Shown piece by piece: positions 1-64,000 of a stretch of DNA of 64,000 bases. The notes under the pieces are model-generated. The model had not been told where the DNA came from. It ran no database searches and saw only the letters and a list, made by a program, of their open reading frames with translations. How positions within the stretch are numbered: position 1 is the first letter of the stretch; each line of letters begins with the position of its first letter. Both the position numbers and the translations under genes were made by a program. Where the stretch lies: contig CAZIBN010000001.1 of NCBI GenBank assembly GCA_964537395.1, positions 986-64,985 of the forward strand, in the 5' to 3' direction. The DNA is from an uncultured Elusimicrobia bacterium. GTDB lineage: Bacteria; Elusimicrobiota; Elusimicrobia; UBA1565; UBA9628.

Positions 1-489
1 GGGCACGTTGATCTCGAGGCCGGTGTCGAGGGTGCAGGGCTTGACCATGTTGGAGACGGAGTCGCCCTTCACGCCGGGGACCGTCGAGGTCACGGTGAGG
101 ACCACGTTGGCGGGAAGCTCGATGCCGGTCAGCTTGTCGTCGACGTAGACGGCCAGGACCATCATGTTCTCGTTGAGGAACTTGACCTGGTCGCCGAGGA
201 GCTCCTTCGGGTAGGAGAATTGCTCGTAGGTCTCGTTGTCCATGAACACGGCCTTGTCGCCCTCGTCGTAGCTGTAGGTCTTCTCGCGCTTGGTGACGGG
301 GACGTCGCGGAACTTCGTGCCGGAGGCGTAGGAGCGCTCGAGGACGGCGTTGTTGGCGAGGTTGCGCAAAGTGGTGCGGTACACGGCCGCGGACTGGGAT
401 TTACGATGGTGCTGGAAGGAGATGATCTGGAGGATCTGGCCTTCGTCTTCGAAAACAAGGCCGTTGCGGAATTGCGATGTGTCGATCAT
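1..489 (-). CDS. efp: Elongation factor P (3' end cut by window edge)
   Basis: Own translation of minus strand from ATG 489..487: MIDTSQFRNGLVFEDEGQILQIISFQHHRKSQSAAVYRTTLRNL...KPCTLDTGLEINVP, EF-P-like throughout. AGGAGG lies 6 nt upstream. The frame is open at position 1, so it is absent from the ORF track. Confidence 0.9.
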   Translation of the reverse strand, partial: MIDTSQFRNGLVFEDEGQILQIISFQHHRKSQSAAVYRTTLRNLANNAVLERSYASGTKFRDVPVTKREKTYSYDEGDKAVFMDNETYEQFSYPKELLGDQVKFLNENMMVLAVYVDDKLTGIELPANVVLTVTSTVPGVKGDSVSNMVKPCTLDTGLEINVP

Positions 490-580
490 GGTGCTCCTCC
501 TGCTGAGAACGGACGCGGCGAACCGCCAATCATCCTACTAAAAAGCGCGGAAACCGTGCTACAATGAACTTACTTACCTT

Positions 581-1324
581 ATGAGCGCCCACGAACGCCT
601 CGCTGAGCTCAAAGACCTCCTTGACGCCAAAACGCGTCTTATGCAGGACGTGGCGCATGAGCTCAAAAACCCGCTTTCGGTCATCCACGGCTACGCGTCC
701 TATCTGACGAAGGAGAAGGTGAGCCCCGAGGAGATGCAGAAGGCCCTGAAGGCCGTGCTCTCCAACGCGGAGCGCCTGATCGGCCTCGTCGACCATCTTC
801 AGGAAGCCGTGCGCCTCGAGTCCGACGGCTTCACCGTAGACACCCACCCGATCGAGGGTGCGACCTTGCTCCAGGAAGCCGTCGAATCGGCGGAGCTCGA
901 GGCCGCGCGCCGCGGCGTCCGCCTGCACTGGCGCAGCCCCGTCGGCGACTCTTTGCTCGTGAACGCCGATCCCAAGCGCGTGCTCCAGGTGCTCGGGAAC
1001 CTGCTGAGCAACGCGCTCAAGTTCACCCCCGAGCACGGCACCATCGACTGCACCGCCCAGCGCGACGGCGAGTTCGTGCGCTTCAGCGTCATCGACACGG
1101 GCCCGGGCATCGCCGCCGAGGATCTCCCGATGCTCTTCGACCGCTTCTACCAGACCAACGACAACGCGCACAAGCGCAAAGGCCTCGGGCTCGGACTGGC
1201 CATCTGCAAAGGCCTCATCGCGGCGCACGGCGGCCGCATCTGGGTGGAGAGCCTGCCCGGCGTGGGCTCGGCGTTCAACTTCACCCTTCCCGCCGTCTTG
1301 ACTTCGACGACCTCCCCGCGGTAG
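581..1324 (+). CDS. Soluble sensor histidine kinase (HisKA + HATPase_c)
   Basis: H-box HELKNPLSVIHGY, N-box LLSNALKFT, G-boxes IDTGPGI and GLGLGLAICKG. No TM segment. TGcTACAAT extended -10 at 557..565. Confidence 0.85.
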   Translation: MSAHERLAELKDLLDAKTRLMQDVAHELKNPLSVIHGYASYLTKEKVSPEEMQKALKAVLSNAERLIGLVDHLQEAVRLESDGFTVDTHPIEGATLLQEAVESAELEAARRGVRLHWRSPVGDSLLVNADPKRVLQVLGNLLSNALKFTPEHGTIDCTAQRDGEFVRFSVIDTGPGIAAEDLPMLFDRFYQTNDNAHKRKGLGLGLAICKGLIAAHGGRIWVESLPGVGSAFNFTLPAVLTSTTSPR

Positions 1325-1368
1325 AATCAGACCACTGGGCCCAAGGGCCTAGTAAGGAGGAAGGTCCA

Positions 1369-2040
1369 ATGGTCCGATTCCTGTCCGCCGCGCTGCTGCT
1401 TGCCGCCGTGTCCGCGTCCGCGTCACCCGCGATCCCTTCGTTCGAGTTCTCCGTCGCCAACATCCAGGCTTCCATCGCCGCGATGCGCGCCGAGCAGGTC
1501 CAGGCGAAGGCCGGAAACATCGGAGCACAGATCGGGAATCTGGCCTGGGACCTGGAACGCTACGAGCGCGACACCACGCGCATGCGCAACGACCTGCGCT
1601 GGCTGCAGCAGCGACTGCGCCGCCACGGCTTCGGCCAGCCCGGACTTCCCCTTCCCGGGCGCCCCGGACAGCCCGGCCGCCCCGGACAGCCCGATTCGGA
1701 CCCGTCTTTACGCTGGGACATCCAGCGCTTCACGCGCGACCTCGAGCAGGTGGCGCGCGACACGCAGTGGCGCCTTCAGGACCTGCGCATGCTGGTCGCA
1801 CAGGCCGAGAAGGACGAGACTCTCGTCGCGCCGGCCACGCGCCTGCTCGACGCGGCGCGCCGCTTCAAGAGCGAGACGAACTGGCTCGCCTCCGACGCGC
1901 GCTTCGCCGAGTTCGACTTCCGGCGCGCGGGGTACAACTTCGAGGCCATGGACCTGGGCCGGAACTCGAGGGACATCGACTCTCGCTCCCAGGACCTGCA
2001 GTATGAGGCCGACCGGCTTCTCGCTAAAGTCCGTCCCTAA
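1369..2040 (+). CDS. Secreted hypothetical protein with collagen-like GRPGQP patch
   Basis: AAGGAGG SD upstream. Signal peptide MVRFLSAALLLAAVSASA. No domain recognised by eye. Confidence 0.7.
   Translation: MVRFLSAALLLAAVSASASPAIPSFEFSVANIQASIAAMRAEQVQAKAGNIGAQIGNLAWDLERYERDTTRMRNDLRWLQQRLRRHGFGQPGLPLPGRPGQPGRPGQPDSDPSLRWDIQRFTRDLEQVARDTQWRLQDLRMLVAQAEKDETLVAPATRLLDAARRFKSETNWLASDARFAEFDFRRAGYNFEAMDLGRNSRDIDSRSQDLQYEADRLLAKVRP
1661..1696 (+). repeat. 18-nt tandem duplication inside CDS (encodes GRPGQP x2)
   Basis: gccccggacagcccggcc / gccccggacagcccgatt; the first 15 nt are identical. Confidence 0.8.
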
Positions 2041-3557
2041 CGGGGCAAACGTCGCGCAAGCGACGGATCTGAACGCACGGCCTCGCGCATATGCGCGAGG
2101 CCGTCGTGTTTACGGCCTTCGCGAATAAGCAGAATACCGAGGTTGAACCGGGCCGCGGCAAATGCCGGATCGTTCGCCCGAAGGGCGACGACTTCTTCGA
2201 AAAGATTTATCGCGGCGGCGTATTCGCCTTTCGCGGCGCGGATCGAGGCCAGGTTCACGCGCGCCTCCGCGTCGCGAGGCTCCAGGCGTATCGCGGCCTC
2301 AAGGTAAGGTATCGCGGCTTCGCCGCGATCCGCCATAAGCAAGGCCACCGAAAGATTCGAGTTTGGAAGGTATGCGGTCGGCATAATGCTGACCGCGCGA
2401 GTCCACAATGATACGTCGTCGCGCCAATATTGGGCTTGCGCAATGGTCGATGTCGCGAGAAAAATGGCCGTCGAAGCGAGAACGGCGACCGCCGTTCGCG
2501 GTCGCCGAACCTCGAGCTGCCCCAAGGCGAGGCCGAACACCACGGCGAAGGGCATGCACGCGAGATAGGAATAGCGGTCCGCCGCCGCCTGGCGTCCGTT
2601 CTGAAGCAGCCCCGACACCGGCGCCAGCGCGATCAGGTAGGCAAACCAAACCGGCACCGCCCATGCGCGGACACGCCGGTGAAAACACAACCCCGTCACG
2701 AGCAGCGCCAATAATGCTCCCGGGTACGATCCCTGTCGTATGCCGTCGCCGTTCAAAGGCAACGCGTAATACGGAGAAAGATTCACCGGCAAGAATGTCT
2801 TGCTCAGATAAAACCAGCTTCCCGACAAAGAGACAAGAACCCGATCAACGGCGCCGAGGTTCAGGCTATGCAGATCCCCCCCGGACAAGCTCCCCAGGTT
2901 TTTGCCCGCCGCGAAAAGGCCGATGACGGCGTGCGGAAGCAAACTGATGACGGCTTTCCGGGCAGGCTGGCGTCGAATGAAGACCTCGACGGCAAAGATG
3001 AACGGCACAACGGCAATGGAGGTTCCCTTTGAGAGCACGGCGCCCACGAAGGCAAGCGCGGATAGACGGCGCCTGTCCTCGACCCAGGCCAACAAAGAGA
3101 GAACGGCAAAGAATCCCGACAGAACATCCCGCCTCTCCGTGATCCAAAGCACCGACTCCACCCTCAACGGATGCAGCGCGAAGAATAATGCGGCGCCTAC
3201 GGCGCCGTACGGAAAGTGTTTCTCGCGCGGGAGCAATCGACGGCACGCTAAGAAGAAAAGGCCGGCGGTGACGGCGTGCAACGCGATATTTGTTCGCCGG
3301 AACGCTTCCGGATCGAGGCCCCACAACTTAAAATCAATAGCCCAAGATAACCATGATAATGGCTGCCACGGACCGTAATGGCGCGAGCGCCACATCCACA
3401 ACAATTTATCCCACGCAAATCCCCGCCACGAGGGATCGTCCAGAAGCGTTTTCGTGTCATCCCATTGGAGGAATCGCGCCTGCGGCGCGAAAGCGTAAAA
3501 CACGATGAAGACGCCGGCGGCGACAGCCGCCGCCATCCGCCTGCTTCCTAGGGACAT
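2037..3557 (-). CDS. Polytopic membrane protein with C-terminal TPR repeats (PMT/ArnT-like glycosyltransferase architecture)
   Basis: Many hydrophobic helices, then TPR-like repeats (AIPYLEAAIRLEPRDAEARVNLASIRAAKGEYAAAINLFEE). Alternative start M8 at 3536. Confidence 0.7.
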   Translation of the reverse strand: MSLGSRRMAAAVAAGVFIVFYAFAPQARFLQWDDTKTLLDDPSWRGFAWDKLLWMWRSRHYGPWQPLSWLSWAIDFKLWGLDPEAFRRTNIALHAVTAGLFFLACRRLLPREKHFPYGAVGAALFFALHPLRVESVLWITERRDVLSGFFAVLSLLAWVEDRRRLSALAFVGAVLSKGTSIAVVPFIFAVEVFIRRQPARKAVISLLPHAVIGLFAAGKNLGSLSGGDLHSLNLGAVDRVLVSLSGSWFYLSKTFLPVNLSPYYALPLNGDGIRQGSYPGALLALLVTGLCFHRRVRAWAVPVWFAYLIALAPVSGLLQNGRQAAADRYSYLACMPFAVVFGLALGQLEVRRPRTAVAVLASTAIFLATSTIAQAQYWRDDVSLWTRAVSIMPTAYLPNSNLSVALLMADRGEAAIPYLEAAIRLEPRDAEARVNLASIRAAKGEYAAAINLFEEVVALRANDPAFAAARFNLGILLIREGRKHDGLAHMREAVRSDPSLARRLPR

Positions 3558-4330
3558 AGAGCACGCGCAAGCGCCCGCCAGGCGTCAAAAGGTATCTCTT
3601 CCGGCCGGACGCTCACATCAAGCCCCGCGGCCTTGAACGCCGCGTCCACTTCCCCGCGCGGCTTTCCGACAGCTTTCGATAATACCCCCGACGCCATCTT
3701 GCGCCGCTGTGCGAACGCGATCTTGGCCAGGCGCCAAAACCCCTTCTCCTCGTTCGCGGCCAGTCGCGAGGGCTCGTGGCGCGTGAGCACGACCACCGCC
3801 GAGTCCACCTTCGGGACCGGCATGAACGCCGTGCGCGGGACCTCGAACGCCATCTCCGCGTCGGCGCGCGCGATGACCGAGAGCGCCAGCAGGCCGTAGT
3901 CGGCGCCGCCGAGCTTGGCGACGATGCGCTCGCCGACCTCGAGCTGGAACATGAGGACCGCGCGGTCCCACTGATCCCAGGTCAGGAGCTTCTGCAGGAT
4001 CGGCGTGCCGACCGCGTAAGGCAGGTTGCCGACGACGATCCACGGCCCCGGGCCGAGCTCGCGCAGGTCGAAGCGTAGGAAATCGTCGTTGATCGTTTTG
4101 AGGTTCTTCGCGGCTTCGGGTCCGACCATGCCCGGAAGCTTGCCCGCGATGATCTCGTCGAGCTCGATGGCGGTGACCGAGGCGCCGGTCGCGAGCAGGC
4201 GGCCGGTCAAGGCGCCGCGCCCGGGGCCGATCTCGAGTATCTTATCGCCGGGCCCCGCGTTCGCCAGGCCCGCGACGCCGTCCCGGGCGCCCTCGTCGCG
4301 CAAGAAGTGCTGGCTTAGCCTTGCTCCCAT
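3548..4330 (-). CDS. rsmA: 16S rRNA dimethyladenosine transferase
   Basis: LSQHFL, SAM motif EIGPGRGALT, GNLPY. Start taken at M23 (ATG 4330), 1 nt after the murC stop. The ORF-track start 4396 remains possible. Confidence 0.85.
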   Translation of the reverse strand: MGARLSQHFLRDEGARDGVAGLANAGPGDKILEIGPGRGALTGRLLATGASVTAIELDEIIAGKLPGMVGPEAAKNLKTINDDFLRFDLRELGPGPWIVVGNLPYAVGTPILQKLLTWDQWDRAVLMFQLEVGERIVAKLGGADYGLLALSVIARADAEMAFEVPRTAFMPVPKVDSAVVVLTRHEPSRLAANEEKGFWRLAKIAFAQRRKMASGVLSKAVGKPRGEVDAAFKAAGLDVSVRPEEIPFDAWRALARALCP

Positions 4331-4331
4331 C

Positions 4332-5732
4332 TTAAACCCCCGCCGCGCTGCCGCCGCGCCTTCGGCGCAGCAGGTCTTCGCCGATCTTCCAGACATCGCC
4401 GGCGCCCAAGGTCAGCACGACGTCCCCTGGCCGCAGATCGCGCGCGGCGTCGAGCGCGCCCGGGAACGCCAGGGCCTTCACGCCGGTCTTGAGGATGCCG
4501 TCCACGATGACCTTGGAGGTCACACCGGGAAGGGGCTTCTCTCCCGCCGCGTATATATCCGTCACGTAAACGAGGTCCGCGCCCTTGAAGGCGGCGCCGA
4601 ATTCCTTGGACAGGAGCTTCGTGCGGCTGAAGCGGTGAGGCTGGAAGATGACGACGACGCGCTTGGCCTTCCACAGGCCCGCGACGGCGGACAACGTGGC
4701 ACGGACCTCGGTGGGATGGTGGCCGTAGTCGTCAACGAACTCGACGCCTCCCGCCTCTCCGAGGCGGTCCATGCGCCGCCCGACGCCGCTGAAATCGGCG
4801 AGGCCGTGCGCGAGGCGCTTCAGATCGAAGCCGAGGAAATGCCCGGCGGCGAGCGCCGCCAGCGCGTTCGAGACGTTGTGGCGGCCCGCGACGCGCAACC
4901 GAAGGGTCAGAACCTTCTTGCCGTTATGAAGGACGTCGCAGACCGAGCCGTCCTTGCCCAAGCGCATGTTCTTCGCGCGCCAGTCCGCCCCGGCGCCGAA
5001 GCCGAAGGTCACGACATGCCGGGTCACTTTTGAACGGATAGAGGTGAGCACGGGGTCGTCGTAGCAAAGCACCGCCGCCCCGTAGAAGGGCAGGCGGAGC
5101 AGATGCGCGACGAACGCGTCCTTGAGCGCGTCCATGGTCTTGTAGTGGTCCATGTGGTCGTTGTCGATGTTCGTGACGACGGCGACGAGCGGCGTCAGGA
5201 ACAGGAACGAGCCGTCGGACTCGTCGGCCTCGGCGACCAGATACTCACCGATGCCGAGCTTCGCGTTGGAGCCGATGTTCTTGAGCTGGCCGCCGATGAT
5301 CATCGTCGGGCCGGCGCCGGCTTCCTTGAGTGCCATCGATATAAGAGAAGTCGTCGTGGTCTTGCCGTGCGAGCCCGCGATGGTGACCGTCTTCTTCATG
5401 CGGCCGAGCTCGGCCAGCATCTGGGCCCTTAACACCACGGGGATGCCGTGCTTGCGCGCGTAGGCGGTCTCGGGATTGCTCTCGGCGATGGCCGACGACA
5501 CGACGACGACCTGCGCGCCCGCGGCGTGGGACGCCGCGTGGCCCTCATAGATGCGCACGCCGGCGCCTTGCAGGCGCCGCGTGGTCTCGGTCGACTTCGA
5601 GTCGGAGCCGGAGACCTTGTAGCCGAGGTTGTTGAGCACCTCGGCGATGCCGCTCATGCCCACCCCGCCGATCCCGACGAAATGGATGCTGCGCACGAAC
5701 GACTTCATCAGATCTTTTCGGGCGGCCTTCAT
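4332..5732 (-). CDS. murC: UDP-N-acetylmuramate--L-alanine ligase
   Basis: IHFVGIGGVGMSGIAEVL, P-loop GSHGKTTTTS. ATGA overlap with the upstream gene at 5729..5732. Confidence 0.9.
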   Translation of the reverse strand: MKAARKDLMKSFVRSIHFVGIGGVGMSGIAEVLNNLGYKVSGSDSKSTETTRRLQGAGVRIYEGHAASHAAGAQVVVVSSAIAESNPETAYARKHGIPVVLRAQMLAELGRMKKTVTIAGSHGKTTTTSLISMALKEAGAGPTMIIGGQLKNIGSNAKLGIGEYLVAEADESDGSFLFLTPLVAVVTNIDNDHMDHYKTMDALKDAFVAHLLRLPFYGAAVLCYDDPVLTSIRSKVTRHVVTFGFGAGADWRAKNMRLGKDGSVCDVLHNGKKVLTLRLRVAGRHNVSNALAALAAGHFLGFDLKRLAHGLADFSGVGRRMDRLGEAGGVEFVDDYGHHPTEVRATLSAVAGLWKAKRVVVIFQPHRFSRTKLLSKEFGAAFKGADLVYVTDIYAAGEKPLPGVTSKVIVDGILKTGVKALAFPGALDAARDLRPGDVVLTLGAGDVWKIGEDLLRRRRGGSAAGV

Positions 5733-8038
5733 TTTTTCCCTCCGGCGCTATTGAGTGTTGCGGCCGCAGGCCGCAACAGCCACTTGAGGCCGTCGGCGGC
5801 GGCCTTGTTCTTCGGCGCGATCTCGAGCGCGCGGCGCAGGGCCGCGACGGCGCCGGTTTCGTCTCCGATCATGACGGATGAGACGCCGCGCCCGAGCCAC
5901 GCCGGGACCGACGCGGAGTCGAGCTCGGTCGCGCGCCGGAACGCGCTGTCGGCGCGCTGGCCGTCTCCGACGGCGGCGTGGGCGAGGCCGGTCGCCGTCC
6001 ACCAGTCGGCCTCGTCGGGATGGTCCGGCTTCTCGCCGGGCTCAGGCAGGACCTCGGCCACGAGCGCCATCCACCCGGTGCCGATCACCCAGAGCCCCAT
6101 GTCATTGCCGACCTGGCGCGGCTGATAGCTGACCTTCGCCGGATTCTCAGCCTCGCCGCGGCCGGCCGCCACAGGGCGCGTGAAGGTGAGGTTCATGCCA
6201 AGGCGCGCGTCGGTGTCGGCAGGAGCCTCGCGCATGGTCTTACGAAGATCTTCCATGATCTTCTTGACCTGCTCGTCGCGCGGCCCGGCGTCCCCGGGCT
6301 TGAGCGAATAATCGCGGCGTATGGCCTGAGGCGAGGCGGCGGCATCCGCAGGCCCGTCATGAGCGCGGGCCAGGGCCTTCTTGAGGCTGCCGCCCTCGCC
6401 GGGCTGATTGCGCACGAGCTTCGGCCGCGGCAGGAACACCGCATCCACCTTCATCATGGCGCCCTGGTCGAGCGGCACGCGGCGCAGGTTGCGCTCGAAC
6501 ACGCCCAGCGGGTCGGTCTCCGCGGACGGCTCCGGCTCCTTCGCCTTCGGGTCCTCGGGCAGCTCGCCGGGCTTGGCCGCGCGCTTGCCGCCCGCGTAGG
6601 AGACCGACAGCTGTAGCCCCGGGCCGCCGCTCTCCGGCGTCAGATGGAACGCGTCGACCATGGTCGCGCGGGCCTTGGCGCGGTCGCCCGCCTTCAGATG
6701 CAGGCGCGCCAGGCGCATGCGCGCCACGGAATCGCCGGGCTTGAGCGAGACCGCGCGCCTGAGCGTGGCGGTCGCAGCCTTGTCCTCCTTGAGCCTTTCC
6801 TCCGCGCAGCCGAGCTCGAGCATGGCGTCCTCGTAGCCGCTCTCGAGCTTGACCGCCTCGCGCAGCTGCTCGGCGGCGTCGGCGTCGCGCCCGAGCTTGC
6901 GGTATAGCTGGCCGAGCTGAAAACGGTACAGCGGATTCTTCTTGTCGAGGTCGACGGCCATACGGAACTGAGTCAGCGCGGCGGGCACATCGCCGCGCGC
7001 CTCGAGGATGGAGCCCAGGTTCATCTGCGCGTCCGCGCGGGTCGGCTCGAGCTCGGTCGCGCGCCGGAACGCCTTTTCAGACGCGGACGCGTCGCCCTTC
7101 CACGCGTGCGATATGCCGAGCAGGAGGTAGGCCTGCGCGCCGGCCGGATCGAGGCTGAGCGCCGTGTTATAAGAGCCGATGGACTCATCCACCTGGCCGT
7201 TCCAGTACTGCGCGACGCCGAGCAGCATGTGGCCGACGGGATTCTTCGGGTCGGCGGCGACGGCGCGGCGCATCTCCTGGAGCGCCAGGTCGTATTTCTT
7301 GTCCTCGATGTAGCGGTGGCCCTGGCGCATGCCGCGCACGGCCTGCGCCGCCATGATCTGATCCCAGATCGTCTGCTGGCCGGGCTCCGTTTTCTCCGCG
7401 AAAGCCGGAGCGGCGGCGATGACGAACAGCGCCGAGAGCAGGATGGCCCGCAGGCGCGGCAGGATGGAGCGCAGCGCGCGGCCGCGGTGGCTGATCCCGT
7501 TCTTCTCGTCGGGCTCCAGCTCGGCCAAGGTGCGGCCGTCCGTCAGGGCGAACAAGGGATCGTAGCCGAAGCCGCCGTCGCCGCGCGGCGTCTCCGCGAT
7601 CACACCCTCGAGACGGCCTTCGGTGAATTCGACGCGCCCCTCCGGATCCGCGAGCGCCATCACGGTCCGGAAATACGCGGCGCGCTTCATGCCCTTCTCG
7701 CCGGCGAGCTCCTTGAGGAGCTTCGCGCAGTTGTCGGCGAAGGTGCAGCCGGGCCCGGCCCAGCGCGCGGAGTGGACGCCCGGCGCGCCGCCCAAGGCGA
7801 CGACGAACAAGCCCGAGTCGTCGGCCAGCGCCCAGGTCCCGCAGGCGCGCGCGGCCTCGACGGCCTTCTTCTCGGCGTTGCCCTCGAGCGTGTCGCGGTC
7901 CTCGATCGTCTCGGGAAACGCCGGGAAGGCGTCAAGCGAGGCTATCGCGGCGCCGGAGGCGCCAAGAAGACGAGATATTTCAGCCGCTTTGTGAGCGTTG
8001 CGTGTGGCGAGCACGAGTCGGGCCGGGTGGCGGGACAA
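5729..8038 (-). CDS. RdgB/HAM1-type non-canonical NTP pyrophosphatase fused to a TM segment and a long TPR domain
   Basis: N-terminal about 200 aa: LVLATRNAHKAAE...FGYDPLF...ISHRGRAL. This is followed in frame by LRAILLSALFVIAAAPAFA and multiple TPR repeats. TTG start at 8038; alternative GTG at 8014. Confidence 0.75.
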   Translation of the reverse strand: MSRHPARLVLATRNAHKAAEISRLLGASGAAIASLDAFPAFPETIEDRDTLEGNAEKKAVEAARACGTWALADDSGLFVVALGGAPGVHSARWAGPGCTFADNCAKLLKELAGEKGMKRAAYFRTVMALADPEGRVEFTEGRLEGVIAETPRGDGGFGYDPLFALTDGRTLAELEPDEKNGISHRGRALRSILPRLRAILLSALFVIAAAPAFAEKTEPGQQTIWDQIMAAQAVRGMRQGHRYIEDKKYDLALQEMRRAVAADPKNPVGHMLLGVAQYWNGQVDESIGSYNTALSLDPAGAQAYLLLGISHAWKGDASASEKAFRRATELEPTRADAQMNLGSILEARGDVPAALTQFRMAVDLDKKNPLYRFQLGQLYRKLGRDADAAEQLREAVKLESGYEDAMLELGCAEERLKEDKAATATLRRAVSLKPGDSVARMRLARLHLKAGDRAKARATMVDAFHLTPESGGPGLQLSVSYAGGKRAAKPGELPEDPKAKEPEPSAETDPLGVFERNLRRVPLDQGAMMKVDAVFLPRPKLVRNQPGEGGSLKKALARAHDGPADAAASPQAIRRDYSLKPGDAGPRDEQVKKIMEDLRKTMREAPADTDARLGMNLTFTRPVAAGRGEAENPAKVSYQPRQVGNDMGLWVIGTGWMALVAEVLPEPGEKPDHPDEADWWTATGLAHAAVGDGQRADSAFRRATELDSASVPAWLGRGVSSVMIGDETGAVAALRRALEIAPKNKAAADGLKWLLRPAAATLNSAGGKK

Positions 8039-8064
8039 GGTAGAGGGTATGCTATCATTTTCCC

Positions 8065-8354
8065 GTGAGACCCCTCCTGCTGGCTCTTGCCGCCGCGCTG
8101 ACTTTAGGGTCTTCCGCCTGCCGGACCCTCGCGCAGGACGAGGACCTCTCCGACCACGCGACCAAGGCCCGCCTTGAAGCCGTGCTGCGCGGCCGCCGCG
8201 ACCTCGACCTCAAATACGTGACCGTGGACGTCAACGCGGGCGCCGCCACGATCTCGGGGCTGGTGCCCAACGGCGATCAGCTCCGCATCATCCGCCGCCT
8301 CGCCGCCAACGTTCGCGGCGTCGATCAGGTCCTGAACAACCTCATCATCCAGGA

Positions 8355-8358
<4 letters not shown>
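8065..8358 (+). CDS. BON-domain lipoprotein
   Basis: Lipobox LGSSAC. BON-like VTVDVNAGAATISGLVPNGDQLRIIRRLAANVRGVDQVLNNL. GTG start 6 nt after TATCAT. Confidence 0.7.
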
Positions 8359-9348
<990 letters not shown>

Positions 9349-9350
<2 letters not shown>

Positions 9351-9419
9351 CTGTTTCCGGAAACAGTCGATCTCGCACCTCAGCGCTGACGACAATCACT
9401 AGTTCCGGAACTAGTGATT
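9349..9419. promoter_or_regulatory. Two perfect palindromes sharing a TTCCGGAA centre (hairpin terminators or operator pair)
   Basis: gactgtttccggaaacagtc at 9349..9368 (20 bp, overlaps the mutY stop) and aatcactagttccggaactagtgatt at 9394..9419 (26 bp). Also tcagcgctga at 9380..9389. Confidence 0.5.
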
Positions 9420-9517
9420 ATCAACAGCGATTGCCTTTACCGAACTTTTGCCCCCGCTTCACCGAAATCTATCCATCCTGTAATGAGGTTCGGCGGCATG
9501 GGGTCTACACTGAGAAC

Positions 9518-9871
9518 ATGAGCTGGGTCCTGGTGATCGAAGACGAAGAGGATATCTCGGAGTTCCTCCGCTACATCCTCGAGAACGAGGATTACACGGT
9601 GAAGACCGCCGGAAGCCTCGCCGAGGCGCGCGCGCATCTCAAGGGCGGGCTGCCGGACGCGGTCCTGCTCGACCGGGGCCTGCCGGACGGCGACGGGCTC
9701 GAGATCTGCCGCGAGCTCAAGGGCGCCGGAAAGATGCCCGCGGTGCTCGTGCTGAGCGCGCGCAAGGACCCGGCGGAGGTCGCCGAGGGCCTCGCAGCCG
9801 GAGCCGACCACTACATCACGAAGCCTTTCCAGTTCCTAGACGTCATTTCCCGTCTGGAGCCGGCACAATAG
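9518..9871 (+). CDS. Single-domain response regulator (REC)
   Basis: MSWVLVIEDEEDISEFL...LLDRGLPDGDG...KPF. TACACT lies 6 nt before the ATG. Confidence 0.85.
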   Translation: MSWVLVIEDEEDISEFLRYILENEDYTVKTAGSLAEARAHLKGGLPDAVLLDRGLPDGDGLEICRELKGAGKMPAVLVLSARKDPAEVAEGLAAGADHYITKPFQFLDVISRLEPAQ

Positions 9872-11153
9872 CCGAGCGCGCCCGGCGCGCGGTCTCCCGC
9901 AGGAACGACTGAGCCTTCGTGTCGCGCGGCTGCGCCGCGGGCCGAAGCCGCGCGACGGCGACCTCGCCGTCGAAGCCCTTCAGCCGCGCCCGCTCCCGCG
10001 CGGCGCCTACGAGCAACTCGTCGACGCCGGGCTCGTTTGCCGCCGTGCCGCTGATCATCGCCTCGCCGTCGCCCGAGAGCTTCATCAGGCGCGCGGCGGC
10101 GTTGACCGTGTTCCCGAAGAAGTCGAGCTCACCGGCGCGCTCCTCCCGGATGACGCGGCCCCAGCTCAAGCCGACGCGCGCGCGAAAAAGCCGTCCGAGC
10201 GGAGCGCTCGCCCTGAGGTCGGCCATGCGTCCCTGGATATCGGAGGCCGCCTTGACTCCGGCCGCGGCCGTCGGGAAGCTCGCCATCACCGTCTCGCCCT
10301 CGGTCTTGACGACGACGCCGCCATGACGCTCCACCGCGGCGCGCACGAAGGCGTGAAAGGTCTTGACCGCGGCGTAGGAGCGCCGCCGGCCGTAGCGCTC
10401 GTAGGCTTCGGTCCAGCCCTCGAGTCCGGCGAACATGGTCGCGGCGTTCTCGATACGGACGAGATCGACCGGACGAGGCGCGTCGGGGGTGCGTGCCGGC
10501 GGCGCCGCCGTCCCCTTCGAACCTTCCTCCGTCGCGATGCCCCCGCCGGCGGCGGCCGCGGCGAGCGCGAGCGTTTTCTCGACCGCACGGCCGTAGATCT
10601 CGGGGAGCGCGCCCGTCGCGTCCACGAGGACGCGGCCCGCATGCACGCCGACGCGCAGCGCCGGACCCTGGATGTTGCCGCGCTGGATCGCCTCGGCCGC
10701 GCCGAGCGCCGCTGCGTAGTTGGGGAACGCGATCAAGCTTCCGTCCCCGAGGCGGCGGATCACGGCGCCGTCAAATGCGGACGCCGTGCTTTCTGCGTCA
10801 TCGACGGCGCCGCGGATCATCGCGTGCGCGCGGCGGCTTCCCTCGGAGAGGTGCAGCGCCGTGGAATCCTTCGCGTCGAGCACGAGCAGGCCCACGCCGC
10901 GGCGCTCGTAGACGCCCGCGGCGCGCGACAGGTCGAGGGGAGCCGCAGAGAAAGGAACGGGCGACGGCGGGAGCGACGGCATCGCGGCGACGGGCACGGA
11001 TAGAAGCGTGGCGCCCAGCGCGGGAGGGGCCGGAGCCCAGAGTGACAACGCGGGAGCCTGCACGACGCGGGTCAGCGAACGCGCGGGAAGCTCGACGGCG
11101 GCGAAGGCCGCCCCCGCCGCGAAGCGCAGCAGAAGACAAGTCTCGATGATCAT
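9843..11153 (-). CDS. Tandem class III adenylate/guanylate cyclase-domain protein with signal-peptide-like N-terminus
   Basis: Two cyclase-homology domains (LVLDAKDST... and MFAGLEGWT...GNTVNAAARL). Hydrophobic N-terminus, then a P/A/L-rich segment. Confidence 0.75.
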   Translation of the reverse strand: MIIETCLLLRFAAGAAFAAVELPARSLTRVVQAPALSLWAPAPPALGATLLSVPVAAMPSLPPSPVPFSAAPLDLSRAAGVYERRGVGLLVLDAKDSTALHLSEGSRRAHAMIRGAVDDAESTASAFDGAVIRRLGDGSLIAFPNYAAALGAAEAIQRGNIQGPALRVGVHAGRVLVDATGALPEIYGRAVEKTLALAAAAAGGGIATEEGSKGTAAPPARTPDAPRPVDLVRIENAATMFAGLEGWTEAYERYGRRRSYAAVKTFHAFVRAAVERHGGVVVKTEGETVMASFPTAAAGVKAASDIQGRMADLRASAPLGRLFRARVGLSWGRVIREERAGELDFFGNTVNAAARLMKLSGDGEAMISGTAANEPGVDELLVGAARERARLKGFDGEVAVARLRPAAQPRDTKAQSFLRETARRARSAIVPAPDGK

Positions 11154-11274
11154 CCTGGCCTCAGGGTATCAGCTTCGCGCGGCCGCCGTCAGCGCCGACG
11201 GACCCAGGGGCCGGACGGCAAAGGACCCCCCCCGACGGCTTGCGCCGCGCGCGAAATCCGATTAAACTTCAGCC

Positions 11275-12378
11275 ATGTCCCACCGCGTGCTGGTCGTCGA
11301 AGACGATCTCGATATCCAGGGCTACTGTAAAACCATCTTAGAGTCCGAGGGCTTCGCGGTCGACGCCTGCGACACCGCGGCCGAGGCCCGCCGGCTCTTC
11401 ACCGCGAACCGCCCCGACCTGGCGGTCCTCGACATCGGCCTGCCCGACGGCACCGGCATGGACCTTATGAAGGAATGGCACGGCTTCCCGGGCCCCAAGG
11501 TCCCCGTCCTTTTCCTGACCGCGCGCGGCGATCTGAAGACCCGCCTCGAGTGCTTCCAGCAGGGTGCCACGGACTACGTCCACAAGCCGTTCGCCGCCGA
11601 GGAGCTGCTCGCCCGCGCGAAGGTCCACCTTCAGGTCAAAAAATCCCACGAGGAGCTGGTCAAGCGCAACTACGAGCTGGAATTAGTGGCGCGCGCCCGT
11701 CAGGACATGACCGACATGATCGTCCACGACCTGAAGGCCCCGCTGACCGCGATCAAGGGCACGCTCGAGCTGATCCACTCACGCGGCCTCATCAGCCAGG
11801 AGAACTACGTCTCCTTGCTGTCGAACGCGGGCTCCGCCGCCGACTTCATGCTGCTCATGCTCAACGACATGCTCGACCTGGCGCAGGCCAAGGCCTCGGG
11901 CCTCAAGCTGGATCCGGTCGCGATCGATCCCGCACTCCTCCTTCATAAGATCGAGACTTTGTTCGCCGGGCGCATGAAGCTGACGGGTGCGACCTTGGTC
12001 ATGCGCGTCGCACCCGGAGTCGAGAAGGTCCGCGCCGACCAGAACCTGCTCTATCGCATCCTCGCGAACCTGATCGCCAACGCGATGAAGGCGGCCCCCG
12101 GAGCCAAGCCCGTCGAGGTGGACTGCGGCTTCAACGGCGTCGCCGCGCGCTTCATCGTCTCCGACCGCGGCTACGGAGTCCCCGACGCGGAGAAGAAGCG
12201 AATCTTCGAGAAGTACGTCACCAGCGGCCGCAAGGACGCCGCGATGGACACCGGCACGGGCATCGGCCTGAGCTTCTGCCACGCGGCGGTCGCCGCGCAC
12301 AAGGGCCGCATCTGGGTCGAGGACCGCCCCGGCGGCGGCAGCCGGTTCCTGTTCGAGCTGCCCCAAACTTCGACGTAA
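11275..12378 (+). CDS. Hybrid response regulator-histidine kinase (REC + HisKA + HATPase_c)
   Basis: VLVVEDDLDIQ...LDIGLPDGTG...KPF, then H-box IVHDLKAPLTAIKG and G-boxes SDRGYGV / GTGIGLSFC. Confidence 0.85.
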   Translation: MSHRVLVVEDDLDIQGYCKTILESEGFAVDACDTAAEARRLFTANRPDLAVLDIGLPDGTGMDLMKEWHGFPGPKVPVLFLTARGDLKTRLECFQQGATDYVHKPFAAEELLARAKVHLQVKKSHEELVKRNYELELVARARQDMTDMIVHDLKAPLTAIKGTLELIHSRGLISQENYVSLLSNAGSAADFMLLMLNDMLDLAQAKASGLKLDPVAIDPALLLHKIETLFAGRMKLTGATLVMRVAPGVEKVRADQNLLYRILANLIANAMKAAPGAKPVEVDCGFNGVAARFIVSDRGYGVPDAEKKRIFEKYVTSGRKDAAMDTGTGIGLSFCHAAVAAHKGRIWVEDRPGGGSRFLFELPQTST

Positions 12379-12431
12379 AGAATCCGTTTATTCGGTTGAC
12401 TCGCGGCCCGTTCTTTGGGACCATTGGACCT

Positions 12432-13661
12432 ATGAACATAATAGGCCTGTCGGTCTCGCTCCTGCTCGTCGCGTCGTCCGCGTTCGCCGACGACTTCCCC
12501 CCCACGATCACCCCGAGCCTCGCCGAGGACATCTGGGTCTCCTTCGACCAGGCCGACCTCGCCCTGCCCCAGGCCGCGAACTTCCCGCTCTCCACCCCCG
12601 TGCTGACCGACGGCCGCACCACGGTGTACAAGGTGCGTCCCGACATGCTCCCGATCCTCTCGCAGTTCATGCACGACCGCTTCAACCGCTGCGGCGGCTA
12701 CCTCGCCCACGGCTCGGAAGCCGCGGCCCGCGCCTCGATGCGACCGAACGCCGTCGGACCGCGCGTCGCGTACACGCTCGACCAGCAGGCGACGGCGACG
12801 CCCCTCGTCGCCTCCGTCAGGGAAGCCAACATCCGCGGCACGATCTCGTCTCTCGCCGCCTATAACAACCGCTACTACCAGTCCGAGACCGGCGTCGAGG
12901 CCGCGCGCTGGCTGAAGGGCCGTTGGTCCGAGCTCGCCGCGAAGATGCCCGGCGCGTCCGCCGAGCTGTTCCCGCACTCCGCCTGGAAGCAGCCCTCCGT
13001 CATCCTGACCATCCCCGGCTCGGAGCTGCCCGATGAGATCGTGATCCTCGGCGGACATCTCGACTCGATCAGCGGCTGGGGCAACGCCGCGGCCCGCGCC
13101 CCCGGCGCCGACGACAACGCGTCCGGCATCGCCGTGCTGACCGAGGCCGCGCGCGCCCTCGCCGAGTCCGGCTACCGGCCGAAGCGCACCATCCAGTTCA
13201 TGGGCTACGCGGCCGAGGAAGTCGGCCTGCGCGGCTCGCAGGAGATCGCGGCGAAGTACGCCGCCGGCGGCAAGAAGGTCATCGGCGTGATCCAGCTCGA
13301 CATGTCGAACTTCGCGGGCTCGGGCGCCGGGATCTTCATGCTCACCGACATCGTGGACCCGGCCCTCAGCGCGTTCACGGCGAAGCTCATCACCACCTAC
13401 GCGGGCGTGGCGGCGTTCACGACCAAGTGCGGCTACGGCTGCTCCGACCACGCGTCCTGGACCAAGAAGGGCTTCCCCGCGGCGATGGCCTTCGAGTCGA
13501 CCTTCGACGGCTCGAACAAGGCGATCCACAGCGACCGGGACACCTTGGCGACCTCAGGCGGGGACGCCTCCCACTCGGTGCCCTTCGCCAAGCTCGCGGT
13601 CGCCTTCGCCGTCGAGCTCGCCAAGACCGCGACGCCCGCGGTCAAAGTCACCGCGCGCTAG
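12432..13661 (+). CDS. Secreted M28-family aminopeptidase
   Basis: Signal peptide MNIIGLSVSLLLVASSAFA. GGHLDS and DDNASGIAVLTE zinc-ligand motifs. Start at M13 of the ORF-track frame. Confidence 0.8.
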   Translation: MNIIGLSVSLLLVASSAFADDFPPTITPSLAEDIWVSFDQADLALPQAANFPLSTPVLTDGRTTVYKVRPDMLPILSQFMHDRFNRCGGYLAHGSEAAARASMRPNAVGPRVAYTLDQQATATPLVASVREANIRGTISSLAAYNNRYYQSETGVEAARWLKGRWSELAAKMPGASAELFPHSAWKQPSVILTIPGSELPDEIVILGGHLDSISGWGNAAARAPGADDNASGIAVLTEAARALAESGYRPKRTIQFMGYAAEEVGLRGSQEIAAKYAAGGKKVIGVIQLDMSNFAGSGAGIFMLTDIVDPALSAFTAKLITTYAGVAAFTTKCGYGCSDHASWTKKGFPAAMAFESTFDGSNKAIHSDRDTLATSGGDASHSVPFAKLAVAFAVELAKTATPAVKVTAR

Positions 13662-13662
13662 A

Positions 13663-14478
13663 TCAGGCTTTCGAGAGCGGCTTCGGCCAGGAAGCGAAGA
13701 GGAACAGCTCCCCTTCGCGGCCGTCGGCCGTGATCTTCGCGCCGGCGACCGCGTCGTCGTAGCGGATCACCCCGAGGCCTAAGGCGCCCGCCGAGCTCGT
13801 GACATGGCCGACGGCGCGCTCGCCACACAGCACGACGGCGCCCGCCGGCGCCGGCGCGCCGGCGAAGCGGATGCCCATCAGGATCTTGTTCACATGGCCG
13901 CGGAACACGATGCGCGAGACCGTCTCCTGACCCATGTAGCAGCCCTTGTCCATGCTGATCGCCGCGTCCTGGCGCGCCTCGAGCGGGAGAGACTCGTCGT
14001 TCATGTCGGCGCCGAACCAGGGGAAGCCGGCGCTCAAGCGCAGAGCCTCGAACTCCGCATCGCTCAGGAGCTCCGACTCCTCGGGCGGATCGACGCCCAG
14101 GAGCAGGCGCACGGGCTCGCCGAGGCGGGTCCAGGGCAGGCCGCGCTCATACCCCTCGCCGATGACGAGCCACGCCCGCTCCGAGCGCATGGCCTTGAGC
14201 GTGGAGTCGGACAGCATGATCTTCTTTTCGAAGGCCATGAGGAATCCGATGGCCGCGCCGGGCCGGGTCACGGCGAGCACGGACTCCGGCGTCTCTTCAT
14301 ACAGCTCGCAGTCGGCGACGAGCAGGCCCTTGGGCGTGAGCACGCACGCAGGCAAGCACACCCCGTGCGAGAGCTTGTTCATGTCCGCCGTCACAAGCCC
14401 CTGCAGGAATCTCTTCGCGTCGGGGCCATGTATCCGGAAGAAGCCCCACAGCGAGATATCGTACGCGCGCAAACCCAT
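13663..14478 (-). CDS. ygfZ: Folate-binding YgfZ/GcvT-family protein
   Basis: FFRIHGPDAKRFLQGLVTADM and the YgfZ signature KGCYMGQE. Confidence 0.75.
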   Translation of the reverse strand: MGLRAYDISLWGFFRIHGPDAKRFLQGLVTADMNKLSHGVCLPACVLTPKGLLVADCELYEETPESVLAVTRPGAAIGFLMAFEKKIMLSDSTLKAMRSERAWLVIGEGYERGLPWTRLGEPVRLLLGVDPPEESELLSDAEFEALRLSAGFPWFGADMNDESLPLEARQDAAISMDKGCYMGQETVSRIVFRGHVNKILMGIRFAGAPAPAGAVVLCGERAVGHVTSSAGALGLGVIRYDDAVAGAKITADGREGELFLFASWPKPLSKA

Positions 14479-14484
14479 GCGCCC

Positions 14485-14498
14485 ATTATAGCTATCCT
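14485..14498. promoter_or_regulatory. Back-to-back divergent -10 boxes (leaderless geometry)
   Basis: TATAAT (minus, 14490..14485) lies 6 nt before the ygfZ ATG 14478. TATCCT (14493..14498) lies 6 nt before GTG 14505. Confidence 0.5.
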
Positions 14499-14504
14499 AT
14501 CCCC

Positions 14505-15164
14505 GTGAAACGCGACATCGGCTTTCTTCTCGACATGGACGGCGTCGTCTGCCATAACATGCCTGCACACGAGGCGGCATGGACGGTTTTTTTTCGTGAG
14601 CATGGGATCGAGCTGGAGATCGACGAATTTCGAGCCAACACGATGGGGATGCCCACGCGCGAGGTCCTGCGCTATTACTTCAAGCGCGACGTCCCGCCCG
14701 AGGAAGCGCACGCCGCCGCCCTCGTGAAGGAGACCCTGTACCGGAAGCTATACCTTCCTGAACGCGCTGCCGCGAAGGGCCTGCTGCCGTTTTTGAAAGG
14801 CAGCCGCGCGGGCGGCTACCGCGTCGGCCTCGGCACAGGCTCGAAGGACGACAACGTGACGTTCATCCTCGACGGGCTCGAGCTGCGCCCCTGGTTCGAC
14901 GCTGTCGTCGACGGGGGCATGGTGACGAAGGGCAAGCCCGATCCGGAAACCTTCCTGATCCTCGCCGACAAGCTGAAGGTGGCGCCGAAGAACTGCGTCG
15001 TGTTCGAAGACTCCCTGCTCGGCGAGGAAGCGGCCCGGCGCGCGGGCATGAGCGTGATCGCGATCACGACCTCGCACCGCGCCGACGAGTTCAGATACGC
15101 GGCGATCAAGACCGCCGACTTCAGCGCGCTCACGCCCTCCAAGGCCGCCGCCCTACTATGTTAG
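14505..15164 (+). CDS. HAD-superfamily hydrolase (beta-phosphoglucomutase-like)
   Basis: DxDG motif LLDMDGVV, GTGS, KGKPDPE, FEDS. Confidence 0.8.
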   Translation: MKRDIGFLLDMDGVVCHNMPAHEAAWTVFFREHGIELEIDEFRANTMGMPTREVLRYYFKRDVPPEEAHAAALVKETLYRKLYLPERAAAKGLLPFLKGSRAGGYRVGLGTGSKDDNVTFILDGLELRPWFDAVVDGGMVTKGKPDPETFLILADKLKVAPKNCVVFEDSLLGEEAARRAGMSVIAITTSHRADEFRYAAIKTADFSALTPSKAAALLC

Positions 15165-15174
15165 AATCGTGCCC

Positions 15175-16173
15175 ATGAAGCTCGTCACCTTCGAGGTTCC
15201 CACGCCCCTTGGCCCCGTCGAGCGCCTCGGCGCCGTGCGCGGCGGCCGCATCGTGGACCTGAACCTCGCCGCGGCGCGCCTGTATCGCGCCCAGGGGAAG
15301 GCCCGCCCCGAGGCGCGCGCGGATTTCTTCGTGCCCCCCTGCCTGCTCGGCCTGCTCGACGGCGGGCACGAGTCGCTGACCGAGGCCCGAACCGCGCTGA
15401 ACTCGCTCAAGGGCTCGCCCGCGGGCGTGGTCTGGAAGGAAGGCGCGGTCAAGCTCAAGGCCCCTCTCCCCCGCCCGCGTTCCCTTCGAGACTTCTTCGC
15501 CTTCGAGAACCACGCGAAAGCGGGCGCTCAACGGCGCAACGAGCCGCTCGCGCCGGAATGGTACGAGCAACCGGTCTTTTACAAAGGCAATCCCCGCTCG
15601 ATCATCGGGCCGGGCGACGTGATCCCCTGGCCGGCGTACACGCGCAAGCTTGATTTCGAGTTCGAGGTCGCGGCGGTGGTGGGGAAGGCCGGACGGGACA
15701 TCTCGGTGAAGGACGCCCATCGGCATATCGCGGGCTACATCGTCATGAACGACTGCTCGGCGCGCGACATCCAGCGCAACGAGATGGTGTGCCGCATGGG
15801 GCCGGCGAAGGGAAAGGATTTTGCGACGATCCTTGGACCTTACTTCGTAACGGCTGACGAATGGAACGGCAGGATCCCAAAACTTAAAATACGAGTGAAC
15901 GGCAAAGAGTGGAGCAATTCACAGGGAGCACAGCCTTACTGGAATTTCTCGACCATGCTCTCACACGCTTCGCAGGGCGAGGACCTTCTGCCCGGCGACC
16001 TCCTCGGCTCGGGCACTTACTTCAAGGGATGCGGACTGGATATGGGCCGATGGATACGCCCCGGCGACAAGATCGAACTCGACGCGGGACCGCTCGGGAC
16101 TTTAACGAACCGCGTGGGAAAGCCCAACGGATCGATTCATCTCAAATACAAGAAAAACGGAGAGCGTGCATGA
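15175..16173 (+). CDS. Fumarylacetoacetate hydrolase family protein
   Basis: FAH-fold motifs (LDFEFEVAAVVGK, MNDCSARDIQ, AKGKDF). ATG lies 7 nt after TGtTAGAAT. Confidence 0.8.
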   Translation: MKLVTFEVPTPLGPVERLGAVRGGRIVDLNLAAARLYRAQGKARPEARADFFVPPCLLGLLDGGHESLTEARTALNSLKGSPAGVVWKEGAVKLKAPLPRPRSLRDFFAFENHAKAGAQRRNEPLAPEWYEQPVFYKGNPRSIIGPGDVIPWPAYTRKLDFEFEVAAVVGKAGRDISVKDAHRHIAGYIVMNDCSARDIQRNEMVCRMGPAKGKDFATILGPYFVTADEWNGRIPKLKIRVNGKEWSNSQGAQPYWNFSTMLSHASQGEDLLPGDLLGSGTYFKGCGLDMGRWIRPGDKIELDAGPLGTLTNRVGKPNGSIHLKYKKNGERA

Positions 16174-17396
16174 GCGTGATCCTGACCCGCGGCCGCGTGC
16201 CCAAGACGCCCCACACCGAGTTCTACTCGGAGCCCGAGGTGCTGGCGCTCGAGGAGATCCACGGCGTCTCCGGCTTCAACGGCGACTGGTCACGCAAGTA
16301 CCACTACCGCAAGTACCCGACCCAGCAGGTGAGCGAGCCCAAGCGCCTCCCTCTCGATCTGCGCCCGCAAACGATGGCTCCGCACCAGCCGCTCCAGCCC
16401 TGGCACATCCGCACCGGCCGGCTCAAGCCGCACGGCGACCACATCAGCGGCCGCGTGCCGCTCGTGTACGGACCGACGACCGTCGTGTCCGCGGCCCGCT
16501 TCGAGAAATCGTGCCCGGCCCAAAGGTTCTTCCGCAACGGCGACGGCCACGAGCTGTGGTTCGTGCAGGAAGGCTCGGGCCTGATCGCGTCCGAGTTCGG
16601 CGTGCTCCCGTTCCGAAAGGGGCATTACGTGAACATCCCGAAGGGCACGACCTACCGCGTCGAGCTCGAAAGCGAGGACTGCGCGCTGCTGATCGTCGAG
16701 TCGCGCCTGCCCATCCAGTTCGCCCCGCACTACCTCAACGCGTCCGGCCAGGCGCACCTGACGGCCCCCATCGTGGAGACCGAGATCGGCATGCCCGAGT
16801 TCCGGCCCGCGCGCGACGAGGATGGCGAGTTCCGCGTGTGGACCAAGCACGGAGGCGGCCTCGTGACGGAGCTGTTTCTCGGCCATCACCCCTTCGACCT
16901 CATCGGCTGGGAGGGCGCCTTGTATCCGTACACCTTTCACGTCGACGACCACCATCCCCTGGCCCGCGAGATCCACACCGCTCCGCCCACGCGGCAGACC
17001 TTCCAGTCGGGCACGGCGCCGCATAACGGCTTCGCCGTATGCACCTTCAAGGGTCAGATCGAGGGCTGGAACCCGCGCGACGTGCCCGCGCCGTACGCGC
17101 ACTACAACGTGGACAGCGACGAGGTGATGTTCTTCTCGAATACGAGCTACGGCGCGCGCAAGGGGCTCGTGGAGCCGGGCTCGTTCACCTTCCACCCCGG
17201 CGCGCTCCCCCATTCGCCGCACGGGATGGCGGCCAAACGCTCCTTCGCCGAACGCGGAAAGCTCTCGGATTACCTCGCGGTCATGCTCGACACCTTCTTC
17301 GAGCCTCTCGAGGTGGCTAAGCAGGCTCTGCCGCTCGCCGACAAGGACTACCCGCTGAGCTGGAATCGGGACACGCAGGGCATCTCGGGAGCGTAG
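16170..17396 (+). CDS. hmgA: Homogentisate 1,2-dioxygenase-like cupin
   Basis: MSVILTRGRVPKTPHTEFYSEPEVLALEEIHGVSGFNGDW... ATGA overlap with the FAH stop. The N-terminal extension in the ORF track is rejected. Confidence 0.7.
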   Translation: MSVILTRGRVPKTPHTEFYSEPEVLALEEIHGVSGFNGDWSRKYHYRKYPTQQVSEPKRLPLDLRPQTMAPHQPLQPWHIRTGRLKPHGDHISGRVPLVYGPTTVVSAARFEKSCPAQRFFRNGDGHELWFVQEGSGLIASEFGVLPFRKGHYVNIPKGTTYRVELESEDCALLIVESRLPIQFAPHYLNASGQAHLTAPIVETEIGMPEFRPARDEDGEFRVWTKHGGGLVTELFLGHHPFDLIGWEGALYPYTFHVDDHHPLAREIHTAPPTRQTFQSGTAPHNGFAVCTFKGQIEGWNPRDVPAPYAHYNVDSDEVMFFSNTSYGARKGLVEPGSFTFHPGALPHSPHGMAAKRSFAERGKLSDYLAVMLDTFFEPLEVAKQALPLADKDYPLSWNRDTQGISGA

Positions 17397-17397
17397 C

Positions 17398-18009
17398 ATG
17401 CAGCTCGACCCGGAGACCTTGGCGGTCCGCGACCGCTACCTGCTGATGATCGCGACGATCCTCCCACGGCCGATCGCCTGGGTCGCGACGGTTTCCCCGG
17501 AGGGGAAGCCGAACTTGGCCCCCTTCTCGTTCTTCACGGGGATCTGCGCGAATCCGATGACGGTGTGCTTCGCGCCGGTGAACGATAGGCATGGGAAGAA
17601 GAAAGACACGCTGATCAACATCGAAGCGACGGGTCAGTTTACCGTCAATATCGTGAATGAGCAAAATGCCGAGAAGATGAACGCGACCTCGGCGCCTTAT
17701 GCGTACGGCGTGAACGAATTTGAGCAGTGCGGTGTGACGGCCATTCCGAGCGAGAGAATCAAGCCGCCGCGAGTGAAAGAGAGCCCTGTAGCTTACGAAT
17801 GCGAACTACAGCAGATAGTTCGTATCGGAGAAGGGCCCTTGGCCGGAAACTTGGTCATCGGACGCGTGGTTATGTTTCACTGCGAGGACGCCCTCTACAA
17901 CAACGGCAAGATCAAACATCAAGATATTCATGCCATCGGCCGCATGGAAGGCGCCTGGTATTCCAAGACGAACGACGCGTTCGAGCTCCCCCGCCCGGAG
18001 GTCGCATGA
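17398..18009 (+). CDS. Flavin reductase-like (FMN-binding split-barrel) protein
   Basis: RPIAWVATVSPEGKPNLAPFSFF. Confidence 0.75.
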   Translation: MQLDPETLAVRDRYLLMIATILPRPIAWVATVSPEGKPNLAPFSFFTGICANPMTVCFAPVNDRHGKKKDTLINIEATGQFTVNIVNEQNAEKMNATSAPYAYGVNEFEQCGVTAIPSERIKPPRVKESPVAYECELQQIVRIGEGPLAGNLVIGRVVMFHCEDALYNNGKIKHQDIHAIGRMEGAWYSKTNDAFELPRPEVA

Positions 18010-18755
18010 AGAAGCAGCCTTTTCATAATTTCGTCGTCGACCACATGACCTTTCTCGTCGAGCCCGAGATTTACAAGACGACCTACGCGCTGTTCCGGAT
18101 CATCCTCGGCGTATCGAGAGAAGATCTTATTTATGAAAAACGCTCGAGCTGGCCCGGGGAAAAGCCCGCCTCCATGACCTTCGCCTCGCGCATCGGGATC
18201 GAGAAGAACCCGGCGGTCCCCAACCAGGCGATCATCGCCGTCGTCCAGCCCACCGAGCCCGAAACGCAGAGCTCCCACGTGCGCACGATGCTCAAGAATC
18301 GCGGCGGCGGTTGCCATTGGCAGCATATCGCCCTGCGGACGCCGGATCTCGTGGGTTTTCATAAATTCTGCCTCGCGCGCGGCGTCAACTTCATCACGCC
18401 CATCCTGAAGGATTCGCATGACGACCTGATCCAGGTGTTCAGCGGCGAGTGGATGACGCCCGGCGGAAAGCCGACGGCGACCTTCTTCGAGTTCGTCCAG
18501 CGCGACCCGAGCCCCGAGCTGCTCAAGGAGCTCGAGACCGCGTCTAACCGCGAGTCCTGGTTCCGCGACAAGACCTTCCTCGGCCTGTACGGCGAGAAGG
18601 AGAACGAGTACAAGCGCGGCAAGGCGACGCCGTTCATCCCCGACGCGCTCGCCAAGAAGATCGCCGCCCGCCTCAAAGGACTCGAGGTCTGGGAGATCGA
18701 AGACTCCCTGCTCGACAAGGTCGAGGCCGACATGCTCGAGCACGCCGCCTCTTGA
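18006..18755 (+). CDS. Single-domain VOC protein resembling the C-terminal catalytic domain of 4-hydroxyphenylpyruvate dioxygenase
   Basis: VDHMTFLV, WQHIALRTPDL and FFEFVQR give an H/H/E ligand pattern. 249 aa. ATGA overlap with the upstream gene. Confidence 0.6.
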   Translation: MKKQPFHNFVVDHMTFLVEPEIYKTTYALFRIILGVSREDLIYEKRSSWPGEKPASMTFASRIGIEKNPAVPNQAIIAVVQPTEPETQSSHVRTMLKNRGGGCHWQHIALRTPDLVGFHKFCLARGVNFITPILKDSHDDLIQVFSGEWMTPGGKPTATFFEFVQRDPSPELLKELETASNRESWFRDKTFLGLYGEKENEYKRGKATPFIPDALAKKIAARLKGLEVWEIEDSLLDKVEADMLEHAAS

Positions 18756-20002
18756 GCCGCGCCGCGCGGGCCCTGCTCGCCGGAGCCATCCTTCTCACGC
18801 TCGGCGTCCCCGCGCGCGCCGACCTGGACATCTATGACGCCGGCAAGGATCCGCCTCCCGGAACGATCTTCTCCGAGGACGGATATCATTACGCCTACCT
18901 CGAATCCGTGGACGGCGAGGGCGAGGACCGATGGATCGTGGATGGGCGCGTCCGAGCCAAGGGCGCGGAGGGAGAGTTCGCCGGGCCCGGCGCGCTGAAC
19001 GCGAACGGGTCTGTTCTCCTGCATACGATCGGAGTCCTCGATAAGGCCGGCAAGCTTTTAGGCGTCGCCCCCGCGATCAATGGGAAGCGCGCGGGCGCGG
19101 TTTACGCCGAGATCCAGGCCGTCATGATAAGCCCGCGCGGGACTAACGTCGCTTACGTCGCGCGCACGCCCAAAGGCTGGGCCGTCGTCTCACAGCAGGG
19201 AACGGGGCCCTCCTTCGAGGAGCCCCCGCTCCATCTGGCGCTCACCGAAAAGGAGACCTTGTACTTCGTGAATTTCGGCGGCTCGGCCTGGCTGTACCGC
19301 AACCACAAGCCCATCGAGAAGAAGCCCTACGGCGCGGCCGCGGCGAGCCGGAACCTGCGTCGCACCGGCGGCGTCTTCACCGGCGCCGACGGCATGATCT
19401 ACGTCGAGATCGACAAGACGACCTTCGGGCCCTACAATTCCGCGAGCACGCCCGTGTTCAGCCCCGACGAGACGCACAGCGCGTTCCTGGCCTCCGCGCA
19501 ATCGGAGCACGGCTACGACACTTTGATCGCCGACGGCCGGCCCGCCGAGATGAAGCGCTGCGCGGACTGCAGCATCCTCGTGGACGATCGAGGCCGCGTG
19601 TTCCAGGACGTCATCATGACCGGCATCAGCGAGCGGGCGCAGATCCACATGGGATTCCTGGACGGGAAGTCGCTGCATCCAGGAGGCCAGCCCCCGCGCG
19701 TGGGCCTGGCGCCCGGAGGAAAGCACTATGTGTATCCGATGCTGGCGCCCCAGGGGCTGGCCGTCGGCCTCGACGGGAGGATCGCCGAAAAGGGCGCGCC
19801 GATGCCGTTCATCCCGGGCCCGTGCGTGTTCGACGGCGAGGAGTACCACTACTGGTCGGTGACGGGCGGCAGGCTCTACCTGGTGTGCGGCAGCGCCGAG
19901 GGGCCGCGCGCGCCGAAGCCCCGCTGCGCGGCCGTCGCGCGCGGCCGCGGCTGGCCGCGGGCCGAGGCCGTCGCAGAGCCCTCTTCTAGTCCAGGTCGAT
20001 GA
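18752..20002 (+). CDS. Secreted hypothetical protein
   Basis: TTG start overlapping the upstream stop. Signal peptide LLAGAILLTLGVPARA. No motif recognised. Confidence 0.6.
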   Translation: MSRAARALLAGAILLTLGVPARADLDIYDAGKDPPPGTIFSEDGYHYAYLESVDGEGEDRWIVDGRVRAKGAEGEFAGPGALNANGSVLLHTIGVLDKAGKLLGVAPAINGKRAGAVYAEIQAVMISPRGTNVAYVARTPKGWAVVSQQGTGPSFEEPPLHLALTEKETLYFVNFGGSAWLYRNHKPIEKKPYGAAAASRNLRRTGGVFTGADGMIYVEIDKTTFGPYNSASTPVFSPDETHSAFLASAQSEHGYDTLIADGRPAEMKRCADCSILVDDRGRVFQDVIMTGISERAQIHMGFLDGKSLHPGGQPPRVGLAPGGKHYVYPMLAPQGLAVGLDGRIAEKGAPMPFIPGPCVFDGEEYHYWSVTGGRLYLVCGSAEGPRAPKPRCAAVARGRGWPRAEAVAEPSSSPGR

Positions 20003-20489
20003 TGTCTGCCCGGCTGCCGTCGAGGTCGGGCTCACCGTTGAAGACGGGCGCGGCCAGAGGCGCTCCAGGCGGAGGGATGTCCATCCTCGCCGGCGCGGCA
20101 GCGGGGGCCGCCGCGGCCTTGACGAGAGGGCCTATCAGAGACTCGATGGCCTCCTTGAGCTGAGCGACGTCCAGCGGCTTGTCGATGTAGCCGATGGCGG
20201 GCGCGTCCATGATGGTCATCTCGATCTCGAATTTAGGCGTGACGCTCGCGAAGACGACCGGCATCGCCGCGCACGTCGTGGTGCTGCGAAGACGCTTGAG
20301 GATCTCAAAACCATCCGCCTCGGGCAGCTTGTAGTCGAGGATAGCCAGGCGCGGCCGGTGCATTTCCGCCAGAGGGAGAACGGAGTAGCCGTCGACGGCG
20401 ACCACGGATTCGTAGCCAAGGGAAGCGACCGCGGCCTGCAGCACCTCGCGGAACCGCGGGTCGGCGTCATAGATCAATATCTTCGTCAT
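19986..20489 (-). CDS. Response regulator receiver protein with Ala/Pro-rich C-terminal tail
   Basis: MTKILIYDAD...LAILDYKLPEADG...KPL. TACAAT lies 6 nt before the ATG. Confidence 0.8.
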   Translation of the reverse strand: MTKILIYDADPRFREVLQAAVASLGYESVVAVDGYSVLPLAEMHRPRLAILDYKLPEADGFEILKRLRSTTTCAAMPVVFASVTPKFEIEMTIMDAPAIGYIDKPLDVAQLKEAIESLIGPLVKAAAAPAAAPARMDIPPPGAPLAAPVFNGEPDLDGSRADIIDLD

Positions 20490-20537
20490 AAAAGGATTGT
20501 AATCCTGCCGCTGAGTCCTGTCAATGACCGAGCCCGG

Positions 20538-21287
20538 TCATTTCCCAACGGCCCTCAAGCCCTTGACGGCCCAGGACAGGTTCACGAAGCCGAAATCCTT
20601 ATCGGCGAACTCCGCCTTCTCGAAGCGGCCGGAGTTCATGGAGGAGGATGCAGGGCGCGGATCTAATTCAGCCACGACGATCTGCCCCGAGCCGGGGCGC
20701 TCCTCCTGGTATTCGATCCCCTCCTCACGCAGGTCGTAGGAGTCGAGAAGCTTGGCCGTCGTCGGGCGCCGGCGGTCGGTCACGGTGACGGCGGCGGCCT
20801 CGACCTCCTCGACGAAGCCCTCGAAGACGCGGAAGCGGATCTCAAGATGAGTCCTCTTGCGCTCGAGCGACTTCGGATACAAGGAGATCACGAGCCAGCG
20901 GGAGTCCTTTTTACCCTTGTGCAAGCGCGCCGCAGATCTGGCCTTCGAGTTCTCACCCTTCATGCGGCCCTTGATCTTGACGACCTTAAGCGCGACGGTG
21001 TTCTCGGCCGCGCCGGGGACGCCGCCTACGCGCAGCGAGAGCGGCTCCCAGTCCACGGCGTCCTTGTGGATCACGGCGTGCATCGGGCGGCTGAGCTTCG
21101 CCTTTGGAGCGTCCCCTCCGACCTTGAAGCCGTGGCCGGCGACCTCGTCGGTCGGAGCAGTGGAGCTGGAGGCCGCCACCGTCGCGGTCTCCGAAGACAC
21201 GGCGGGCGCCGCAGCGGGAGCCCCGTACATCGGCGACTGCGCCGCGGCCGAGGCCGCGAGCAGGACGACGAACGCGCCGTGCCTCAC
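20538..21287 (-). CDS. Secreted hypothetical protein
   Basis: GTG 21287 overlaps the valS TGA (GTGA). Signal peptide VRHGAFVVLLAASAAAQS. The ORF-track start 21419 would overlap valS by 135 nt. Confidence 0.6.
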   Translation of the reverse strand: MRHGAFVVLLAASAAAQSPMYGAPAAAPAVSSETATVAASSSTAPTDEVAGHGFKVGGDAPKAKLSRPMHAVIHKDAVDWEPLSLRVGGVPGAAENTVALKVVKIKGRMKGENSKARSAARLHKGKKDSRWLVISLYPKSLERKRTHLEIRFRVFEGFVEEVEAAAVTVTDRRRPTTAKLLDSYDLREEGIEYQEERPGSGQIVVAELDPRPASSSMNSGRFEKAEFADKDFGFVNLSWAVKGLRAVGK

Positions 21288-23899
21288 GACAGGACGGCGA
21301 TCGTCTCTTGGAGACGGTCGCGGCGCGCGAGAGCCCCGTCGTGCTGCTCCTTGGCTTCCGCGACCTTCTCCGCGGGCGCGCTCGCGGCGGCCGAGAGGTT
21401 CTTGAGCTTGGCCGCGCACTTCTCGATGTCGCCCTCGGCCTTGGCCAGGTCCTTCGCCAGGCGCTCGCGCTCCTTGGCGAAGTCGATGACGCCCGCGAGC
21501 GGGATGAAGAAGGTCACGCCCTCGGCGACCGCGGTCGCGCTCTGCAGAGGGCGAGCCCCGATGAGAGGCTCGATGCTCTCGAGCTGGGCCAGGGACATCG
21601 CGTACGCGCGGTGCTTGCCGATGAGCGCCTCCGCGAACGCCCCTTCGGCCACGGCCTTGATCTTGAGGCCGGGCGGCACGTTGAGCTGTGAGCGCAGGGA
21701 GCGGATCGAAGCGACCGCGCCCATGACACGGCTCATCTCCCTCTCAACCTCGGGGTTGGACCAGTCGTAGCCGAGCGTGTGGTAGCCGCCCTTGAGCACG
21801 AACTCGGCATTCTCGCCGGCATAAGGCTTGAGCGCGGCGTAAATCTCCTCGGTGACGAACGGCATGATCGGATGCAGGGCCTTCAGCGAACCGGTCAGAA
21901 CCTGAACGAGGATCGTCCGCGCGATGTCCTTGTCCTCGCCTTCGATGCCGAGGAGGCGGCCCTTCGCGAGCTCGATGTACCAGGCGCAGAACTCGTCCCA
22001 CAGGAACACATACAGCGCCTCGGCGGCGGCCGCGGGATCGTACACGTCGAGCGACGCCTTCGCCTTTTCGAGGGTCGCCTGGTAACGGGACAAGATCCAC
22101 GCGTCGGCGGTCTCCAGGCAGCAGTGAGACAACTTCTCCAGACGATACGCAGTCGGATTTTCCGGAAGATTCATCAGCACAAAGCGCGTCGAGTTCCAGA
22201 GCTTATTGACGAAGTTGCGCGCGGACACGACGGTCTGCTCGTCGAAGGCGATGTCCTTGCCCGGGTGGGCCTGGACCATCAGCGCGAAGCGCAGCGCATC
22301 GGTGCCGTACTTGTCCATCATCAGCAGGGGATCCACGACGTTGCCCAGCGACTTCGACATCTTCTTGCCGCTCTTGTCGCGCACGATGCCGTGGATGACG
22401 GCGTCGGGGAACGCGGGCTTGTCCATGAAGGCGTGGCCCATCATCTGCATACGGGCGACCCAGAGATAAAGGATCTCATAGCCGGTGACCAAGGTCGTGG
22501 TCGGATAATAGTAGGCCAGGTCCTTCGTCTTGTCAGGCCAGCCGAACACGGCGAGCGGCCACAGCGCCGAGGAGAACCAGGTGTCGAGCACGTCAGGGTC
22601 CTGGGTCCAGCCCGCGCCGGGAGATTCCAGGCTCACGAGCGGCTTTTCGCCGTCCTTGTACCAGACCGGGATGCGATGGCCCCACCAGATCTGGCGAGAA
22701 ACGCACCAATCTTTGATGTTGACGAGCCAATCACGGTAGGGCTTTTCCCAGTTCTTCGGGTAGATCTTGAATTCGCCGGCGTCCAAAGCCTCTAACGGCG
22801 CTTTTGCCAATTCGGTCTGCTTCACGAACCACTGCAAAGAGAGAAGGGGCTCGATGACGGAGCCGCAGCGATAACACGCCTGGACCGCGCTCTTGTGATC
22901 TTCCTTCTTTCGGAGATATCCCTTCGCCTCAAGGTCGGCGACGATGGCGTCCTGGGCCTTCTCGCGGGAGAGGCCGGCGTAAGGACCGGCGGCGTCGGTG
23001 AGCTTGCCATCCGGGCCGATGGCCTTGATCGCGGGTAATTTGTGCCGTTCGCCGAGTTCCCAGTCGTTTTGATCGTGAGCGGGCGTGACTTTGAGGGCTC
23101 CGGTGCCAAGCTCGAATTCGACGTAAGAATCTTCAATGACAGGAATCGGGCGGTCGATGAAGGGGATCAAGACTGTTTTGCCGACCATGTGCCGCCAGCG
23201 GTCGTCCTTTGGATTTATCGCTACCGCGGTGTCGCCAAACATCGTGATCGGTCGGGTCGTGGCGACAACTATGCCTTCCCCGCCGTCGGCGTTCTTATAA
23301 TGGATGTGATAAAGAGCCCCCTTCCGTTCTTCTCTTTCCACCTCGATGTCTGATAATGCCGTTCCGCACCTGACGCACCAGTTCACCAATCTTTCGCCAC
23401 GGTAGATCAGACCTCGTTCCCACAATGTCTTAAAGGCGTGAAACACGGCCTTCGCACGCGGCTCGTCCATCGTGAACGCTTCTCTCTGCCAGTCGAGGGA
23501 GGCTCCGAGCCGGTGAAGCTGGCCCAAGATCGTTTTTTTACAGTCCCGGGTCCAGGCCTGCATGCGCACCAGGAACGCGTCGCGGCCGAGCGCGTGGCGG
23601 TCCACCTTCTCGGCCTTGAGCTGCTTCTCCATCACGTTCTGCGTGGCGATGCCGCCGTGATCGCAGCCCGGCACCCAGCATGCTTCCTGGCCGAGCATGC
23701 GATGGTGGCGTATGAACGCGTCCTGCAACGAGTTGTTGAGGGCATGGCCGATGTGCAAAGCGCCGGTCACGTTCGGCGGAGGAATGACGATCGTGTACGG
23801 AGGTTTTTCAGAAGGAGAGGAACGGGAAAGGCCGGCCGCGTCCCAGCTCGCGAGGCGCGCTTCTTCGACCGGCTTCGGATCGTAGGCTTTCTCGAGCAT
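21284..23899 (-). CDS. valS: Valine--tRNA ligase
   Basis: PNVTGALHIGH and KMSKSLGN class I motifs. Coiled-coil C-terminus. Confidence 0.95.
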   Translation of the reverse strand: MLEKAYDPKPVEEARLASWDAAGLSRSSPSEKPPYTIVIPPPNVTGALHIGHALNNSLQDAFIRHHRMLGQEACWVPGCDHGGIATQNVMEKQLKAEKVDRHALGRDAFLVRMQAWTRDCKKTILGQLHRLGASLDWQREAFTMDEPRAKAVFHAFKTLWERGLIYRGERLVNWCVRCGTALSDIEVEREERKGALYHIHYKNADGGEGIVVATTRPITMFGDTAVAINPKDDRWRHMVGKTVLIPFIDRPIPVIEDSYVEFELGTGALKVTPAHDQNDWELGERHKLPAIKAIGPDGKLTDAAGPYAGLSREKAQDAIVADLEAKGYLRKKEDHKSAVQACYRCGSVIEPLLSLQWFVKQTELAKAPLEALDAGEFKIYPKNWEKPYRDWLVNIKDWCVSRQIWWGHRIPVWYKDGEKPLVSLESPGAGWTQDPDVLDTWFSSALWPLAVFGWPDKTKDLAYYYPTTTLVTGYEILYLWVARMQMMGHAFMDKPAFPDAVIHGIVRDKSGKKMSKSLGNVVDPLLMMDKYGTDALRFALMVQAHPGKDIAFDEQTVVSARNFVNKLWNSTRFVLMNLPENPTAYRLEKLSHCCLETADAWILSRYQATLEKAKASLDVYDPAAAAEALYVFLWDEFCAWYIELAKGRLLGIEGEDKDIARTILVQVLTGSLKALHPIMPFVTEEIYAALKPYAGENAEFVLKGGYHTLGYDWSNPEVEREMSRVMGAVASIRSLRSQLNVPPGLKIKAVAEGAFAEALIGKHRAYAMSLAQLESIEPLIGARPLQSATAVAEGVTFFIPLAGVIDFAKERERLAKDLAKAEGDIEKCAAKLKNLSAAASAPAEKVAEAKEQHDGALARRDRLQETIAVLS

Positions 23900-23900
23900 G

Positions 23901-24296
23901 TCAGATCTTCAGGATGTGGCGGATCTTCGAGAGCAGGACCTCGCCGTCGACCGGCTTGCCCAGGTACTCGACCGCGCCGGACTGCAGGCCGCTGACGACG
24001 TCGATGGCCTCGTCCGAGCCGGAGAACAGGATCACGGGCGTCGCCGCGATCTCGGGATCGGCCTTGAGCTCGCGGATGAGCTCGCGCCCGTCGAAGCCGG
24101 GCATGTACAGGTCCATGATGACGAGATCGGGCTTCTCGGTGCGCACGACGGTCAGCGCCCGCTCGGGCTCGCCGACCGCGATGACGTAATAGCCCGCATG
24201 ATCGAGCGCCAACCGCACCGTCTCCCGGATGAGCACGTCGTCATCGACGATGACGATCTTGCGGCGCACGGCCGGATGCTTGGCCTTCCCCATCAC
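23901..24296 (-). CDS. Single-domain response regulator (REC)
   Basis: KIVIVDDDVLIRE...VIMDLYMPGFDG...KPV. Confidence 0.85.
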   Translation of the reverse strand: MMGKAKHPAVRRKIVIVDDDVLIRETVRLALDHAGYYVIAVGEPERALTVVRTEKPDLVIMDLYMPGFDGRELIRELKADPEIAATPVILFSGSDEAIDVVSGLQSGAVEYLGKPVDGEVLLSKIRHILKI

Positions 24297-25594
24297 AGCA
24301 GGTCCGAAGCCAATGCGGCCAGGACGGAGCGTTCGCTCTTGGTGAAGGTGACGTGGCCGAACAGGCCCTGGCCCTTGAAGCGCTCGACGAGGTTCGTAAG
24401 GCCGTTGGAGGTCGCGTCGAGATAGTAGTTGTCCACCTGATGCGGGTCGCCCGTCAGCACGATCTTGGCACCCTGTCCGGCGCGCGAGATGATCGTCTTG
24501 ATCTCGTGCGGCGTCAGGTTCTGCGCGTCGTCGATGATGATCAGCAGGCCCGGCAAGGTGCGGCCGCGGAGGTAGGTGACGGCCTCGATCTCGAGGACGC
24601 CGTCCTCCATCAGCATCTGGATGTCCATGTCGGTGGTCTCGACGGCGCCCTTCGGCTTCTCGAGAAGGTAGGACAGGTTGTCGTAGATCGCACCCATCCA
24701 GTTGGTGAGCTTCTCCTCCTTCGTGCCGGGCAGGAAGCCGAGGTCATGGCCGACCGCGATGACGGGGCGTGCGACGAGGATGCGGCGGTACAGCTTCTCC
24801 TCGAGCGTCTGCTGGAGCGCGGCGGCCAGCGCGATCATCGTCTTGCCCGAGCCGGCGAGGCCGACGAGGGTCACGAGCGAGATCTCGGGATTGAGAAGAA
24901 GCTCGAGCGCGAAACGCTGCTCGATGTTCAGCGGCTTGATGCCCCAGGGGGCGGAATCCGCCCGCACAAGAGGTACGAGGGATTTTGTCTTCAGGTCGTA
25001 GCGGGCCAGCGCGCTCTTCGAGGTGCCCTCGGCCTTGAGGATGACGAACTCATTGGGGATCAGGTCCGGGATCGTCGCCGGCACGCGCTTGTTCTGGTAG
25101 AACGAGTCGATCTCCTCGCCGGAGACGGCGGCCTCGCGCCAGCCCTTGTACAGGTCGTCGATGTCGACCTTTTCCTTCTCGTAGTCCTGAGTCTCGAGGC
25201 CGAGGGCCTCGGCCTTGATCCGGAGGTTGATGTCCTTGGAGATGAAGACGATGGTCTCGCCCTGCTTCTTCAGGAACAGCGCGCATGAGAGGATCTCGTT
25301 GTCCTTCGTGTGGGCGGAGAACGCCTTGGGCAGCCCGTCGGAGACCTGGATCTCGACCTTGAGCTTGCCGCCGTGCTCCAGGGGAACCCAGCTCGACAGC
25401 TTGCCGCCCTTGCGCAGCTCATCGAGCTTGCGCGAGACGAAGCGGGCAGAGCGGCCGCGCTCGTCGTTGTTGCGCTTGAAGGTGTCGAGCTCCTCGATGA
25501 CTGTCAGCGGGAGCACGACGCGCGAGCCTTCGAAGGAGAACATGGACATCGGGTCGTGAAGAATGACGTTGGTGTCGAGCACGAAGGTCTTCAT
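24293..25594 (-). CDS. PIN-domain + PhoH-like ATPase (PhoH2/YlaK type)
   Basis: VLDTNVILHD PIN N-terminus. Walker A GLAGSGKT. DDAQNL. Confidence 0.85.
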   Translation of the reverse strand: MKTFVLDTNVILHDPMSMFSFEGSRVVLPLTVIEELDTFKRNNDERGRSARFVSRKLDELRKGGKLSSWVPLEHGGKLKVEIQVSDGLPKAFSAHTKDNEILSCALFLKKQGETIVFISKDINLRIKAEALGLETQDYEKEKVDIDDLYKGWREAAVSGEEIDSFYQNKRVPATIPDLIPNEFVILKAEGTSKSALARYDLKTKSLVPLVRADSAPWGIKPLNIEQRFALELLLNPEISLVTLVGLAGSGKTMIALAAALQQTLEEKLYRRILVARPVIAVGHDLGFLPGTKEEKLTNWMGAIYDNLSYLLEKPKGAVETTDMDIQMLMEDGVLEIEAVTYLRGRTLPGLLIIIDDAQNLTPHEIKTIISRAGQGAKIVLTGDPHQVDNYYLDATSNGLTNLVERFKGQGLFGHVTFTKSERSVLAALASDLL

Positions 25595-26706
25595 ACGGGA
25601 GCCTCCTCACGATCAAACGGCGGCACGAATTCCTGAAAAGCGTCGTTGGCAAGGAACTTCCCGTCGGTCGTCAGGCGCCAGCGCCCAGCGGCCTCTTCAA
25701 CCAGGCCCCGGGCCTTAAGCACGGCCCACGGACCGGCGAACGCGGCCTTGAGCGCCTCCGACGGCGCGAAGCCATCGGTCAGGCGCAGGCCGAGGAAGGC
25801 CTCCTCGCCGATCGCCTCAAGGCCCTTGGGATGCTCATTCTCGATAAGGGGCCTCCGGCCTTTCTCGACAGCGTCGAGATACGCCGGGATCCGCTCTTCG
25901 TTGCTTTGCCGGCGTCCGCCGTAGAATGACGCCGCCGAGCAGCCGAGGCCGATGTACTCTCCGCGATTCCAATAATTGATGTTGTGCGCCGAACGGTGGC
26001 CGGGCTTCGCGTAATTCGAGATCTCGTACTGCTCGAGGCCCGCGGCCGCAAGCGACCGCATCGACAGCTCGAACATCTCGCGGCCGAGGTCGGAATCCTC
26101 TTCGACGCCGCGCTTGGCGAACAAGGTCCGGTCTTCGACCTGAAGACCGTATAAAGAGATGTGCTCGGGAGCGAGCGCCAGAACATGATCCAAAGTGGCG
26201 CGAAGGCTGTCGAGCGTCTGCCCCGGCAGGCCGAACATCAGGTCCACCGAAAGCGCCGGGATGCCGGCGCGGCGCGCGGCCTTGAACATCTCCGTGAACT
26301 CGGCGGCGGTATGGCGCCGGCCGATCGCGGGGAGCAGGGCGTCGTCAGCGGTCTGCAGCCCGATCGAAAGGCGCGTCACGCCCTCGCGCGCCAGCACGGC
26401 CAGCTTTTCCTCATCGAGGCTTTCGGGGTTGCCCTCGAAGGTGGATTCGACGAAGCGCGAATCCGGATAGGCGCGGCGCAGGCGCGTGAACAGATCGGAG
26501 ATCTGCGGCGCCGTCAGCTCCGAAGGCGTGCCGCCACCTATATAAAGGGAATTAAGCGGCGACGTAGGCGCCGCGTGGAGCGCGGCCTCAGCCTCGAGAG
26601 CGGCGAGGTAGCGGTCAGCGAGCTTGTTCTGCCCGGAATAAGCGGCGAAGTCGCAGTAGAAGCACTTCACCGAGCAGAACGGGATGTGGGCGTATAAACC
26701 TATCAA
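25591..26706 (-). CDS. hemW: Radical SAM heme chaperone HemW / HemN-like
   Basis: LYAHIPFCSVKCFYCDF. HemN_C-like C-terminus. TTG start. Confidence 0.8.
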   Translation of the reverse strand: MIGLYAHIPFCSVKCFYCDFAAYSGQNKLADRYLAALEAEAALHAAPTSPLNSLYIGGGTPSELTAPQISDLFTRLRRAYPDSRFVESTFEGNPESLDEEKLAVLAREGVTRLSIGLQTADDALLPAIGRRHTAAEFTEMFKAARRAGIPALSVDLMFGLPGQTLDSLRATLDHVLALAPEHISLYGLQVEDRTLFAKRGVEEDSDLGREMFELSMRSLAAAGLEQYEISNYAKPGHRSAHNINYWNRGEYIGLGCSAASFYGGRRQSNEERIPAYLDAVEKGRRPLIENEHPKGLEAIGEEAFLGLRLTDGFAPSEALKAAFAGPWAVLKARGLVEEAAGRWRLTTDGKFLANDAFQEFVPPFDREEAPV

Positions 26707-26819
26707 TTCGCATGGATTTTCCTATATTTCGCCTCGTTTCGCAAGCCGCCGAAGGGACCCGCTCCTCCTGGGACTTAGGACCCCTGGCGAGACAGGCTCT
26801 CGCACCCTATCCTTAAGAC

Positions 26820-27947
26820 ATGCAAGCGTTATTGCTCCTTCTGGCCCTTGCCCTGCCCGCCCGCGCCGGCGTCGCCGTTTCCGCCGAAGCCGGGGCCGAC
26901 GCGAGCGTCCCCAGAATATCGCTTCAAACCTCGCTGAGCCCGATCTCCGGGCCTTCGCTCGGAGCGACCTTAACTCCGGGCCTCAACGCCTCGCTCGCTC
27001 CGCTCGCCGCGCCCGCGCTCCTGACACCTCAGGCGCTTCCCGCGCCCCTGGCCGTCTCCGCGATTGTCACGCCAGTGGTCGCTCAGGCCCATACGCCCTC
27101 CGTGGTCCGCCCCGTCATGTCCGCGGCTTCCATGCCGGAAGCGCCAAAGCCTTCCGAGGAGGCGGCCGCGCCTGCGGACAAAACCCAGCCTTCATTCAAG
27201 ACCAAGATCCTCGGCATGCTCAAGAGCCTGGCCAACCCTTTCGGGAGCAAGCCCGCCGAAGACGCACCCCCGGCCAACGAGGCCGAGCGCCTCGATCGAG
27301 AGTTCTCCAAGATCGACTTCTGGGGGCAGGTCGCGCCCGCCGCGCGCGCCGAGATCGAAGGCCTGCGCGCGCGCAAGCTGTCGAAGGATGAATTGAAAGC
27401 CTACGTGCAGACCGAGGCGGACGCCGCGATCGAGCGCATCAAGGCCGCGCGCGGCGTGGCCAACATCGGGTTCCACTACAACCTTCACGGCGGCCGCCGC
27501 GAGGAGTACGTCGGCGTCGGCATCCGCGCGACGATGGGCGACATCGCCGCGCGCTACGACATGAACGCGGACCGGAATCAAAAGGTCTACTTCTTTCAGA
27601 GCGCCCAGCACGCCGGCTTCACTCCGCTCGATTCGAGGCATGGCGAGCATCTGTTCATCAAGATGCGCATGGGCTACGCGCTGAACCTCTTCGACCTCGA
27701 CGCGCCCGCCCTCAAGGAGGCCCGGGCCGACGGACGCATCAAAAACTTCGGCTCGATCTCGATGGACTTCCACGGGATGAAGGGCGTGCCCTACGAGTCC
27801 TACCTCGCTCCGCCGGTCGAGGTCTTCACGAAGACCGCGAAGAAGATCGGGATGCAGAAGCTCTCCTGGGACGAGGAGACCCTGGCGACCGTACGCTATC
27901 TCGAGGCCGCGGTGACGCAAGGCGGCGCGTTCGTCCCGCGCCCCTAG
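26820..27947 (+). CDS. Secreted hypothetical protein; the C-terminal domain has PARP/DT-like H-Y-E motif spacing
   Basis: Signal peptide MQALLLLLALALPARA and a P/A/L/S-rich linker. NLHGGR (H223), KVYFF (Y257), PYESYL (E326). Confidence 0.6.
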   Translation: MQALLLLLALALPARAGVAVSAEAGADASVPRISLQTSLSPISGPSLGATLTPGLNASLAPLAAPALLTPQALPAPLAVSAIVTPVVAQAHTPSVVRPVMSAASMPEAPKPSEEAAAPADKTQPSFKTKILGMLKSLANPFGSKPAEDAPPANEAERLDREFSKIDFWGQVAPAARAEIEGLRARKLSKDELKAYVQTEADAAIERIKAARGVANIGFHYNLHGGRREEYVGVGIRATMGDIAARYDMNADRNQKVYFFQSAQHAGFTPLDSRHGEHLFIKMRMGYALNLFDLDAPALKEARADGRIKNFGSISMDFHGMKGVPYESYLAPPVEVFTKTAKKIGMQKLSWDEETLATVRYLEAAVTQGGAFVPRP

Positions 27948-27969
27948 CCGAATTGCTAGACTAGTCTCC

Positions 27970-28863
27970 TTGGCCACCCCCCACAAAGCCGGCTTCGTCG
28001 CGCTCGCAGGACGCCCCAACGTCGGCAAATCGACGCTCATGAACTCGCTGCTGAAGTTCAAGCTGTCGATCGTCTCGCACAAGCCGCAGACGACGCGGCA
28101 CAAGATCTTAGGGATCCTCGAGGGCGAGGAGTTCCAGGCCTGCTTCCTCGACACGCCGGGCCTCATCGATGAGCCTTCCGACGATCTGCAGAAAAGCCTG
28201 CGCCATGAGTCGACCCGCGCGATCCGCGACGACGCCGACCTGGTCGTGTACATGGTGGACGCCGTCGAGTCCAATCCGGAGAAGGTCGGCAACACGTTCG
28301 TGCGCCCCGGCACGCCGGTCATCCTCGTGATCAACAAGTGCGACCGCGACGTGGCCGAGACGCGGCTCGCGGCGATCGAGAAGGCCTATTCCATCGCTCT
28401 CAATCCCGAGAAGGTCTTCCGCATCTCCGCGCTCAAGGGCCAAGGGGTCGACGAGCTGAAGACGGAGATCCTCTCACGCCTGCCCGAGAGCGAGCCGTTC
28501 TACGACAAGGGCCAGCTCTCCGACCGCTGGGAACGTTTTTTCGCCACTGAGATCGTCCGCGAGCAAGTCTTCGATCTCTATCACGACGAGATTCCACACG
28601 CCGTCGCCGTGGTCGTGGAGACCTTCCGCGAGAACCAGGGCGCGCCCGACGACGTGTTCGCGACCTTGTATGTCGAGCGCGACGGCCAGAAGGGCATCAT
28701 CATCGGCAAGGCCGGCAAGGACCTCCACCGCCTGACCGAGCGCTCGCAGGCCATGCTCGAGGCCTTCCTCGGCCGCGAGGTCAACCTTGAGCTCTGGATC
28801 AAGGTGCGCAAGGACTGGCGCAAGGATCCTCGGTCGTTGAAAGAATTCGGCTATACGACCTAG
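27970..28863 (+). CDS. era: GTPase Era
   Basis: G1 GRPNVGKST, G3 DTPG, G4 NKCD, C-terminal KH domain. TTG start. Confidence 0.9.
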   Translation: MATPHKAGFVALAGRPNVGKSTLMNSLLKFKLSIVSHKPQTTRHKILGILEGEEFQACFLDTPGLIDEPSDDLQKSLRHESTRAIRDDADLVVYMVDAVESNPEKVGNTFVRPGTPVILVINKCDRDVAETRLAAIEKAYSIALNPEKVFRISALKGQGVDELKTEILSRLPESEPFYDKGQLSDRWERFFATEIVREQVFDLYHDEIPHAVAVVVETFRENQGAPDDVFATLYVERDGQKGIIIGKAGKDLHRLTERSQAMLEAFLGREVNLELWIKVRKDWRKDPRSLKEFGYTT

Positions 28864-28884
28864 CCCGCCGGAGGATATGTCCTC

Positions 28885-28980
28885 CACCGGTTCGTTCTTT
28901 CTAAGCAACACTCACTCCGAACAGCGCAAACCAAGCCCTCAAATACCCGCCTGTGTTGCTTAGAAAGAACAAACCCGTGG
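28885..28980 (+). other. Long imperfect hairpin (18-bp perfect core, 41-nt loop) downstream of era
   Basis: gttctttctaagcaacac at 28894..28911 pairs with gtgttgcttagaaagaac at 28953..28970. Flanks ccaccggttc / aaacccgtgg extend the stem imperfectly. Confidence 0.5.
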
Positions 28981-29033
28981 AGAATGAGCCCCCGGCGATG
29001 GAACTTTTTTGGCATCTCAATCGTATATAAGGG

Positions 29034-29360
29034 ATGATCCACGAGAACGCGACGACCCGGATGGCGATCCTGCTCAAGCAGCGGAGGTTTGAACTGCGCA
29101 TGTCCCAACGCCACCTGGCCGACTCCGCCGGCGTAAGCCCCTCCGTCGTCAGCCGGGCGGAGCGGGGCGGAGAGGCGCTCCTCTCCACCTGGGAGAAGCT
29201 GTTCAGCGGGCTCGGAGAACGCCTCGAGTTCGATTCGACACGCGACAGCGAAGACGCCGAAGGGTTGCTGATCGAGGAAGGGGAGGCCCGCCGAGAACGC
29301 CGCTACCAAGGCTTATTGGCCCGTTTCGGCCGAAGATATCGTAATATCTCACCCGCATGA
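29034..29360 (+). CDS. XRE-family HTH transcriptional regulator
   Basis: LRMSQRHLADSAGVSPSVVSRAERG. ATGA overlap with top6B. Confidence 0.8.
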   Translation: MIHENATTRMAILLKQRRFELRMSQRHLADSAGVSPSVVSRAERGGEALLSTWEKLFSGLGERLEFDSTRDSEDAEGLLIEEGEARRERRYQGLLARFGRRYRNISPA

Positions 29361-31273
29361 AGAAGACCAAACCTAAAGTGAAGCCCGCCCCTGCCCCCGC
29401 GCCCAAGCCCCGCGCCGAGAAGCCTCGCGCCGCCGGCAAAACCGCGGACGAGATGGGCAAGCAGCAGCGAGAGATCTCGGTCTCCGAGTTCTTCACCAAG
29501 AACCGCCACCTGCTCGGCTTCGATAACCCTCGCAAAGCCCTGCTGACCTGCGTGAAGGAAGCCGTCGACAACGCGCTCGACGCCTCCGAAGAAGCGGGCA
29601 TCCTCCCTGAGATCGTCGTCAAGCTCGAGGCCGTGGGCGACGGAACCGGCCCCGCCCCGGCGGTCTCACAGGCGACGCGCTTCAAGGTCACCATCATCGA
29701 CTACGGCCCGGGCATCGTGCGCGAGGTGATTCCCCGCATCTTCGCCAAACTTTTATACGGCTCCAAGTTCCACCGCCTGCGCATGAGCCGCGGCCAGCAG
29801 GGCATCGGCATCTCCGCCGCCGGCATGTACGGCCAGCTCACCACGGGCAAACCGGTCAAGATCATCTCGCGCACCGGCGAAAAGCAGCCCGCGCACTACT
29901 TCGAGGTCCAGATCGACACCAAGAAGAACGAGCCGATCATCCTCGAGAAGAAGCAGATCGAGTGGGAGGCCCACCGCGGCACCCAGGTCACCATCGAGCT
30001 CGAAGGCAAGTACCAGAAAGGCCGGGCATCGGTCGATGAGTACATCGAGCTCTCCGCCATTTCCAACCCGCACGCGCAGTTCACCTACCACGCCCCCGAC
30101 GGCGAGATCAAGGTCTACCCGCGCACGATCCAGCACAACCCCGAGCCGCCCAAAGAGATCAAGCCTCATCCGTACGGCATCGAGCTCGGAATGCTCCTTA
30201 AGATGCTCCAGGACACCAAGAGCCACTGGCTCGCCGGCTTCCTGTCCGCCGACTTCTCCCGCGTCTCGACCGAGACCGCGACCGAGATGTGCAAGGCCGC
30301 CGGCGTCAGCCCGAAGAAGCGCCCGCGCGATGTCGTCGGCATCGAAGCCGAGAAGCTGTTCAAGACCATCCAGGCCACCAAGCTGATGGCCCCGCCGACG
30401 AACTGCCTCTCGCCCATCGGCGAAAAGGAGATCCTGGCCGGGCTCTTCAAGCAGATCAAGGGCGATTTTTACACCGCCGTGAGCCGTCCGCCGGCGGTGT
30501 ACCGCGGCAACCCGTTCATCATCGAGGCGGGTCTGGCCTGGGGCCGCGGCCCCGAGCAGGCCGCGCTCGACGCCGCCAACGCGGTCAAGGCGCCGCTTGC
30601 CGAAGGCGAAAGCCACGACGGCAATGACAGCGAGCTGGCGCGCGTGATGCGCTTCGCCAACCGCGTCCCCCTCCTTTATCAGCAGTCGGCGTGCTCGACC
30701 TTCAAGGCCGTGCTCGACACGACCTGGAAGAACTACGGCATCCCGCAGTCGCGCGGAGCGCCCCCCGCCGGACCGATGGTGATCTTCGTGCACATGGCCT
30801 CGGTCTGGGTCCCGTTCACGAGCGAGTCGAAGGAAGCCATCGCCGACTACGACGAGATCCGCAAGGAGATCACGCTCGCGCTGAGGGAAGCCGGACGCCG
30901 GCTCGGCGTTTTCATCAAGCGCCGCGACCGCGCCCACGCCGAGAGCAAGCGCCGTGACATCTTCGAGCTGTATATCGAGGAAGTGGTCGGCGCCTGCAAG
31001 CGCCTCAAGGGCGGCAAGCTCTCCGAGCAAAAGCTGAAGGCTCAGCTCACCGAGATCGCCAAAAAGATCACGGGCGGGCAGAAGACCGACCTGCTTCTCG
31101 ACAAGAACGCCGGCCCGCACGGCCTGCCGCACTCGATCATCGTCACGGCAGACGGCATCGAGGGCGAGGTTCCCGTCGAGGGGCCCGTCACCGTGACCGA
31201 GGCCGCACCCGCCCCCGCGCCGGAGAAGCCGAAGCCCGCGAAGAAGAAGCCGCTGAAGAAAAAGAGAAAATAA
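29357..31273 (+). CDS. top6B: DNA topoisomerase VI subunit B
   Basis: GHKL motifs EAVDNALDA, IIDYGPGI, GQQGIGISAA. Leader EISVSEFFTKNRHLLGFDNP. Basic K/P/A tails at both ends. Confidence 0.85.
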   Translation: MKKTKPKVKPAPAPAPKPRAEKPRAAGKTADEMGKQQREISVSEFFTKNRHLLGFDNPRKALLTCVKEAVDNALDASEEAGILPEIVVKLEAVGDGTGPAPAVSQATRFKVTIIDYGPGIVREVIPRIFAKLLYGSKFHRLRMSRGQQGIGISAAGMYGQLTTGKPVKIISRTGEKQPAHYFEVQIDTKKNEPIILEKKQIEWEAHRGTQVTIELEGKYQKGRASVDEYIELSAISNPHAQFTYHAPDGEIKVYPRTIQHNPEPPKEIKPHPYGIELGMLLKMLQDTKSHWLAGFLSADFSRVSTETATEMCKAAGVSPKKRPRDVVGIEAEKLFKTIQATKLMAPPTNCLSPIGEKEILAGLFKQIKGDFYTAVSRPPAVYRGNPFIIEAGLAWGRGPEQAALDAANAVKAPLAEGESHDGNDSELARVMRFANRVPLLYQQSACSTFKAVLDTTWKNYGIPQSRGAPPAGPMVIFVHMASVWVPFTSESKEAIADYDEIRKEITLALREAGRRLGVFIKRRDRAHAESKRRDIFELYIEEVVGACKRLKGGKLSEQKLKAQLTEIAKKITGGQKTDLLLDKNAGPHGLPHSIIVTADGIEGEVPVEGPVTVTEAAPAPAPEKPKPAKKKPLKKKRK

Positions 31274-32367
31274 TGGCCAAGAGAAACCCGGAAGTCGAGA
31301 AGAAGCTCGTCGGCCTGGCCGATCTGGTGATAACCGCGGCTGCGCGCAAGAAGGATCCGTCGATCTCCATCCCGGTCCGCTCGCTGTCGAACGTCAAATT
31401 CAACGCGAAGAAGGGTTACATCGAGATGGGCTCGAACAAGCAGCTTCGGACCTTCTTCAACGTGGGCATGGCCAAGAAATTCATGCAGACGATGCTCGTT
31501 GCCGACGCGCTCAACGAGCTCCAGAAGGCCGACCTGACCACCAGCCTTCGCGAGATTTATTATAGAACGAAACACACGATGGGCGACTCTCATGAGAACA
31601 CCTTCGACGACCAGGCCGAGTCCGACCCGGTCATCGAGGACCTCGAGGTCGGCCTCGCCGCCCTGCGCGAGGAGTTCCATGTACGCGCCGAGAACGCCGG
31701 CACCATCATCGGCCCCGTCGTCTTCGAAGACGACGGCGACAAGGTGGACTGCGCTAAATTAGGCAAGGGCGGCTACTCGGTGCCCTCCATCGTCGAGGAG
31801 GAGTACCTCAAGATCAAGAAGTGCACCGCCGACTTCGTCCTCCTCATCGAGAAGGGAACGCAGTGGAACCGCCTCGCCGAGGACAAGTTCTGGCGGAAGT
31901 ACAACTGCATCCTGCTCACCGGCAACGGCCAGCCGCCGCGCGGCGTACGCCGCCTCGCCCGCCGGCTCCACGAGGAAAAGAAGCTCCCCGTCTATGTGCT
32001 CGTCGACAACGACCCGTGGGGGTACTACATCTACTCCGTCGTCAAGCAGGGCTCGATCAACCTCGCGTTCGAAAGCCAGCGCATGGCCATCCCGTCAGCG
32101 AAGTTCATCGGCCTGTCCTCCGCCGACCCCGAGATCTACGACCTCCCGCGCAACGTCGGCATCAAGCTCAACGACAAGGACATCACGCGCGCCAAGGAGC
32201 TGATGAACTACGCGTGGTTCCAGAAGAAGGAATGGCAGGTCGAGATCAAGCGCATGCTCACCAGCGGCCTCAAGTACGAGCTCGATGCGCTCGCCAACAA
32301 GGACTTCCAGTACCTGACCAAGACCTACCTGCCCAAGAAGCTCAAGGACAGGGACTGGCTCGACTAG
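31273..32367 (+). CDS. top6A: DNA topoisomerase VI subunit A (Spo11 family)
   Basis: SLREIYYRTKH catalytic-Tyr context. Toprim LLIEKG and VLVDNDPWG. TAATG overlap with top6B. Confidence 0.85.
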   Translation: MAKRNPEVEKKLVGLADLVITAAARKKDPSISIPVRSLSNVKFNAKKGYIEMGSNKQLRTFFNVGMAKKFMQTMLVADALNELQKADLTTSLREIYYRTKHTMGDSHENTFDDQAESDPVIEDLEVGLAALREEFHVRAENAGTIIGPVVFEDDGDKVDCAKLGKGGYSVPSIVEEEYLKIKKCTADFVLLIEKGTQWNRLAEDKFWRKYNCILLTGNGQPPRGVRRLARRLHEEKKLPVYVLVDNDPWGYYIYSVVKQGSINLAFESQRMAIPSAKFIGLSSADPEIYDLPRNVGIKLNDKDITRAKELMNYAWFQKKEWQVEIKRMLTSGLKYELDALANKDFQYLTKTYLPKKLKDRDWLD

Positions 32368-32370
32368 GGT

Positions 32371-34365
32371 TTAGGGCGCGACGATCTCGGCGGGCTTGAC
32401 GGCGGCGGCGCCGCTGGTGCGCGTGCGGGACAGGACCGTGTTCTCGTCGGCCGAAGGAAGGTGGTCGACGTAGGTGTATTCGCTCAAGACCGCCTCGTAG
32501 CGGTCCACGAGATCGGCGGCCTCGCGAGGCTTGAGCCCCCCCGCCTTGATCTGGGCGTCGGCGGCCTCCTTGATCATGCGCACGAGCTCGAAGTCGGAGT
32601 ATTGGATGCTCTGAAGAACATCGCGGACGCTTTGTCCGCGGATCGTCTCCTCGATGTAGTAGCCCTTTTCCTCGGCGGGATCCTGGAACACGTGGACCTC
32701 GTTGACGCGGCCGAACAGGTTGTGGATGTCGCCCATCGTGGCCTGGTAGGCTCCCATCAGGAAGAAGCCGAGGTAGTAAGGCTTGCCGTCGAGCGCATGG
32801 ACGGGCAAGGTGCCGCCGGCGCTGCGATGGCAGGCGAAGTTGGTGATCTTGCCGTCGGAGTCGCAGGTGATGTCCACCAGGCTCGCGCGGCGCGTGGGCT
32901 CCTCGTTGAGACGGTGGATGGGCATGATCGGGAACAGCTGTCCGATGGCCCAGGAATCGGGAAGCGACTGGAACAGCGAGAAATTACACAGGTACTGGTC
33001 GTTGAGGGCCTTCTGCATCTCGAGAAGGTCCTCGGAGACGAACTTCGCCTTCGGAAGGAGCTTGCCGATCTCGATGCACAGCTTCCAATACAGATGCTCG
33101 ACCTTGGCCTTGTCCTCGAGGCCGAGGTAGCCGAGCTTGAACAGCGAGAATGATTCCTCGAGATGCTGCTGGCCATCGTGGAAGCTCTCGGCGATGTTCT
33201 TCGGGTTGAGGGACTTGATCGCGTCTCGCAGCTCGCGCACGACCTGATGCTCGTCCGGCGTCTCGCGGAACTCGATGGGCGTCGCGCCCGTCTCGATGGA
33301 GCCGAACACGTTGACGACGAGGAGCGCGTGGTGCGCGACCATCGTGCGGCCGGACTCGGTGACGAGGTTCGGCTCCGGGACCTTCTCCTGCTTGCAGACT
33401 TCCTTGACCGCGTAGACCACGTCTGCGACGTACTCGCGCAGGTTGTAGTTCATCGAGCTGTCGACCGCGGTGTGCGTGCCGTCGTAGTCCACGCCGAGGC
33501 CGCCGCCGCAGTCCAGATATTCAAGGCCGAGGCCCATCTTGCGCAGCTTCGCGTAGTAGCGCGCGCCTTCCTTGACCGCATCCTTGATCACGCGGATGTC
33601 GCAGATCTGGGAGCCGATGTGGAAGTGCACGAGCTTCAGGCAGTCGGACATGCCCTCGGCCTTGAGCGTCTCCACGGCCGCGAGGATCTCGGGCGTCGTG
33701 AGGCCGAACTTGGCGAAGTGCCCCGACGAGGAACGCCATTTTCCCACGCCCGTCGTTTGGAGCTTCACGCGCACGCCGATCAGCGGCCGCACGCCCGCGT
33801 CCTTGGCGGCGTCGAGCAGAAGGCGGAGCTCGGAGAGCTTTTCGACGACGACGATGACCTTCTTGCCGAGCTTGAGGCCGATCATCGCCAGGCGCATCAT
33901 GGACTCGTCTTTGTAGCCGTTGACGATGGTGAGCGACTCGGTGGAGTTCATGGCTAGAACCGCCAGCAGCTCGCCCTTAGAGCCGGCCTCCAGGCCGTAC
34001 TGATACGAGCGGCCCGCGTCGCAGATCTCCTCGACGACCTCGCGGAACTGGTTGACCTTGATCGGGTACACGCCGAAGAAGCGCCCGCCATAGTCGTGCT
34101 CCTTGATCGACTCCGCGAACGCCTCGTTGATCAAGGTCACGCGCCGGCGCAGAACGTCCTGGAAGCGGATGAGCACGGGCATCTTGATGCCGCGGGAGGC
34201 CACGTCATCGACGACGTCGAGGATGTCGATGGCGCCCTCGGGCTCGCGCTTGGGCTGCAAGGTCACGTTGCCCTTGGCATTGATGCCGAAGTACTTCAAA
34301 CCCCAGCCTTCAAGGTTGTAAAGCTGCTCGGCGGCTTCGATGGTCCAGATCTTCGGCGGGGGCAT
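32371..34365 (-). CDS. speA: Biosynthetic arginine decarboxylase
   Basis: FQDVLRRRV, PLP-lysine context YPIKVNQ. TATAAT lies 6 nt before the ATG. Confidence 0.9.
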   Translation of the reverse strand: MPPPKIWTIEAAEQLYNLEGWGLKYFGINAKGNVTLQPKREPEGAIDILDVVDDVASRGIKMPVLIRFQDVLRRRVTLINEAFAESIKEHDYGGRFFGVYPIKVNQFREVVEEICDAGRSYQYGLEAGSKGELLAVLAMNSTESLTIVNGYKDESMMRLAMIGLKLGKKVIVVVEKLSELRLLLDAAKDAGVRPLIGVRVKLQTTGVGKWRSSSGHFAKFGLTTPEILAAVETLKAEGMSDCLKLVHFHIGSQICDIRVIKDAVKEGARYYAKLRKMGLGLEYLDCGGGLGVDYDGTHTAVDSSMNYNLREYVADVVYAVKEVCKQEKVPEPNLVTESGRTMVAHHALLVVNVFGSIETGATPIEFRETPDEHQVVRELRDAIKSLNPKNIAESFHDGQQHLEESFSLFKLGYLGLEDKAKVEHLYWKLCIEIGKLLPKAKFVSEDLLEMQKALNDQYLCNFSLFQSLPDSWAIGQLFPIMPIHRLNEEPTRRASLVDITCDSDGKITNFACHRSAGGTLPVHALDGKPYYLGFFLMGAYQATMGDIHNLFGRVNEVHVFQDPAEEKGYYIEETIRGQSVRDVLQSIQYSDFELVRMIKEAADAQIKAGGLKPREAADLVDRYEAVLSEYTYVDHLPSADENTVLSRTRTSGAAAVKPAEIVAP

Positions 34366-34395
34366 CTTCAGATTATATCAATACCGCGCAGAACT

Positions 34396-34475
34396 TGGTG
34401 CCAGGCCTACCGGTATTTTCACTTTTTGATGTCGCCCCTTCCTGAAAGGTGAAAATACCGGTAGGCCTGGCACCA
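34396..34475 (-). terminator. 27-bp perfect hairpin 3 nt after the stop of the upstream TPR gene
   Basis: tggtgccaggcctaccggtattttcac at 34396..34422 pairs with its exact reverse complement at 34449..34475. 26-nt loop. No U-tract. Confidence 0.5.
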
Positions 34476-34477
34476 CC

Positions 34478-35656
34478 CTAGTAGGGAGAGAAGTGGCCGG
34501 GATATTTCTCGCCGACGCAGGGCCGCTTGAGGCACGGCTTGATCAACGCGCGGTAGCCCCACTCGTCCTTTTCCTGATAAGCGTCGCGGTACGCATCGAG
34601 CGCCTCGCCGCGCCGGCCGAGCGCGTCGAGCAGCTGGCCGGCGCGCACGCGGCTCCAGACCATCCACTTCGTGCGCACGGCGCGCGCCTCGGCGCCGGCG
34701 ACGAACTCGGCGAGAGCCGCGTCCTTCTCGCCCGAGGCCCACAGCAAGGTGCCGAGCAGCGCGTGGCTCCCGGCCAGATTGATCACGGGATACCGGCCCG
34801 TCTTCACGCGCGACTGGTACTCGCGCGCCTCCTTGATGGCCTCGGGAAGCTCCTTGCACTCGTACAGCGCCGAAATATAGGCGGTGTCGAGCATCGGGCT
34901 GCCGGGGTACAGCGCGTGGATCTCGCGCATCAGCCGCAGGCCCTCCTTGGGATCGTACGCGCCGAACGGGTCCTCGAGATAGATCTCAACGAGGATCATC
35001 TGCGCGGTGACCTTCGCATAGCGGCCCTTCTCGGCCGAGAGCCGGATCTGACGCAGGCCCCTCTCGCGGTCGCCGCCGAGGACGATCTTCGCGAGCCAGC
35101 CCGCGAACTTGGGGATGGTCGCGACGTAGTAGTCGAACATGCCCAGGCCCAGGACCGCGTCATAGAGCTCGGGCTCGAGCTTCACGGCGCGGCGCACGAA
35201 CTTCATCGACGCGCGGCCGTGGCCGAAGGCCTGCAGCCACCGGCGCTGCACGATGGCCAGGCGGCCGAACATCCCGTGGGACGCGCCCAGGATGAACAGG
35301 GCGTCCGGGTCGTTCGGATGCGCCTTCAAATACGTTTCCGCCGCCTTGATGCTCTCGAGGGCCTTGGCCTCGAAGGACCTCAGCAGGGCCGGGTCCCCTT
35401 GCTTCTCGCCGTAGATGAAGGTGATGAGGTCGATGGCCGCGCGGCCGAAGTACGCGTGCGGGTAGGCCGGATCGAGGGCGATGGCCTTGCGCATGTCCTC
35501 CTCGGCCGCGGCGAAGCGCATCATATAGATGTCGTCCACGCCGGCCATCAGGAGCTTGTCCATCTCCGGGGTGACAGAGGTCTTGCGGGCAGCGGCGGGA
35601 GCCGCCAGAAACAGCAGAATGAGCAATTGTCGCACGGGCAGGCGATATTCTATCAT
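34478..35656 (-). CDS. Secreted TPR-like repeat protein
   Basis: Signal peptide LLILLFLAAPAAA and helical-repeat composition. Start taken at the ATG (M3 of the ORF-track frame). Confidence 0.65.
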   Translation of the reverse strand: MIEYRLPVRQLLILLFLAAPAAARKTSVTPEMDKLLMAGVDDIYMMRFAAAEEDMRKAIALDPAYPHAYFGRAAIDLITFIYGEKQGDPALLRSFEAKALESIKAAETYLKAHPNDPDALFILGASHGMFGRLAIVQRRWLQAFGHGRASMKFVRRAVKLEPELYDAVLGLGMFDYYVATIPKFAGWLAKIVLGGDRERGLRQIRLSAEKGRYAKVTAQMILVEIYLEDPFGAYDPKEGLRLMREIHALYPGSPMLDTAYISALYECKELPEAIKEAREYQSRVKTGRYPVINLAGSHALLGTLLWASGEKDAALAEFVAGAEARAVRTKWMVWSRVRAGQLLDALGRRGEALDAYRDAYQEKDEWGYRALIKPCLKRPCVGEKYPGHFSPY

Positions 35657-35670
35657 TGGCACAGCTCTTT

Positions 35671-36672
35671 ATGAAGGCCATCCTGGCCCGCGACGGCCAC
35701 GCCGCACTGACCGAAGTCCCGGTCCCCTCGATCGGGGACGGAGAGTTTCTTTTGGCCGTCGAGGTCTGCGGCCTGTGCGGCACCGATGTGATGAAGCTCG
35801 ACACGAAGGCCAAGGGCGCCATCCTGGGCCACGAGCTGTGCGGGATCGTCGAGAAAGCCGGCCCCGGCGCCCCCTTCCTCCCTGGCGAGCGCGTCGTCGT
35901 CTCCCACCACGTCCCCTGCCTGACCTGCCATTACTGCCGCAAAGGCCAGGAAAGCATGTGCCGTCAGTTCAAGTCGACCAACATCGACCCGGGCGGCTTC
36001 GCCGAGTTCGTTCGCGTGCCCGCCCTGCACGCGAAGCACGCCTCGTTCAAGGTGCCAGAGGGCCTGGGCTCGATCTCGGCATCTCAGACCGAGCCGCTGG
36101 CCTGCGTCCTGAGAAACGTGAAAAGAATAGGAGCCGCGAAAGGCGACGTCATCGGGATCATCGGCTTGGGAGCCATCGGCCAGATGACGGGGCAGCTGCT
36201 CAGGATCATCGGCGCGACCGCCGTGGGCCTCGATCTCGACGCGGAGCGAGTGAAGAAGTTCTCGCGCTGGGGAACGTCAACGATGTCCGCCGACGAGTTC
36301 GCCCAGTTCGGCAAGGACCAGAGCGACGGCCGCGGCTTCGACGCGATCATCTTCTCCGCCGGCACGCCCGCCCTCGTCGCCCGCTGCGTCGCCTGGCTGC
36401 GCGACGGCGGCGTGCTCAACGTGTTCGCGTCGTTCCACCCCGATCCATTCATGAAATTAGATCTTAACCAGATCTATCATCGGGAGCTGTCCGTCCTCTC
36501 ATCGTACTCTCCTTCGCTTGCCGATCTGAAGGAGGCGTTCGAGCTCATCGCCTCGAAGAAATTCAATCCGCTTCTGCTGGCGCCCATGTCCTTCCCCTTC
36601 GCCTCGTTCAACGACGCGATCAAGGCCGTGAAATCCCGGCAGACGCTCAAATCGATCCTGGTGCCGAGATGA
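35671..36672 (+). CDS. Zn-dependent medium-chain dehydrogenase/reductase
   Basis: VCGLCGTDV, GHELCG, structural Zn CLTCHYCRKGQESMC, IIGLGAIG. Confidence 0.8.
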   Translation: MKAILARDGHAALTEVPVPSIGDGEFLLAVEVCGLCGTDVMKLDTKAKGAILGHELCGIVEKAGPGAPFLPGERVVVSHHVPCLTCHYCRKGQESMCRQFKSTNIDPGGFAEFVRVPALHAKHASFKVPEGLGSISASQTEPLACVLRNVKRIGAAKGDVIGIIGLGAIGQMTGQLLRIIGATAVGLDLDAERVKKFSRWGTSTMSADEFAQFGKDQSDGRGFDAIIFSAGTPALVARCVAWLRDGGVLNVFASFHPDPFMKLDLNQIYHRELSVLSSYSPSLADLKEAFELIASKKFNPLLLAPMSFPFASFNDAIKAVKSRQTLKSILVPR

Positions 36673-37691
36673 GAGCGGTCATCTATCACGGACCCCGCGA
36701 CATCAGGCTGGAAGACGTGCTGATGCCCACGCCCGGCCCCGGCGAGGTCGTCGTCAAGCTCGGCGCCGCGCTCACCTGCGGCACCGACTTCAAGGCCTAT
36801 CGCCAGGGCCATCGCGTCCTGCTCGGAGACTATCCCTCTCCCTTCGGCCACGAGCTGGCCGGAACGGTGTCGGCGCTGGGCAAGGGAGTGAAGTCCGCCA
36901 AGGAGGGCGATCGCGTCGTCGTCGCCAACTCCGCGCCCATGGATGACTGCTTCTGGTGCAGCAACGGCCAGAACCACCTGTGCCGCAAGCTCAAGCTCCA
37001 CAACGGCGCCTACGCGGAATACGACCTCGTACCCGCGCACATCGTGGATCAGAACCTGCACCCGCTGAAGGCCTCGGTCCCTTTCGAGATCGGCGCCCTG
37101 GCCGAGCCCTTCTCCTGCGCGATCCACGCCGCCGAGGTCCACGCGGTGCGCGAGGGCGAGACCGCGCTCATCATCGGCGCGGGCCCCATGTGCCTGTTCC
37201 TCGTCCACGCCCTGCGCGCGCGCGGCGCGCTCGTCGGCGTGGTCGGGCGCTCGAAGGAAGGCCTGGCGGCGGCCCGGATCGCCGGGGCCGAAGCGACCTT
37301 CAGCATCCTCGACGGCTCGGTCGAAGGCCACGTCCTGGCCTGGGCGGACGGACGCGGCCCCGATCACGTCTTCGAAGCCGTGGGCACGCCGGACACCTAT
37401 CTCCAGGCGGTCGCCCTGGTGCGCGACGGCGGGAAGGTCTGCCTGTTCGGCGGCTGCGCGCACGGAGCGACGGTCCCGCTCGACGTGCACCGCCTCCACT
37501 ACAAGCAGATCACGCTCCACGGCGTGTTCCATCACACGCCGAAGCATTTCAAGGAGGCCGTCCGCCTACTCTGCGACGGGAAGGTCAAGACGGAGCTGCT
37601 TATTTCCGGAGCCGTCAAGCTGGCCGACATCCCCGCCTTTTTCGCCGCGAACGCGGATAAGTCCATCCCCAAGTCGGTGGTGACCGCTTGA
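36669..37691 (+). CDS. Zn-dependent medium-chain dehydrogenase/reductase
   Basis: LTCGTDF, GHELAG, CFWCSNGQNHLC, IIGAGPM. ATGA overlap with the upstream paralog. Confidence 0.8.
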   Translation: MRAVIYHGPRDIRLEDVLMPTPGPGEVVVKLGAALTCGTDFKAYRQGHRVLLGDYPSPFGHELAGTVSALGKGVKSAKEGDRVVVANSAPMDDCFWCSNGQNHLCRKLKLHNGAYAEYDLVPAHIVDQNLHPLKASVPFEIGALAEPFSCAIHAAEVHAVREGETALIIGAGPMCLFLVHALRARGALVGVVGRSKEGLAAARIAGAEATFSILDGSVEGHVLAWADGRGPDHVFEAVGTPDTYLQAVALVRDGGKVCLFGGCAHGATVPLDVHRLHYKQITLHGVFHHTPKHFKEAVRLLCDGKVKTELLISGAVKLADIPAFFAANADKSIPKSVVTA

Positions 37692-38674
37692 GCCGATCTC
37701 TCGACCGAAAATTCCTCGCCCGCGCCTTCGCGCTCGCGCGCCGCGTCCACCCGCGCGCGACGAGCCCGAACCCCCGCGTCGGCTGCGTCCTGGTCAAAGG
37801 AGGCCGTGTCATCGCTGAAGGCGTCCACCTCGGCTTCGGCAAGCCTCACGCGGAGCCCAACACCTTGGCCCGGGCGGCCTCCCGGGCAAAGGGCGCGACG
37901 GCCTACGTCACGATGGAGCCGTGCGCCACGTTCCCGGGCAAAAAGACGCCGTCCTGTGCCGAGACCCTGGCCGCCGCCGGGATCTCCCGCGTGGTCTGCG
38001 CCACGCTCGATCCCAATCCCAAGGTCGCCGGACGCGGCCTCGCCCTGCTGCGCCGCGCCGGCGCGAAGGCCATCCGTCTTGCCGAGTTCCAGGCCGAAGC
38101 CGAGGCCCTCAACCGCGGATTCCACTCGCGCATGCGCCGCGGGCGCCCCTGGGTCATCCTCAAGACCGCCCTCTCTCTCGACGGCAAGGCCGCCGCGGCG
38201 AGCGGGAAGTCACGCTGGGTGACGGGCAAGGAGGCACGCAGCGCCGTTCACCGCATGCGCGCGGAGCTTGACGCTATCCTGGTCGGCGCGGGCACCGTGC
38301 TCGCCGACAACCCCGCACTGACATCGCACGGAGCTGGCAAGAACCCCCTGCGCATCGTCCTAGCGGGCCGAAGGAAGCTGCCCCCCCGCTCACGAATCTT
38401 CGACTCCTCGGCGCCCACTCTCACCTATCGGAAGCAGCCGCTCACCTCCGTGCTTCGCGACCTGGGCCGCCGCGGCGTCGGCACCTTGCTCGTCGAGGGC
38501 GGACCGACGATCCACGCCGCGTTTCTGCGCGCGGGCCTCGTGGACGAGGCGCGCGTGTTCCTCGCGCCTAAGCTCCTGTCCGGCGCGCTCGATCCCAATA
38601 CCGCGCCGAGGCTCAGGACGCCGCGAGTCTCGCGGCTGGGCGACGATTGGTTCATACAGGGGGTTCTTCGATGA
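37688..38674 (+). CDS. ribD: Riboflavin biosynthesis deaminase/reductase
   Basis: NPRVGCVLV, HAEPNTL...PCATFPGKKTPSC deaminase zinc motif, reductase C-domain. TTG start overlaps the upstream stop. Confidence 0.85.
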   Translation: MSRSLDRKFLARAFALARRVHPRATSPNPRVGCVLVKGGRVIAEGVHLGFGKPHAEPNTLARAASRAKGATAYVTMEPCATFPGKKTPSCAETLAAAGISRVVCATLDPNPKVAGRGLALLRRAGAKAIRLAEFQAEAEALNRGFHSRMRRGRPWVILKTALSLDGKAAAASGKSRWVTGKEARSAVHRMRAELDAILVGAGTVLADNPALTSHGAGKNPLRIVLAGRRKLPPRSRIFDSSAPTLTYRKQPLTSVLRDLGRRGVGTLLVEGGPTIHAAFLRAGLVDEARVFLAPKLLSGALDPNTAPRLRTPRVSRLGDDWFIQGVLR

Positions 38675-38708
38675 AGGCCCCGGCGCCAATCACCATGTCT
38701 CCGACAGC

Positions 38709-38726
38709 TGTCTATTATTATAGACA
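38709..38726. repeat. TGTCTA-N6-TAGACA palindrome, copy 1
   Basis: tgtcta ttatta tagaca in the 109-nt ribD-ribE gap. Overlaps the palindrome gacagctgtc at 38703..38712. Confidence 0.7.
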
Positions 38727-38783
38727 TAGTTTCGCGAGAAGGTCCCCGCGGCCGGCCACCGGCAGGATATCGGAGTAATCGCC

Positions 38784-39371
38784 ATGTTCACCGGTATCAT
38801 CAATCATCTCGGCACGGTCAAAAAGAGGACGGCGACGACTCTTGTGATCGGCGCCGGGATCCCGAAGCCCAAGCTCGGAGCCTCCATCGCGATCAACGGA
38901 ACGTGCCTCACGCTGGTCCAGACGAAGAACGGCAGCCACCGCTTCGACGTCGGGCCGGACACCTGGAGCCGGACGAATCTGGGAGCGCTCAAGGCCGGCC
39001 AGGCCGTCAATGTCGAACCGGCCCTGCGCCACGGCGACGAGCTCGGCGGGCACTTCGTCACCGGGCACGTGGACGCCGCCGCGGACGTGCTCTCGCTCGA
39101 GCCCTGGGGCGAGGGCTTCTGGCGGCTGCGCGTGGAGCTGCCGAAGATCCTGCGCGGGCTCGTCGCCGTCAAAGGCTCGATCGCCATCGACGGCATCAGC
39201 CTGACGGTCACCGCCGTGGGCACGAACCATTTCGAGGTCATGCTCGTGCCGCACACGCTGCAGAACACGAATCTGGGGCGGCGCAAGTCATACGACAAGG
39301 TGAACCTGGAAGCCGATCCGCTCGCCCGGTACGCCGCGGCCGCCGTGGCGGCCCTGAGGAGCAAGAAATGA
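38784..39371 (+). CDS. ribE: Riboflavin synthase
   Basis: MFTGIINHLGTV and two lumazine-binding repeats. Confidence 0.9.
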   Translation: MFTGIINHLGTVKKRTATTLVIGAGIPKPKLGASIAINGTCLTLVQTKNGSHRFDVGPDTWSRTNLGALKAGQAVNVEPALRHGDELGGHFVTGHVDAAADVLSLEPWGEGFWRLRVELPKILRGLVAVKGSIAIDGISLTVTAVGTNHFEVMLVPHTLQNTNLGRRKSYDKVNLEADPLARYAAAAVAALRSKK

Positions 39372-40609
39372 AGTCTGCGAAGGGTTTCGACGGCATCGAG
39401 GACGCGATCTCCGACATCCGCAAGGGACGCATGGTGGTCGTCGTCGACGACCCCAATCGCGAGAATGAAGGAGACATCATCATCGCCGCCGAGAAGTGCG
39501 GCGTGGCCGCCGTCAACTTCATGGCGGTGCACGCGCGCGGCCTGATCTGCGTGCCGCTGCCCGCCGCCCGCCTCGACGCCCTCAAGCTTCAGCCGATGAT
39601 CGACCCCTCGGCCTCCCTGAGCTCGGTCCCCGGGCGGGACACCGCCTTCACGATCTCCGTGGACGCCAAGCGCGGCACGAGCACCGGCATCTCCGCACGC
39701 GACCGCGCGGTCACGATCAAGGCCTTGATCGACCCGAAGACGAAGCCCGAGGACCTCGGGCGCCCCGGCCACATCTTCCCCTTGAGGGCGCAGGAGGGCG
39801 GCGTGCTCGTGCGCGCCGGCCACACCGAGGCCGCCGTGGACCTGGCCCGCCTCGCCGGTCTTAGACCTGCAGGCGTTATTTGCGAGATCCTCAACGCCGA
39901 CGGCTCCATGTCCCGCACCGCTCAGCTGATGAAGTTCGCGCGCAAGCACAAGCTCAAGATCGTCACGATCGCCGACCTCATCGAATACCGCAGGCATAAG
40001 GAACTCCTCGTCGAGCGCAAGGCGAGCGCCAAGCTGCCGACCAAGTACGGCGACTTCACGATCCGCGTCTACGAGGAGACCTTGACCGGCAAGGTCCATC
40101 TGGCGATGGTCAAGGGCGACCTGCGGGGCGCGAAAAACGTCCTCGTGCGCGTGCACTCCTCCTGCGTGACGGGCGACGCCCTGTTCTCGGCCAAGTGCGA
40201 CTGCGGCAACCAGCTCGAGGCGGCCCTGAAGCAGATATCGCACGCGAGATCCGGCGTGCTCGTCTACCTCAACCAGGAGGGCCGGGGCATCGGCCTCATC
40301 AACAAGATCAAGGCCTACGCCCTGCAGGACAGGGGCCTCGACACCGTCCAGGCCAACCTCGCCCTCGGCCTCAAGCCCGACCTGCGCGAGTACGGCATCG
40401 GCGCCCAGATCCTCGCCGACCAGGGCCTGACGACGATCCGCATCCTCACCAACAATCCGCGCAAGATCGTCGGCATCGAGGGCTACGGGCTCACGGTCAC
40501 CGAGCGCGTGCACCTGCAGATGCCGTCGACGAAGCACACCGCCAAATACCTGAGCACGAAGCGCGAGAAGATGGGCCACCTGTTGACCGTTCCTGAGGAG
40601 ATACGATGA
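39368..40609 (+). CDS. ribBA: Bifunctional DHBP synthase / GTP cyclohydrolase II
   Basis: VVVVDDPNRENEGDIIIAAE, then RVHSSCVTGDALFSAKCDCG. ATGA overlap with ribE. Confidence 0.9.
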   Translation: MKSAKGFDGIEDAISDIRKGRMVVVVDDPNRENEGDIIIAAEKCGVAAVNFMAVHARGLICVPLPAARLDALKLQPMIDPSASLSSVPGRDTAFTISVDAKRGTSTGISARDRAVTIKALIDPKTKPEDLGRPGHIFPLRAQEGGVLVRAGHTEAAVDLARLAGLRPAGVICEILNADGSMSRTAQLMKFARKHKLKIVTIADLIEYRRHKELLVERKASAKLPTKYGDFTIRVYEETLTGKVHLAMVKGDLRGAKNVLVRVHSSCVTGDALFSAKCDCGNQLEAALKQISHARSGVLVYLNQEGRGIGLINKIKAYALQDRGLDTVQANLALGLKPDLREYGIGAQILADQGLTTIRILTNNPRKIVGIEGYGLTVTERVHLQMPSTKHTAKYLSTKREKMGHLLTVPEEIR

Positions 40610-41029
40610 AGAGAGTCGCCATCGTCAAATCGCGGTTCAACGAGGAGGTCACCTCGCGCCTGCTCGCGAGCTGCCTGAAGACCTTCAAGTCCGAGGGCTG
40701 GACCGACGCCCAGCTCAAGGTCGTCGAGGTTCCCGGCGGCTGGGAGATCCCCTGGGCCGTCCAGGAGCTCGCCAAGACCAACCTCTACCAGGCCGTCATC
40801 ACGCTCGGCTGCGTGATGAAGGGCCAGACGCCGCAGAACGACCACCTCGCGAGGTCGCTCGTGCAGAGCCTGCACCGCATCACGCTCGACACGCGCATAC
40901 CCGTGATCCTCGGCGTCATCACGCCCAATAACGAGAAGCAGGCGATGGCGCGCACGAAAGGCGAGATGGACCGCGGCCACGAGGCCGCGCTGGCCGCGCT
41001 CGAGATGATCGCGCTCAAGGAGGAGCTCC

Positions 41030-41040
<11 letters not shown>
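40606..41040 (+). CDS. ribH: 6,7-dimethyl-8-ribityllumazine synthase
   Basis: 144 aa. VEVPGGWEIPWAVQELA, ITLGCVMKGQTPQNDH. Confidence 0.85.
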
Positions 41041-44998
<3,958 letters not shown>

Positions 44999-45005
44999 AA
45001 CGCCC

Positions 45006-45034
45006 TTGACGCCCGCCCGGACGGGGGCTACAAT
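45006..45034 (+). promoter_or_regulatory. Sigma-70-type promoter TTGACG-17-TACAAT
   Basis: -35 at 45006..45011 and -10 at 45029..45034. ATG 45041 lies 6 nt downstream (leaderless geometry). Confidence 0.6.
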
Positions 45035-45040
45035 CGGCGG

Positions 45041-45499
45041 ATGCAGCGAGAGACCACCAACGTCCGGCTTCGGATCACGAGCCCGACCTTGACCGCCGCC
45101 GACATCGAGGCCAAGCTCGGCATCAAGCCCGACGAGTCCTGGAAGATCGGCGACCGCACCGGCACCTTCGGGGCTATCCTTAAGGACCACGGCTACGAGC
45201 TCACCGCGGTCGCGCTCTACACCCTGAAGCTCGACGACCACATGCGCTCGATGATCAAGCGTATCGCTCCCGTCGCCCAAAAGATCGGAGAGATCTCAGG
45301 ACAGGCGAAGGTGGAGATCATCTGCACCCTGTTCTGCAAGACCGCGCCGCCGATCGCCTTCACGCGCGACGACCTGCGCTGGTTCGCCGCCATCGGGGCC
45401 AGCCTCGACGTCGAGGTGGGAATCCTCGTCGAGCGCGCCCAGCCGGCGACGGCGGAAAAGAAGCCCGGCGACAAGGAAGGCCCCGCCTCGGTCTTCTGA
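45041..45499 (+). CDS. DUF4279-like hypothetical protein
   Basis: VRLRITSPTLTAADIEAKLGIKPDESWKIGD resembles the DUF4279 N-terminal pattern (by eye). Confidence 0.6.
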   Translation: MQRETTNVRLRITSPTLTAADIEAKLGIKPDESWKIGDRTGTFGAILKDHGYELTAVALYTLKLDDHMRSMIKRIAPVAQKIGEISGQAKVEIICTLFCKTAPPIAFTRDDLRWFAAIGASLDVEVGILVERAQPATAEKKPGDKEGPASVF

Positions 45500-45502
45500 C
45501 GC

Positions 45503-46750
45503 CTACTTCGGGATCTTGACGCCCTTCAGGTCGGGCGACTCCGGGTAAGCCAGCCCCATGCGCTGCAAAGTCTTGCGCAGGATCCGGGCGAAGGCGAGGT
45601 CGCGCCGGGGCTTATCGTCGGCCGGGATCACATTCCAAGGCGCGTGCCAGGTGCTCGTCCGCGCGAGGATCGAGCCGAACGCATTCTGAAGCTCATCCCA
45701 GTGCTTGCGCGTCTCAAGATCCGACGCCGAGAACTTCCAGTTCTTCTCCGGACGGTCGATGCGCGCCTGCAGCCGCTCGCGCTGAACATCCTTCGAAACA
45801 TGGAGGAAGATCTTGACGACCTTCACGCCCGAACGGGCCAGCTCGAGCTCGAAGGCGTTGATGCGGGCGTAGCGTTCCTCGACGGTCTTCGCGTCATGCG
45901 TGCCGAACACGGTCGGCACGATGATGTCTTCGTAATGCGAGCGGTTGAACACGCCGATGATGCCGGGCTTGGGCACCTCCTTCTTGATGCGCACGAGGAA
46001 GTCCTGGGCGGCCTCCTCGGCGGTGGGCTTCTTGAAGGCGGCGACGCGCACGTAAGCGGGATTGAGGCCGGTCATGCCGTGCTTGATGACGCCGTCCTTG
46101 CCGGCGGTATCCATGCCCTGGATGACGACGAGCACGGCCTGCGTCTTGGCCGCGGCGAGGATGTCCTCAAGCTTGTTGAGGTCCTTTACCTCTTTCTCGA
46201 GCTTCTTGCCGGCCTTCTTCTCGGAGAGGCCGTCCTCGTCGTTGGTCGCAACAATCGAAAGGTCCACGGCCTCGCCGGGAGCGGCGGTCGCGCCGTCGAA
46301 GCGGGCGTTGAGGGCGGCGGCCGAGGCCGCCAGCGCCTTGCGCTCCTGAGGCTTGGCGGCGGCGAGGGCCGCGCCGATCTTCTCAAGCGATACGGCGGCC
46401 TTTTCGGCCTTATCCCCCCCCGCCTCGCGCAGCGCCGCGACGAGCGCGGGCAACTCGGTCTTGGGGGCGGCGAGAGCGGAGATCAGAGCGGAACGCGCGG
46501 CAAAAACGGCCGGCGTCGCCGCGACGGAGGGCGCGGGCGCTATCTGCGCCTGGAAGGCGGCCGTCAGACCCAACGCCGGTGATAGGGCCGGGCCGGACAG
46601 GGCGGCGGTCAGAGGGATGAGCTGAAGATTGATCGCATTGACCACGGGTCCGCGCGCGACGGGCACGATCGGCGCGGATACGCGGACCTGCGCGTGGGAT
46701 GAGGCAACGAAGATCAGGGCCGCGAATATCGCAACTAGGGATCGTCGCAT
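45503..46750 (-). CDS. ppk2: Polyphosphate kinase 2-family protein with signal-peptide-like N-terminus and long Ala-rich linker
   Basis: VVIQGMDTAGKDG Walker A and a PPK2 C-terminal domain. Start at M20 (MRRSLVAIFAALIFVASSHA), with TATAGT 6 nt upstream. Confidence 0.8.
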   Translation of the reverse strand: MRRSLVAIFAALIFVASSHAQVRVSAPIVPVARGPVVNAINLQLIPLTAALSGPALSPALGLTAAFQAQIAPAPSVAATPAVFAARSALISALAAPKTELPALVAALREAGGDKAEKAAVSLEKIGAALAAAKPQERKALAASAAALNARFDGATAAPGEAVDLSIVATNDEDGLSEKKAGKKLEKEVKDLNKLEDILAAAKTQAVLVVIQGMDTAGKDGVIKHGMTGLNPAYVRVAAFKKPTAEEAAQDFLVRIKKEVPKPGIIGVFNRSHYEDIIVPTVFGTHDAKTVEERYARINAFELELARSGVKVVKIFLHVSKDVQRERLQARIDRPEKNWKFSASDLETRKHWDELQNAFGSILARTSTWHAPWNVIPADDKPRRDLAFARILRKTLQRMGLAYPESPDLKGVKIPK

Positions 46751-46853
46751 GCCAATACTATAAAGGACAAGAGGCAGTCGCGCGTGGGCCGTCTGGGTAG
46801 GTCTCAATGGGAAAAGGACCCAGGAACGCCGCCGCCGGATCAGGTCTCTCGCG

Positions 46854-46886
46854 GCTGACTGTCTACAATAATAGACAGAAGTCAGC
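46854..46886. repeat. TGTCTA-N6-TAGACA palindrome, copy 2, with extended stem
   Basis: gctgac tgtcta caataa tagaca gaa gtcagc. The hairpin ends 5 nt beyond the stop codon of the last radical SAM gene. Confidence 0.7.
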
Positions 46887-46891
46887 GACCC

Positions 46892-47842
46892 TTATACGTC
46901 CCAGCACTCGTTGGCGTGCTTGAGGAGGTCGGTCTCGGTCTGGGCGCGACGGACGAAGTCCTGGACCTCTTTGGATTTCCAGGCGGCGCCGACCTTGGGC
47001 CACGCGGAAGCCAAGGTCTCGGTTCTCAGATCGGCCACGGCGAAGGGAAGTGCATTGAGAAGCTTGGCGCGGCCGTTGGGAACCACGAGGACCATGCTTT
47101 GGGGGCTCTCGGCGCGGGTGACCATCTCCTGCTGTATCCCCCACGGGTAGATGGCGAGCTTGGGCCCCTTCAGCGAGGCGGCGGCGACCTTGAGATTCAT
47201 GACCGCTTCCTTCCAGTCGTCGTCGCTGCAAGCCAAGGTGTCCCAGGCGTAAGCGGCGCGACCGAGGCGCATCATCGGGCCGGTGACGAAGGTCCGCACT
47301 TCCCGCTTGGCCGCCTGCTCATAAACGGCGACCGCATCCTGCACATTGATCTTTGTCGGGATAAAAACGAGCTCGGGCTCGAGCCCGCGCTTAACCAGCC
47401 GGTCGATCGCCGCCCAAGCGGGGGCGTAACCGGAACCCGGACGAAGCTTCTCGTGGACGGCCGCGGTGGCGCCGTCGATCGAGATCTGAACACAAGCAAT
47501 CTTTAAATCTTTAAGCTTGTCGCATGACTTGTCGTCAAGATCGAGACCGTTCGTCTCGATCTTAATTTCGACACCTCCCTTTGTGAGCAGTTCGAAGATC
47601 TCGAACGCCCAGGGACTCCCCATGGGTTCCCCGCCGCCGAAGGCGACGTAGGCGATGCCGATATCAACAATTTGGCGCGTAAGCGCCAAAGCCTGTTCGC
47701 GGTTCATCTCGTCGGGCCAGGCCTTGTCCGGCCCCGACTCCTCGCAGCAATGCAGGCAGCGGCCCGTGCAGCGGTTGCTCAGCTGCCAGGCAAGAAAGAG
47801 AGGGGCGCCGTAGTCGCCCACGGACGCCCCTCTCCGGTCCAT
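46892..47842 (-). CDS. Radical SAM enzyme, PqqE/MftC-like, no SPASM cysteines (rSAM-C)
   Basis: CTGRCLHC (CxxxCxxC), FGGGEPM, IETNG, C-terminal LPFAVADLRTETLASAW. Confidence 0.85.
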   Translation of the reverse strand: MDRRGASVGDYGAPLFLAWQLSNRCTGRCLHCCEESGPDKAWPDEMNREQALALTRQIVDIGIAYVAFGGGEPMGSPWAFEIFELLTKGGVEIKIETNGLDLDDKSCDKLKDLKIACVQISIDGATAAVHEKLRPGSGYAPAWAAIDRLVKRGLEPELVFIPTKINVQDAVAVYEQAAKREVRTFVTGPMMRLGRAAYAWDTLACSDDDWKEAVMNLKVAAASLKGPKLAIYPWGIQQEMVTRAESPQSMVLVVPNGRAKLLNALPFAVADLRTETLASAWPKVGAAWKSKEVQDFVRRAQTETDLLKHANECWDV

Positions 47843-47961
47843 CAGGTGAAGCGGATGTAGGGCTGGGCCATCACGCGCTCGGAAACTTCCTCAAGAGAGG
47901 GCGTCTCCCAAGCGAGCTTCGGCTCGGCCTTGGCATCCGTCACGGTTTTCTGGTCGTTCAT
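47842..47961 (-). CDS. 39-aa PqqA-like precursor peptide (not in ORF track)
   Basis: MNDQKTVTDAKAEPKLAWETPSLEEVSERVMAQPYIRFT. AGGAG lies 4 nt before the ATG. Its TGA shares one base with the ATG of rSAM-C. Confidence 0.65.
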   Translation of the reverse strand: MNDQKTVTDAKAEPKLAWETPSLEEVSERVMAQPYIRFT

Positions 47962-47979
47962 GTTACTCCTGTTTACCGG

Positions 47980-48939
47980 TCAGACCACGACCGGTATATT
48001 GTTTAAATTGTCCAGCGCGACCCACTGATTGGCCCGCGCCGACAACGACGGCTCGGCGGCGAGCCGCTCCAGCCCGGTCCGCACGCGCGGATCGGCCCAG
48101 GCGCTCTTGTACGACTCCCAGGCTTCAAGGAAAGTCTGCGATTTGAGGTCGGCGCATGTAAAGGGCAACGGGGCCGCGACCTTCACCCGCCCGTCGGGAA
48201 GCACCAGCAATGTGCCGGAGGGCTGGAACGCCCGGTGGGCCATTTCCTCTTCCAGGGAGAAGGGCTTGTAGCACAGCTCCATCTTACCGGCAAGCTCGCG
48301 CTCCTTGCGCTCCAAAACGAGCAGGAAGGCCGCGTATTCGGCTTTCGAGGGCTCGAGCTTATCCCAGAGCTTGGCGGCCGTTCCGAGGCGCATGAGCTGT
48401 CCCGTGTTGAACCGGAAGGCTCCCAGGGACGATGCCAGATCGATGACGGCCTCGGCTTCGAAAATGTTCAATCGAGTCGGTGCAAAGGTGATCTCGAGGG
48501 GCAATCCTGCAAACACCGTCGCGCGGCACGCATTAACGGCTTTCTCCAGCAATCCGTTGACTCTTTGCCGTTGATACACGGCTTGAGAAGCCCCATCCAA
48601 GGAGATCTGGACCGACCTGATCCCGAGGCCTTTGAGGACCGTCGGATCGAAGTTTTGGCCGTTCGTCTCGATCTTAAGCAGCACCCCGCCGTCGGAGAGC
48701 GTCTTGCAGACCTCCGCGAAGTGCGGGACCAAGGTCGGCTCGCCGCCCACGATCATCGCGTACGGCACGTCCGCCGCGACGATCTCGGCGCACAGCTTGA
48801 GAGCCTGCTCTCTCGTAAGCTCGTTGGGCAAGGCTTTTCCCGGCGCGGAGTCCGTGCAGCAATGCAGGCACGCGAGGTCGCAGTCCCGGGTGAGTTGCCA
48901 GGTGACCATGGTCGGCGCGGAGAAGGCCTCGATCCTCAT
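47980..48939 (-). CDS. Radical SAM enzyme, PqqE/MftC-like, no SPASM cysteines (rSAM-B)
   Basis: CDLACLHC, VGGEPT, IETNG, LPFTCADLKSQTFLEAW. Start at M18, with an ATGA overlap onto the prenyltransferase stop. Confidence 0.85.
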   Translation of the reverse strand: MRIEAFSAPTMVTWQLTRDCDLACLHCCTDSAPGKALPNELTREQALKLCAEIVAADVPYAMIVGGEPTLVPHFAEVCKTLSDGGVLLKIETNGQNFDPTVLKGLGIRSVQISLDGASQAVYQRQRVNGLLEKAVNACRATVFAGLPLEITFAPTRLNIFEAEAVIDLASSLGAFRFNTGQLMRLGTAAKLWDKLEPSKAEYAAFLLVLERKERELAGKMELCYKPFSLEEEMAHRAFQPSGTLLVLPDGRVKVAAPLPFTCADLKSQTFLEAWESYKSAWADPRVRTGLERLAAEPSLSARANQWVALDNLNNIPVVV

Positions 48940-49853
48940 CGCCCCACCGCCGCAAAAATCGCGAACAGAGCCGTCGTGAGCGCGTAGCACTGAACGATGG
49001 AGCGGATCGCGGGCATGAACAGCCGCGGGGTGTCCCAGGTGGAGGCGCCGTCACGCAAAGACATGATCCACAGCGGCAAGCCCGCCAAGGCGGCGAGAAC
49101 CGTCAGCTTGGGGAAGATCCCAAGGAGAACGCCCAACGGGATGATCAGCAATCCCAGCGCGGACAGCGCCAGATAGAGCACCCTTCCGTTCTTCCGTCCA
49201 AGTCGAACGACCAGATTTTTCTTTCCGACGAGACGATCCTGATGGAAGTCGGGGATGTTGTTAACGGTCGCCAACGACATGATCAGCAATCCGGGGACCA
49301 GCGACGCGAGCAGGGCCCCCCACGAGAAGCGGTGGGTGTGGAGGTGCAGAGAACCAAGGACCATCCACGGACCGTACGATAATCCGATGACGGTTTCCCC
49401 CAATCCGCGATAGACCCAACGGATGGGCGGGCCGACGTACCAGACGGCGGCGGCGCCGCCAAGAAGCGTGTACAGAACGATGGGCCAACCTCCTTCCCAC
49501 GCGAGATAAAACCCGATGGCGGCGGCGACGGCGAACGCCCCCACGCCGAGCGAGAACATCCACTCGGGGATGTATTCCTCGGCGTCGGGATTGAAGACCC
49601 GGTCGGTGCCCATCTTCGCGTCGAAGTACTCGTTGAACGATTCGACGCCGACGACGGACAGAAAAATACCGAACAAGCCCAGGCAGAAGACCGGCATGTT
49701 AAACGTCTTTTCGATCCCGTACGCCCACGCCCCGCCCAGGAAGTACGGCAGCAGCCCCGCGTAGAGGAAAAAACGATAGCGTACGACCGAGGCGACCTTC
49801 ATGACGAAGGTCTGCTCGGCCGGCGCGTGCGGGGCGGCGAAGACGTCGGTCAT
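48936..49853 (-). CDS. UbiA-superfamily (MenA-like) aromatic prenyltransferase
   Basis: Asp-rich motifs NEYFDAKMGTD and NNIPDFHQDRLVGKKN. About 8 TM helices. ATGA overlap with the rSAM-A stop. Confidence 0.8.
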   Translation of the reverse strand: MTDVFAAPHAPAEQTFVMKVASVVRYRFFLYAGLLPYFLGGAWAYGIEKTFNMPVFCLGLFGIFLSVVGVESFNEYFDAKMGTDRVFNPDAEEYIPEWMFSLGVGAFAVAAAIGFYLAWEGGWPIVLYTLLGGAAAVWYVGPPIRWVYRGLGETVIGLSYGPWMVLGSLHLHTHRFSWGALLASLVPGLLIMSLATVNNIPDFHQDRLVGKKNLVVRLGRKNGRVLYLALSALGLLIIPLGVLLGIFPKLTVLAALAGLPLWIMSLRDGASTWDTPRLFMPAIRSIVQCYALTTALFAIFAAVGR

Positions 49854-50830
49854 TTTCCGCCGACCTCTTCCCACTGGTGAAGCCGCGAGACGATGTTCGG
49901 ATCTTCAGCGAGGCGTTCGATGAACGCCTCGACGCGCGGGCTCTTCCAGGCGGTCTGGAACTGGGCCCAGACCTGGCCGAGCGTGTCGGTCTTGAGGTCG
50001 CCGCAGGTGAAGGGCAGGGCGTTGATCAGCTTGACCTTGCCGTTGGGCAGGATGATGAACAGCGCGGCGGGGTTCTCGAGGCGGTAGCGGAGCTCCTCGA
50101 GCAGGCCCATCGAATGATAATAAACCCGCATCTTCCCCGCGTACTCGTCGCACTTCAAGCGCAAGGTCTCGAAGAACTCCGGATAATCGGCCTCATCGGG
50201 AGCCGTGATGGCCCAGGTGCGCACCGCGTTGCCGGTGAACATCAGCTTGCCCGTGTAGAACGAGTAGGCGCCGATGCTGTGCGCCAGATCGACGGCCGCG
50301 CCGATCTCCTTGATGTTGAACTTGGCGGGCACGAAGTTGATCTCGATGGGCACGCCGGCCTCGCGCAGGTTCTTGATGCCATCGAGCGCCGATTCGAGGC
50401 GGCCGTGCACACGCATCTTGTTGAACGAAGCGGGGGTCGCGCCGTCGAGGGAAACCTGGACAGCCTTCACGCCGAGGTCCTTGAGCTTCTTGCAGTTCTC
50501 CTTCGTCAGGTAGTGCCCGTTGGTCTCGATCTTGAGGCCGACGCCGCCGTTGGTGATGCGCTCCACCATGCCGAAGAAGTCGGGGCGCACCATCGGCTCG
50601 CCGCCGGAGAACGAGACGTAGGGCACCTCGCTCTTGATCAGCTGGTCGATGATGCCGTAGGCCTGCTCGGTCGTCAGCTCGTCCTTGAATGCCTTGCCGG
50701 GGCCCGACTCCTCGATGCAGTGGAGGCACGCCAGGTTGCACTCGTTGGTGATCTGCCAGGCCACATAGAGGGGCGCGGCGAGATCCGAGGTATTCTGCTG
50801 TTCAGGAACGACGGCGGTTTCGGGAGCCAT
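49850..50830 (-). CDS. Radical SAM enzyme, PqqE/MftC-like, no SPASM cysteines (rSAM-A)
   Basis: CNLACLHC, SGGEPM, IETNG, LPFTCGDLKTDTLGQVW. AGAGG SD. Confidence 0.85.
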   Translation of the reverse strand: MAPETAVVPEQQNTSDLAAPLYVAWQITNECNLACLHCIEESGPGKAFKDELTTEQAYGIIDQLIKSEVPYVSFSGGEPMVRPDFFGMVERITNGGVGLKIETNGHYLTKENCKKLKDLGVKAVQVSLDGATPASFNKMRVHGRLESALDGIKNLREAGVPIEINFVPAKFNIKEIGAAVDLAHSIGAYSFYTGKLMFTGNAVRTWAITAPDEADYPEFFETLRLKCDEYAGKMRVYYHSMGLLEELRYRLENPAALFIILPNGKVKLINALPFTCGDLKTDTLGQVWAQFQTAWKSPRVEAFIERLAEDPNIVSRLHQWEEVGGK

Positions 50831-50838
50831 GTGACCTC

Positions 50839-51279
50839 TTATTCGATGATCAGACCTTTTTCCTTCAGCTGCGCGAGGAACGACTCGGCTTCCGCCGCCA
50901 TCTTGCCGGTGGGATCCTCGAACTTTTCCTTGAGCTTGGCGACGAGATTGCCGGACTCCGCGCCCGCGATGACCTCGCGCACGACGGCCGCGCCCGTGGG
51001 GCTCAGCGTGTACACCTTCTCGGAGCGCGTCTCGAACAGCACCGCGCCGAACTTCTCTTCCCGGAACTTCACGAATGGAGCAAGCTTCATGATTCCCTCT
51101 CTGTGGGCGACGAGGCAGGAGTTCGCGTCCCAGGCCTCGCGCGCCGCGATCTCTTCGATTTCAAGACGAACCTTACGCTGGGTCGCCGCGTCGGCGGGGT
51201 CGGACTGGGCCGCCTCCGTCTCCGAGACGACGAAGTCGCCGCTTTTCCACGACTTGCGCAGCAGCGCTTCGTACGACAT
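50839..51279 (-). CDS. PqqD/MftB-like peptide chaperone with 63-aa N-terminal extension
   Basis: C-terminal 83 aa: PFVKFREEKFGAVLFETRSEKVYTLSPTGAAVVREVIAG...FLAQLKEKGLIIE. TAATG overlap with the upstream gene. Internal ATG at 51090 has a GAGGGA SD-like sequence. Confidence 0.7.
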   Translation of the reverse strand: MSYEALLRKSWKSGDFVVSETEAAQSDPADAATQRKVRLEIEEIAAREAWDANSCLVAHREGIMKLAPFVKFREEKFGAVLFETRSEKVYTLSPTGAAVVREVIAGAESGNLVAKLKEKFEDPTGKMAAEAESFLAQLKEKGLIIE

Positions 51280-52226
51280 TAAAATTCCCTCTTGGCCATG
51301 ACTTCGACGAAGAAGCCGAGCTCGGAGGCTTCCGCCTTGCAGGGCAGCTTCTTGATCATGGCCAGCATCGAGTCGGTGAGCTCCCTTCCCTTCTCGCGCG
51401 TCTTCTGGATATGGCCCCGCTCCTTCAGGAGCTTCGCGATCCTGGCCGCGTCGGGCTTGGGCTCGTTCCACAGCGCGAGGAAGTCCTCGCGGGTCGCCGG
51501 GTCCTGAACCGCGTAGATGCAAGGCAAGGTCAGCTTGCGGTTCGCGAGGTCCTGGCCCTCGTCCTTGCCCGAGACGCGCTCGGTCAAAGTGTAGTCGTGT
51601 ATGTCGTCCACGATCTGAAGCAATATGCCGGCCGCGCAGGCGAGGCGGGGCGGGTCGCTTTGCTCGTGAGGGAAAGGCGATAGCTCGGACAGCACCGCGC
51701 CGGCCCACTCGAACAGGGCGCCGGTCTTGCGGGAGGCGACGCCCATATAGGCCTCGACCGTGACGACGGTCGAGCCCTTAAGAAACTCTTCCTGGAGCTC
51801 GCCGACCGTCATCTCGCGCACCGTCGTCACCAGGAGCTTGGGTGCGTTAGGGGAGATATCGATGGCCTCTTCCAGGCCCTGCGCAAAAGCGAGGTCGCCC
51901 AGCAGGAGCCCGACGGTGGTGCCGAAGATCTTGTTGGGGGTCGCATGTCCGCGGCGCAGGTCGGCCTCGTCCACGCAGTCGTCGTGGAGCAGGCTCGCGT
52001 TATGCACGAGCTCCATGGCCCGGGCGACGCCCTCGGCCTTGTCCAGGTCGACGCCCAGGGCCCCCGCCAGGAGCAGGGCGAAGCGGGAGCGGAGCATCTT
52101 GCCCGGCCGGCCGATGTGGGAGGCCAATTCCTGGCCGACGCGCCCCTCGATGCGCCGGGCGCGGCTCTCCAGTCCGGCGCGGACCCGGGTCAACGAATCT
52201 TCCACCTTTAAAAGGGAAATCGGCAT
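51279..52226 (-). CDS. trans-Polyprenyl diphosphate synthase
   Basis: FARM LLHDDCVDEADLRRG and SARM QIVDDIHDY. Confidence 0.85.
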   Translation of the reverse strand: MPISLLKVEDSLTRVRAGLESRARRIEGRVGQELASHIGRPGKMLRSRFALLLAGALGVDLDKAEGVARAMELVHNASLLHDDCVDEADLRRGHATPNKIFGTTVGLLLGDLAFAQGLEEAIDISPNAPKLLVTTVREMTVGELQEEFLKGSTVVTVEAYMGVASRKTGALFEWAGAVLSELSPFPHEQSDPPRLACAAGILLQIVDDIHDYTLTERVSGKDEGQDLANRKLTLPCIYAVQDPATREDFLALWNEPKPDAARIAKLLKERGHIQKTREKGRELTDSMLAMIKKLPCKAEASELGFFVEVMAKREF

Positions 52227-52248
52227 GGGGGCCTCAATTATACCACGG

Positions 52249-52764
52249 CTAAGCTATCGCCTTGAGTAAGGTAAGTACTTTAGGGAGAACGGCGGCTTTT
52301 TCCTGATTTCCGACCTTTCCCAGCACGAAGTCGAGGAGTCGGACGAGCTCCAGGAGCTCGTTGAGCTTTTTGCGGAAGGCGGCGGACTCCTTGTCGCTGC
52401 CGGCCTCCTTGAGGCACTCGTCGATCGCTCCGATCACCGGCTCGATCTCCCGCTTCTTGCGCTCCCTTGCGATGCGACAGCACATCGTCCAGACGTCCTT
52501 CTCGCTCGAGAAATACTCCTTCCGGTCACGCGGAAGCGAGACCCGCCGGATCAGCCCCCAGTCCACGAGGGCCCGAAGATTCATGCTGGCGTTTCCCCGG
52601 CTGACGGCCAGCTCGGCCATGACGTCGTCCATCGTGAGCGGTTGCTCCGAGATCAGGAGCAGCGCGTGCATGCGCGCCATCGTCTTGTTGATGCCCCAGG
52701 CCCCGCCCATCTGCCCCCAGGACTCGACGAATTTTTCCTTCGCGGACTTTAGCTCTGCGCCCAT
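52249..52764 (-). CDS. GbsR/MarR-type winged-helix transcriptional regulator
   Basis: MARMHALLLISEQPLTMDDVMAELAVSRGNASMNLRALVDWGLIRRV. Confidence 0.65.
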   Translation of the reverse strand: MGAELKSAKEKFVESWGQMGGAWGINKTMARMHALLLISEQPLTMDDVMAELAVSRGNASMNLRALVDWGLIRRVSLPRDRKEYFSSEKDVWTMCCRIARERKKREIEPVIGAIDECLKEAGSDKESAAFRKKLNELLELVRLLDFVLGKVGNQEKAAVLPKVLTLLKAIA

Positions 52765-53690
52765 TCGGTTTTCCCCCCGTCAAAATGACGTTTCAGCTCG
52801 TTGTGGTACTCGAGCCCGATCACGTCCGCCGAAGCGTCCAGCCAGGCCTTGAATGAGCGCCGTCCGGTCGCAGGCCGCTTCGATCTCAAGAGGCCGCGGG
52901 TCAGCCCATCGACCTCCTCCTTCGTGAGCACGACGTCGCCCGTCAGCAGGCCCAGGCCCGCCGCCAGGGCCAGCCCTAAGCCGGGGCCGACCTTGAAGAA
53001 CCGCACGCGTCGTCCGATCCGCTCCGCCACCAACCGAACGAGGTCCCCGTAGGCGTAGACCTCCGGTCCGACCGCGTCCGAGGTCGTGTTCCCATCATCC
53101 GCGCCCGCCGCGACGGCGAGATCCGCCAGATCCTCCACCGCGATGGGCTGGATCGGATAGCGGCCGTCGCCGATCACCGCGAACGCCGGAAAGCGGCGCA
53201 GCATCCACGCGATATTGTTGATGAGCACGTCATAGCCGCCGAAAAGCACCGTGGGCCCGAGGATCGCGTAAGACGGTCCGGCCGCCTTCAGCGCCTGCTC
53301 GACCTGCCCCTTGCCGCGATAGTAGGGAAGATCGGAGGCAGGGTCCGCGTTGGCGATGCTCACCTGCACGATGCGCCGCACGCCGGCCTTCGCGGCCGCC
53401 TGGAAGAGGATCTCGCTGTTGCGGACGGCTTTCTCATGCGTCATGGCGCCGTGGGCGAAGCGGACCCAATAGTTATTGTAGAGGGTATCCGCTCCCCGTA
53501 AAGCCTCGACCAACCGATCCGGCCGGGTGAAGTCGAGCGGATAGGCCGCGACGCGGTCGCGCAATGGCGAGGGGCGGTCGGGATGCGCGGTCAAGGTCGC
53601 GACCCGGCGGCCCGAGGCGAGAAGCCGCTCGGCGATATATCCGCCGGAGTAGCTGAAAGCGCCCGTGACGACGTCGAGCGGAGCGGTCAT
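52749..53690 (-). CDS. NAD(P)H-binding NmrA/atypical-SDR-like protein
   Basis: VVTGAFSYSGGYIAERL Rossmann motif. GGAGG SD. Confidence 0.7.
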   Translation of the reverse strand: MTAPLDVVTGAFSYSGGYIAERLLASGRRVATLTAHPDRPSPLRDRVAAYPLDFTRPDRLVEALRGADTLYNNYWVRFAHGAMTHEKAVRNSEILFQAAAKAGVRRIVQVSIANADPASDLPYYRGKGQVEQALKAAGPSYAILGPTVLFGGYDVLINNIAWMLRRFPAFAVIGDGRYPIQPIAVEDLADLAVAAGADDGNTTSDAVGPEVYAYGDLVRLVAERIGRRVRFFKVGPGLGLALAAGLGLLTGDVVLTKEEVDGLTRGLLRSKRPATGRRSFKAWLDASADVIGLEYHNELKRHFDGGKTEWAQS

Positions 53691-53773
53691 GAATAAGCCT
53701 CCATTTCCGTATTTTCAATTATTTCTGAAAGTACTGTACATTGAAAAGAGCCCCCCGTCAAGGCCCTCCTCCA

Positions 53774-53802
53774 TTGACGCCGCCGCGGGCCGCTTCTATA
53801 CT
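53774..53802 (+). promoter_or_regulatory. Sigma-70-type promoter TTGACG-17-TATACT
   Basis: -35 at 53774..53779 and -10 at 53797..53802. ATG 53810 lies 7 nt downstream. Confidence 0.6.
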
Positions 53803-53809
53803 CCTTATG

Positions 53810-54508
53810 ATGCGCCCTGAACGGATACTGGTGGTCGAGGACGATACGGGCTGGATCGAGCTGCTCAAGCTCTGGTTTGCCGGCGCCGGCTACTCGCAGG
53901 TGGAATACGCCGTGACCGGCGCGCAGGCCCTGGAGATGGGGGTTCAGCGCAAGCCCGACTGCGTCCTGCTCGATTTCGGGCTGCCCGACCAAAACGGCTG
54001 TGAGGTCTGCGCCAAGATGCGAGCCATCCCCGACCTCGCCCGCGTCCCGGTAGTCATGTTCACCGCCCACGGCCGGGAAAAGGTACTGGGCCTGGAGAAC
54101 GGCGCGGACTATTTCGTCGGAAAATCCGAGAGCTCGCGCGAGCTGATGGCCACCCTCGACGCGCTGTTCAAGCGGGCGCAGCACGCGCTCGGCGTGCTCA
54201 ACCACGGCGAGGTGAGCCTGCGCGCCGAGGACCGCCAGGTCCTGTGGAAAAACCAGCCCGTCGCCGCGCTGACCCCGAAGGCCTTCGCGCTGTTCCACAT
54301 CCTGGTCGAGCGCGGCCCCCAGCCCGTCTCGCGCGAGGACCTGTACCGGATGGTCGAGGGCGTCGAGAACCCAGGTCTATCGCGCGCGCTCGATGTGATG
54401 CTCAACCGCCTGAAGAAGGTCCTGCCCAAGGAGCTCGCCGAAAGGATCGTTAATGTGAAGAATTTCGGCTATTGCTTCCTTGAGGATCGGCGAGTAACAA
54501 AGCTGTAA
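53810..54508 (+). CDS. OmpR-family response regulator (REC + winged helix)
   Basis: ILVVEDDTGW...LLDFGLPDQNG..., C-terminal LTPKAFALFHILV...FGYCF. Alternative ATG at 53807. Confidence 0.85.
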   Translation: MRPERILVVEDDTGWIELLKLWFAGAGYSQVEYAVTGAQALEMGVQRKPDCVLLDFGLPDQNGCEVCAKMRAIPDLARVPVVMFTAHGREKVLGLENGADYFVGKSESSRELMATLDALFKRAQHALGVLNHGEVSLRAEDRQVLWKNQPVAALTPKAFALFHILVERGPQPVSREDLYRMVEGVENPGLSRALDVMLNRLKKVLPKELAERIVNVKNFGYCFLEDRRVTKL

Positions 54509-54530
54509 CGCCGCGTAACACAATGGTGAA

Positions 54531-54559
54531 TTTACAGTAAACATTTCGGCTGTTAGACT
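54531..54559 (+). promoter_or_regulatory. Promoter TTTACA-17-TAGACT (TG-extended) feeding the riboswitch
   Basis: -35 at 54531..54536 and tgtTAGACT at 54551..54559. The predicted TSS is about 54566, just before riboswitch P1. Confidence 0.5.
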
Positions 54560-54568
54560 CCTATGGCA

Positions 54569-54670
54569 GTCGCTGACCGAGAAGGGCACACCCGGAGAAA
54601 TCCGGGGCCGCAAAGCCGACGGGGCTAACGCGCGAGAGCGCCAAGCTGGCCGGGCCGCCGAAACGGTGAC
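54569..54670 (+). promoter_or_regulatory. c-di-GMP-I (GEMM-I)-like riboswitch
   Basis: GGGCACACC-CGGA-GAAA-UCCG-GGGCCGCAAAGCCGACGGGGCUAA matches the GGCAAACC...GNRA...ACGCAAAGCC..CGG..CUAA core of the Vc2-type aptamer. A second hairpin CGCGC-GAGA-GCGC follows. Closing P1 is GUC..ACCG / CGGUGAC. Confidence 0.7.
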
Positions 54671-54681
54671 TCCAAACCGAA

Positions 54682-55524
54682 ATGGTTAAAGGAGTCTTCC
54701 GCCGAGTCGTCCTCGCGATGATGTTCATCGCCGCTTTCGCCCCCTTGGCGCGGGCCGCCGAGGACATCAAGGACATGGCCAAGGCCATGTCCATCGCCGC
54801 CGCGGGGCGAAAGGTCAAGCGCGTGGCCGTCGTTCCCTTCACCGCCCCCCGTGGCTCCGCCTCGTTCTCCGGCGCGGTCGTCTCCGAGCGCCTGGTCATC
54901 CAGATCCTCGCCCGCGGCGAGCTCGACCTCGTCGAGCGCGGCCAGCTCGACAAGATCCTCGAGGAGCAGCGCCTGGGCGTCTTCGGCATCATGGACCAGG
55001 ACACGGTCAAGACCCTGGGCAAGGTGCTCGGCGTGGACGCGATCCTGACCGGGACCATCGTCGAGCTGAAGGGCGAGCGCGTCGAGATCAACGCGCGCCT
55101 CATCCACACCGAGACGGCGCAGGTGCTGGCCGCGGCGACCGTGAGCGTGGCCAAGGATTGGGAGGAGCGCGCCATCGGAGATGACGCGTCGACCTGGATC
55201 GTCCCTGTCCCCGACCTGGGCGACGAGCCGTTCAAATCCGGCGCCTCGTGCCAGTCGAGCGTCGACGAGGTCGAGCGCCGCATCCTCGATTTCAAGGCCC
55301 GCTACTGGGCCGAGCGCCTCAAGGACCCCGCCTTCTCCATACGCTCGCTCAAGCGCAACCCGGGCTCCGAGATCGCGAACACGGAGACCAAGCGCCAGTT
55401 TTTCCTTAAGCTTCACGAGCGCTACGACGCCCAGGCGCGCACGCCGCTGTCGCCGTCGGAGCAGGCGGCGCTGGCGAAGGGCTTGCAGGAGATCAAGATC
55501 TTGTCGGCGCTGTGCGAAGGATGA
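54682..55524 (+). CDS. CsgG/FlgO/LpoB-like secreted protein
   Basis: Signal peptide VVLAMMFIAAFAPLARA. VAVVPFTAP...ERLVIQILARGELDLVERGQLDKILEEQ...LGVDAILTGTIVE. Confidence 0.6.
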   Translation: MVKGVFRRVVLAMMFIAAFAPLARAAEDIKDMAKAMSIAAAGRKVKRVAVVPFTAPRGSASFSGAVVSERLVIQILARGELDLVERGQLDKILEEQRLGVFGIMDQDTVKTLGKVLGVDAILTGTIVELKGERVEINARLIHTETAQVLAAATVSVAKDWEERAIGDDASTWIVPVPDLGDEPFKSGASCQSSVDEVERRILDFKARYWAERLKDPAFSIRSLKRNPGSEIANTETKRQFFLKLHERYDAQARTPLSPSEQAALAKGLQEIKILSALCEG

Positions 55525-55541
55525 GAATTCGAGGAGGAGTC

Positions 55542-55982
55542 ATGGACATGCGAGCATTCGGGCTGGTGGCGGTCGCGGTGCTGGCGGGCTGCGGGGGCGT
55601 GACGCGGCGCGTGCATGGCGGGACGGTGGACCGGGTCATCGATCAGAAGCCGGTGCGAGGCGCCTACATCGAGGCCATCGGCATCGGCGCGTCCGATCCA
55701 GAGCTGAAGACGGACACCCAGCGCATGGCGCTGGCCCGCGATGCGGCGATCGTCAAAGCGCAGTACGAGCTGCTGTCGATGATCAAGGGCGTGGCGCTCG
55801 AAGGCGGCATCACCGTCGAGCGGGCGCTCGAGGCCGACTCGAAGCTGTCGGCGCGAGTCAACGACACGATCCGGGGAGCGGAAATACACAAGTCCGAGTT
55901 CACCGCCGACAACGGCTGCGTCGTGACCTTGAGGCTTCCCAAGGCTGCGCTCGAGAAGTCGCTGGGGAGCCGGCTCCAGTGA
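55542..55982 (+). CDS. LPP20-like lipoprotein
   Basis: AGGAGG SD, lipobox VLAGC, ALARDAAIVKAQYELLSMIKG. Confidence 0.6.
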   Translation: MDMRAFGLVAVAVLAGCGGVTRRVHGGTVDRVIDQKPVRGAYIEAIGIGASDPELKTDTQRMALARDAAIVKAQYELLSMIKGVALEGGITVERALEADSKLSARVNDTIRGAEIHKSEFTADNGCVVTLRLPKAALEKSLGSRLQ

Positions 55983-56662
55983 GGCGGCTATTGATCGCGG
56001 CCGCCCTGGCGCTCGGGGCCTGCGCGCACGGCGGCCCGCGCACGAAGGTCGTCGAGACCGAGGGCTTCGCGCCGGTTGATTCGCGCGGCCTCGCCGACGC
56101 GCGGGACAGGGCGATGGGCGACGCGCGGCGTCGAGCCGTCGAGCGGGTCGCGGGCGTGTCGCTCGAGTCGACCTCGCGCGTCGAGAACGCCATCACGCAG
56201 GAGCAGCGCGTGACCTCCAAGAGCAAGGGCTTCGTCGAGGCCTCCGACTCCCTCGGCGAGGAGGTGCGCGACGGCCAGGTAAGGGTGCGCGTGCGCGCGC
56301 GCGTGCGCGAAGGCGCGGCCCCGTGGACGACGATCGCGCTCAACATACCGGACGGCCCGTTGGCCGCCGGCGTGGCCCGCGCCTTGCGCGAGAAGAAGAT
56401 CGAGACCGGCCGCGGCCGGGACGCGGCCGAGCTGACCGGCACGTCGCATACCATGGACCTGCCCACGAGCCTCATCGCGGGCACGATCGCCGTGCGCGCC
56501 AACGCGTCCCTGACTTTGCAGGGCGAGGGCTCCCCCCTCCACGCGTCGGGCGCGGCCTCAGGGCTCGATCCGGACCGCGACGGCGCCGCCGACAAGGCGC
56601 TCGAAGCGGCCGGCTACCGCGCCGGCCTCGAGATCGCCGCCGCGATGACGGCGAAGGACTAG
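55979..56662 (+). CDS. Lipoprotein (LPP20/FlgP-like N-terminal region)
   Basis: GTGA overlap start, lipobox ALGAC, ARDRAMGDARRRAVERVAG. Confidence 0.55.
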   Translation: MRRLLIAAALALGACAHGGPRTKVVETEGFAPVDSRGLADARDRAMGDARRRAVERVAGVSLESTSRVENAITQEQRVTSKSKGFVEASDSLGEEVRDGQVRVRVRARVREGAAPWTTIALNIPDGPLAAGVARALREKKIETGRGRDAAELTGTSHTMDLPTSLIAGTIAVRANASLTLQGEGSPLHASGAASGLDPDRDGAADKALEAAGYRAGLEIAAAMTAKD

Positions 56663-57852
56663 ATGAGGCCGAGCTCGCGGCCGACCTTGCCGAACTTCTC
56701 GAGCGCGAAGTCGATGTCCTTGGCCGTGTGCCCGGACGACACGATCGTGCGCAGGCGGTCCTTGCCCCGGCCCACGATCGGGAAGCAGATGGCGAGCGCG
56801 AACACCCCCTCTTCGAACAGGCGGGCGGAGAATTCCTGAGCCTTCTTGGTGTCGCCGATGAGGACGGGGGTGATGGGGGTTTCCGAAGCGCCGGTGTTGA
56901 AGCCGAGCTTCTTGAGACCGTCCTTGAGATGGGCCGCGTTCTGCCACAGCTTTTGAATGCGCTGGGGCTCGTCGAGCATCACGTCGATGGCGGCGGCGCA
57001 GGTGGCGATCACCGACGGCGGGTGAGAGCTCGAGAAGGTGAAGGGGCGCGCGGTCGAGATCAGGTAGTCGATGAGGCGCTTCTGGCCCGCGACGTAGCCG
57101 CCGACCGAGCCGACGGCCTTGGAGAGCGTGCCGATCGAGACCTGGATGCGGTCGGCGACCTTGAAGTGGTTCGGCGTGCCGCGCCCGTTCTCCCCCATCA
57201 CGCCGGACGCATGGGCGTCATCCACCATGACGAACGCCTCATATCTCTCGGCGAGCTCGACGATCTCCGGCAATGGAGCCAGATCGCCGTCCATTGAAAA
57301 GACACCATCCGTCACGATCATGCGCCGGCGGGTTCCCGCCGACTCCTTGAGAATAGCCTCGAGCGCCTTCATGTCCTTGTGCGGGTACACCTTGCGCGCG
57401 GCCTTGGCCAATCGCGCTCCATCGATGATGGAGGCGTGGTTGAGCTCGTCGGAGATCAGCAGATCCTTGGGGTCGCTCATCAGGCTCTGGCAGCAGGCGA
57501 CGTTGACGGTGAAGCCAGACTGGAAGACGAGTGCTGACTCGGTGCCCTTGAACCTGGCGAGCTTCTGCTCGAGCGCCAGGTGCAGGTCCTGCGTGCCGAT
57601 GATCGGGCGCACGGCGGCGGTGCCGACGCCGTGGCTGTCGATGGCGGCCTTCGCCGCGGCCTTCAGCTTCGGATGCCCGGTCAGATCCAGATAATTGTTG
57701 GACGTCAGGTTCACGACCTTCTTGCCGTCGATGATGGAGACCGGCGCCTGGTGGCCCGTCAACACGCGCAGCTTCACGAAACGGCCCTCGGCCTTGAGCT
57801 GGGCGATCTCGGCATCGAGGAAATCCATCAAACCGTCGGTCTTAGTCGTCAT
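56659..57852 (-). CDS. kbl: Glycine C-acetyltransferase (2-amino-3-ketobutyrate CoA ligase)
   Basis: NNYLDLTGHP, HASIIDG, PLP lysine GTLSKA. tdh lies nearby. Start at M54 of the ORF-track frame, with TATAAT 6 nt upstream. Confidence 0.8.
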   Translation of the reverse strand: MTTKTDGLMDFLDAEIAQLKAEGRFVKLRVLTGHQAPVSIIDGKKVVNLTSNNYLDLTGHPKLKAAAKAAIDSHGVGTAAVRPIIGTQDLHLALEQKLARFKGTESALVFQSGFTVNVACCQSLMSDPKDLLISDELNHASIIDGARLAKAARKVYPHKDMKALEAILKESAGTRRRMIVTDGVFSMDGDLAPLPEIVELAERYEAFVMVDDAHASGVMGENGRGTPNHFKVADRIQVSIGTLSKAVGSVGGYVAGQKRLIDYLISTARPFTFSSSHPPSVIATCAAAIDVMLDEPQRIQKLWQNAAHLKDGLKKLGFNTGASETPITPVLIGDTKKAQEFSARLFEEGVFALAICFPIVGRGKDRLRTIVSSGHTAKDIDFALEKFGKVGRELGLI

Positions 57853-57858
57853 GCCGCG

Positions 57859-57870
57859 ATTATATAGAAT
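57859..57870. promoter_or_regulatory. Abutting divergent -10 boxes in a 25-nt intergenic gap
   Basis: TATAAT (minus, 57864..57859) lies 6 nt before the kbl ATG. TAGAAT (57865..57870) lies 7 nt before ATG 57878. Confidence 0.5.
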
Positions 57871-57877
57871 GTACGCC

Positions 57878-59380
57878 ATGAAACGCATCGATGCGGCCTC
57901 GGCCTTTCTTCTGGCCCTGTGCCTCGTCGGGCTGCTGGCCAAGCTGTCGGGCGTGCCCGCGATATCCCTCGACGAAGCCTGGATCGGCATGCTGGCCACG
58001 CGCCTGCGCAACCTCGGGGCCTACACGCCGCACCAGATGAACCCCTACACGGGCCCGCTGTACGCCTGGCTCGTGGCCGCGTGTTTCACCGCGAGGGACG
58101 TGACCCTGGAAAGCCTGCGCCTGCCGGGCGCCCTTCTCAACGCCGCCGCGCTCACGGGCATCTGGCTTCATCTGCGCCGGCGCGTCTCACCGGAAGCGGC
58201 GATGTCCTGGGTCCTGCTGTGCGCGGGCTCGGCATATTTCCTGATGAAGTCGCGCCTGGCGTGGGAGGTGTACGCGCTGCACCCGATACTGATCCTCGGC
58301 ACGCTCGCCATCCTGGCCCGGCCGGGCGGCACGGCCGGCCTCGTGGCCCTTACCATGCTCGGCGTGCAGAACCATTTCATCTATCTCTCGATCCCCGCCT
58401 CGCTGGTCGTGCTCTTTGGGGCGAGGGCGGCCTGGCGCGGCGAAAAGGAAGCCGAGAGCCGCCTGAAGGACTCTGTCTCGGCGCTTGCGGCCGGCGCCGT
58501 CCTGGCGCTCGTGAAGTTCCCCCTCACCGACGCGCTGTGGGTCGCGCACCGCCCGACGTTGCTCGCCGCGCTCATCCTCCTTCCCGTTCTGGCCGCGGCC
58601 GCCATCCGGCGCGTGCCCATCGAGATCCTGCTCCTGCCGTTCACGCGCGCCCGCAGAGAGCTTTCGATCTTCCTGGCGCTGACGATCGCCGCCTTCGTCG
58701 TGTGGCATCTCATCCCGCTCGTCCAGATCTTCGCGGGGCCGGTCGTGTTCAAACGCCTGTTCTCCTATGACATGCCTTTGGCGCTGGCCGCGCCGCTTCT
58801 TCTATGGGGCCTCTTCCTGGCCGGCCTGCTCGCCTGGAACTGCGTGCGCGCATGGCACGACGAGAGCCTGAGCTTCCACGAGCGCACCTTGCTCCTGTGG
58901 CCCGCCGCCTTCGCGGCGGTGTTCATCCTCATACGGCACACGAGCTCCCTGCGCTACTACTCCCTGCCGGCGCTGCTCGGCACGCTCGCGCTGTCGGCCG
59001 CCCTGCCGCGGCTCGCACGCGCGGACAAGCACCGCATCTACCGCTGCGCGATAGCGGCGGCGTTCGTGACGCAGATCTTCCTGCTGCGCGAGATCGGCTC
59101 GCCCGGCGACCGCCGTCCGCTGAACTTCCGCATCGGCTGGCGGAAGGAGAACTCCAAGGATTTCTCGCGCAAGGAGGGCCTGTTCGCCGCCTTCGACGCC
59201 GCGCGCGCCTGCGGGATCGCGCACGCGGAGCGCAGCTTCACTGCGCTCCCCCTCTTTTTCCACAGCACCGCAACTCCGAACCCGGGATGCGACAGCGCTC
59301 TCGCCTTCGACGCGGACCAGTGCCCGGAGTGCCCGGCCGCGCCCTACTACCGGTGGTCCGTCGTGCCCGTCGCGAAGTAG
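57878..59380 (+). CDS. Polytopic membrane glycosyltransferase-like protein (ArnT/PMT, GT39/83-like)
   Basis: About 12 TM helices. An early-loop DE motif (ISLDEAWIG). Confidence 0.65.
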   Translation: MKRIDAASAFLLALCLVGLLAKLSGVPAISLDEAWIGMLATRLRNLGAYTPHQMNPYTGPLYAWLVAACFTARDVTLESLRLPGALLNAAALTGIWLHLRRRVSPEAAMSWVLLCAGSAYFLMKSRLAWEVYALHPILILGTLAILARPGGTAGLVALTMLGVQNHFIYLSIPASLVVLFGARAAWRGEKEAESRLKDSVSALAAGAVLALVKFPLTDALWVAHRPTLLAALILLPVLAAAAIRRVPIEILLLPFTRARRELSIFLALTIAAFVVWHLIPLVQIFAGPVVFKRLFSYDMPLALAAPLLLWGLFLAGLLAWNCVRAWHDESLSFHERTLLLWPAAFAAVFILIRHTSSLRYYSLPALLGTLALSAALPRLARADKHRIYRCAIAAAFVTQIFLLREIGSPGDRRPLNFRIGWRKENSKDFSRKEGLFAAFDAARACGIAHAERSFTALPLFFHSTATPNPGCDSALAFDADQCPECPAAPYYRWSVVPVAK

Positions 59381-59410
59381 CGCCGGTCCGGGGACGATAT
59401 GTGCTCTGCG

Positions 59411-59440
59411 AAAGTATGTCTACTATTATAGACATACTTT
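59411..59440. terminator. TGTCTA-N6-TAGACA palindrome, copy 3 (12-6-12 perfect hairpin between convergent genes)
   Basis: aaagtatgtcta ctatta tagacatacttt, followed by a T on the plus strand (TTTT with the stem end). Confidence 0.6.
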
Positions 59441-59471
59441 TGAGACAGCCTATAAGCCCCCGCCAGCCGGG

Positions 59472-60086
59472 TCACTCCGGCATCTGATAATTGAACGACG
59501 GGGGACCTTCGACGGGAAGAAGCTCCCATAGATCCTCAAGCGCGACCGCGCGGACCGCCTCGCGGCGCGAGAGGACCCGAACGGCCAATTCCAGGGACCA
59601 GCGCTCGTTCATGAGGGCGGCAAGCCCGCGCACCGCGTCGCCGAGGGCGCGGCGGCCGCCCGAAGCTTCGACAGCGACCAATTCAAGGGTCTGCCCCGGC
59701 GCGAGACGGCCCTTCGCCGCCGCGCCGGCAATGAGCACGGCCGCGGCCTTGCCGCGCAGGGCCTTGCGGATCGCGTCGGCGACGGCGTCGGCGTGCTCGG
59801 CTTCGCGCTCCAGAAGAGGCAGCAGAACCTCCAACATGAGCCAGCGCCGGCGGTCGAGCCGCCACTGGTCCGAGCGGCCCGCGGGACGCCGCTCGACGAG
59901 CCCGAGCTTCGCCAGCGCCGCGAGCGCCACGGAGGCGCCCTGGTGGTTGATGCCGGCGATGCGCGCGAGCGCCCGACCCGACAGCGGAGACTTCGAGCGG
60001 AACAGCGCCCTAAGCACTGCCAGGCGGCTGGGAGCGGACAGGACCGCGTCCAGCGGGCGAGCGAGGTGGCCTTTCAGGTAGATCAT
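59472..60086 (-). CDS. Winged-helix (MarR-like) protein with degenerate nucleotidyltransferase-like C-domain
   Basis: SRLAVLRALFRSKSPLSGRALARIAGINHQGASVALAALAKLGLVER. Confidence 0.55.
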   Translation of the reverse strand: MIYLKGHLARPLDAVLSAPSRLAVLRALFRSKSPLSGRALARIAGINHQGASVALAALAKLGLVERRPAGRSDQWRLDRRRWLMLEVLLPLLEREAEHADAVADAIRKALRGKAAAVLIAGAAAKGRLAPGQTLELVAVEASGGRRALGDAVRGLAALMNERWSLELAVRVLSRREAVRAVALEDLWELLPVEGPPSFNYQMPE

Positions 60087-60098
60087 GAGCCCAGTGCG

Positions 60099-61121
60099 CT
60101 AGGGGACGAAGACGACCTTGCCGCAATCGCGCGCGGGAGAGGTCATCGCGGCGAAGCCCGCCGCGTAGTCCTTCAGAGGGAACGTGTGCGTCACGACGGG
60201 CTTCAGATCGATGGTGCCGGAACGGAGGAGGCGGTCGGCCTTGTACCAGGTCTCGAAGATCTCGCGCCCGACAATGCCGTGCACGCGCACGCCCTTGAAG
60301 ATCAGGTCGTTGGCCCAGTCGAGCTCGATCTTCTTCGAGGGGATCCCGAACGCGGTGATGCGGCCTCCGCTGCGCACGCACTTGAAGGCCTGAGTGATGG
60401 CCTCCTGCGCGCCGGACATCTCGCAAACGACGTCGTACCCGTCCTTCACCTTGCCGGCCTTGATCGGGTCCTCGCCTGGCGACACGACGGTCGTAGCTCC
60501 CATCCGGATCGCGAGCTCGGCGCGGTACTTCGAGCCCTCGACCGCGATGATGCGGTCCGCGCCCGAGGCCTTCGCGACGGCGATCGAGAACAGGCCCTGC
60601 GGGCCGCAGCCCATCACCAGCACCGACTTCGCGGCGACGGGCTCGACGAGCACGGAGTACACCGCGTTGCCGAAGGGCTCGAATAACGAGCCGAGATCTC
60701 TCAATGAGTCGTCGCTGTGCTTCCACGCGCAGCGCGCGGGCACGGCCGCGTACTCGCCAAAGCCCCCGGGGCCGTCCACGCCGATGATCTTCATCTCCCG
60801 GCAGACATGTCGCTGGCCGTTCTGGCACTGGTAGCAGAGCCCGCAGAAGATGTGGCTCTCGACGGAGACGAAGTCGCCTATCTTGAAGTCGCGCGCCGCC
60901 GCGCCGACCTCGGCGATCGTGCCGCAGAACTCGTGGCCGAAGGTGCTCGGAGTTTTAAATCGCTCTGGCGCCCACGAATTCCAGCCGTAGATGGGCAGGT
61001 CCGACCCGCAGATGGAGGCCCGGTGGACCTTCACGAGCACTTCGTCCGGCTTGATCTTCAGCTCGCCCATCGATTCATAGGCCGCGCCCGGCGCCGGCGA
61101 CTTCTTGATCAATGCTTTCAT
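60099..61121 (-). CDS. tdh: L-threonine 3-dehydrogenase
   Basis: ICGSDL, GHEFCG, CGLCYQCQNGQRHVC, VMGCGPQG. Confidence 0.85.
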   Translation of the reverse strand: MKALIKKSPAPGAAYESMGELKIKPDEVLVKVHRASICGSDLPIYGWNSWAPERFKTPSTFGHEFCGTIAEVGAAARDFKIGDFVSVESHIFCGLCYQCQNGQRHVCREMKIIGVDGPGGFGEYAAVPARCAWKHSDDSLRDLGSLFEPFGNAVYSVLVEPVAAKSVLVMGCGPQGLFSIAVAKASGADRIIAVEGSKYRAELAIRMGATTVVSPGEDPIKAGKVKDGYDVVCEMSGAQEAITQAFKCVRSGGRITAFGIPSKKIELDWANDLIFKGVRVHGIVGREIFETWYKADRLLRSGTIDLKPVVTHTFPLKDYAAGFAAMTSPARDCGKVVFVP

Positions 61122-61960
61122 TCGAAAAAGTTCCTCACGACGAAAAGCAGATTCTCCTTGCGCTCGCGTATGCGCCGGTAGAAGTACGGGAACCAGTGCG
61201 ACCCGTACGGGACGTAGATGCGCACCGTATGGCCCTGCTCACGCAGCTCGCGCGCGCGCTTGCCGCGGATGCCGTACAGCATCTGCAGCTCGTAATCGGA
61301 TTTAACGAGCCCCGCCGCGTCGAAGGCCTTCAGCGCCGCCGCGATGCGGGCGTCGTCGTGCGTCGCCATGGCCGGGAGCGGCGCCTTGGCGAGGATCGCC
61401 GAGCAGCGGTCGTAGCTGGCGTCCACCTCCTTCTTGTCCTGGAAGGCGACGGCCGCGGGCTCCTTGTAGGCGCCCTTGCACAGGCGCACGCGGGCCTTGC
61501 GCGCGACGGCGTCCTTGGAGTCCTGCTCGGTCCTCCGCAGGGCCGACTGAAGGACGATGCCCACGCCGGGGTGCTTGTCGTGGATGGCGTAGAACAGATC
61601 GAGCGTCTTCTGCGTCCACTGCGAGCCTTCCATGTCGATGCGCACGAAGGTCTTGAGGCGCTCGGCCTCCGTCACGATGCTCAGAAGGCTCTCCGTCGCC
61701 AGCTTCTCGTCGAAGGCGAGCCCGAGCTGGGTGAGCTTGAGCGAGATGTTCGCGTCCACGCCGGACTCGGCGAGGCGGCGCAGCATGTTCAGATTCTCGT
61801 CTCGCGCGGCGAGAGCGTGCGGCTGGTCGAGGCTGTCCTCGCCAAGGTTGTCGAGCGTGGCCTTGAGGCCGCCGGCGTTCAGCGCGCGGACGGCTTCGAT
61901 GGCCTCGGAGATATCATCGCCCGCAACGAAGCGGTGGGCCAGGAAGGTAAGCGCTCTCAT
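61118..61960 (-). CDS. Proline dehydrogenase (stand-alone PRODH)
   Basis: ISLKLTQLG, VRIDMEGS, RLCKGAYKEP. Confidence 0.8.
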   Translation of the reverse strand: MRALTFLAHRFVAGDDISEAIEAVRALNAGGLKATLDNLGEDSLDQPHALAARDENLNMLRRLAESGVDANISLKLTQLGLAFDEKLATESLLSIVTEAERLKTFVRIDMEGSQWTQKTLDLFYAIHDKHPGVGIVLQSALRRTEQDSKDAVARKARVRLCKGAYKEPAAVAFQDKKEVDASYDRCSAILAKAPLPAMATHDDARIAAALKAFDAAGLVKSDYELQMLYGIRGKRARELREQGHTVRIYVPYGSHWFPYFYRRIRERKENLLFVVRNFFE

Positions 61961-61973
61961 GCGCCCGATTCTA

Positions 61974-62351
61974 CTAGATGTTGAGGCGATCGAGCACGGA
62001 GCCCGACGAGCGGGAGAACATCAGGATCAGCCAGCCGATGAGAAAAAGGACCCCGCCGATCGGCGTCACCGCCCCCCACTTCCGTACGCCGGTGAGCGCG
62101 AGGATGTAGAGGCTGCCGGAGAACAGGACGATGCCGGCGGTGAAGCACCAGCCGGCCTTGCTCGGGCCGCGCACCGCCGCCAGGAGGAGCAACGCCAGCG
62201 CGTGATAGACCTGATAGCGCACGCCCGTCTCGAAGATGGCGAGCATGTCCGGCGTCAGCCGCGTTTTCAGCGCGTGCGCGCCGAAGGCGCCGAGGCCCAC
62301 GGCGAGAAACATGAATCCCGAGCCCATACGGACCCAGAGCTCGGGGTTCAT
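61974..62351 (-). CDS. DUF423 (YgdD/TMEM256-like) membrane protein
   Basis: 125 aa, 4 TM helices. GAFGAHALK and YHALALL. Confidence 0.7.
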   Translation of the reverse strand: MNPELWVRMGSGFMFLAVGLGAFGAHALKTRLTPDMLAIFETGVRYQVYHALALLLLAAVRGPSKAGWCFTAGIVLFSGSLYILALTGVRKWGAVTPIGGVLFLIGWLILMFSRSSGSVLDRLNI

Positions 62352-62354
62352 CGT

Positions 62355-63263
62355 TTACTCCGCGTCGAGCGGGTCGTTGACGAGGACGCCGTTCTGGTCG
62401 CGGCGGATCAGATGGAAGTAGGTCTGCAGTTCCTCGGCGCGCGGGTTTCCGAGCGCGATGATCGCGGCGGTGCGCATCTGGGGGTCGCGATCGCGCGTCG
62501 CGATCTCCTCGAGCATGTCCTTCTGCATCGAGCTCACGCGGTTGGAGTGCAGCAGGATCGCGGCCCGGCGCACCGCGGCCGGGGTGTTGGCGTTGCGCGC
62601 CAGGTCGTAGGCGAGGTCGCGGACGTCGTTGTAGCCCATCAAGCCGTACAGGCTCTTGAGGGCCTCGACGCGGGCGGCTTCGTCAGTGTCGCGACCGGCG
62701 ATGTTTATCAGGGCATCCTTGACGGGATTGCCGTTGACGAGGAACAAAGCCCAGATCGCGGCGAGGCGGACGGCCTGATTGTTCTCGCGCTGCGCGGCGT
62801 CGATCACATCATTGCGAACATCAGGGCGCTGGGAGGCTGCCCAGTAGAGAGACTTATAGGAGATCGCACGCAGGCCGATGTCGGCGCCGCGTTGCGCGTA
62901 GTCGAGCAGGGCCCGGTAAACGACGGGGTAGTTGGTGACGACGGAGAGCGTCTTCGCGGCCTCGCGGCGGACCGAGAGGTCTTCATTGCGGTTCTCGAAA
63001 ACCTCGATGACGCGGTCGCGAGTGCTGGTGCGCTGAGCCACCCACGCCTTCAGCGAGCGGACGGCCTGGCGGCGGACCTCGACGTCGCGGTCGCGCAGAA
63101 GCTCGAGGAGGGCATGCTCCTCGTTCCACGAGGCGACGACGAACTTCGCGGCGATCTGGGCCTGGCCGGCCGAAAGCGCGGAGGCGAAGGAGGCGTCGGA
63201 CGAAGGCGCCGCGAACGCGGACGAGGAGAGGACGCTAGCAACCAGCAAGGTTATGATATTCAT
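62355..63263 (-). CDS. Secreted HEAT-repeat protein
   Basis: Signal peptide MNIITLLVASVLSSSAFA. Repeated D..VR..A...L motifs. Confidence 0.7.
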   Translation of the reverse strand: MNIITLLVASVLSSSAFAAPSSDASFASALSAGQAQIAAKFVVASWNEEHALLELLRDRDVEVRRQAVRSLKAWVAQRTSTRDRVIEVFENRNEDLSVRREAAKTLSVVTNYPVVYRALLDYAQRGADIGLRAISYKSLYWAASQRPDVRNDVIDAAQRENNQAVRLAAIWALFLVNGNPVKDALINIAGRDTDEAARVEALKSLYGLMGYNDVRDLAYDLARNANTPAAVRRAAILLHSNRVSSMQKDMLEEIATRDRDPQMRTAAIIALGNPRAEELQTYFHLIRRDQNGVLVNDPLDAE

Positions 63264-63269
63264 GGTCCG

Positions 63270-63298
63270 ATTCTGACAAACCCCGGCGCCGAATTCAA
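63270..63298 (-). promoter_or_regulatory. Promoter TTGAAT-17-CAGAAT (TG-extended), leaderless geometry
   Basis: -35 at 63298..63293 and -10 at 63275..63270. ATG 63263 lies 6 nt downstream. Confidence 0.5.
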
Positions 63299-63317
63299 GA
63301 CCTGTGAAGGCCCAGTT

Positions 63318-64000
63318 CTAGCGGAGAGATTTCCAGAACTTATTGAAGTCGGCGGGCGGCTGAGCCTCGAAGCGCGCCGGGCGGCCCGTGAACGGGTGCT
63401 CGAAGGCGATGCGATAGGCGTGAAGCATGAGGCGCGGCGCCGAGGGCACTCCCTTTCGGTCGAACTCCGGGTCGCCCATCACGGGATGGCCGATATAGGC
63501 CAGGTGGGCGCGGATCTGGTGGGTGCGGCCGGTCAGGGGCTTCGCCTCGACCAGGGCCGCGATCTTCTTCTTGGTGACGACGCGAAAGGAGGTCTCGGCG
63601 GGCTTGCCCAGCGGCGTGACGATGATCTGGCGCTGGCCCAGCTCGCGGCCGATCGGGGCCTGGACGCGGGAGGTCGGAGGCGGGACGCCGCGGACGATCG
63701 CGCGATAGGTCTTGTCCATGTAGCGCTCCTTGAACATGTCCGTGATCGCGGCGTAGGTCTCGGGGTCCTTGGCGACGAGGAGCACGCCGCTCGTGGGACG
63801 GTCAAGGCGGTGGACGATGCCGCAGCGCGGCGTACCGGCCTTCAGGATGACCGGGCGGTGCACCTGCAGCTCGGCGGCGAGGTTCGTCTCGCGTCCGGCG
63901 CGCGCGGCCTCCGGGCTCTTGAGCCAGGAGTCTCCGAGCGGATGCATGAGCAGGCCGGAGGGCTTATTCAGGACGAGCAGGCGCTTGTCCTCGAAGAGCA
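63318..64000 (-). CDS. rluD: RluA/RluD-family pseudouridine synthase (5' end beyond window)
   Basis: The frame stays open upstream of the ORF-track Met: ...LFEDKRLLVLNKPSGLLMHP. Catalytic HRLDRPTSGVLLVAKD. Confidence 0.8.
   Translation of the reverse strand, partial: LFEDKRLLVLNKPSGLLMHPLGDSWLKSPEAARAGRETNLAAELQVHRPVILKAGTPRCGIVHRLDRPTSGVLLVAKDPETYAAITDMFKERYMDKTYRAIVRGVPPPTSRVQAPIGRELGQRQIIVTPLGKPAETSFRVVTKKKIAALVEAKPLTGRTHQIRAHLAYIGHPVMGDPEFDRKGVPSAPRLMLHAYRIAFEHPFTGRPARFEAQPPADFNKFWKSLR

What the first reader, a model, noticed from the sequence alone, without database searches (positions are those of the whole stretch)
47842..47961. Unannotated 39-aa ORF with PqqA-like W-x-x-P-x-L-x-E-V motif and PqqA-like Trp-to-Tyr spacing, but a different core
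This ORF is below the ORF-track length cut-off. The minus-strand translation is MNDQKTVTDAKAEPKLAWETPSLEEVSERVMAQPYIRFT. AGGAG lies 4 nt upstream of the ATG, and the TGA overlaps the ATG of rSAM-C. From memory, Klebsiella PqqA ([23 protein letters not shown]) and Methylobacterium PqqA (MKWAAPIVSEICVGMEVTSY...) share W-x-x-P-x-(F/V)-x-(D/E)-(L/I), with the cross-linked Tyr 17 residues after the Trp. Here W18-E-T-P-S-L-E-E-V fits that motif and Y35 is also exactly 17 residues after W18. The position equivalent to the PQQ Glu (Tyr-4) is Met, not Glu. The scaffold therefore looks PqqA-like, but the chemistry must differ from PQQ.
Basis: partly seen in the sequence, partly recalled or inferred. Interest (0 to 1): 0.8.

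Follow-up and report, generated by a model that had tools for sequence, protein, structure and literature searches.

The report
Peptide precursor of prenylated membrane cofactor
This tiny 39-codon gene is real and almost perfectly conserved. It always sits with a peptide chaperone, radical-SAM enzymes and a quinone-type lipid-tail transferase, often inside respiratory-enzyme operons, which suggests that many uncultured bacteria build an undescribed membrane electron carrier from a ribosomal peptide.

Summary
The ORF at 47842..47961 (-) is confirmed and is a real gene. Relatives occur in at least 283 species genomes and in 99 clusters at 50% identity. Leaders vary, the W-x-x-P-x-Φ-E-[ED]-V-S motif is conserved, and the C-terminus (V/I)MAQP(Y/F)IRFT-stop is nearly invariant. 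Core dN/dS is about 0.01, with 0 nonsynonymous but many synonymous codon variants.

The gene is always part of a cassette. Type 1, as in this window, is polyprenyl-PP synthase, PqqD, rSAM-A, MenA-like UbiA prenyltransferase, rSAM-B, peptide, rSAM-C. Type 2 is peptide, PqqD, one rSAM, UbiA. UbiA is present in 101 of 102 loci with enough flank.

In at least 27 type-2 loci the cassette directly follows nqrA-F or lies between nqrE and nqrF. Other loci adjoin Wolinella-type fumarate reductase, Psr/NrfD complexes or UbiU/UbiV-like genes.

The PqqA-like motif and the 17-residue Trp-to-Tyr spacing are real and conserved. The peptide nevertheless fails the PqqA and MftA models, and the rSAMs lack SPASM clusters.

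Best reading, with confidence about 0.5: it is the precursor of a polyprenylated, peptide-derived, quinone-like membrane redox carrier. I found no description in the searched literature or in NCBIfam/Pfam. The chemistry is untested.

The parts
47842..47961 (-). Precursor peptide gene: 39 aa plus the TGA stop
   Evidence: The gene is conserved in at least 283 genomes. Core dN/dS is 0.013.
47966..47970 (-). AGGAG ribosome-binding site, 4 nt before the ATG
   Evidence: read directly from the sequence.
47881..47910 (-). Leader recognition motif W18-E-T-P-S-L-E-E-V-S27, the inferred PqqD/RRE binding site
   Evidence: out of 208 members: W 203, P 205, Φ 205, acid 207, V/I 208, S/T 208. hhalign aligns it to the PqqA motif W-K-K-P-A-F-I-D-L.
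47845..47874 (-). Core V30-MAQPYIRFT39. Y35 is encoded at 47857-47859. The peptide always ends here.
   Evidence: The core is nearly invariant across phyla, and all variation in the ten codons is synonymous.
46892..47842 (-). rSAM-C: radical SAM enzyme with CxxxCxxC and no SPASM cysteines. Its start overlaps the peptide stop (TGATG).
   Evidence: The best NCBIfam hit is MftC (90 bits, cut-off 265).
47980..48939 (-). rSAM-B: radical SAM paralog. Its ATG overlaps the UbiA stop (ATGA).
48936..49853 (-). MenA/UBIAD1-like UbiA-family polyprenyltransferase. Its ATG overlaps the rSAM-A stop (ATGA).
   Evidence: It hits PF01040 and carries the motifs NEYFDAKMGTD and NNIPDFHQD. The best MenA model gives 109 bits (cut-off 264).
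49850..50830 (-). rSAM-A: the paralog slightly closest to the single rSAM of the four-gene cassette
   Evidence: The AF2 model has pLDDT 87. The best fold matches are SkfB, PqqE and SuiB.
50839..51279 (-). PqqD-domain peptide chaperone (RRE) with an N-terminal extension of about 60 aa. Its ATG overlaps the stop of the upstream gene (TAATG).
   Evidence: It hits PF05402 at 42 bits (cut-off 23.4).
51279..52226 (-). Trans-polyprenyl diphosphate synthase, long-chain type (A-5, S-4 before DDCVD)
   Evidence: It hits PF00348 at E=5e-42. The best NCBIfam matches are an encapsulin-cargo polyprenyl transferase model (E=1.3e-38) and then the HepT, solanesyl, nonaprenyl and octaprenyl synthases, all below cut-off. 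It is present in 52 loci and after UbiA in several type-2 loci.
52249..52764 (-). MarR/GbsR-like regulator, an accessory gene present upstream in some Elusimicrobiota loci only

Best explanation
The ORF encodes the precursor of a ribosomally made, post-translationally modified molecule of the cofactor type, like PQQ and mycofactocin.

Proposed steps:
1. The variable N-terminal leader carries W-E-T-P-x-L-E-E-V-S. The stand-alone PqqD-domain chaperone binds this motif.
2. The chaperone presents the invariant C-terminal core VMAQPYIRFT to radical-SAM enzymes of the PqqE/MftC/SkfB fold. These enzymes have only the SAM cluster. There is one of them in the minimal cassette and three paralogs here.
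3. The enzymes modify the P-(Y/F)-I-R-F-T end. The site is 17 residues from the Trp, the same register as the Tyr that is modified in PqqA and MftA.
4. A MenA/UBIAD1-like membrane prenyltransferase then attaches a long polyprenyl chain. In this window the chain comes from the dedicated polyprenyl diphosphate synthase.
5. The product stays in the membrane and serves as a quinone-like electron carrier, or as a bound redox cofactor, for NQR-type NADH dehydrogenases, fumarate reductase and NrfD/Psr-type complexes.

Shown: the gene is real and under strong purifying selection; the gene set and its near-obligate co-occurrence; the enzyme family assignments; the operon contexts.

Inferred: PqqD binding, the rSAM target, prenylation of the peptide-derived moiety, and the redox role. 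My rough step-wise confidence is 0.97 that this is a real precursor, 0.85 that PqqD and the rSAMs process it, 0.65 that UbiA prenylates it, and about 0.5 that it is a membrane redox carrier.
For: Family and selection:
-.

Cassette co-occurrence:
- Synteny is strict in the 80 genome loci.
- A second architecture, peptide-PqqD-rSAM-UbiA(-PPsyn), appears in metagenomes of 32-66% GC.
- UbiA is present in 77/78 type-1 and 24/24 type-2 loci with enough flank.
- The window has ATGA, TGATG and TAATG overlaps that link PPsyn, PqqD, rSAM-A, UbiA, rSAM-B, the peptide and rSAM-C.

Enzymes:
- PqqD hits PF05402. All three rSAMs hit PF04055, and their best NCBIfam hits are MftC, AhbD and NirJ, all below cut-off.
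- CxxxCxxC is conserved in all four rSAM clades.
- The AF2 model of rSAM-A matches the RiPP maturases SkfB, PqqE and SuiB.
- UbiA carries MenA-type Asp-rich motifs, and its best PDB relative is UBIAD1.
- PPsyn is of the HepT/solanesyl/octaprenyl type.

Respiratory context:
- 27 type-2 loci are fused to nqr operons on the same strand. In L087, L094, L112, L133 and L140 the cassette lies between nqrE and nqrF.
- NqrF of L169 passes TIGR01941.
- L134, L169 and L170 read nqr-cassette-PPsyn(-MoeA)-porin-FeS-NrfD, and L169 continues into a PhsA-like Mo subunit.
- L081 reads Wolinella-type frdCAB-dctPQM-cassette, with all three Frd subunits above NCBIfam cut-offs. FrdCAB is also adjacent in L073, L077 and L079, and partly in L080.
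- In L136, UbiU- and UbiV-like genes and a UbiE-like methyltransferase lie directly upstream of the peptide, and a HepT-like synthase lies downstream.
- Multihaem cytochromes lie downstream in L172 and L173, and one in L173 gives a weak NapC/NirT/NrfH-family hit.

Other:
- No transporter, protease or immunity gene is conserved with the cassette.
Against: - No product has been observed. Every chemical step is inferred.
- Y35 is Phe in 4/208 members whose cassettes are intact, so a Tyr phenol cannot be the obligatory prenyl acceptor or quinone precursor.
- The cassette itself encodes no hydroxylase, methyltransferase or protease that a quinone or an excised head group would seem to need. UbiU/V-like genes appear in only one locus.
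- The window itself (Elusimicrobiota, type 1) has no respiratory genes next to the cassette. There the functional link rests on homologous cassettes elsewhere.
- L171 carries a second UbiA and a second polyprenyl synthase nearby, so UbiA-family genes in these regions need not all serve the peptide.
- Some loci have the peptide gene without adjacent PqqD, rSAM or UbiA (L109, L116, L136).
- The nqr-like operons have an RnfC-like first subunit, so their acceptor is itself uncertain.
- I could not check whether genomes with the cassette lack the men, mqn or ubi pathways.
Confidence: 0.5

Rival explanations
1. The product is a lipid-anchored peptide that acts as a dedicated subunit, tethered cofactor or assembly factor of the NQR-like complex, and perhaps of other membrane oxidoreductases. 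It is not a diffusible quinone-like carrier. PqqD and the rSAM cross-link or otherwise modify the C-terminus, and UbiA adds a polyprenyl anchor.
For: The cassette lies between nqrE and nqrF, or immediately after nqrF, in at least 27 loci. No protease is conserved with it, so the peptide may stay intact. The natural Y35F variants argue against a Tyr-derived quinone ring. The invariant free C-terminus suggests a specific protein-like interaction.
Against: Type-1 cassettes in Elusimicrobiota and Proteobacteria are not next to nqr. They adjoin different quinone-dependent enzymes (Frd), which fits a shared carrier better than a complex-specific subunit. A long-chain polyprenyl synthase plus a MenA-type transferase is the classic quinone-tail module.
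Confidence: 0.2
2. The peptide, PqqD and rSAM make a small soluble redox cofactor of the PQQ/mycofactocin type. UbiA and PPsyn are ordinary menaquinone-tail genes that merely travel with them.
For: The leader motif and the Tyr register resemble PqqA and MftA. The best rSAM hits are MftC and PqqE. UbiA is MenA-like.
Against: UbiA accompanies the peptide in 101/102 informative loci, in two different gene orders and across at least four phyla. In the window it sits between two rSAM genes and is coupled to both by ATGA overlaps. It scores far below every MenA equivalog cut-off (109 vs 264 bits). None of the enzymes that finish PQQ or mycofactocin (PqqB/C, MftD/E/F) is present.
Confidence: 0.12
3. 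The cassette makes a secreted or surface lipopeptide natural product: a signal like isoprenylated ComX, or an antibiotic or respiratory inhibitor.
For: Prenylated RiPPs exist (ComX, cyanobactins; from my own knowledge). rSAM-RiPP clusters usually make bioactive peptides.
Against: The core is essentially identical across the four taxa named for the cassette: Elusimicrobiota, Proteobacteria, Planctomycetota and Omnitrophota. That pattern is typical of cofactors, not of diversifying bioactive peptides. No exporter, leader peptidase or immunity gene is conserved. The prenyl synthase is of the long-chain respiratory type. The cassette is embedded in nqr operons.
Confidence: 0.08
4. It is a chance ORF or a non-coding spacer between two rSAM genes.
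For: Short ORFs are abundant in this 65% GC DNA.
Against:: the amino-acid sequence is conserved while synonymous sites are saturated, the codon-position GC is coding-type, and the RBS and the start region MNDQK are conserved.
Confidence: 0.01

Closest known systems
PQQ biosynthesis (PqqA precursor, PqqD chaperone, PqqE radical SAM)
   Same: Both have a very small precursor, a stand-alone PqqD-domain chaperone and an rSAM of the same structural branch (PqqE is the second-best PDB fold match). Both share the leader motif W-x-x-P-x-Φ-x-acid-Φ and an aromatic residue exactly 17 positions after the Trp. Both have the invariant core expected of a cofactor.
   Different: The peptide fails TIGR02107. 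It has Met rather than Glu at Tyr-4. Five residues (IRFT plus the end) follow the Tyr. The rSAMs have no SPASM auxiliary-cluster cysteines. PqqB, PqqC and PqqF are absent. A MenA-like prenyltransferase and a polyprenyl synthase are present.
Mycofactocin biosynthesis (MftA, MftB, MftC)
   Same: MftC is the best NCBIfam hit for rSAM-B and rSAM-C, and MftB is among the PqqD hits. In a gap-free register, MftA ...VTETLVEEVSIDGMCGVY and WETPSLEEVSERVMAQPY share E, E, V, S, M and Y. This comes from reading the sequences directly. The MftA sequence was validated.
   Different: The peptide fails TIGR03969, and hhalign gives only E=0.17. The Tyr is not C-terminal, so MftC-type decarboxylation of a terminal Tyr is impossible. 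MftD, MftE and MftF are absent, and there is no SPASM domain. In place of the glycosyl tail added by MftF (from my own knowledge), a prenyl tail is predicted.
Isoprenoid quinone tail attachment (MenA/UBIAD1/UbiA with HepT/IspB-type polyprenyl diphosphate synthase)
   Same: The UbiA homolog has the MenA/UBIAD1-type motifs N-x-Y-x-D-x3-G-x-D and N-N-x2-D-x3-D. Its best PDB relative is UBIAD1. The synthase has small residues at -5/-4 before DDxxD and matches the long-chain (HepT, solanesyl, octaprenyl) models alongside short- and medium-chain synthase models. The genomic company consists of quinone-dependent complexes.
   Different: Both enzymes score below every NCBIfam equivalog cut-off. They are obligately linked to a ribosomal peptide, a PqqD and an rSAM rather than to men, mqn or ubi genes. 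The acceptor is unknown.
Prenylated RiPPs (ComX/ComQ; cyanobactin PatF-type ABBA prenyltransferases)
   Same: Both involve a ribosomal peptide that receives an isoprenoid.
   Different: Those systems use soluble ComQ- or ABBA-type enzymes and C5-C15 donors, have no rSAM or PqqD, and have hypervariable cores (from my own knowledge). This system has an integral-membrane UbiA-family enzyme, a long-chain synthase and an invariant core. My paper searches found no RiPP cluster with a UbiA-family enzyme.

Membership tests
PqqA (TIGR02107, PQQ precursor) | Scores above the curated cut-off (20 bits) of the PqqA model | tested here: not met
   The window peptide and 24 family members give no hit even at E<=10. 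Five genuine PqqA sequences score 40-48 bits.
PqqA (TIGR02107, PQQ precursor) | E-x3-Y cross-link pair | tested here: not met
   Tyr-4 is Met in 204/208 members and otherwise T, I or V.
PqqA (TIGR02107, PQQ precursor) | Leader motif W-x-x-P-x-Φ-x-acid-Φ with Tyr 17 residues after the Trp | tested here: met
   hhalign aligns the two motifs, but without statistical significance (E=0.019, probability 2.5%).
PqqA (TIGR02107, PQQ precursor) | Co-located pqqB, pqqC (and pqqF) | tested here: not met
   No such genes appear in the window cassette or in 170 related loci.
MftA (TIGR03969, mycofactocin precursor) | Scores above the model cut-off, and ends in C-terminal ...GVY | tested here: not met
   No hit. 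The peptide ends in ...PYIRFT.
rSAM/SPASM peptide maturases (PqqE, MftC, SkfB, SuiB type) | CxxxCxxC SAM-cluster motif and the TIM-barrel rSAM fold | tested here: met
   The motif is conserved in 261 sequences of the four clades. All hit PF04055. The AF2 model matches SkfB (TMq 0.72), PqqE and SuiB.
rSAM/SPASM peptide maturases (PqqE, MftC, SkfB, SuiB type) | C-terminal SPASM or twitch cysteines for auxiliary Fe-S clusters | tested here: not met
   Only one conserved Cys (PFTCGDL) lies outside the SAM motif. There is no Pfam SPASM hit.
rSAM/SPASM peptide maturases (PqqE, MftC, SkfB, SuiB type) | Membership of a named NCBIfam equivalog (MftC, PqqE, AhbD, NirJ and others) | tested here: not met
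   The best scores are 90-139 bits against cut-offs of 265-650.
RiPP recognition element, PqqD family (PF05402) | PqqD domain above the Pfam gathering score, encoded next to the precursor and the rSAM | tested here: met
   The score is 42 bits against a cut-off of 23.4. It is present in both architectures. Binding to the peptide was not tested.
MenA (1,4-dihydroxy-2-naphthoate polyprenyltransferase) | UbiA-family fold with MenA-type Asp-rich motifs | tested here: met
   It hits PF01040 at 79 bits. The motifs NEYFDAKMGTD and NNIPDFHQD are present. It matches UBIAD1 (8djk) at E=1e-4.
MenA (1,4-dihydroxy-2-naphthoate polyprenyltransferase) | Scores above a MenA equivalog cut-off | tested here: not met
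   The best score is 109 bits against a cut-off of 264. The L081 ortholog gives a similar result.
MenA (1,4-dihydroxy-2-naphthoate polyprenyltransferase) | Uses DHNA as acceptor, with men or mqn genes in the genome | not testable with these tools
   I had no access to whole genomes and cannot run an enzyme assay.
RiPP / peptide-derived cofactor (general) | Gene-encoded precursor with a variable leader and a conserved core, plus dedicated modifying enzymes | tested here: met
RiPP / peptide-derived cofactor (general) | A post-translationally modified product exists | not testable with these tools
   This needs mass spectrometry of co-expressed components or of native membranes.

The most novel reading that the evidence does not exclude
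The cassette is a previously unrecognised route to a membrane electron carrier whose head group is cut from, or remains part of, a ribosomal peptide. The peptide is modified by auxiliary-cluster-free radical SAM enzymes and given a long polyprenyl tail by a MenA-like enzyme. It would be a third ribosomally derived redox cofactor after PQQ and mycofactocin, and the first lipid-soluble one. It would act as the quinone equivalent for NQR-type, fumarate-reductase and NrfD-type complexes in Elusimicrobiota, Planctomycetota, Omnitrophota and some Beta/Gammaproteobacteria.
Probability: 0.4. Interest if true: 0.95.

Novelty: new variant of a known kind. Interest (0 to 1): 0.85.

Why it matters
If the model holds, respiratory chains in several large and mostly uncultured bacterial groups depend on a lipid cofactor made from a ribosomal peptide. 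This would be a biosynthetic logic not known for any quinone-like carrier. The groups concerned are groundwater and soil Elusimicrobiota, anaerobic Planctomycetota and Omnitrophota, and some Burkholderiales and Steroidobacteraceae.

Three consequences would follow:
- It could supply a quinone-like carrier for quinone-dependent complexes in such genomes, for example the menaquinone-type fumarate reductase found in Betaproteobacteria, which as far as I recall normally lack menaquinone.
- It would add the first integral-membrane UbiA-type enzyme to RiPP chemistry.
- It would define a family of peptide-modifying rSAM enzymes that work without SPASM auxiliary clusters.

The hypothesis is directly testable with a four-gene co-expression. 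Even if the redox role is wrong, this is a peptide whose last ten residues are nearly identical in every phylum where it was found, and it is obligately paired with a prenyltransferase. That remains an unexplained and widespread piece of biology.

Tried and rejected
- **Peptide against family libraries.** Pfam and NCBIfam gave no family for the peptide. Repeating the search on 24 members at E<=10 also found nothing.
- **Profile comparison with PqqA and MftA.** Only short, non-significant motif alignments came out. Homology is therefore not claimed.
- **Literature.** I searched the core sequence, PqqD+UbiA(+rSAM/polyprenyl/menaquinone), RiPP+UbiA, Elusimicrobia+menaquinone, and nqr+PqqD. Nothing relevant turned up. 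The one paper that holds both PqqD and UbiA (PMC12423496) treats ordinary PQQ and ubiquinone pathways separately. The groundwater Elusimicrobia paper does not mention the cassette.
- **Further conserved cassette genes.** All-against-all clustering of ORFs in 83 loci found only the rSAMs, UbiA, PqqD and PPsyn. The remaining clusters were lineage-specific synteny or antisense ORFs. No protease, exporter, hydroxylase or methyltransferase is conserved.
- **RNA elements.** An Rfam scan of the window and four loci found no RNA element attached to the cassette. The promoter and terminator scan was uninformative.
- **Cultured hosts.** Cluster-member names gave only MAGs (Planctomycetota) and metagenome reads.
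- **Search input.** I repeated it with one upstream residue added.
- **Families considered and dropped.** The SynChlorMet, GeoRSP and ACGX rSAM systems and AhbD/NirJ haem enzymes all scored far below cut-off. ComQ-type peptide prenylation by the PF00348 protein was rejected because that gene is absent from the proteobacterial cassettes and from many type-2 cassettes.
Full report
**Observation**

The minus strand of 47842..47961 reads ATG...TGA and translates to MNDQKTVTDAKAEPKLAWETPSLEEVSERVMAQPYIRFT. AGGAG ends 4 nt before the ATG. The stop shares one base with the ATG of the next radical SAM gene.

An ORF of this size is not remarkable here, because the same 16 kb holds 140 ORFs of at least 30 aa. 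The case therefore rests on conservation. Its codon-position GC (0.58/0.43/0.80) matches that of the flanking genes.

**The family**

A word-indexed protein search found 131 clusters of relatives, 36-68 aa long. An exhaustive HMMER search of 1.84 billion representatives found 99 clusters at 50% identity. A back-translated pattern scan found the gene in 283 species-level genomes and in more than 544 metagenome stretches.

The N-terminal part varies in length and sequence. From the Trp onward there are no indels. The counts below are for 208 members with an intact tail.

| Position | Residue(s) | Count of 208 |
|---|---|---|
| -17 | W | 203 |
| -14 | P | 205 |
| -12 | hydrophobic | 205 |
| -10 | acidic | 207 |
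| -9 | V/I | 208 |
| -8 | S/T | 208 |
| -4 | M | 204 |
| -3 | A | 207 |
| -2 | Q | 205 |
| -1 | P | 208 |
| 0 | Y (F 4, C 1) | 203 |
| +1 to +2 | I-R | 208 |
| +3 to +4, then stop | F-T (one Leu for Phe, one Ser for Thr) | 207 each |

Among 67 distinct DNA versions, the ten core codons never change the amino acid but use up to four synonymous codons. NG86 dN/dS is 0.013 for the core and 0.24 for the motif region, with dS above 1. One caveat applies: the loci were found through the core. The HMMER search, which had no such requirement, still found no alternative cores. Its few exceptions have truncated, fused or otherwise aberrant tails.

The ORF is therefore a translated gene under extreme purifying selection.

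**Neighbourhood**

In the window the gene belongs to a tightly packed minus-strand operon:

- polyprenyl diphosphate synthase (51279..52226)
- PqqD-domain protein (50839..51279)
- rSAM-A (49850..50830)
- UbiA-family prenyltransferase (48936..49853)
- rSAM-B (47980..48939)
- the peptide
- rSAM-C (46892..47842)

Four junctions are 1-nt or ATGA overlaps.

tblastn mapping shows the same order in all 80 genome loci. Most are Elusimicrobiota MAGs, and some are Steroidobacteraceae, Burkholderiales and Casimicrobiaceae MAGs. The proteobacterial versions lack the synthase.

A scan seeded with divergent members uncovered a second, simpler architecture: peptide, PqqD, one rSAM, UbiA, and sometimes the polyprenyl synthase. 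It occurs on contigs of 32-66% GC. Named relatives of its rSAM come from Planctomycetota (Phycisphaerales, Sedimentisphaerales) and Omnitrophota MAGs.

UbiA is present in 77 of 78 type-1 loci and in 24 of 24 type-2 loci with enough flanking sequence. No protease, exporter, hydroxylase or methyltransferase is conserved with the cassette. The minimal unit is therefore four genes: peptide, PqqD, rSAM and UbiA.

**The enzymes**

*PqqD and the rSAMs.*
- The PqqD protein passes PF05402.
- The three rSAMs pass PF04055 but no NCBIfam equivalog. Their best hits are MftC, AhbD, NirJ, SkfB and PqqE, at 69-139 bits against cut-offs of 265-650.
- In 261 aligned sequences of the four clades (A, B, C and the type-2 enzyme; 36-43% mutual identity), CxxxCxxC is invariant. 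There is no SPASM or twitch cysteine set.
- An AlphaFold model of rSAM-A (pLDDT 87) is most like the RiPP maturases SkfB (TMq 0.72), PqqE and SuiB. The sequence search of the PDB agrees.

*The UbiA protein.*
- It carries the MenA/UBIAD1-type motifs NEYFDAKMGTD and NNIPDFHQD.
- Its only PDB relative by sequence is UBIAD1.
- It reaches only 109 bits against the best MenA model, whose cut-off is 264.

*The synthase.*
- It matches heptaprenyl, solanesyl, nonaprenyl and octaprenyl diphosphate synthases among its top NCBIfam hits, below cut-off. The very best hit is an encapsulin-cargo polyprenyl transferase model, and short- and medium-chain synthases also match.
- It has Ala and Ser at positions -5 and -4 before DDCVD. 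By the established chain-length rule for trans-prenyl synthases, which I cite from my own knowledge, this predicts a long product.

**Genomic company elsewhere**

The window itself has only housekeeping neighbours. The homologous cassettes are more informative.

*NQR-type operons.*
- In 27 type-2 loci the cassette is on the same strand as, and contiguous with, an nqr-type operon.
- It lies either directly after nqrF or, in L087, L094, L112, L133 and L140, between nqrE and nqrF.
- A subunit of that operon lies immediately upstream of the peptide in 18 of 40 type-2 loci with upstream sequence.
- In L169 the last subunit passes the NqrF equivalog (296 bits, cut-off 295). The first subunit is RnfC-like.

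*NrfD/Psr-type complexes.* L134, L169 and L170 continue with the polyprenyl synthase, a Moco gene (MoeA in L169 and L170, a MobB-like ORF in L134), a porin, a QrcC/DsrO-like Fe-S protein and an NrfD membrane subunit. L169 adds a PhsA-like molybdoenzyme.

*Multihaem cytochromes.* L172 and L173 are followed by multihaem cytochromes. One in L173 gives a weak NapC/NirT/NrfH-family hit.

*Fumarate reductase.*
- In L081 the order is frdC-frdA-frdB-dctPQM-cassette on one strand.
- All three Frd subunits pass the Wolinella/Helicobacter-type fumarate reductase equivalogs.
- The same frdCAB lies beside the cassette, in a different arrangement, in L073, L077 and L079, and partly in L080.

*Anaerobic quinone tailoring genes.* In L136 the peptide gene is preceded by a UbiE-like methyltransferase, a UbiU-like protein (372 bits, cut-off 440) and a UbiV-like protein (168 bits, cut-off 275). 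It is followed by a HepT-like synthase.

All of these partners reduce, oxidise or tailor membrane quinones.

**Comparison with PqqA and MftA**

I recalled five PqqA and two MftA sequences from memory. I accepted them only after they passed TIGR02107 and TIGR03969.

- PqqA has W, P at +3, a hydrophobic residue at +5, an acidic residue at +7, a hydrophobic residue at +8 and Tyr at +17. There are no gaps among the five sequences. The new family has the same pattern.
- hhalign pairs AWETPSLEEV with [10 protein letters not shown], but only at E=0.019 and probability 2.5%.
- In the same register, MftA (VTETLVEEVSIDGMCGVY) shares E, E, V, S, M and Y with WETPSLEEVSERVMAQPY. hhalign reports only EEVSER/EEVSID at E=0.17.
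- The peptide itself hits neither family model.

The resemblance is real at the level of motif and register. It fits a common way of presenting a peptide from a PqqD domain to an rSAM active site. It does not establish homology, and it fails membership of both families.

**Mechanism proposed**

1. PqqD binds W-E-T-P-x-L-E-E-V-S.
2. The rSAM(s) act on the invariant C-terminal P-(Y/F)-I-R-F-T.
3. The MenA-like enzyme attaches a long polyprenyl chain.
4. The membrane-bound product works as a quinone-like carrier or bound cofactor for NQR-type, fumarate-reductase and NrfD-type complexes.

The gene set, its co-occurrence and its contexts are shown. Every chemical step is inferred.

Points that do not fit a simple "prenylated tyrosine to quinone" picture:
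- Natural Y35F variants keep an intact cassette.
- There are no hydroxylases in the cassette.
- There is no protease.
- The peptide always stops right after this six-residue motif, which ends in Thr in all but one member (P0162 ends in Ser). This hints that the free C-terminus, rather than or in addition to the aromatic ring, takes part.
- It is also unexplained what the two extra rSAM paralogs add in type 1, given that the core is identical.

**Rivals**

- The product could be a lipid-anchored subunit or cofactor specific to the NQR-like complex (0.2).
- It could be a soluble PQQ-like cofactor, with UbiA and PPsyn as unrelated neighbours (0.12). The 101/102 co-occurrence and the translational coupling argue against this.
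- It could be a secreted lipopeptide (0.08). The cross-phylum invariance and the missing export genes argue against this.
- It could be a chance ORF (0.01, refuted).

**Novelty**

None of the nine literature searches found the core sequence or any PqqD/rSAM/UbiA cassette. NCBIfam release 20 and Pfam have no model for the peptide and no equivalog for its enzymes.

I file it as a new variant of a known kind, namely rSAM/PqqD peptide-derived cofactor pathways. Three features are unprecedented as far as I could find: an integral-membrane UbiA-family transferase, rSAM maturases without auxiliary clusters, and physical integration into respiratory operons.

**Limits**

- I had no whole-genome access, so complementarity with the men, mqn and ubi pathways could not be tested.
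- I had no complex prediction and no product data.
- Taxonomic labels come from MAG titles.

Noticed in passing
window 54575..54662 (+): Rfam c-di-GMP-I riboswitch (RF01051, 62.8 bits, gathering score 35). It lies just upstream of ORF 54682..55524 (+, 280 aa), which has a signal-peptide-like N-terminus.
   Followed up: no
L169 3076..8503; also L134, L170, L172, L087, L094, L112: The nqr-type operons linked to the cassette are hybrids. The first subunit is RnfC-like (Complex1_51K plus Fe-S domains; it passes the rnfC model at 247 vs 246 bits). The last subunit is a true NqrF (296 vs 295 bits).
   Followed up: partly
L136 792..5798: A peptide gene without adjacent PqqD, rSAM or UbiA sits between a UbiE-like methyltransferase, UbiU-like and UbiV-like genes on one side and an unknown 250-aa protein plus a HepT-like polyprenyl synthase on the other. 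UbiU and UbiV are the anaerobic quinone hydroxylase family.
   Followed up: partly
L109 5761..11390: The peptide gene follows nqrA-F and NuoE/F/G-like genes. It is followed by a HemN-family radical SAM protein (PRK08629, 433 bits, cut-off 355) instead of PqqD, rSAM and UbiA.
   Followed up: partly
L171 (=L113) 11563..13482: A second UbiA-family gene and a second polyprenyl synthase lie 7 kb downstream of the cassette, after an Hdr/Mvh-like block.
   Followed up: no
L172 12930..14664; L173 12109..13846; L134 10222..12085; L122 7009..8767: In four loci, a response regulator and a 6-TM PilS-like histidine kinase directly follow the cassette.
   Followed up: no
L083, L086, L143 (proteins P0195, P0207, P0210, P0212): One sub-lineage has Phe in place of Tyr35 (…IMAQPFIRFT). 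PqqD and the rSAM are still present in all three loci, and UbiA is present in L086, the only one long enough to show it.
   Followed up: partly
window 45503..46807 (-): A PPK2-family polyphosphate kinase (TIGR03709 above cut-off) with an Ala-rich, signal-like N-terminal extension of about 170 aa lies downstream of rSAM-C. The same neighbour recurs in many Elusimicrobiota loci but not elsewhere, so this is probably lineage synteny.
   Followed up: partly
window 29357..32367 (+): Two adjacent ORFs (638 and 364 aa) look, from their N-terminal sequences alone, like a topoisomerase VI B/A pair. This was not tested.
   Followed up: no
L003, L056, L071, L075, L079, L082, L158: Cassette genes are split into several tblastn pieces or several called genes. 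These are probably frameshifts from assembly errors rather than pseudogenes.
   Followed up: no
L169 9992..10363, L170 7284..7655: A PF05635 (23S rRNA intervening-sequence protein) gene is inserted between the rSAM and UbiA of an otherwise standard type-2 cassette.
   Followed up: no
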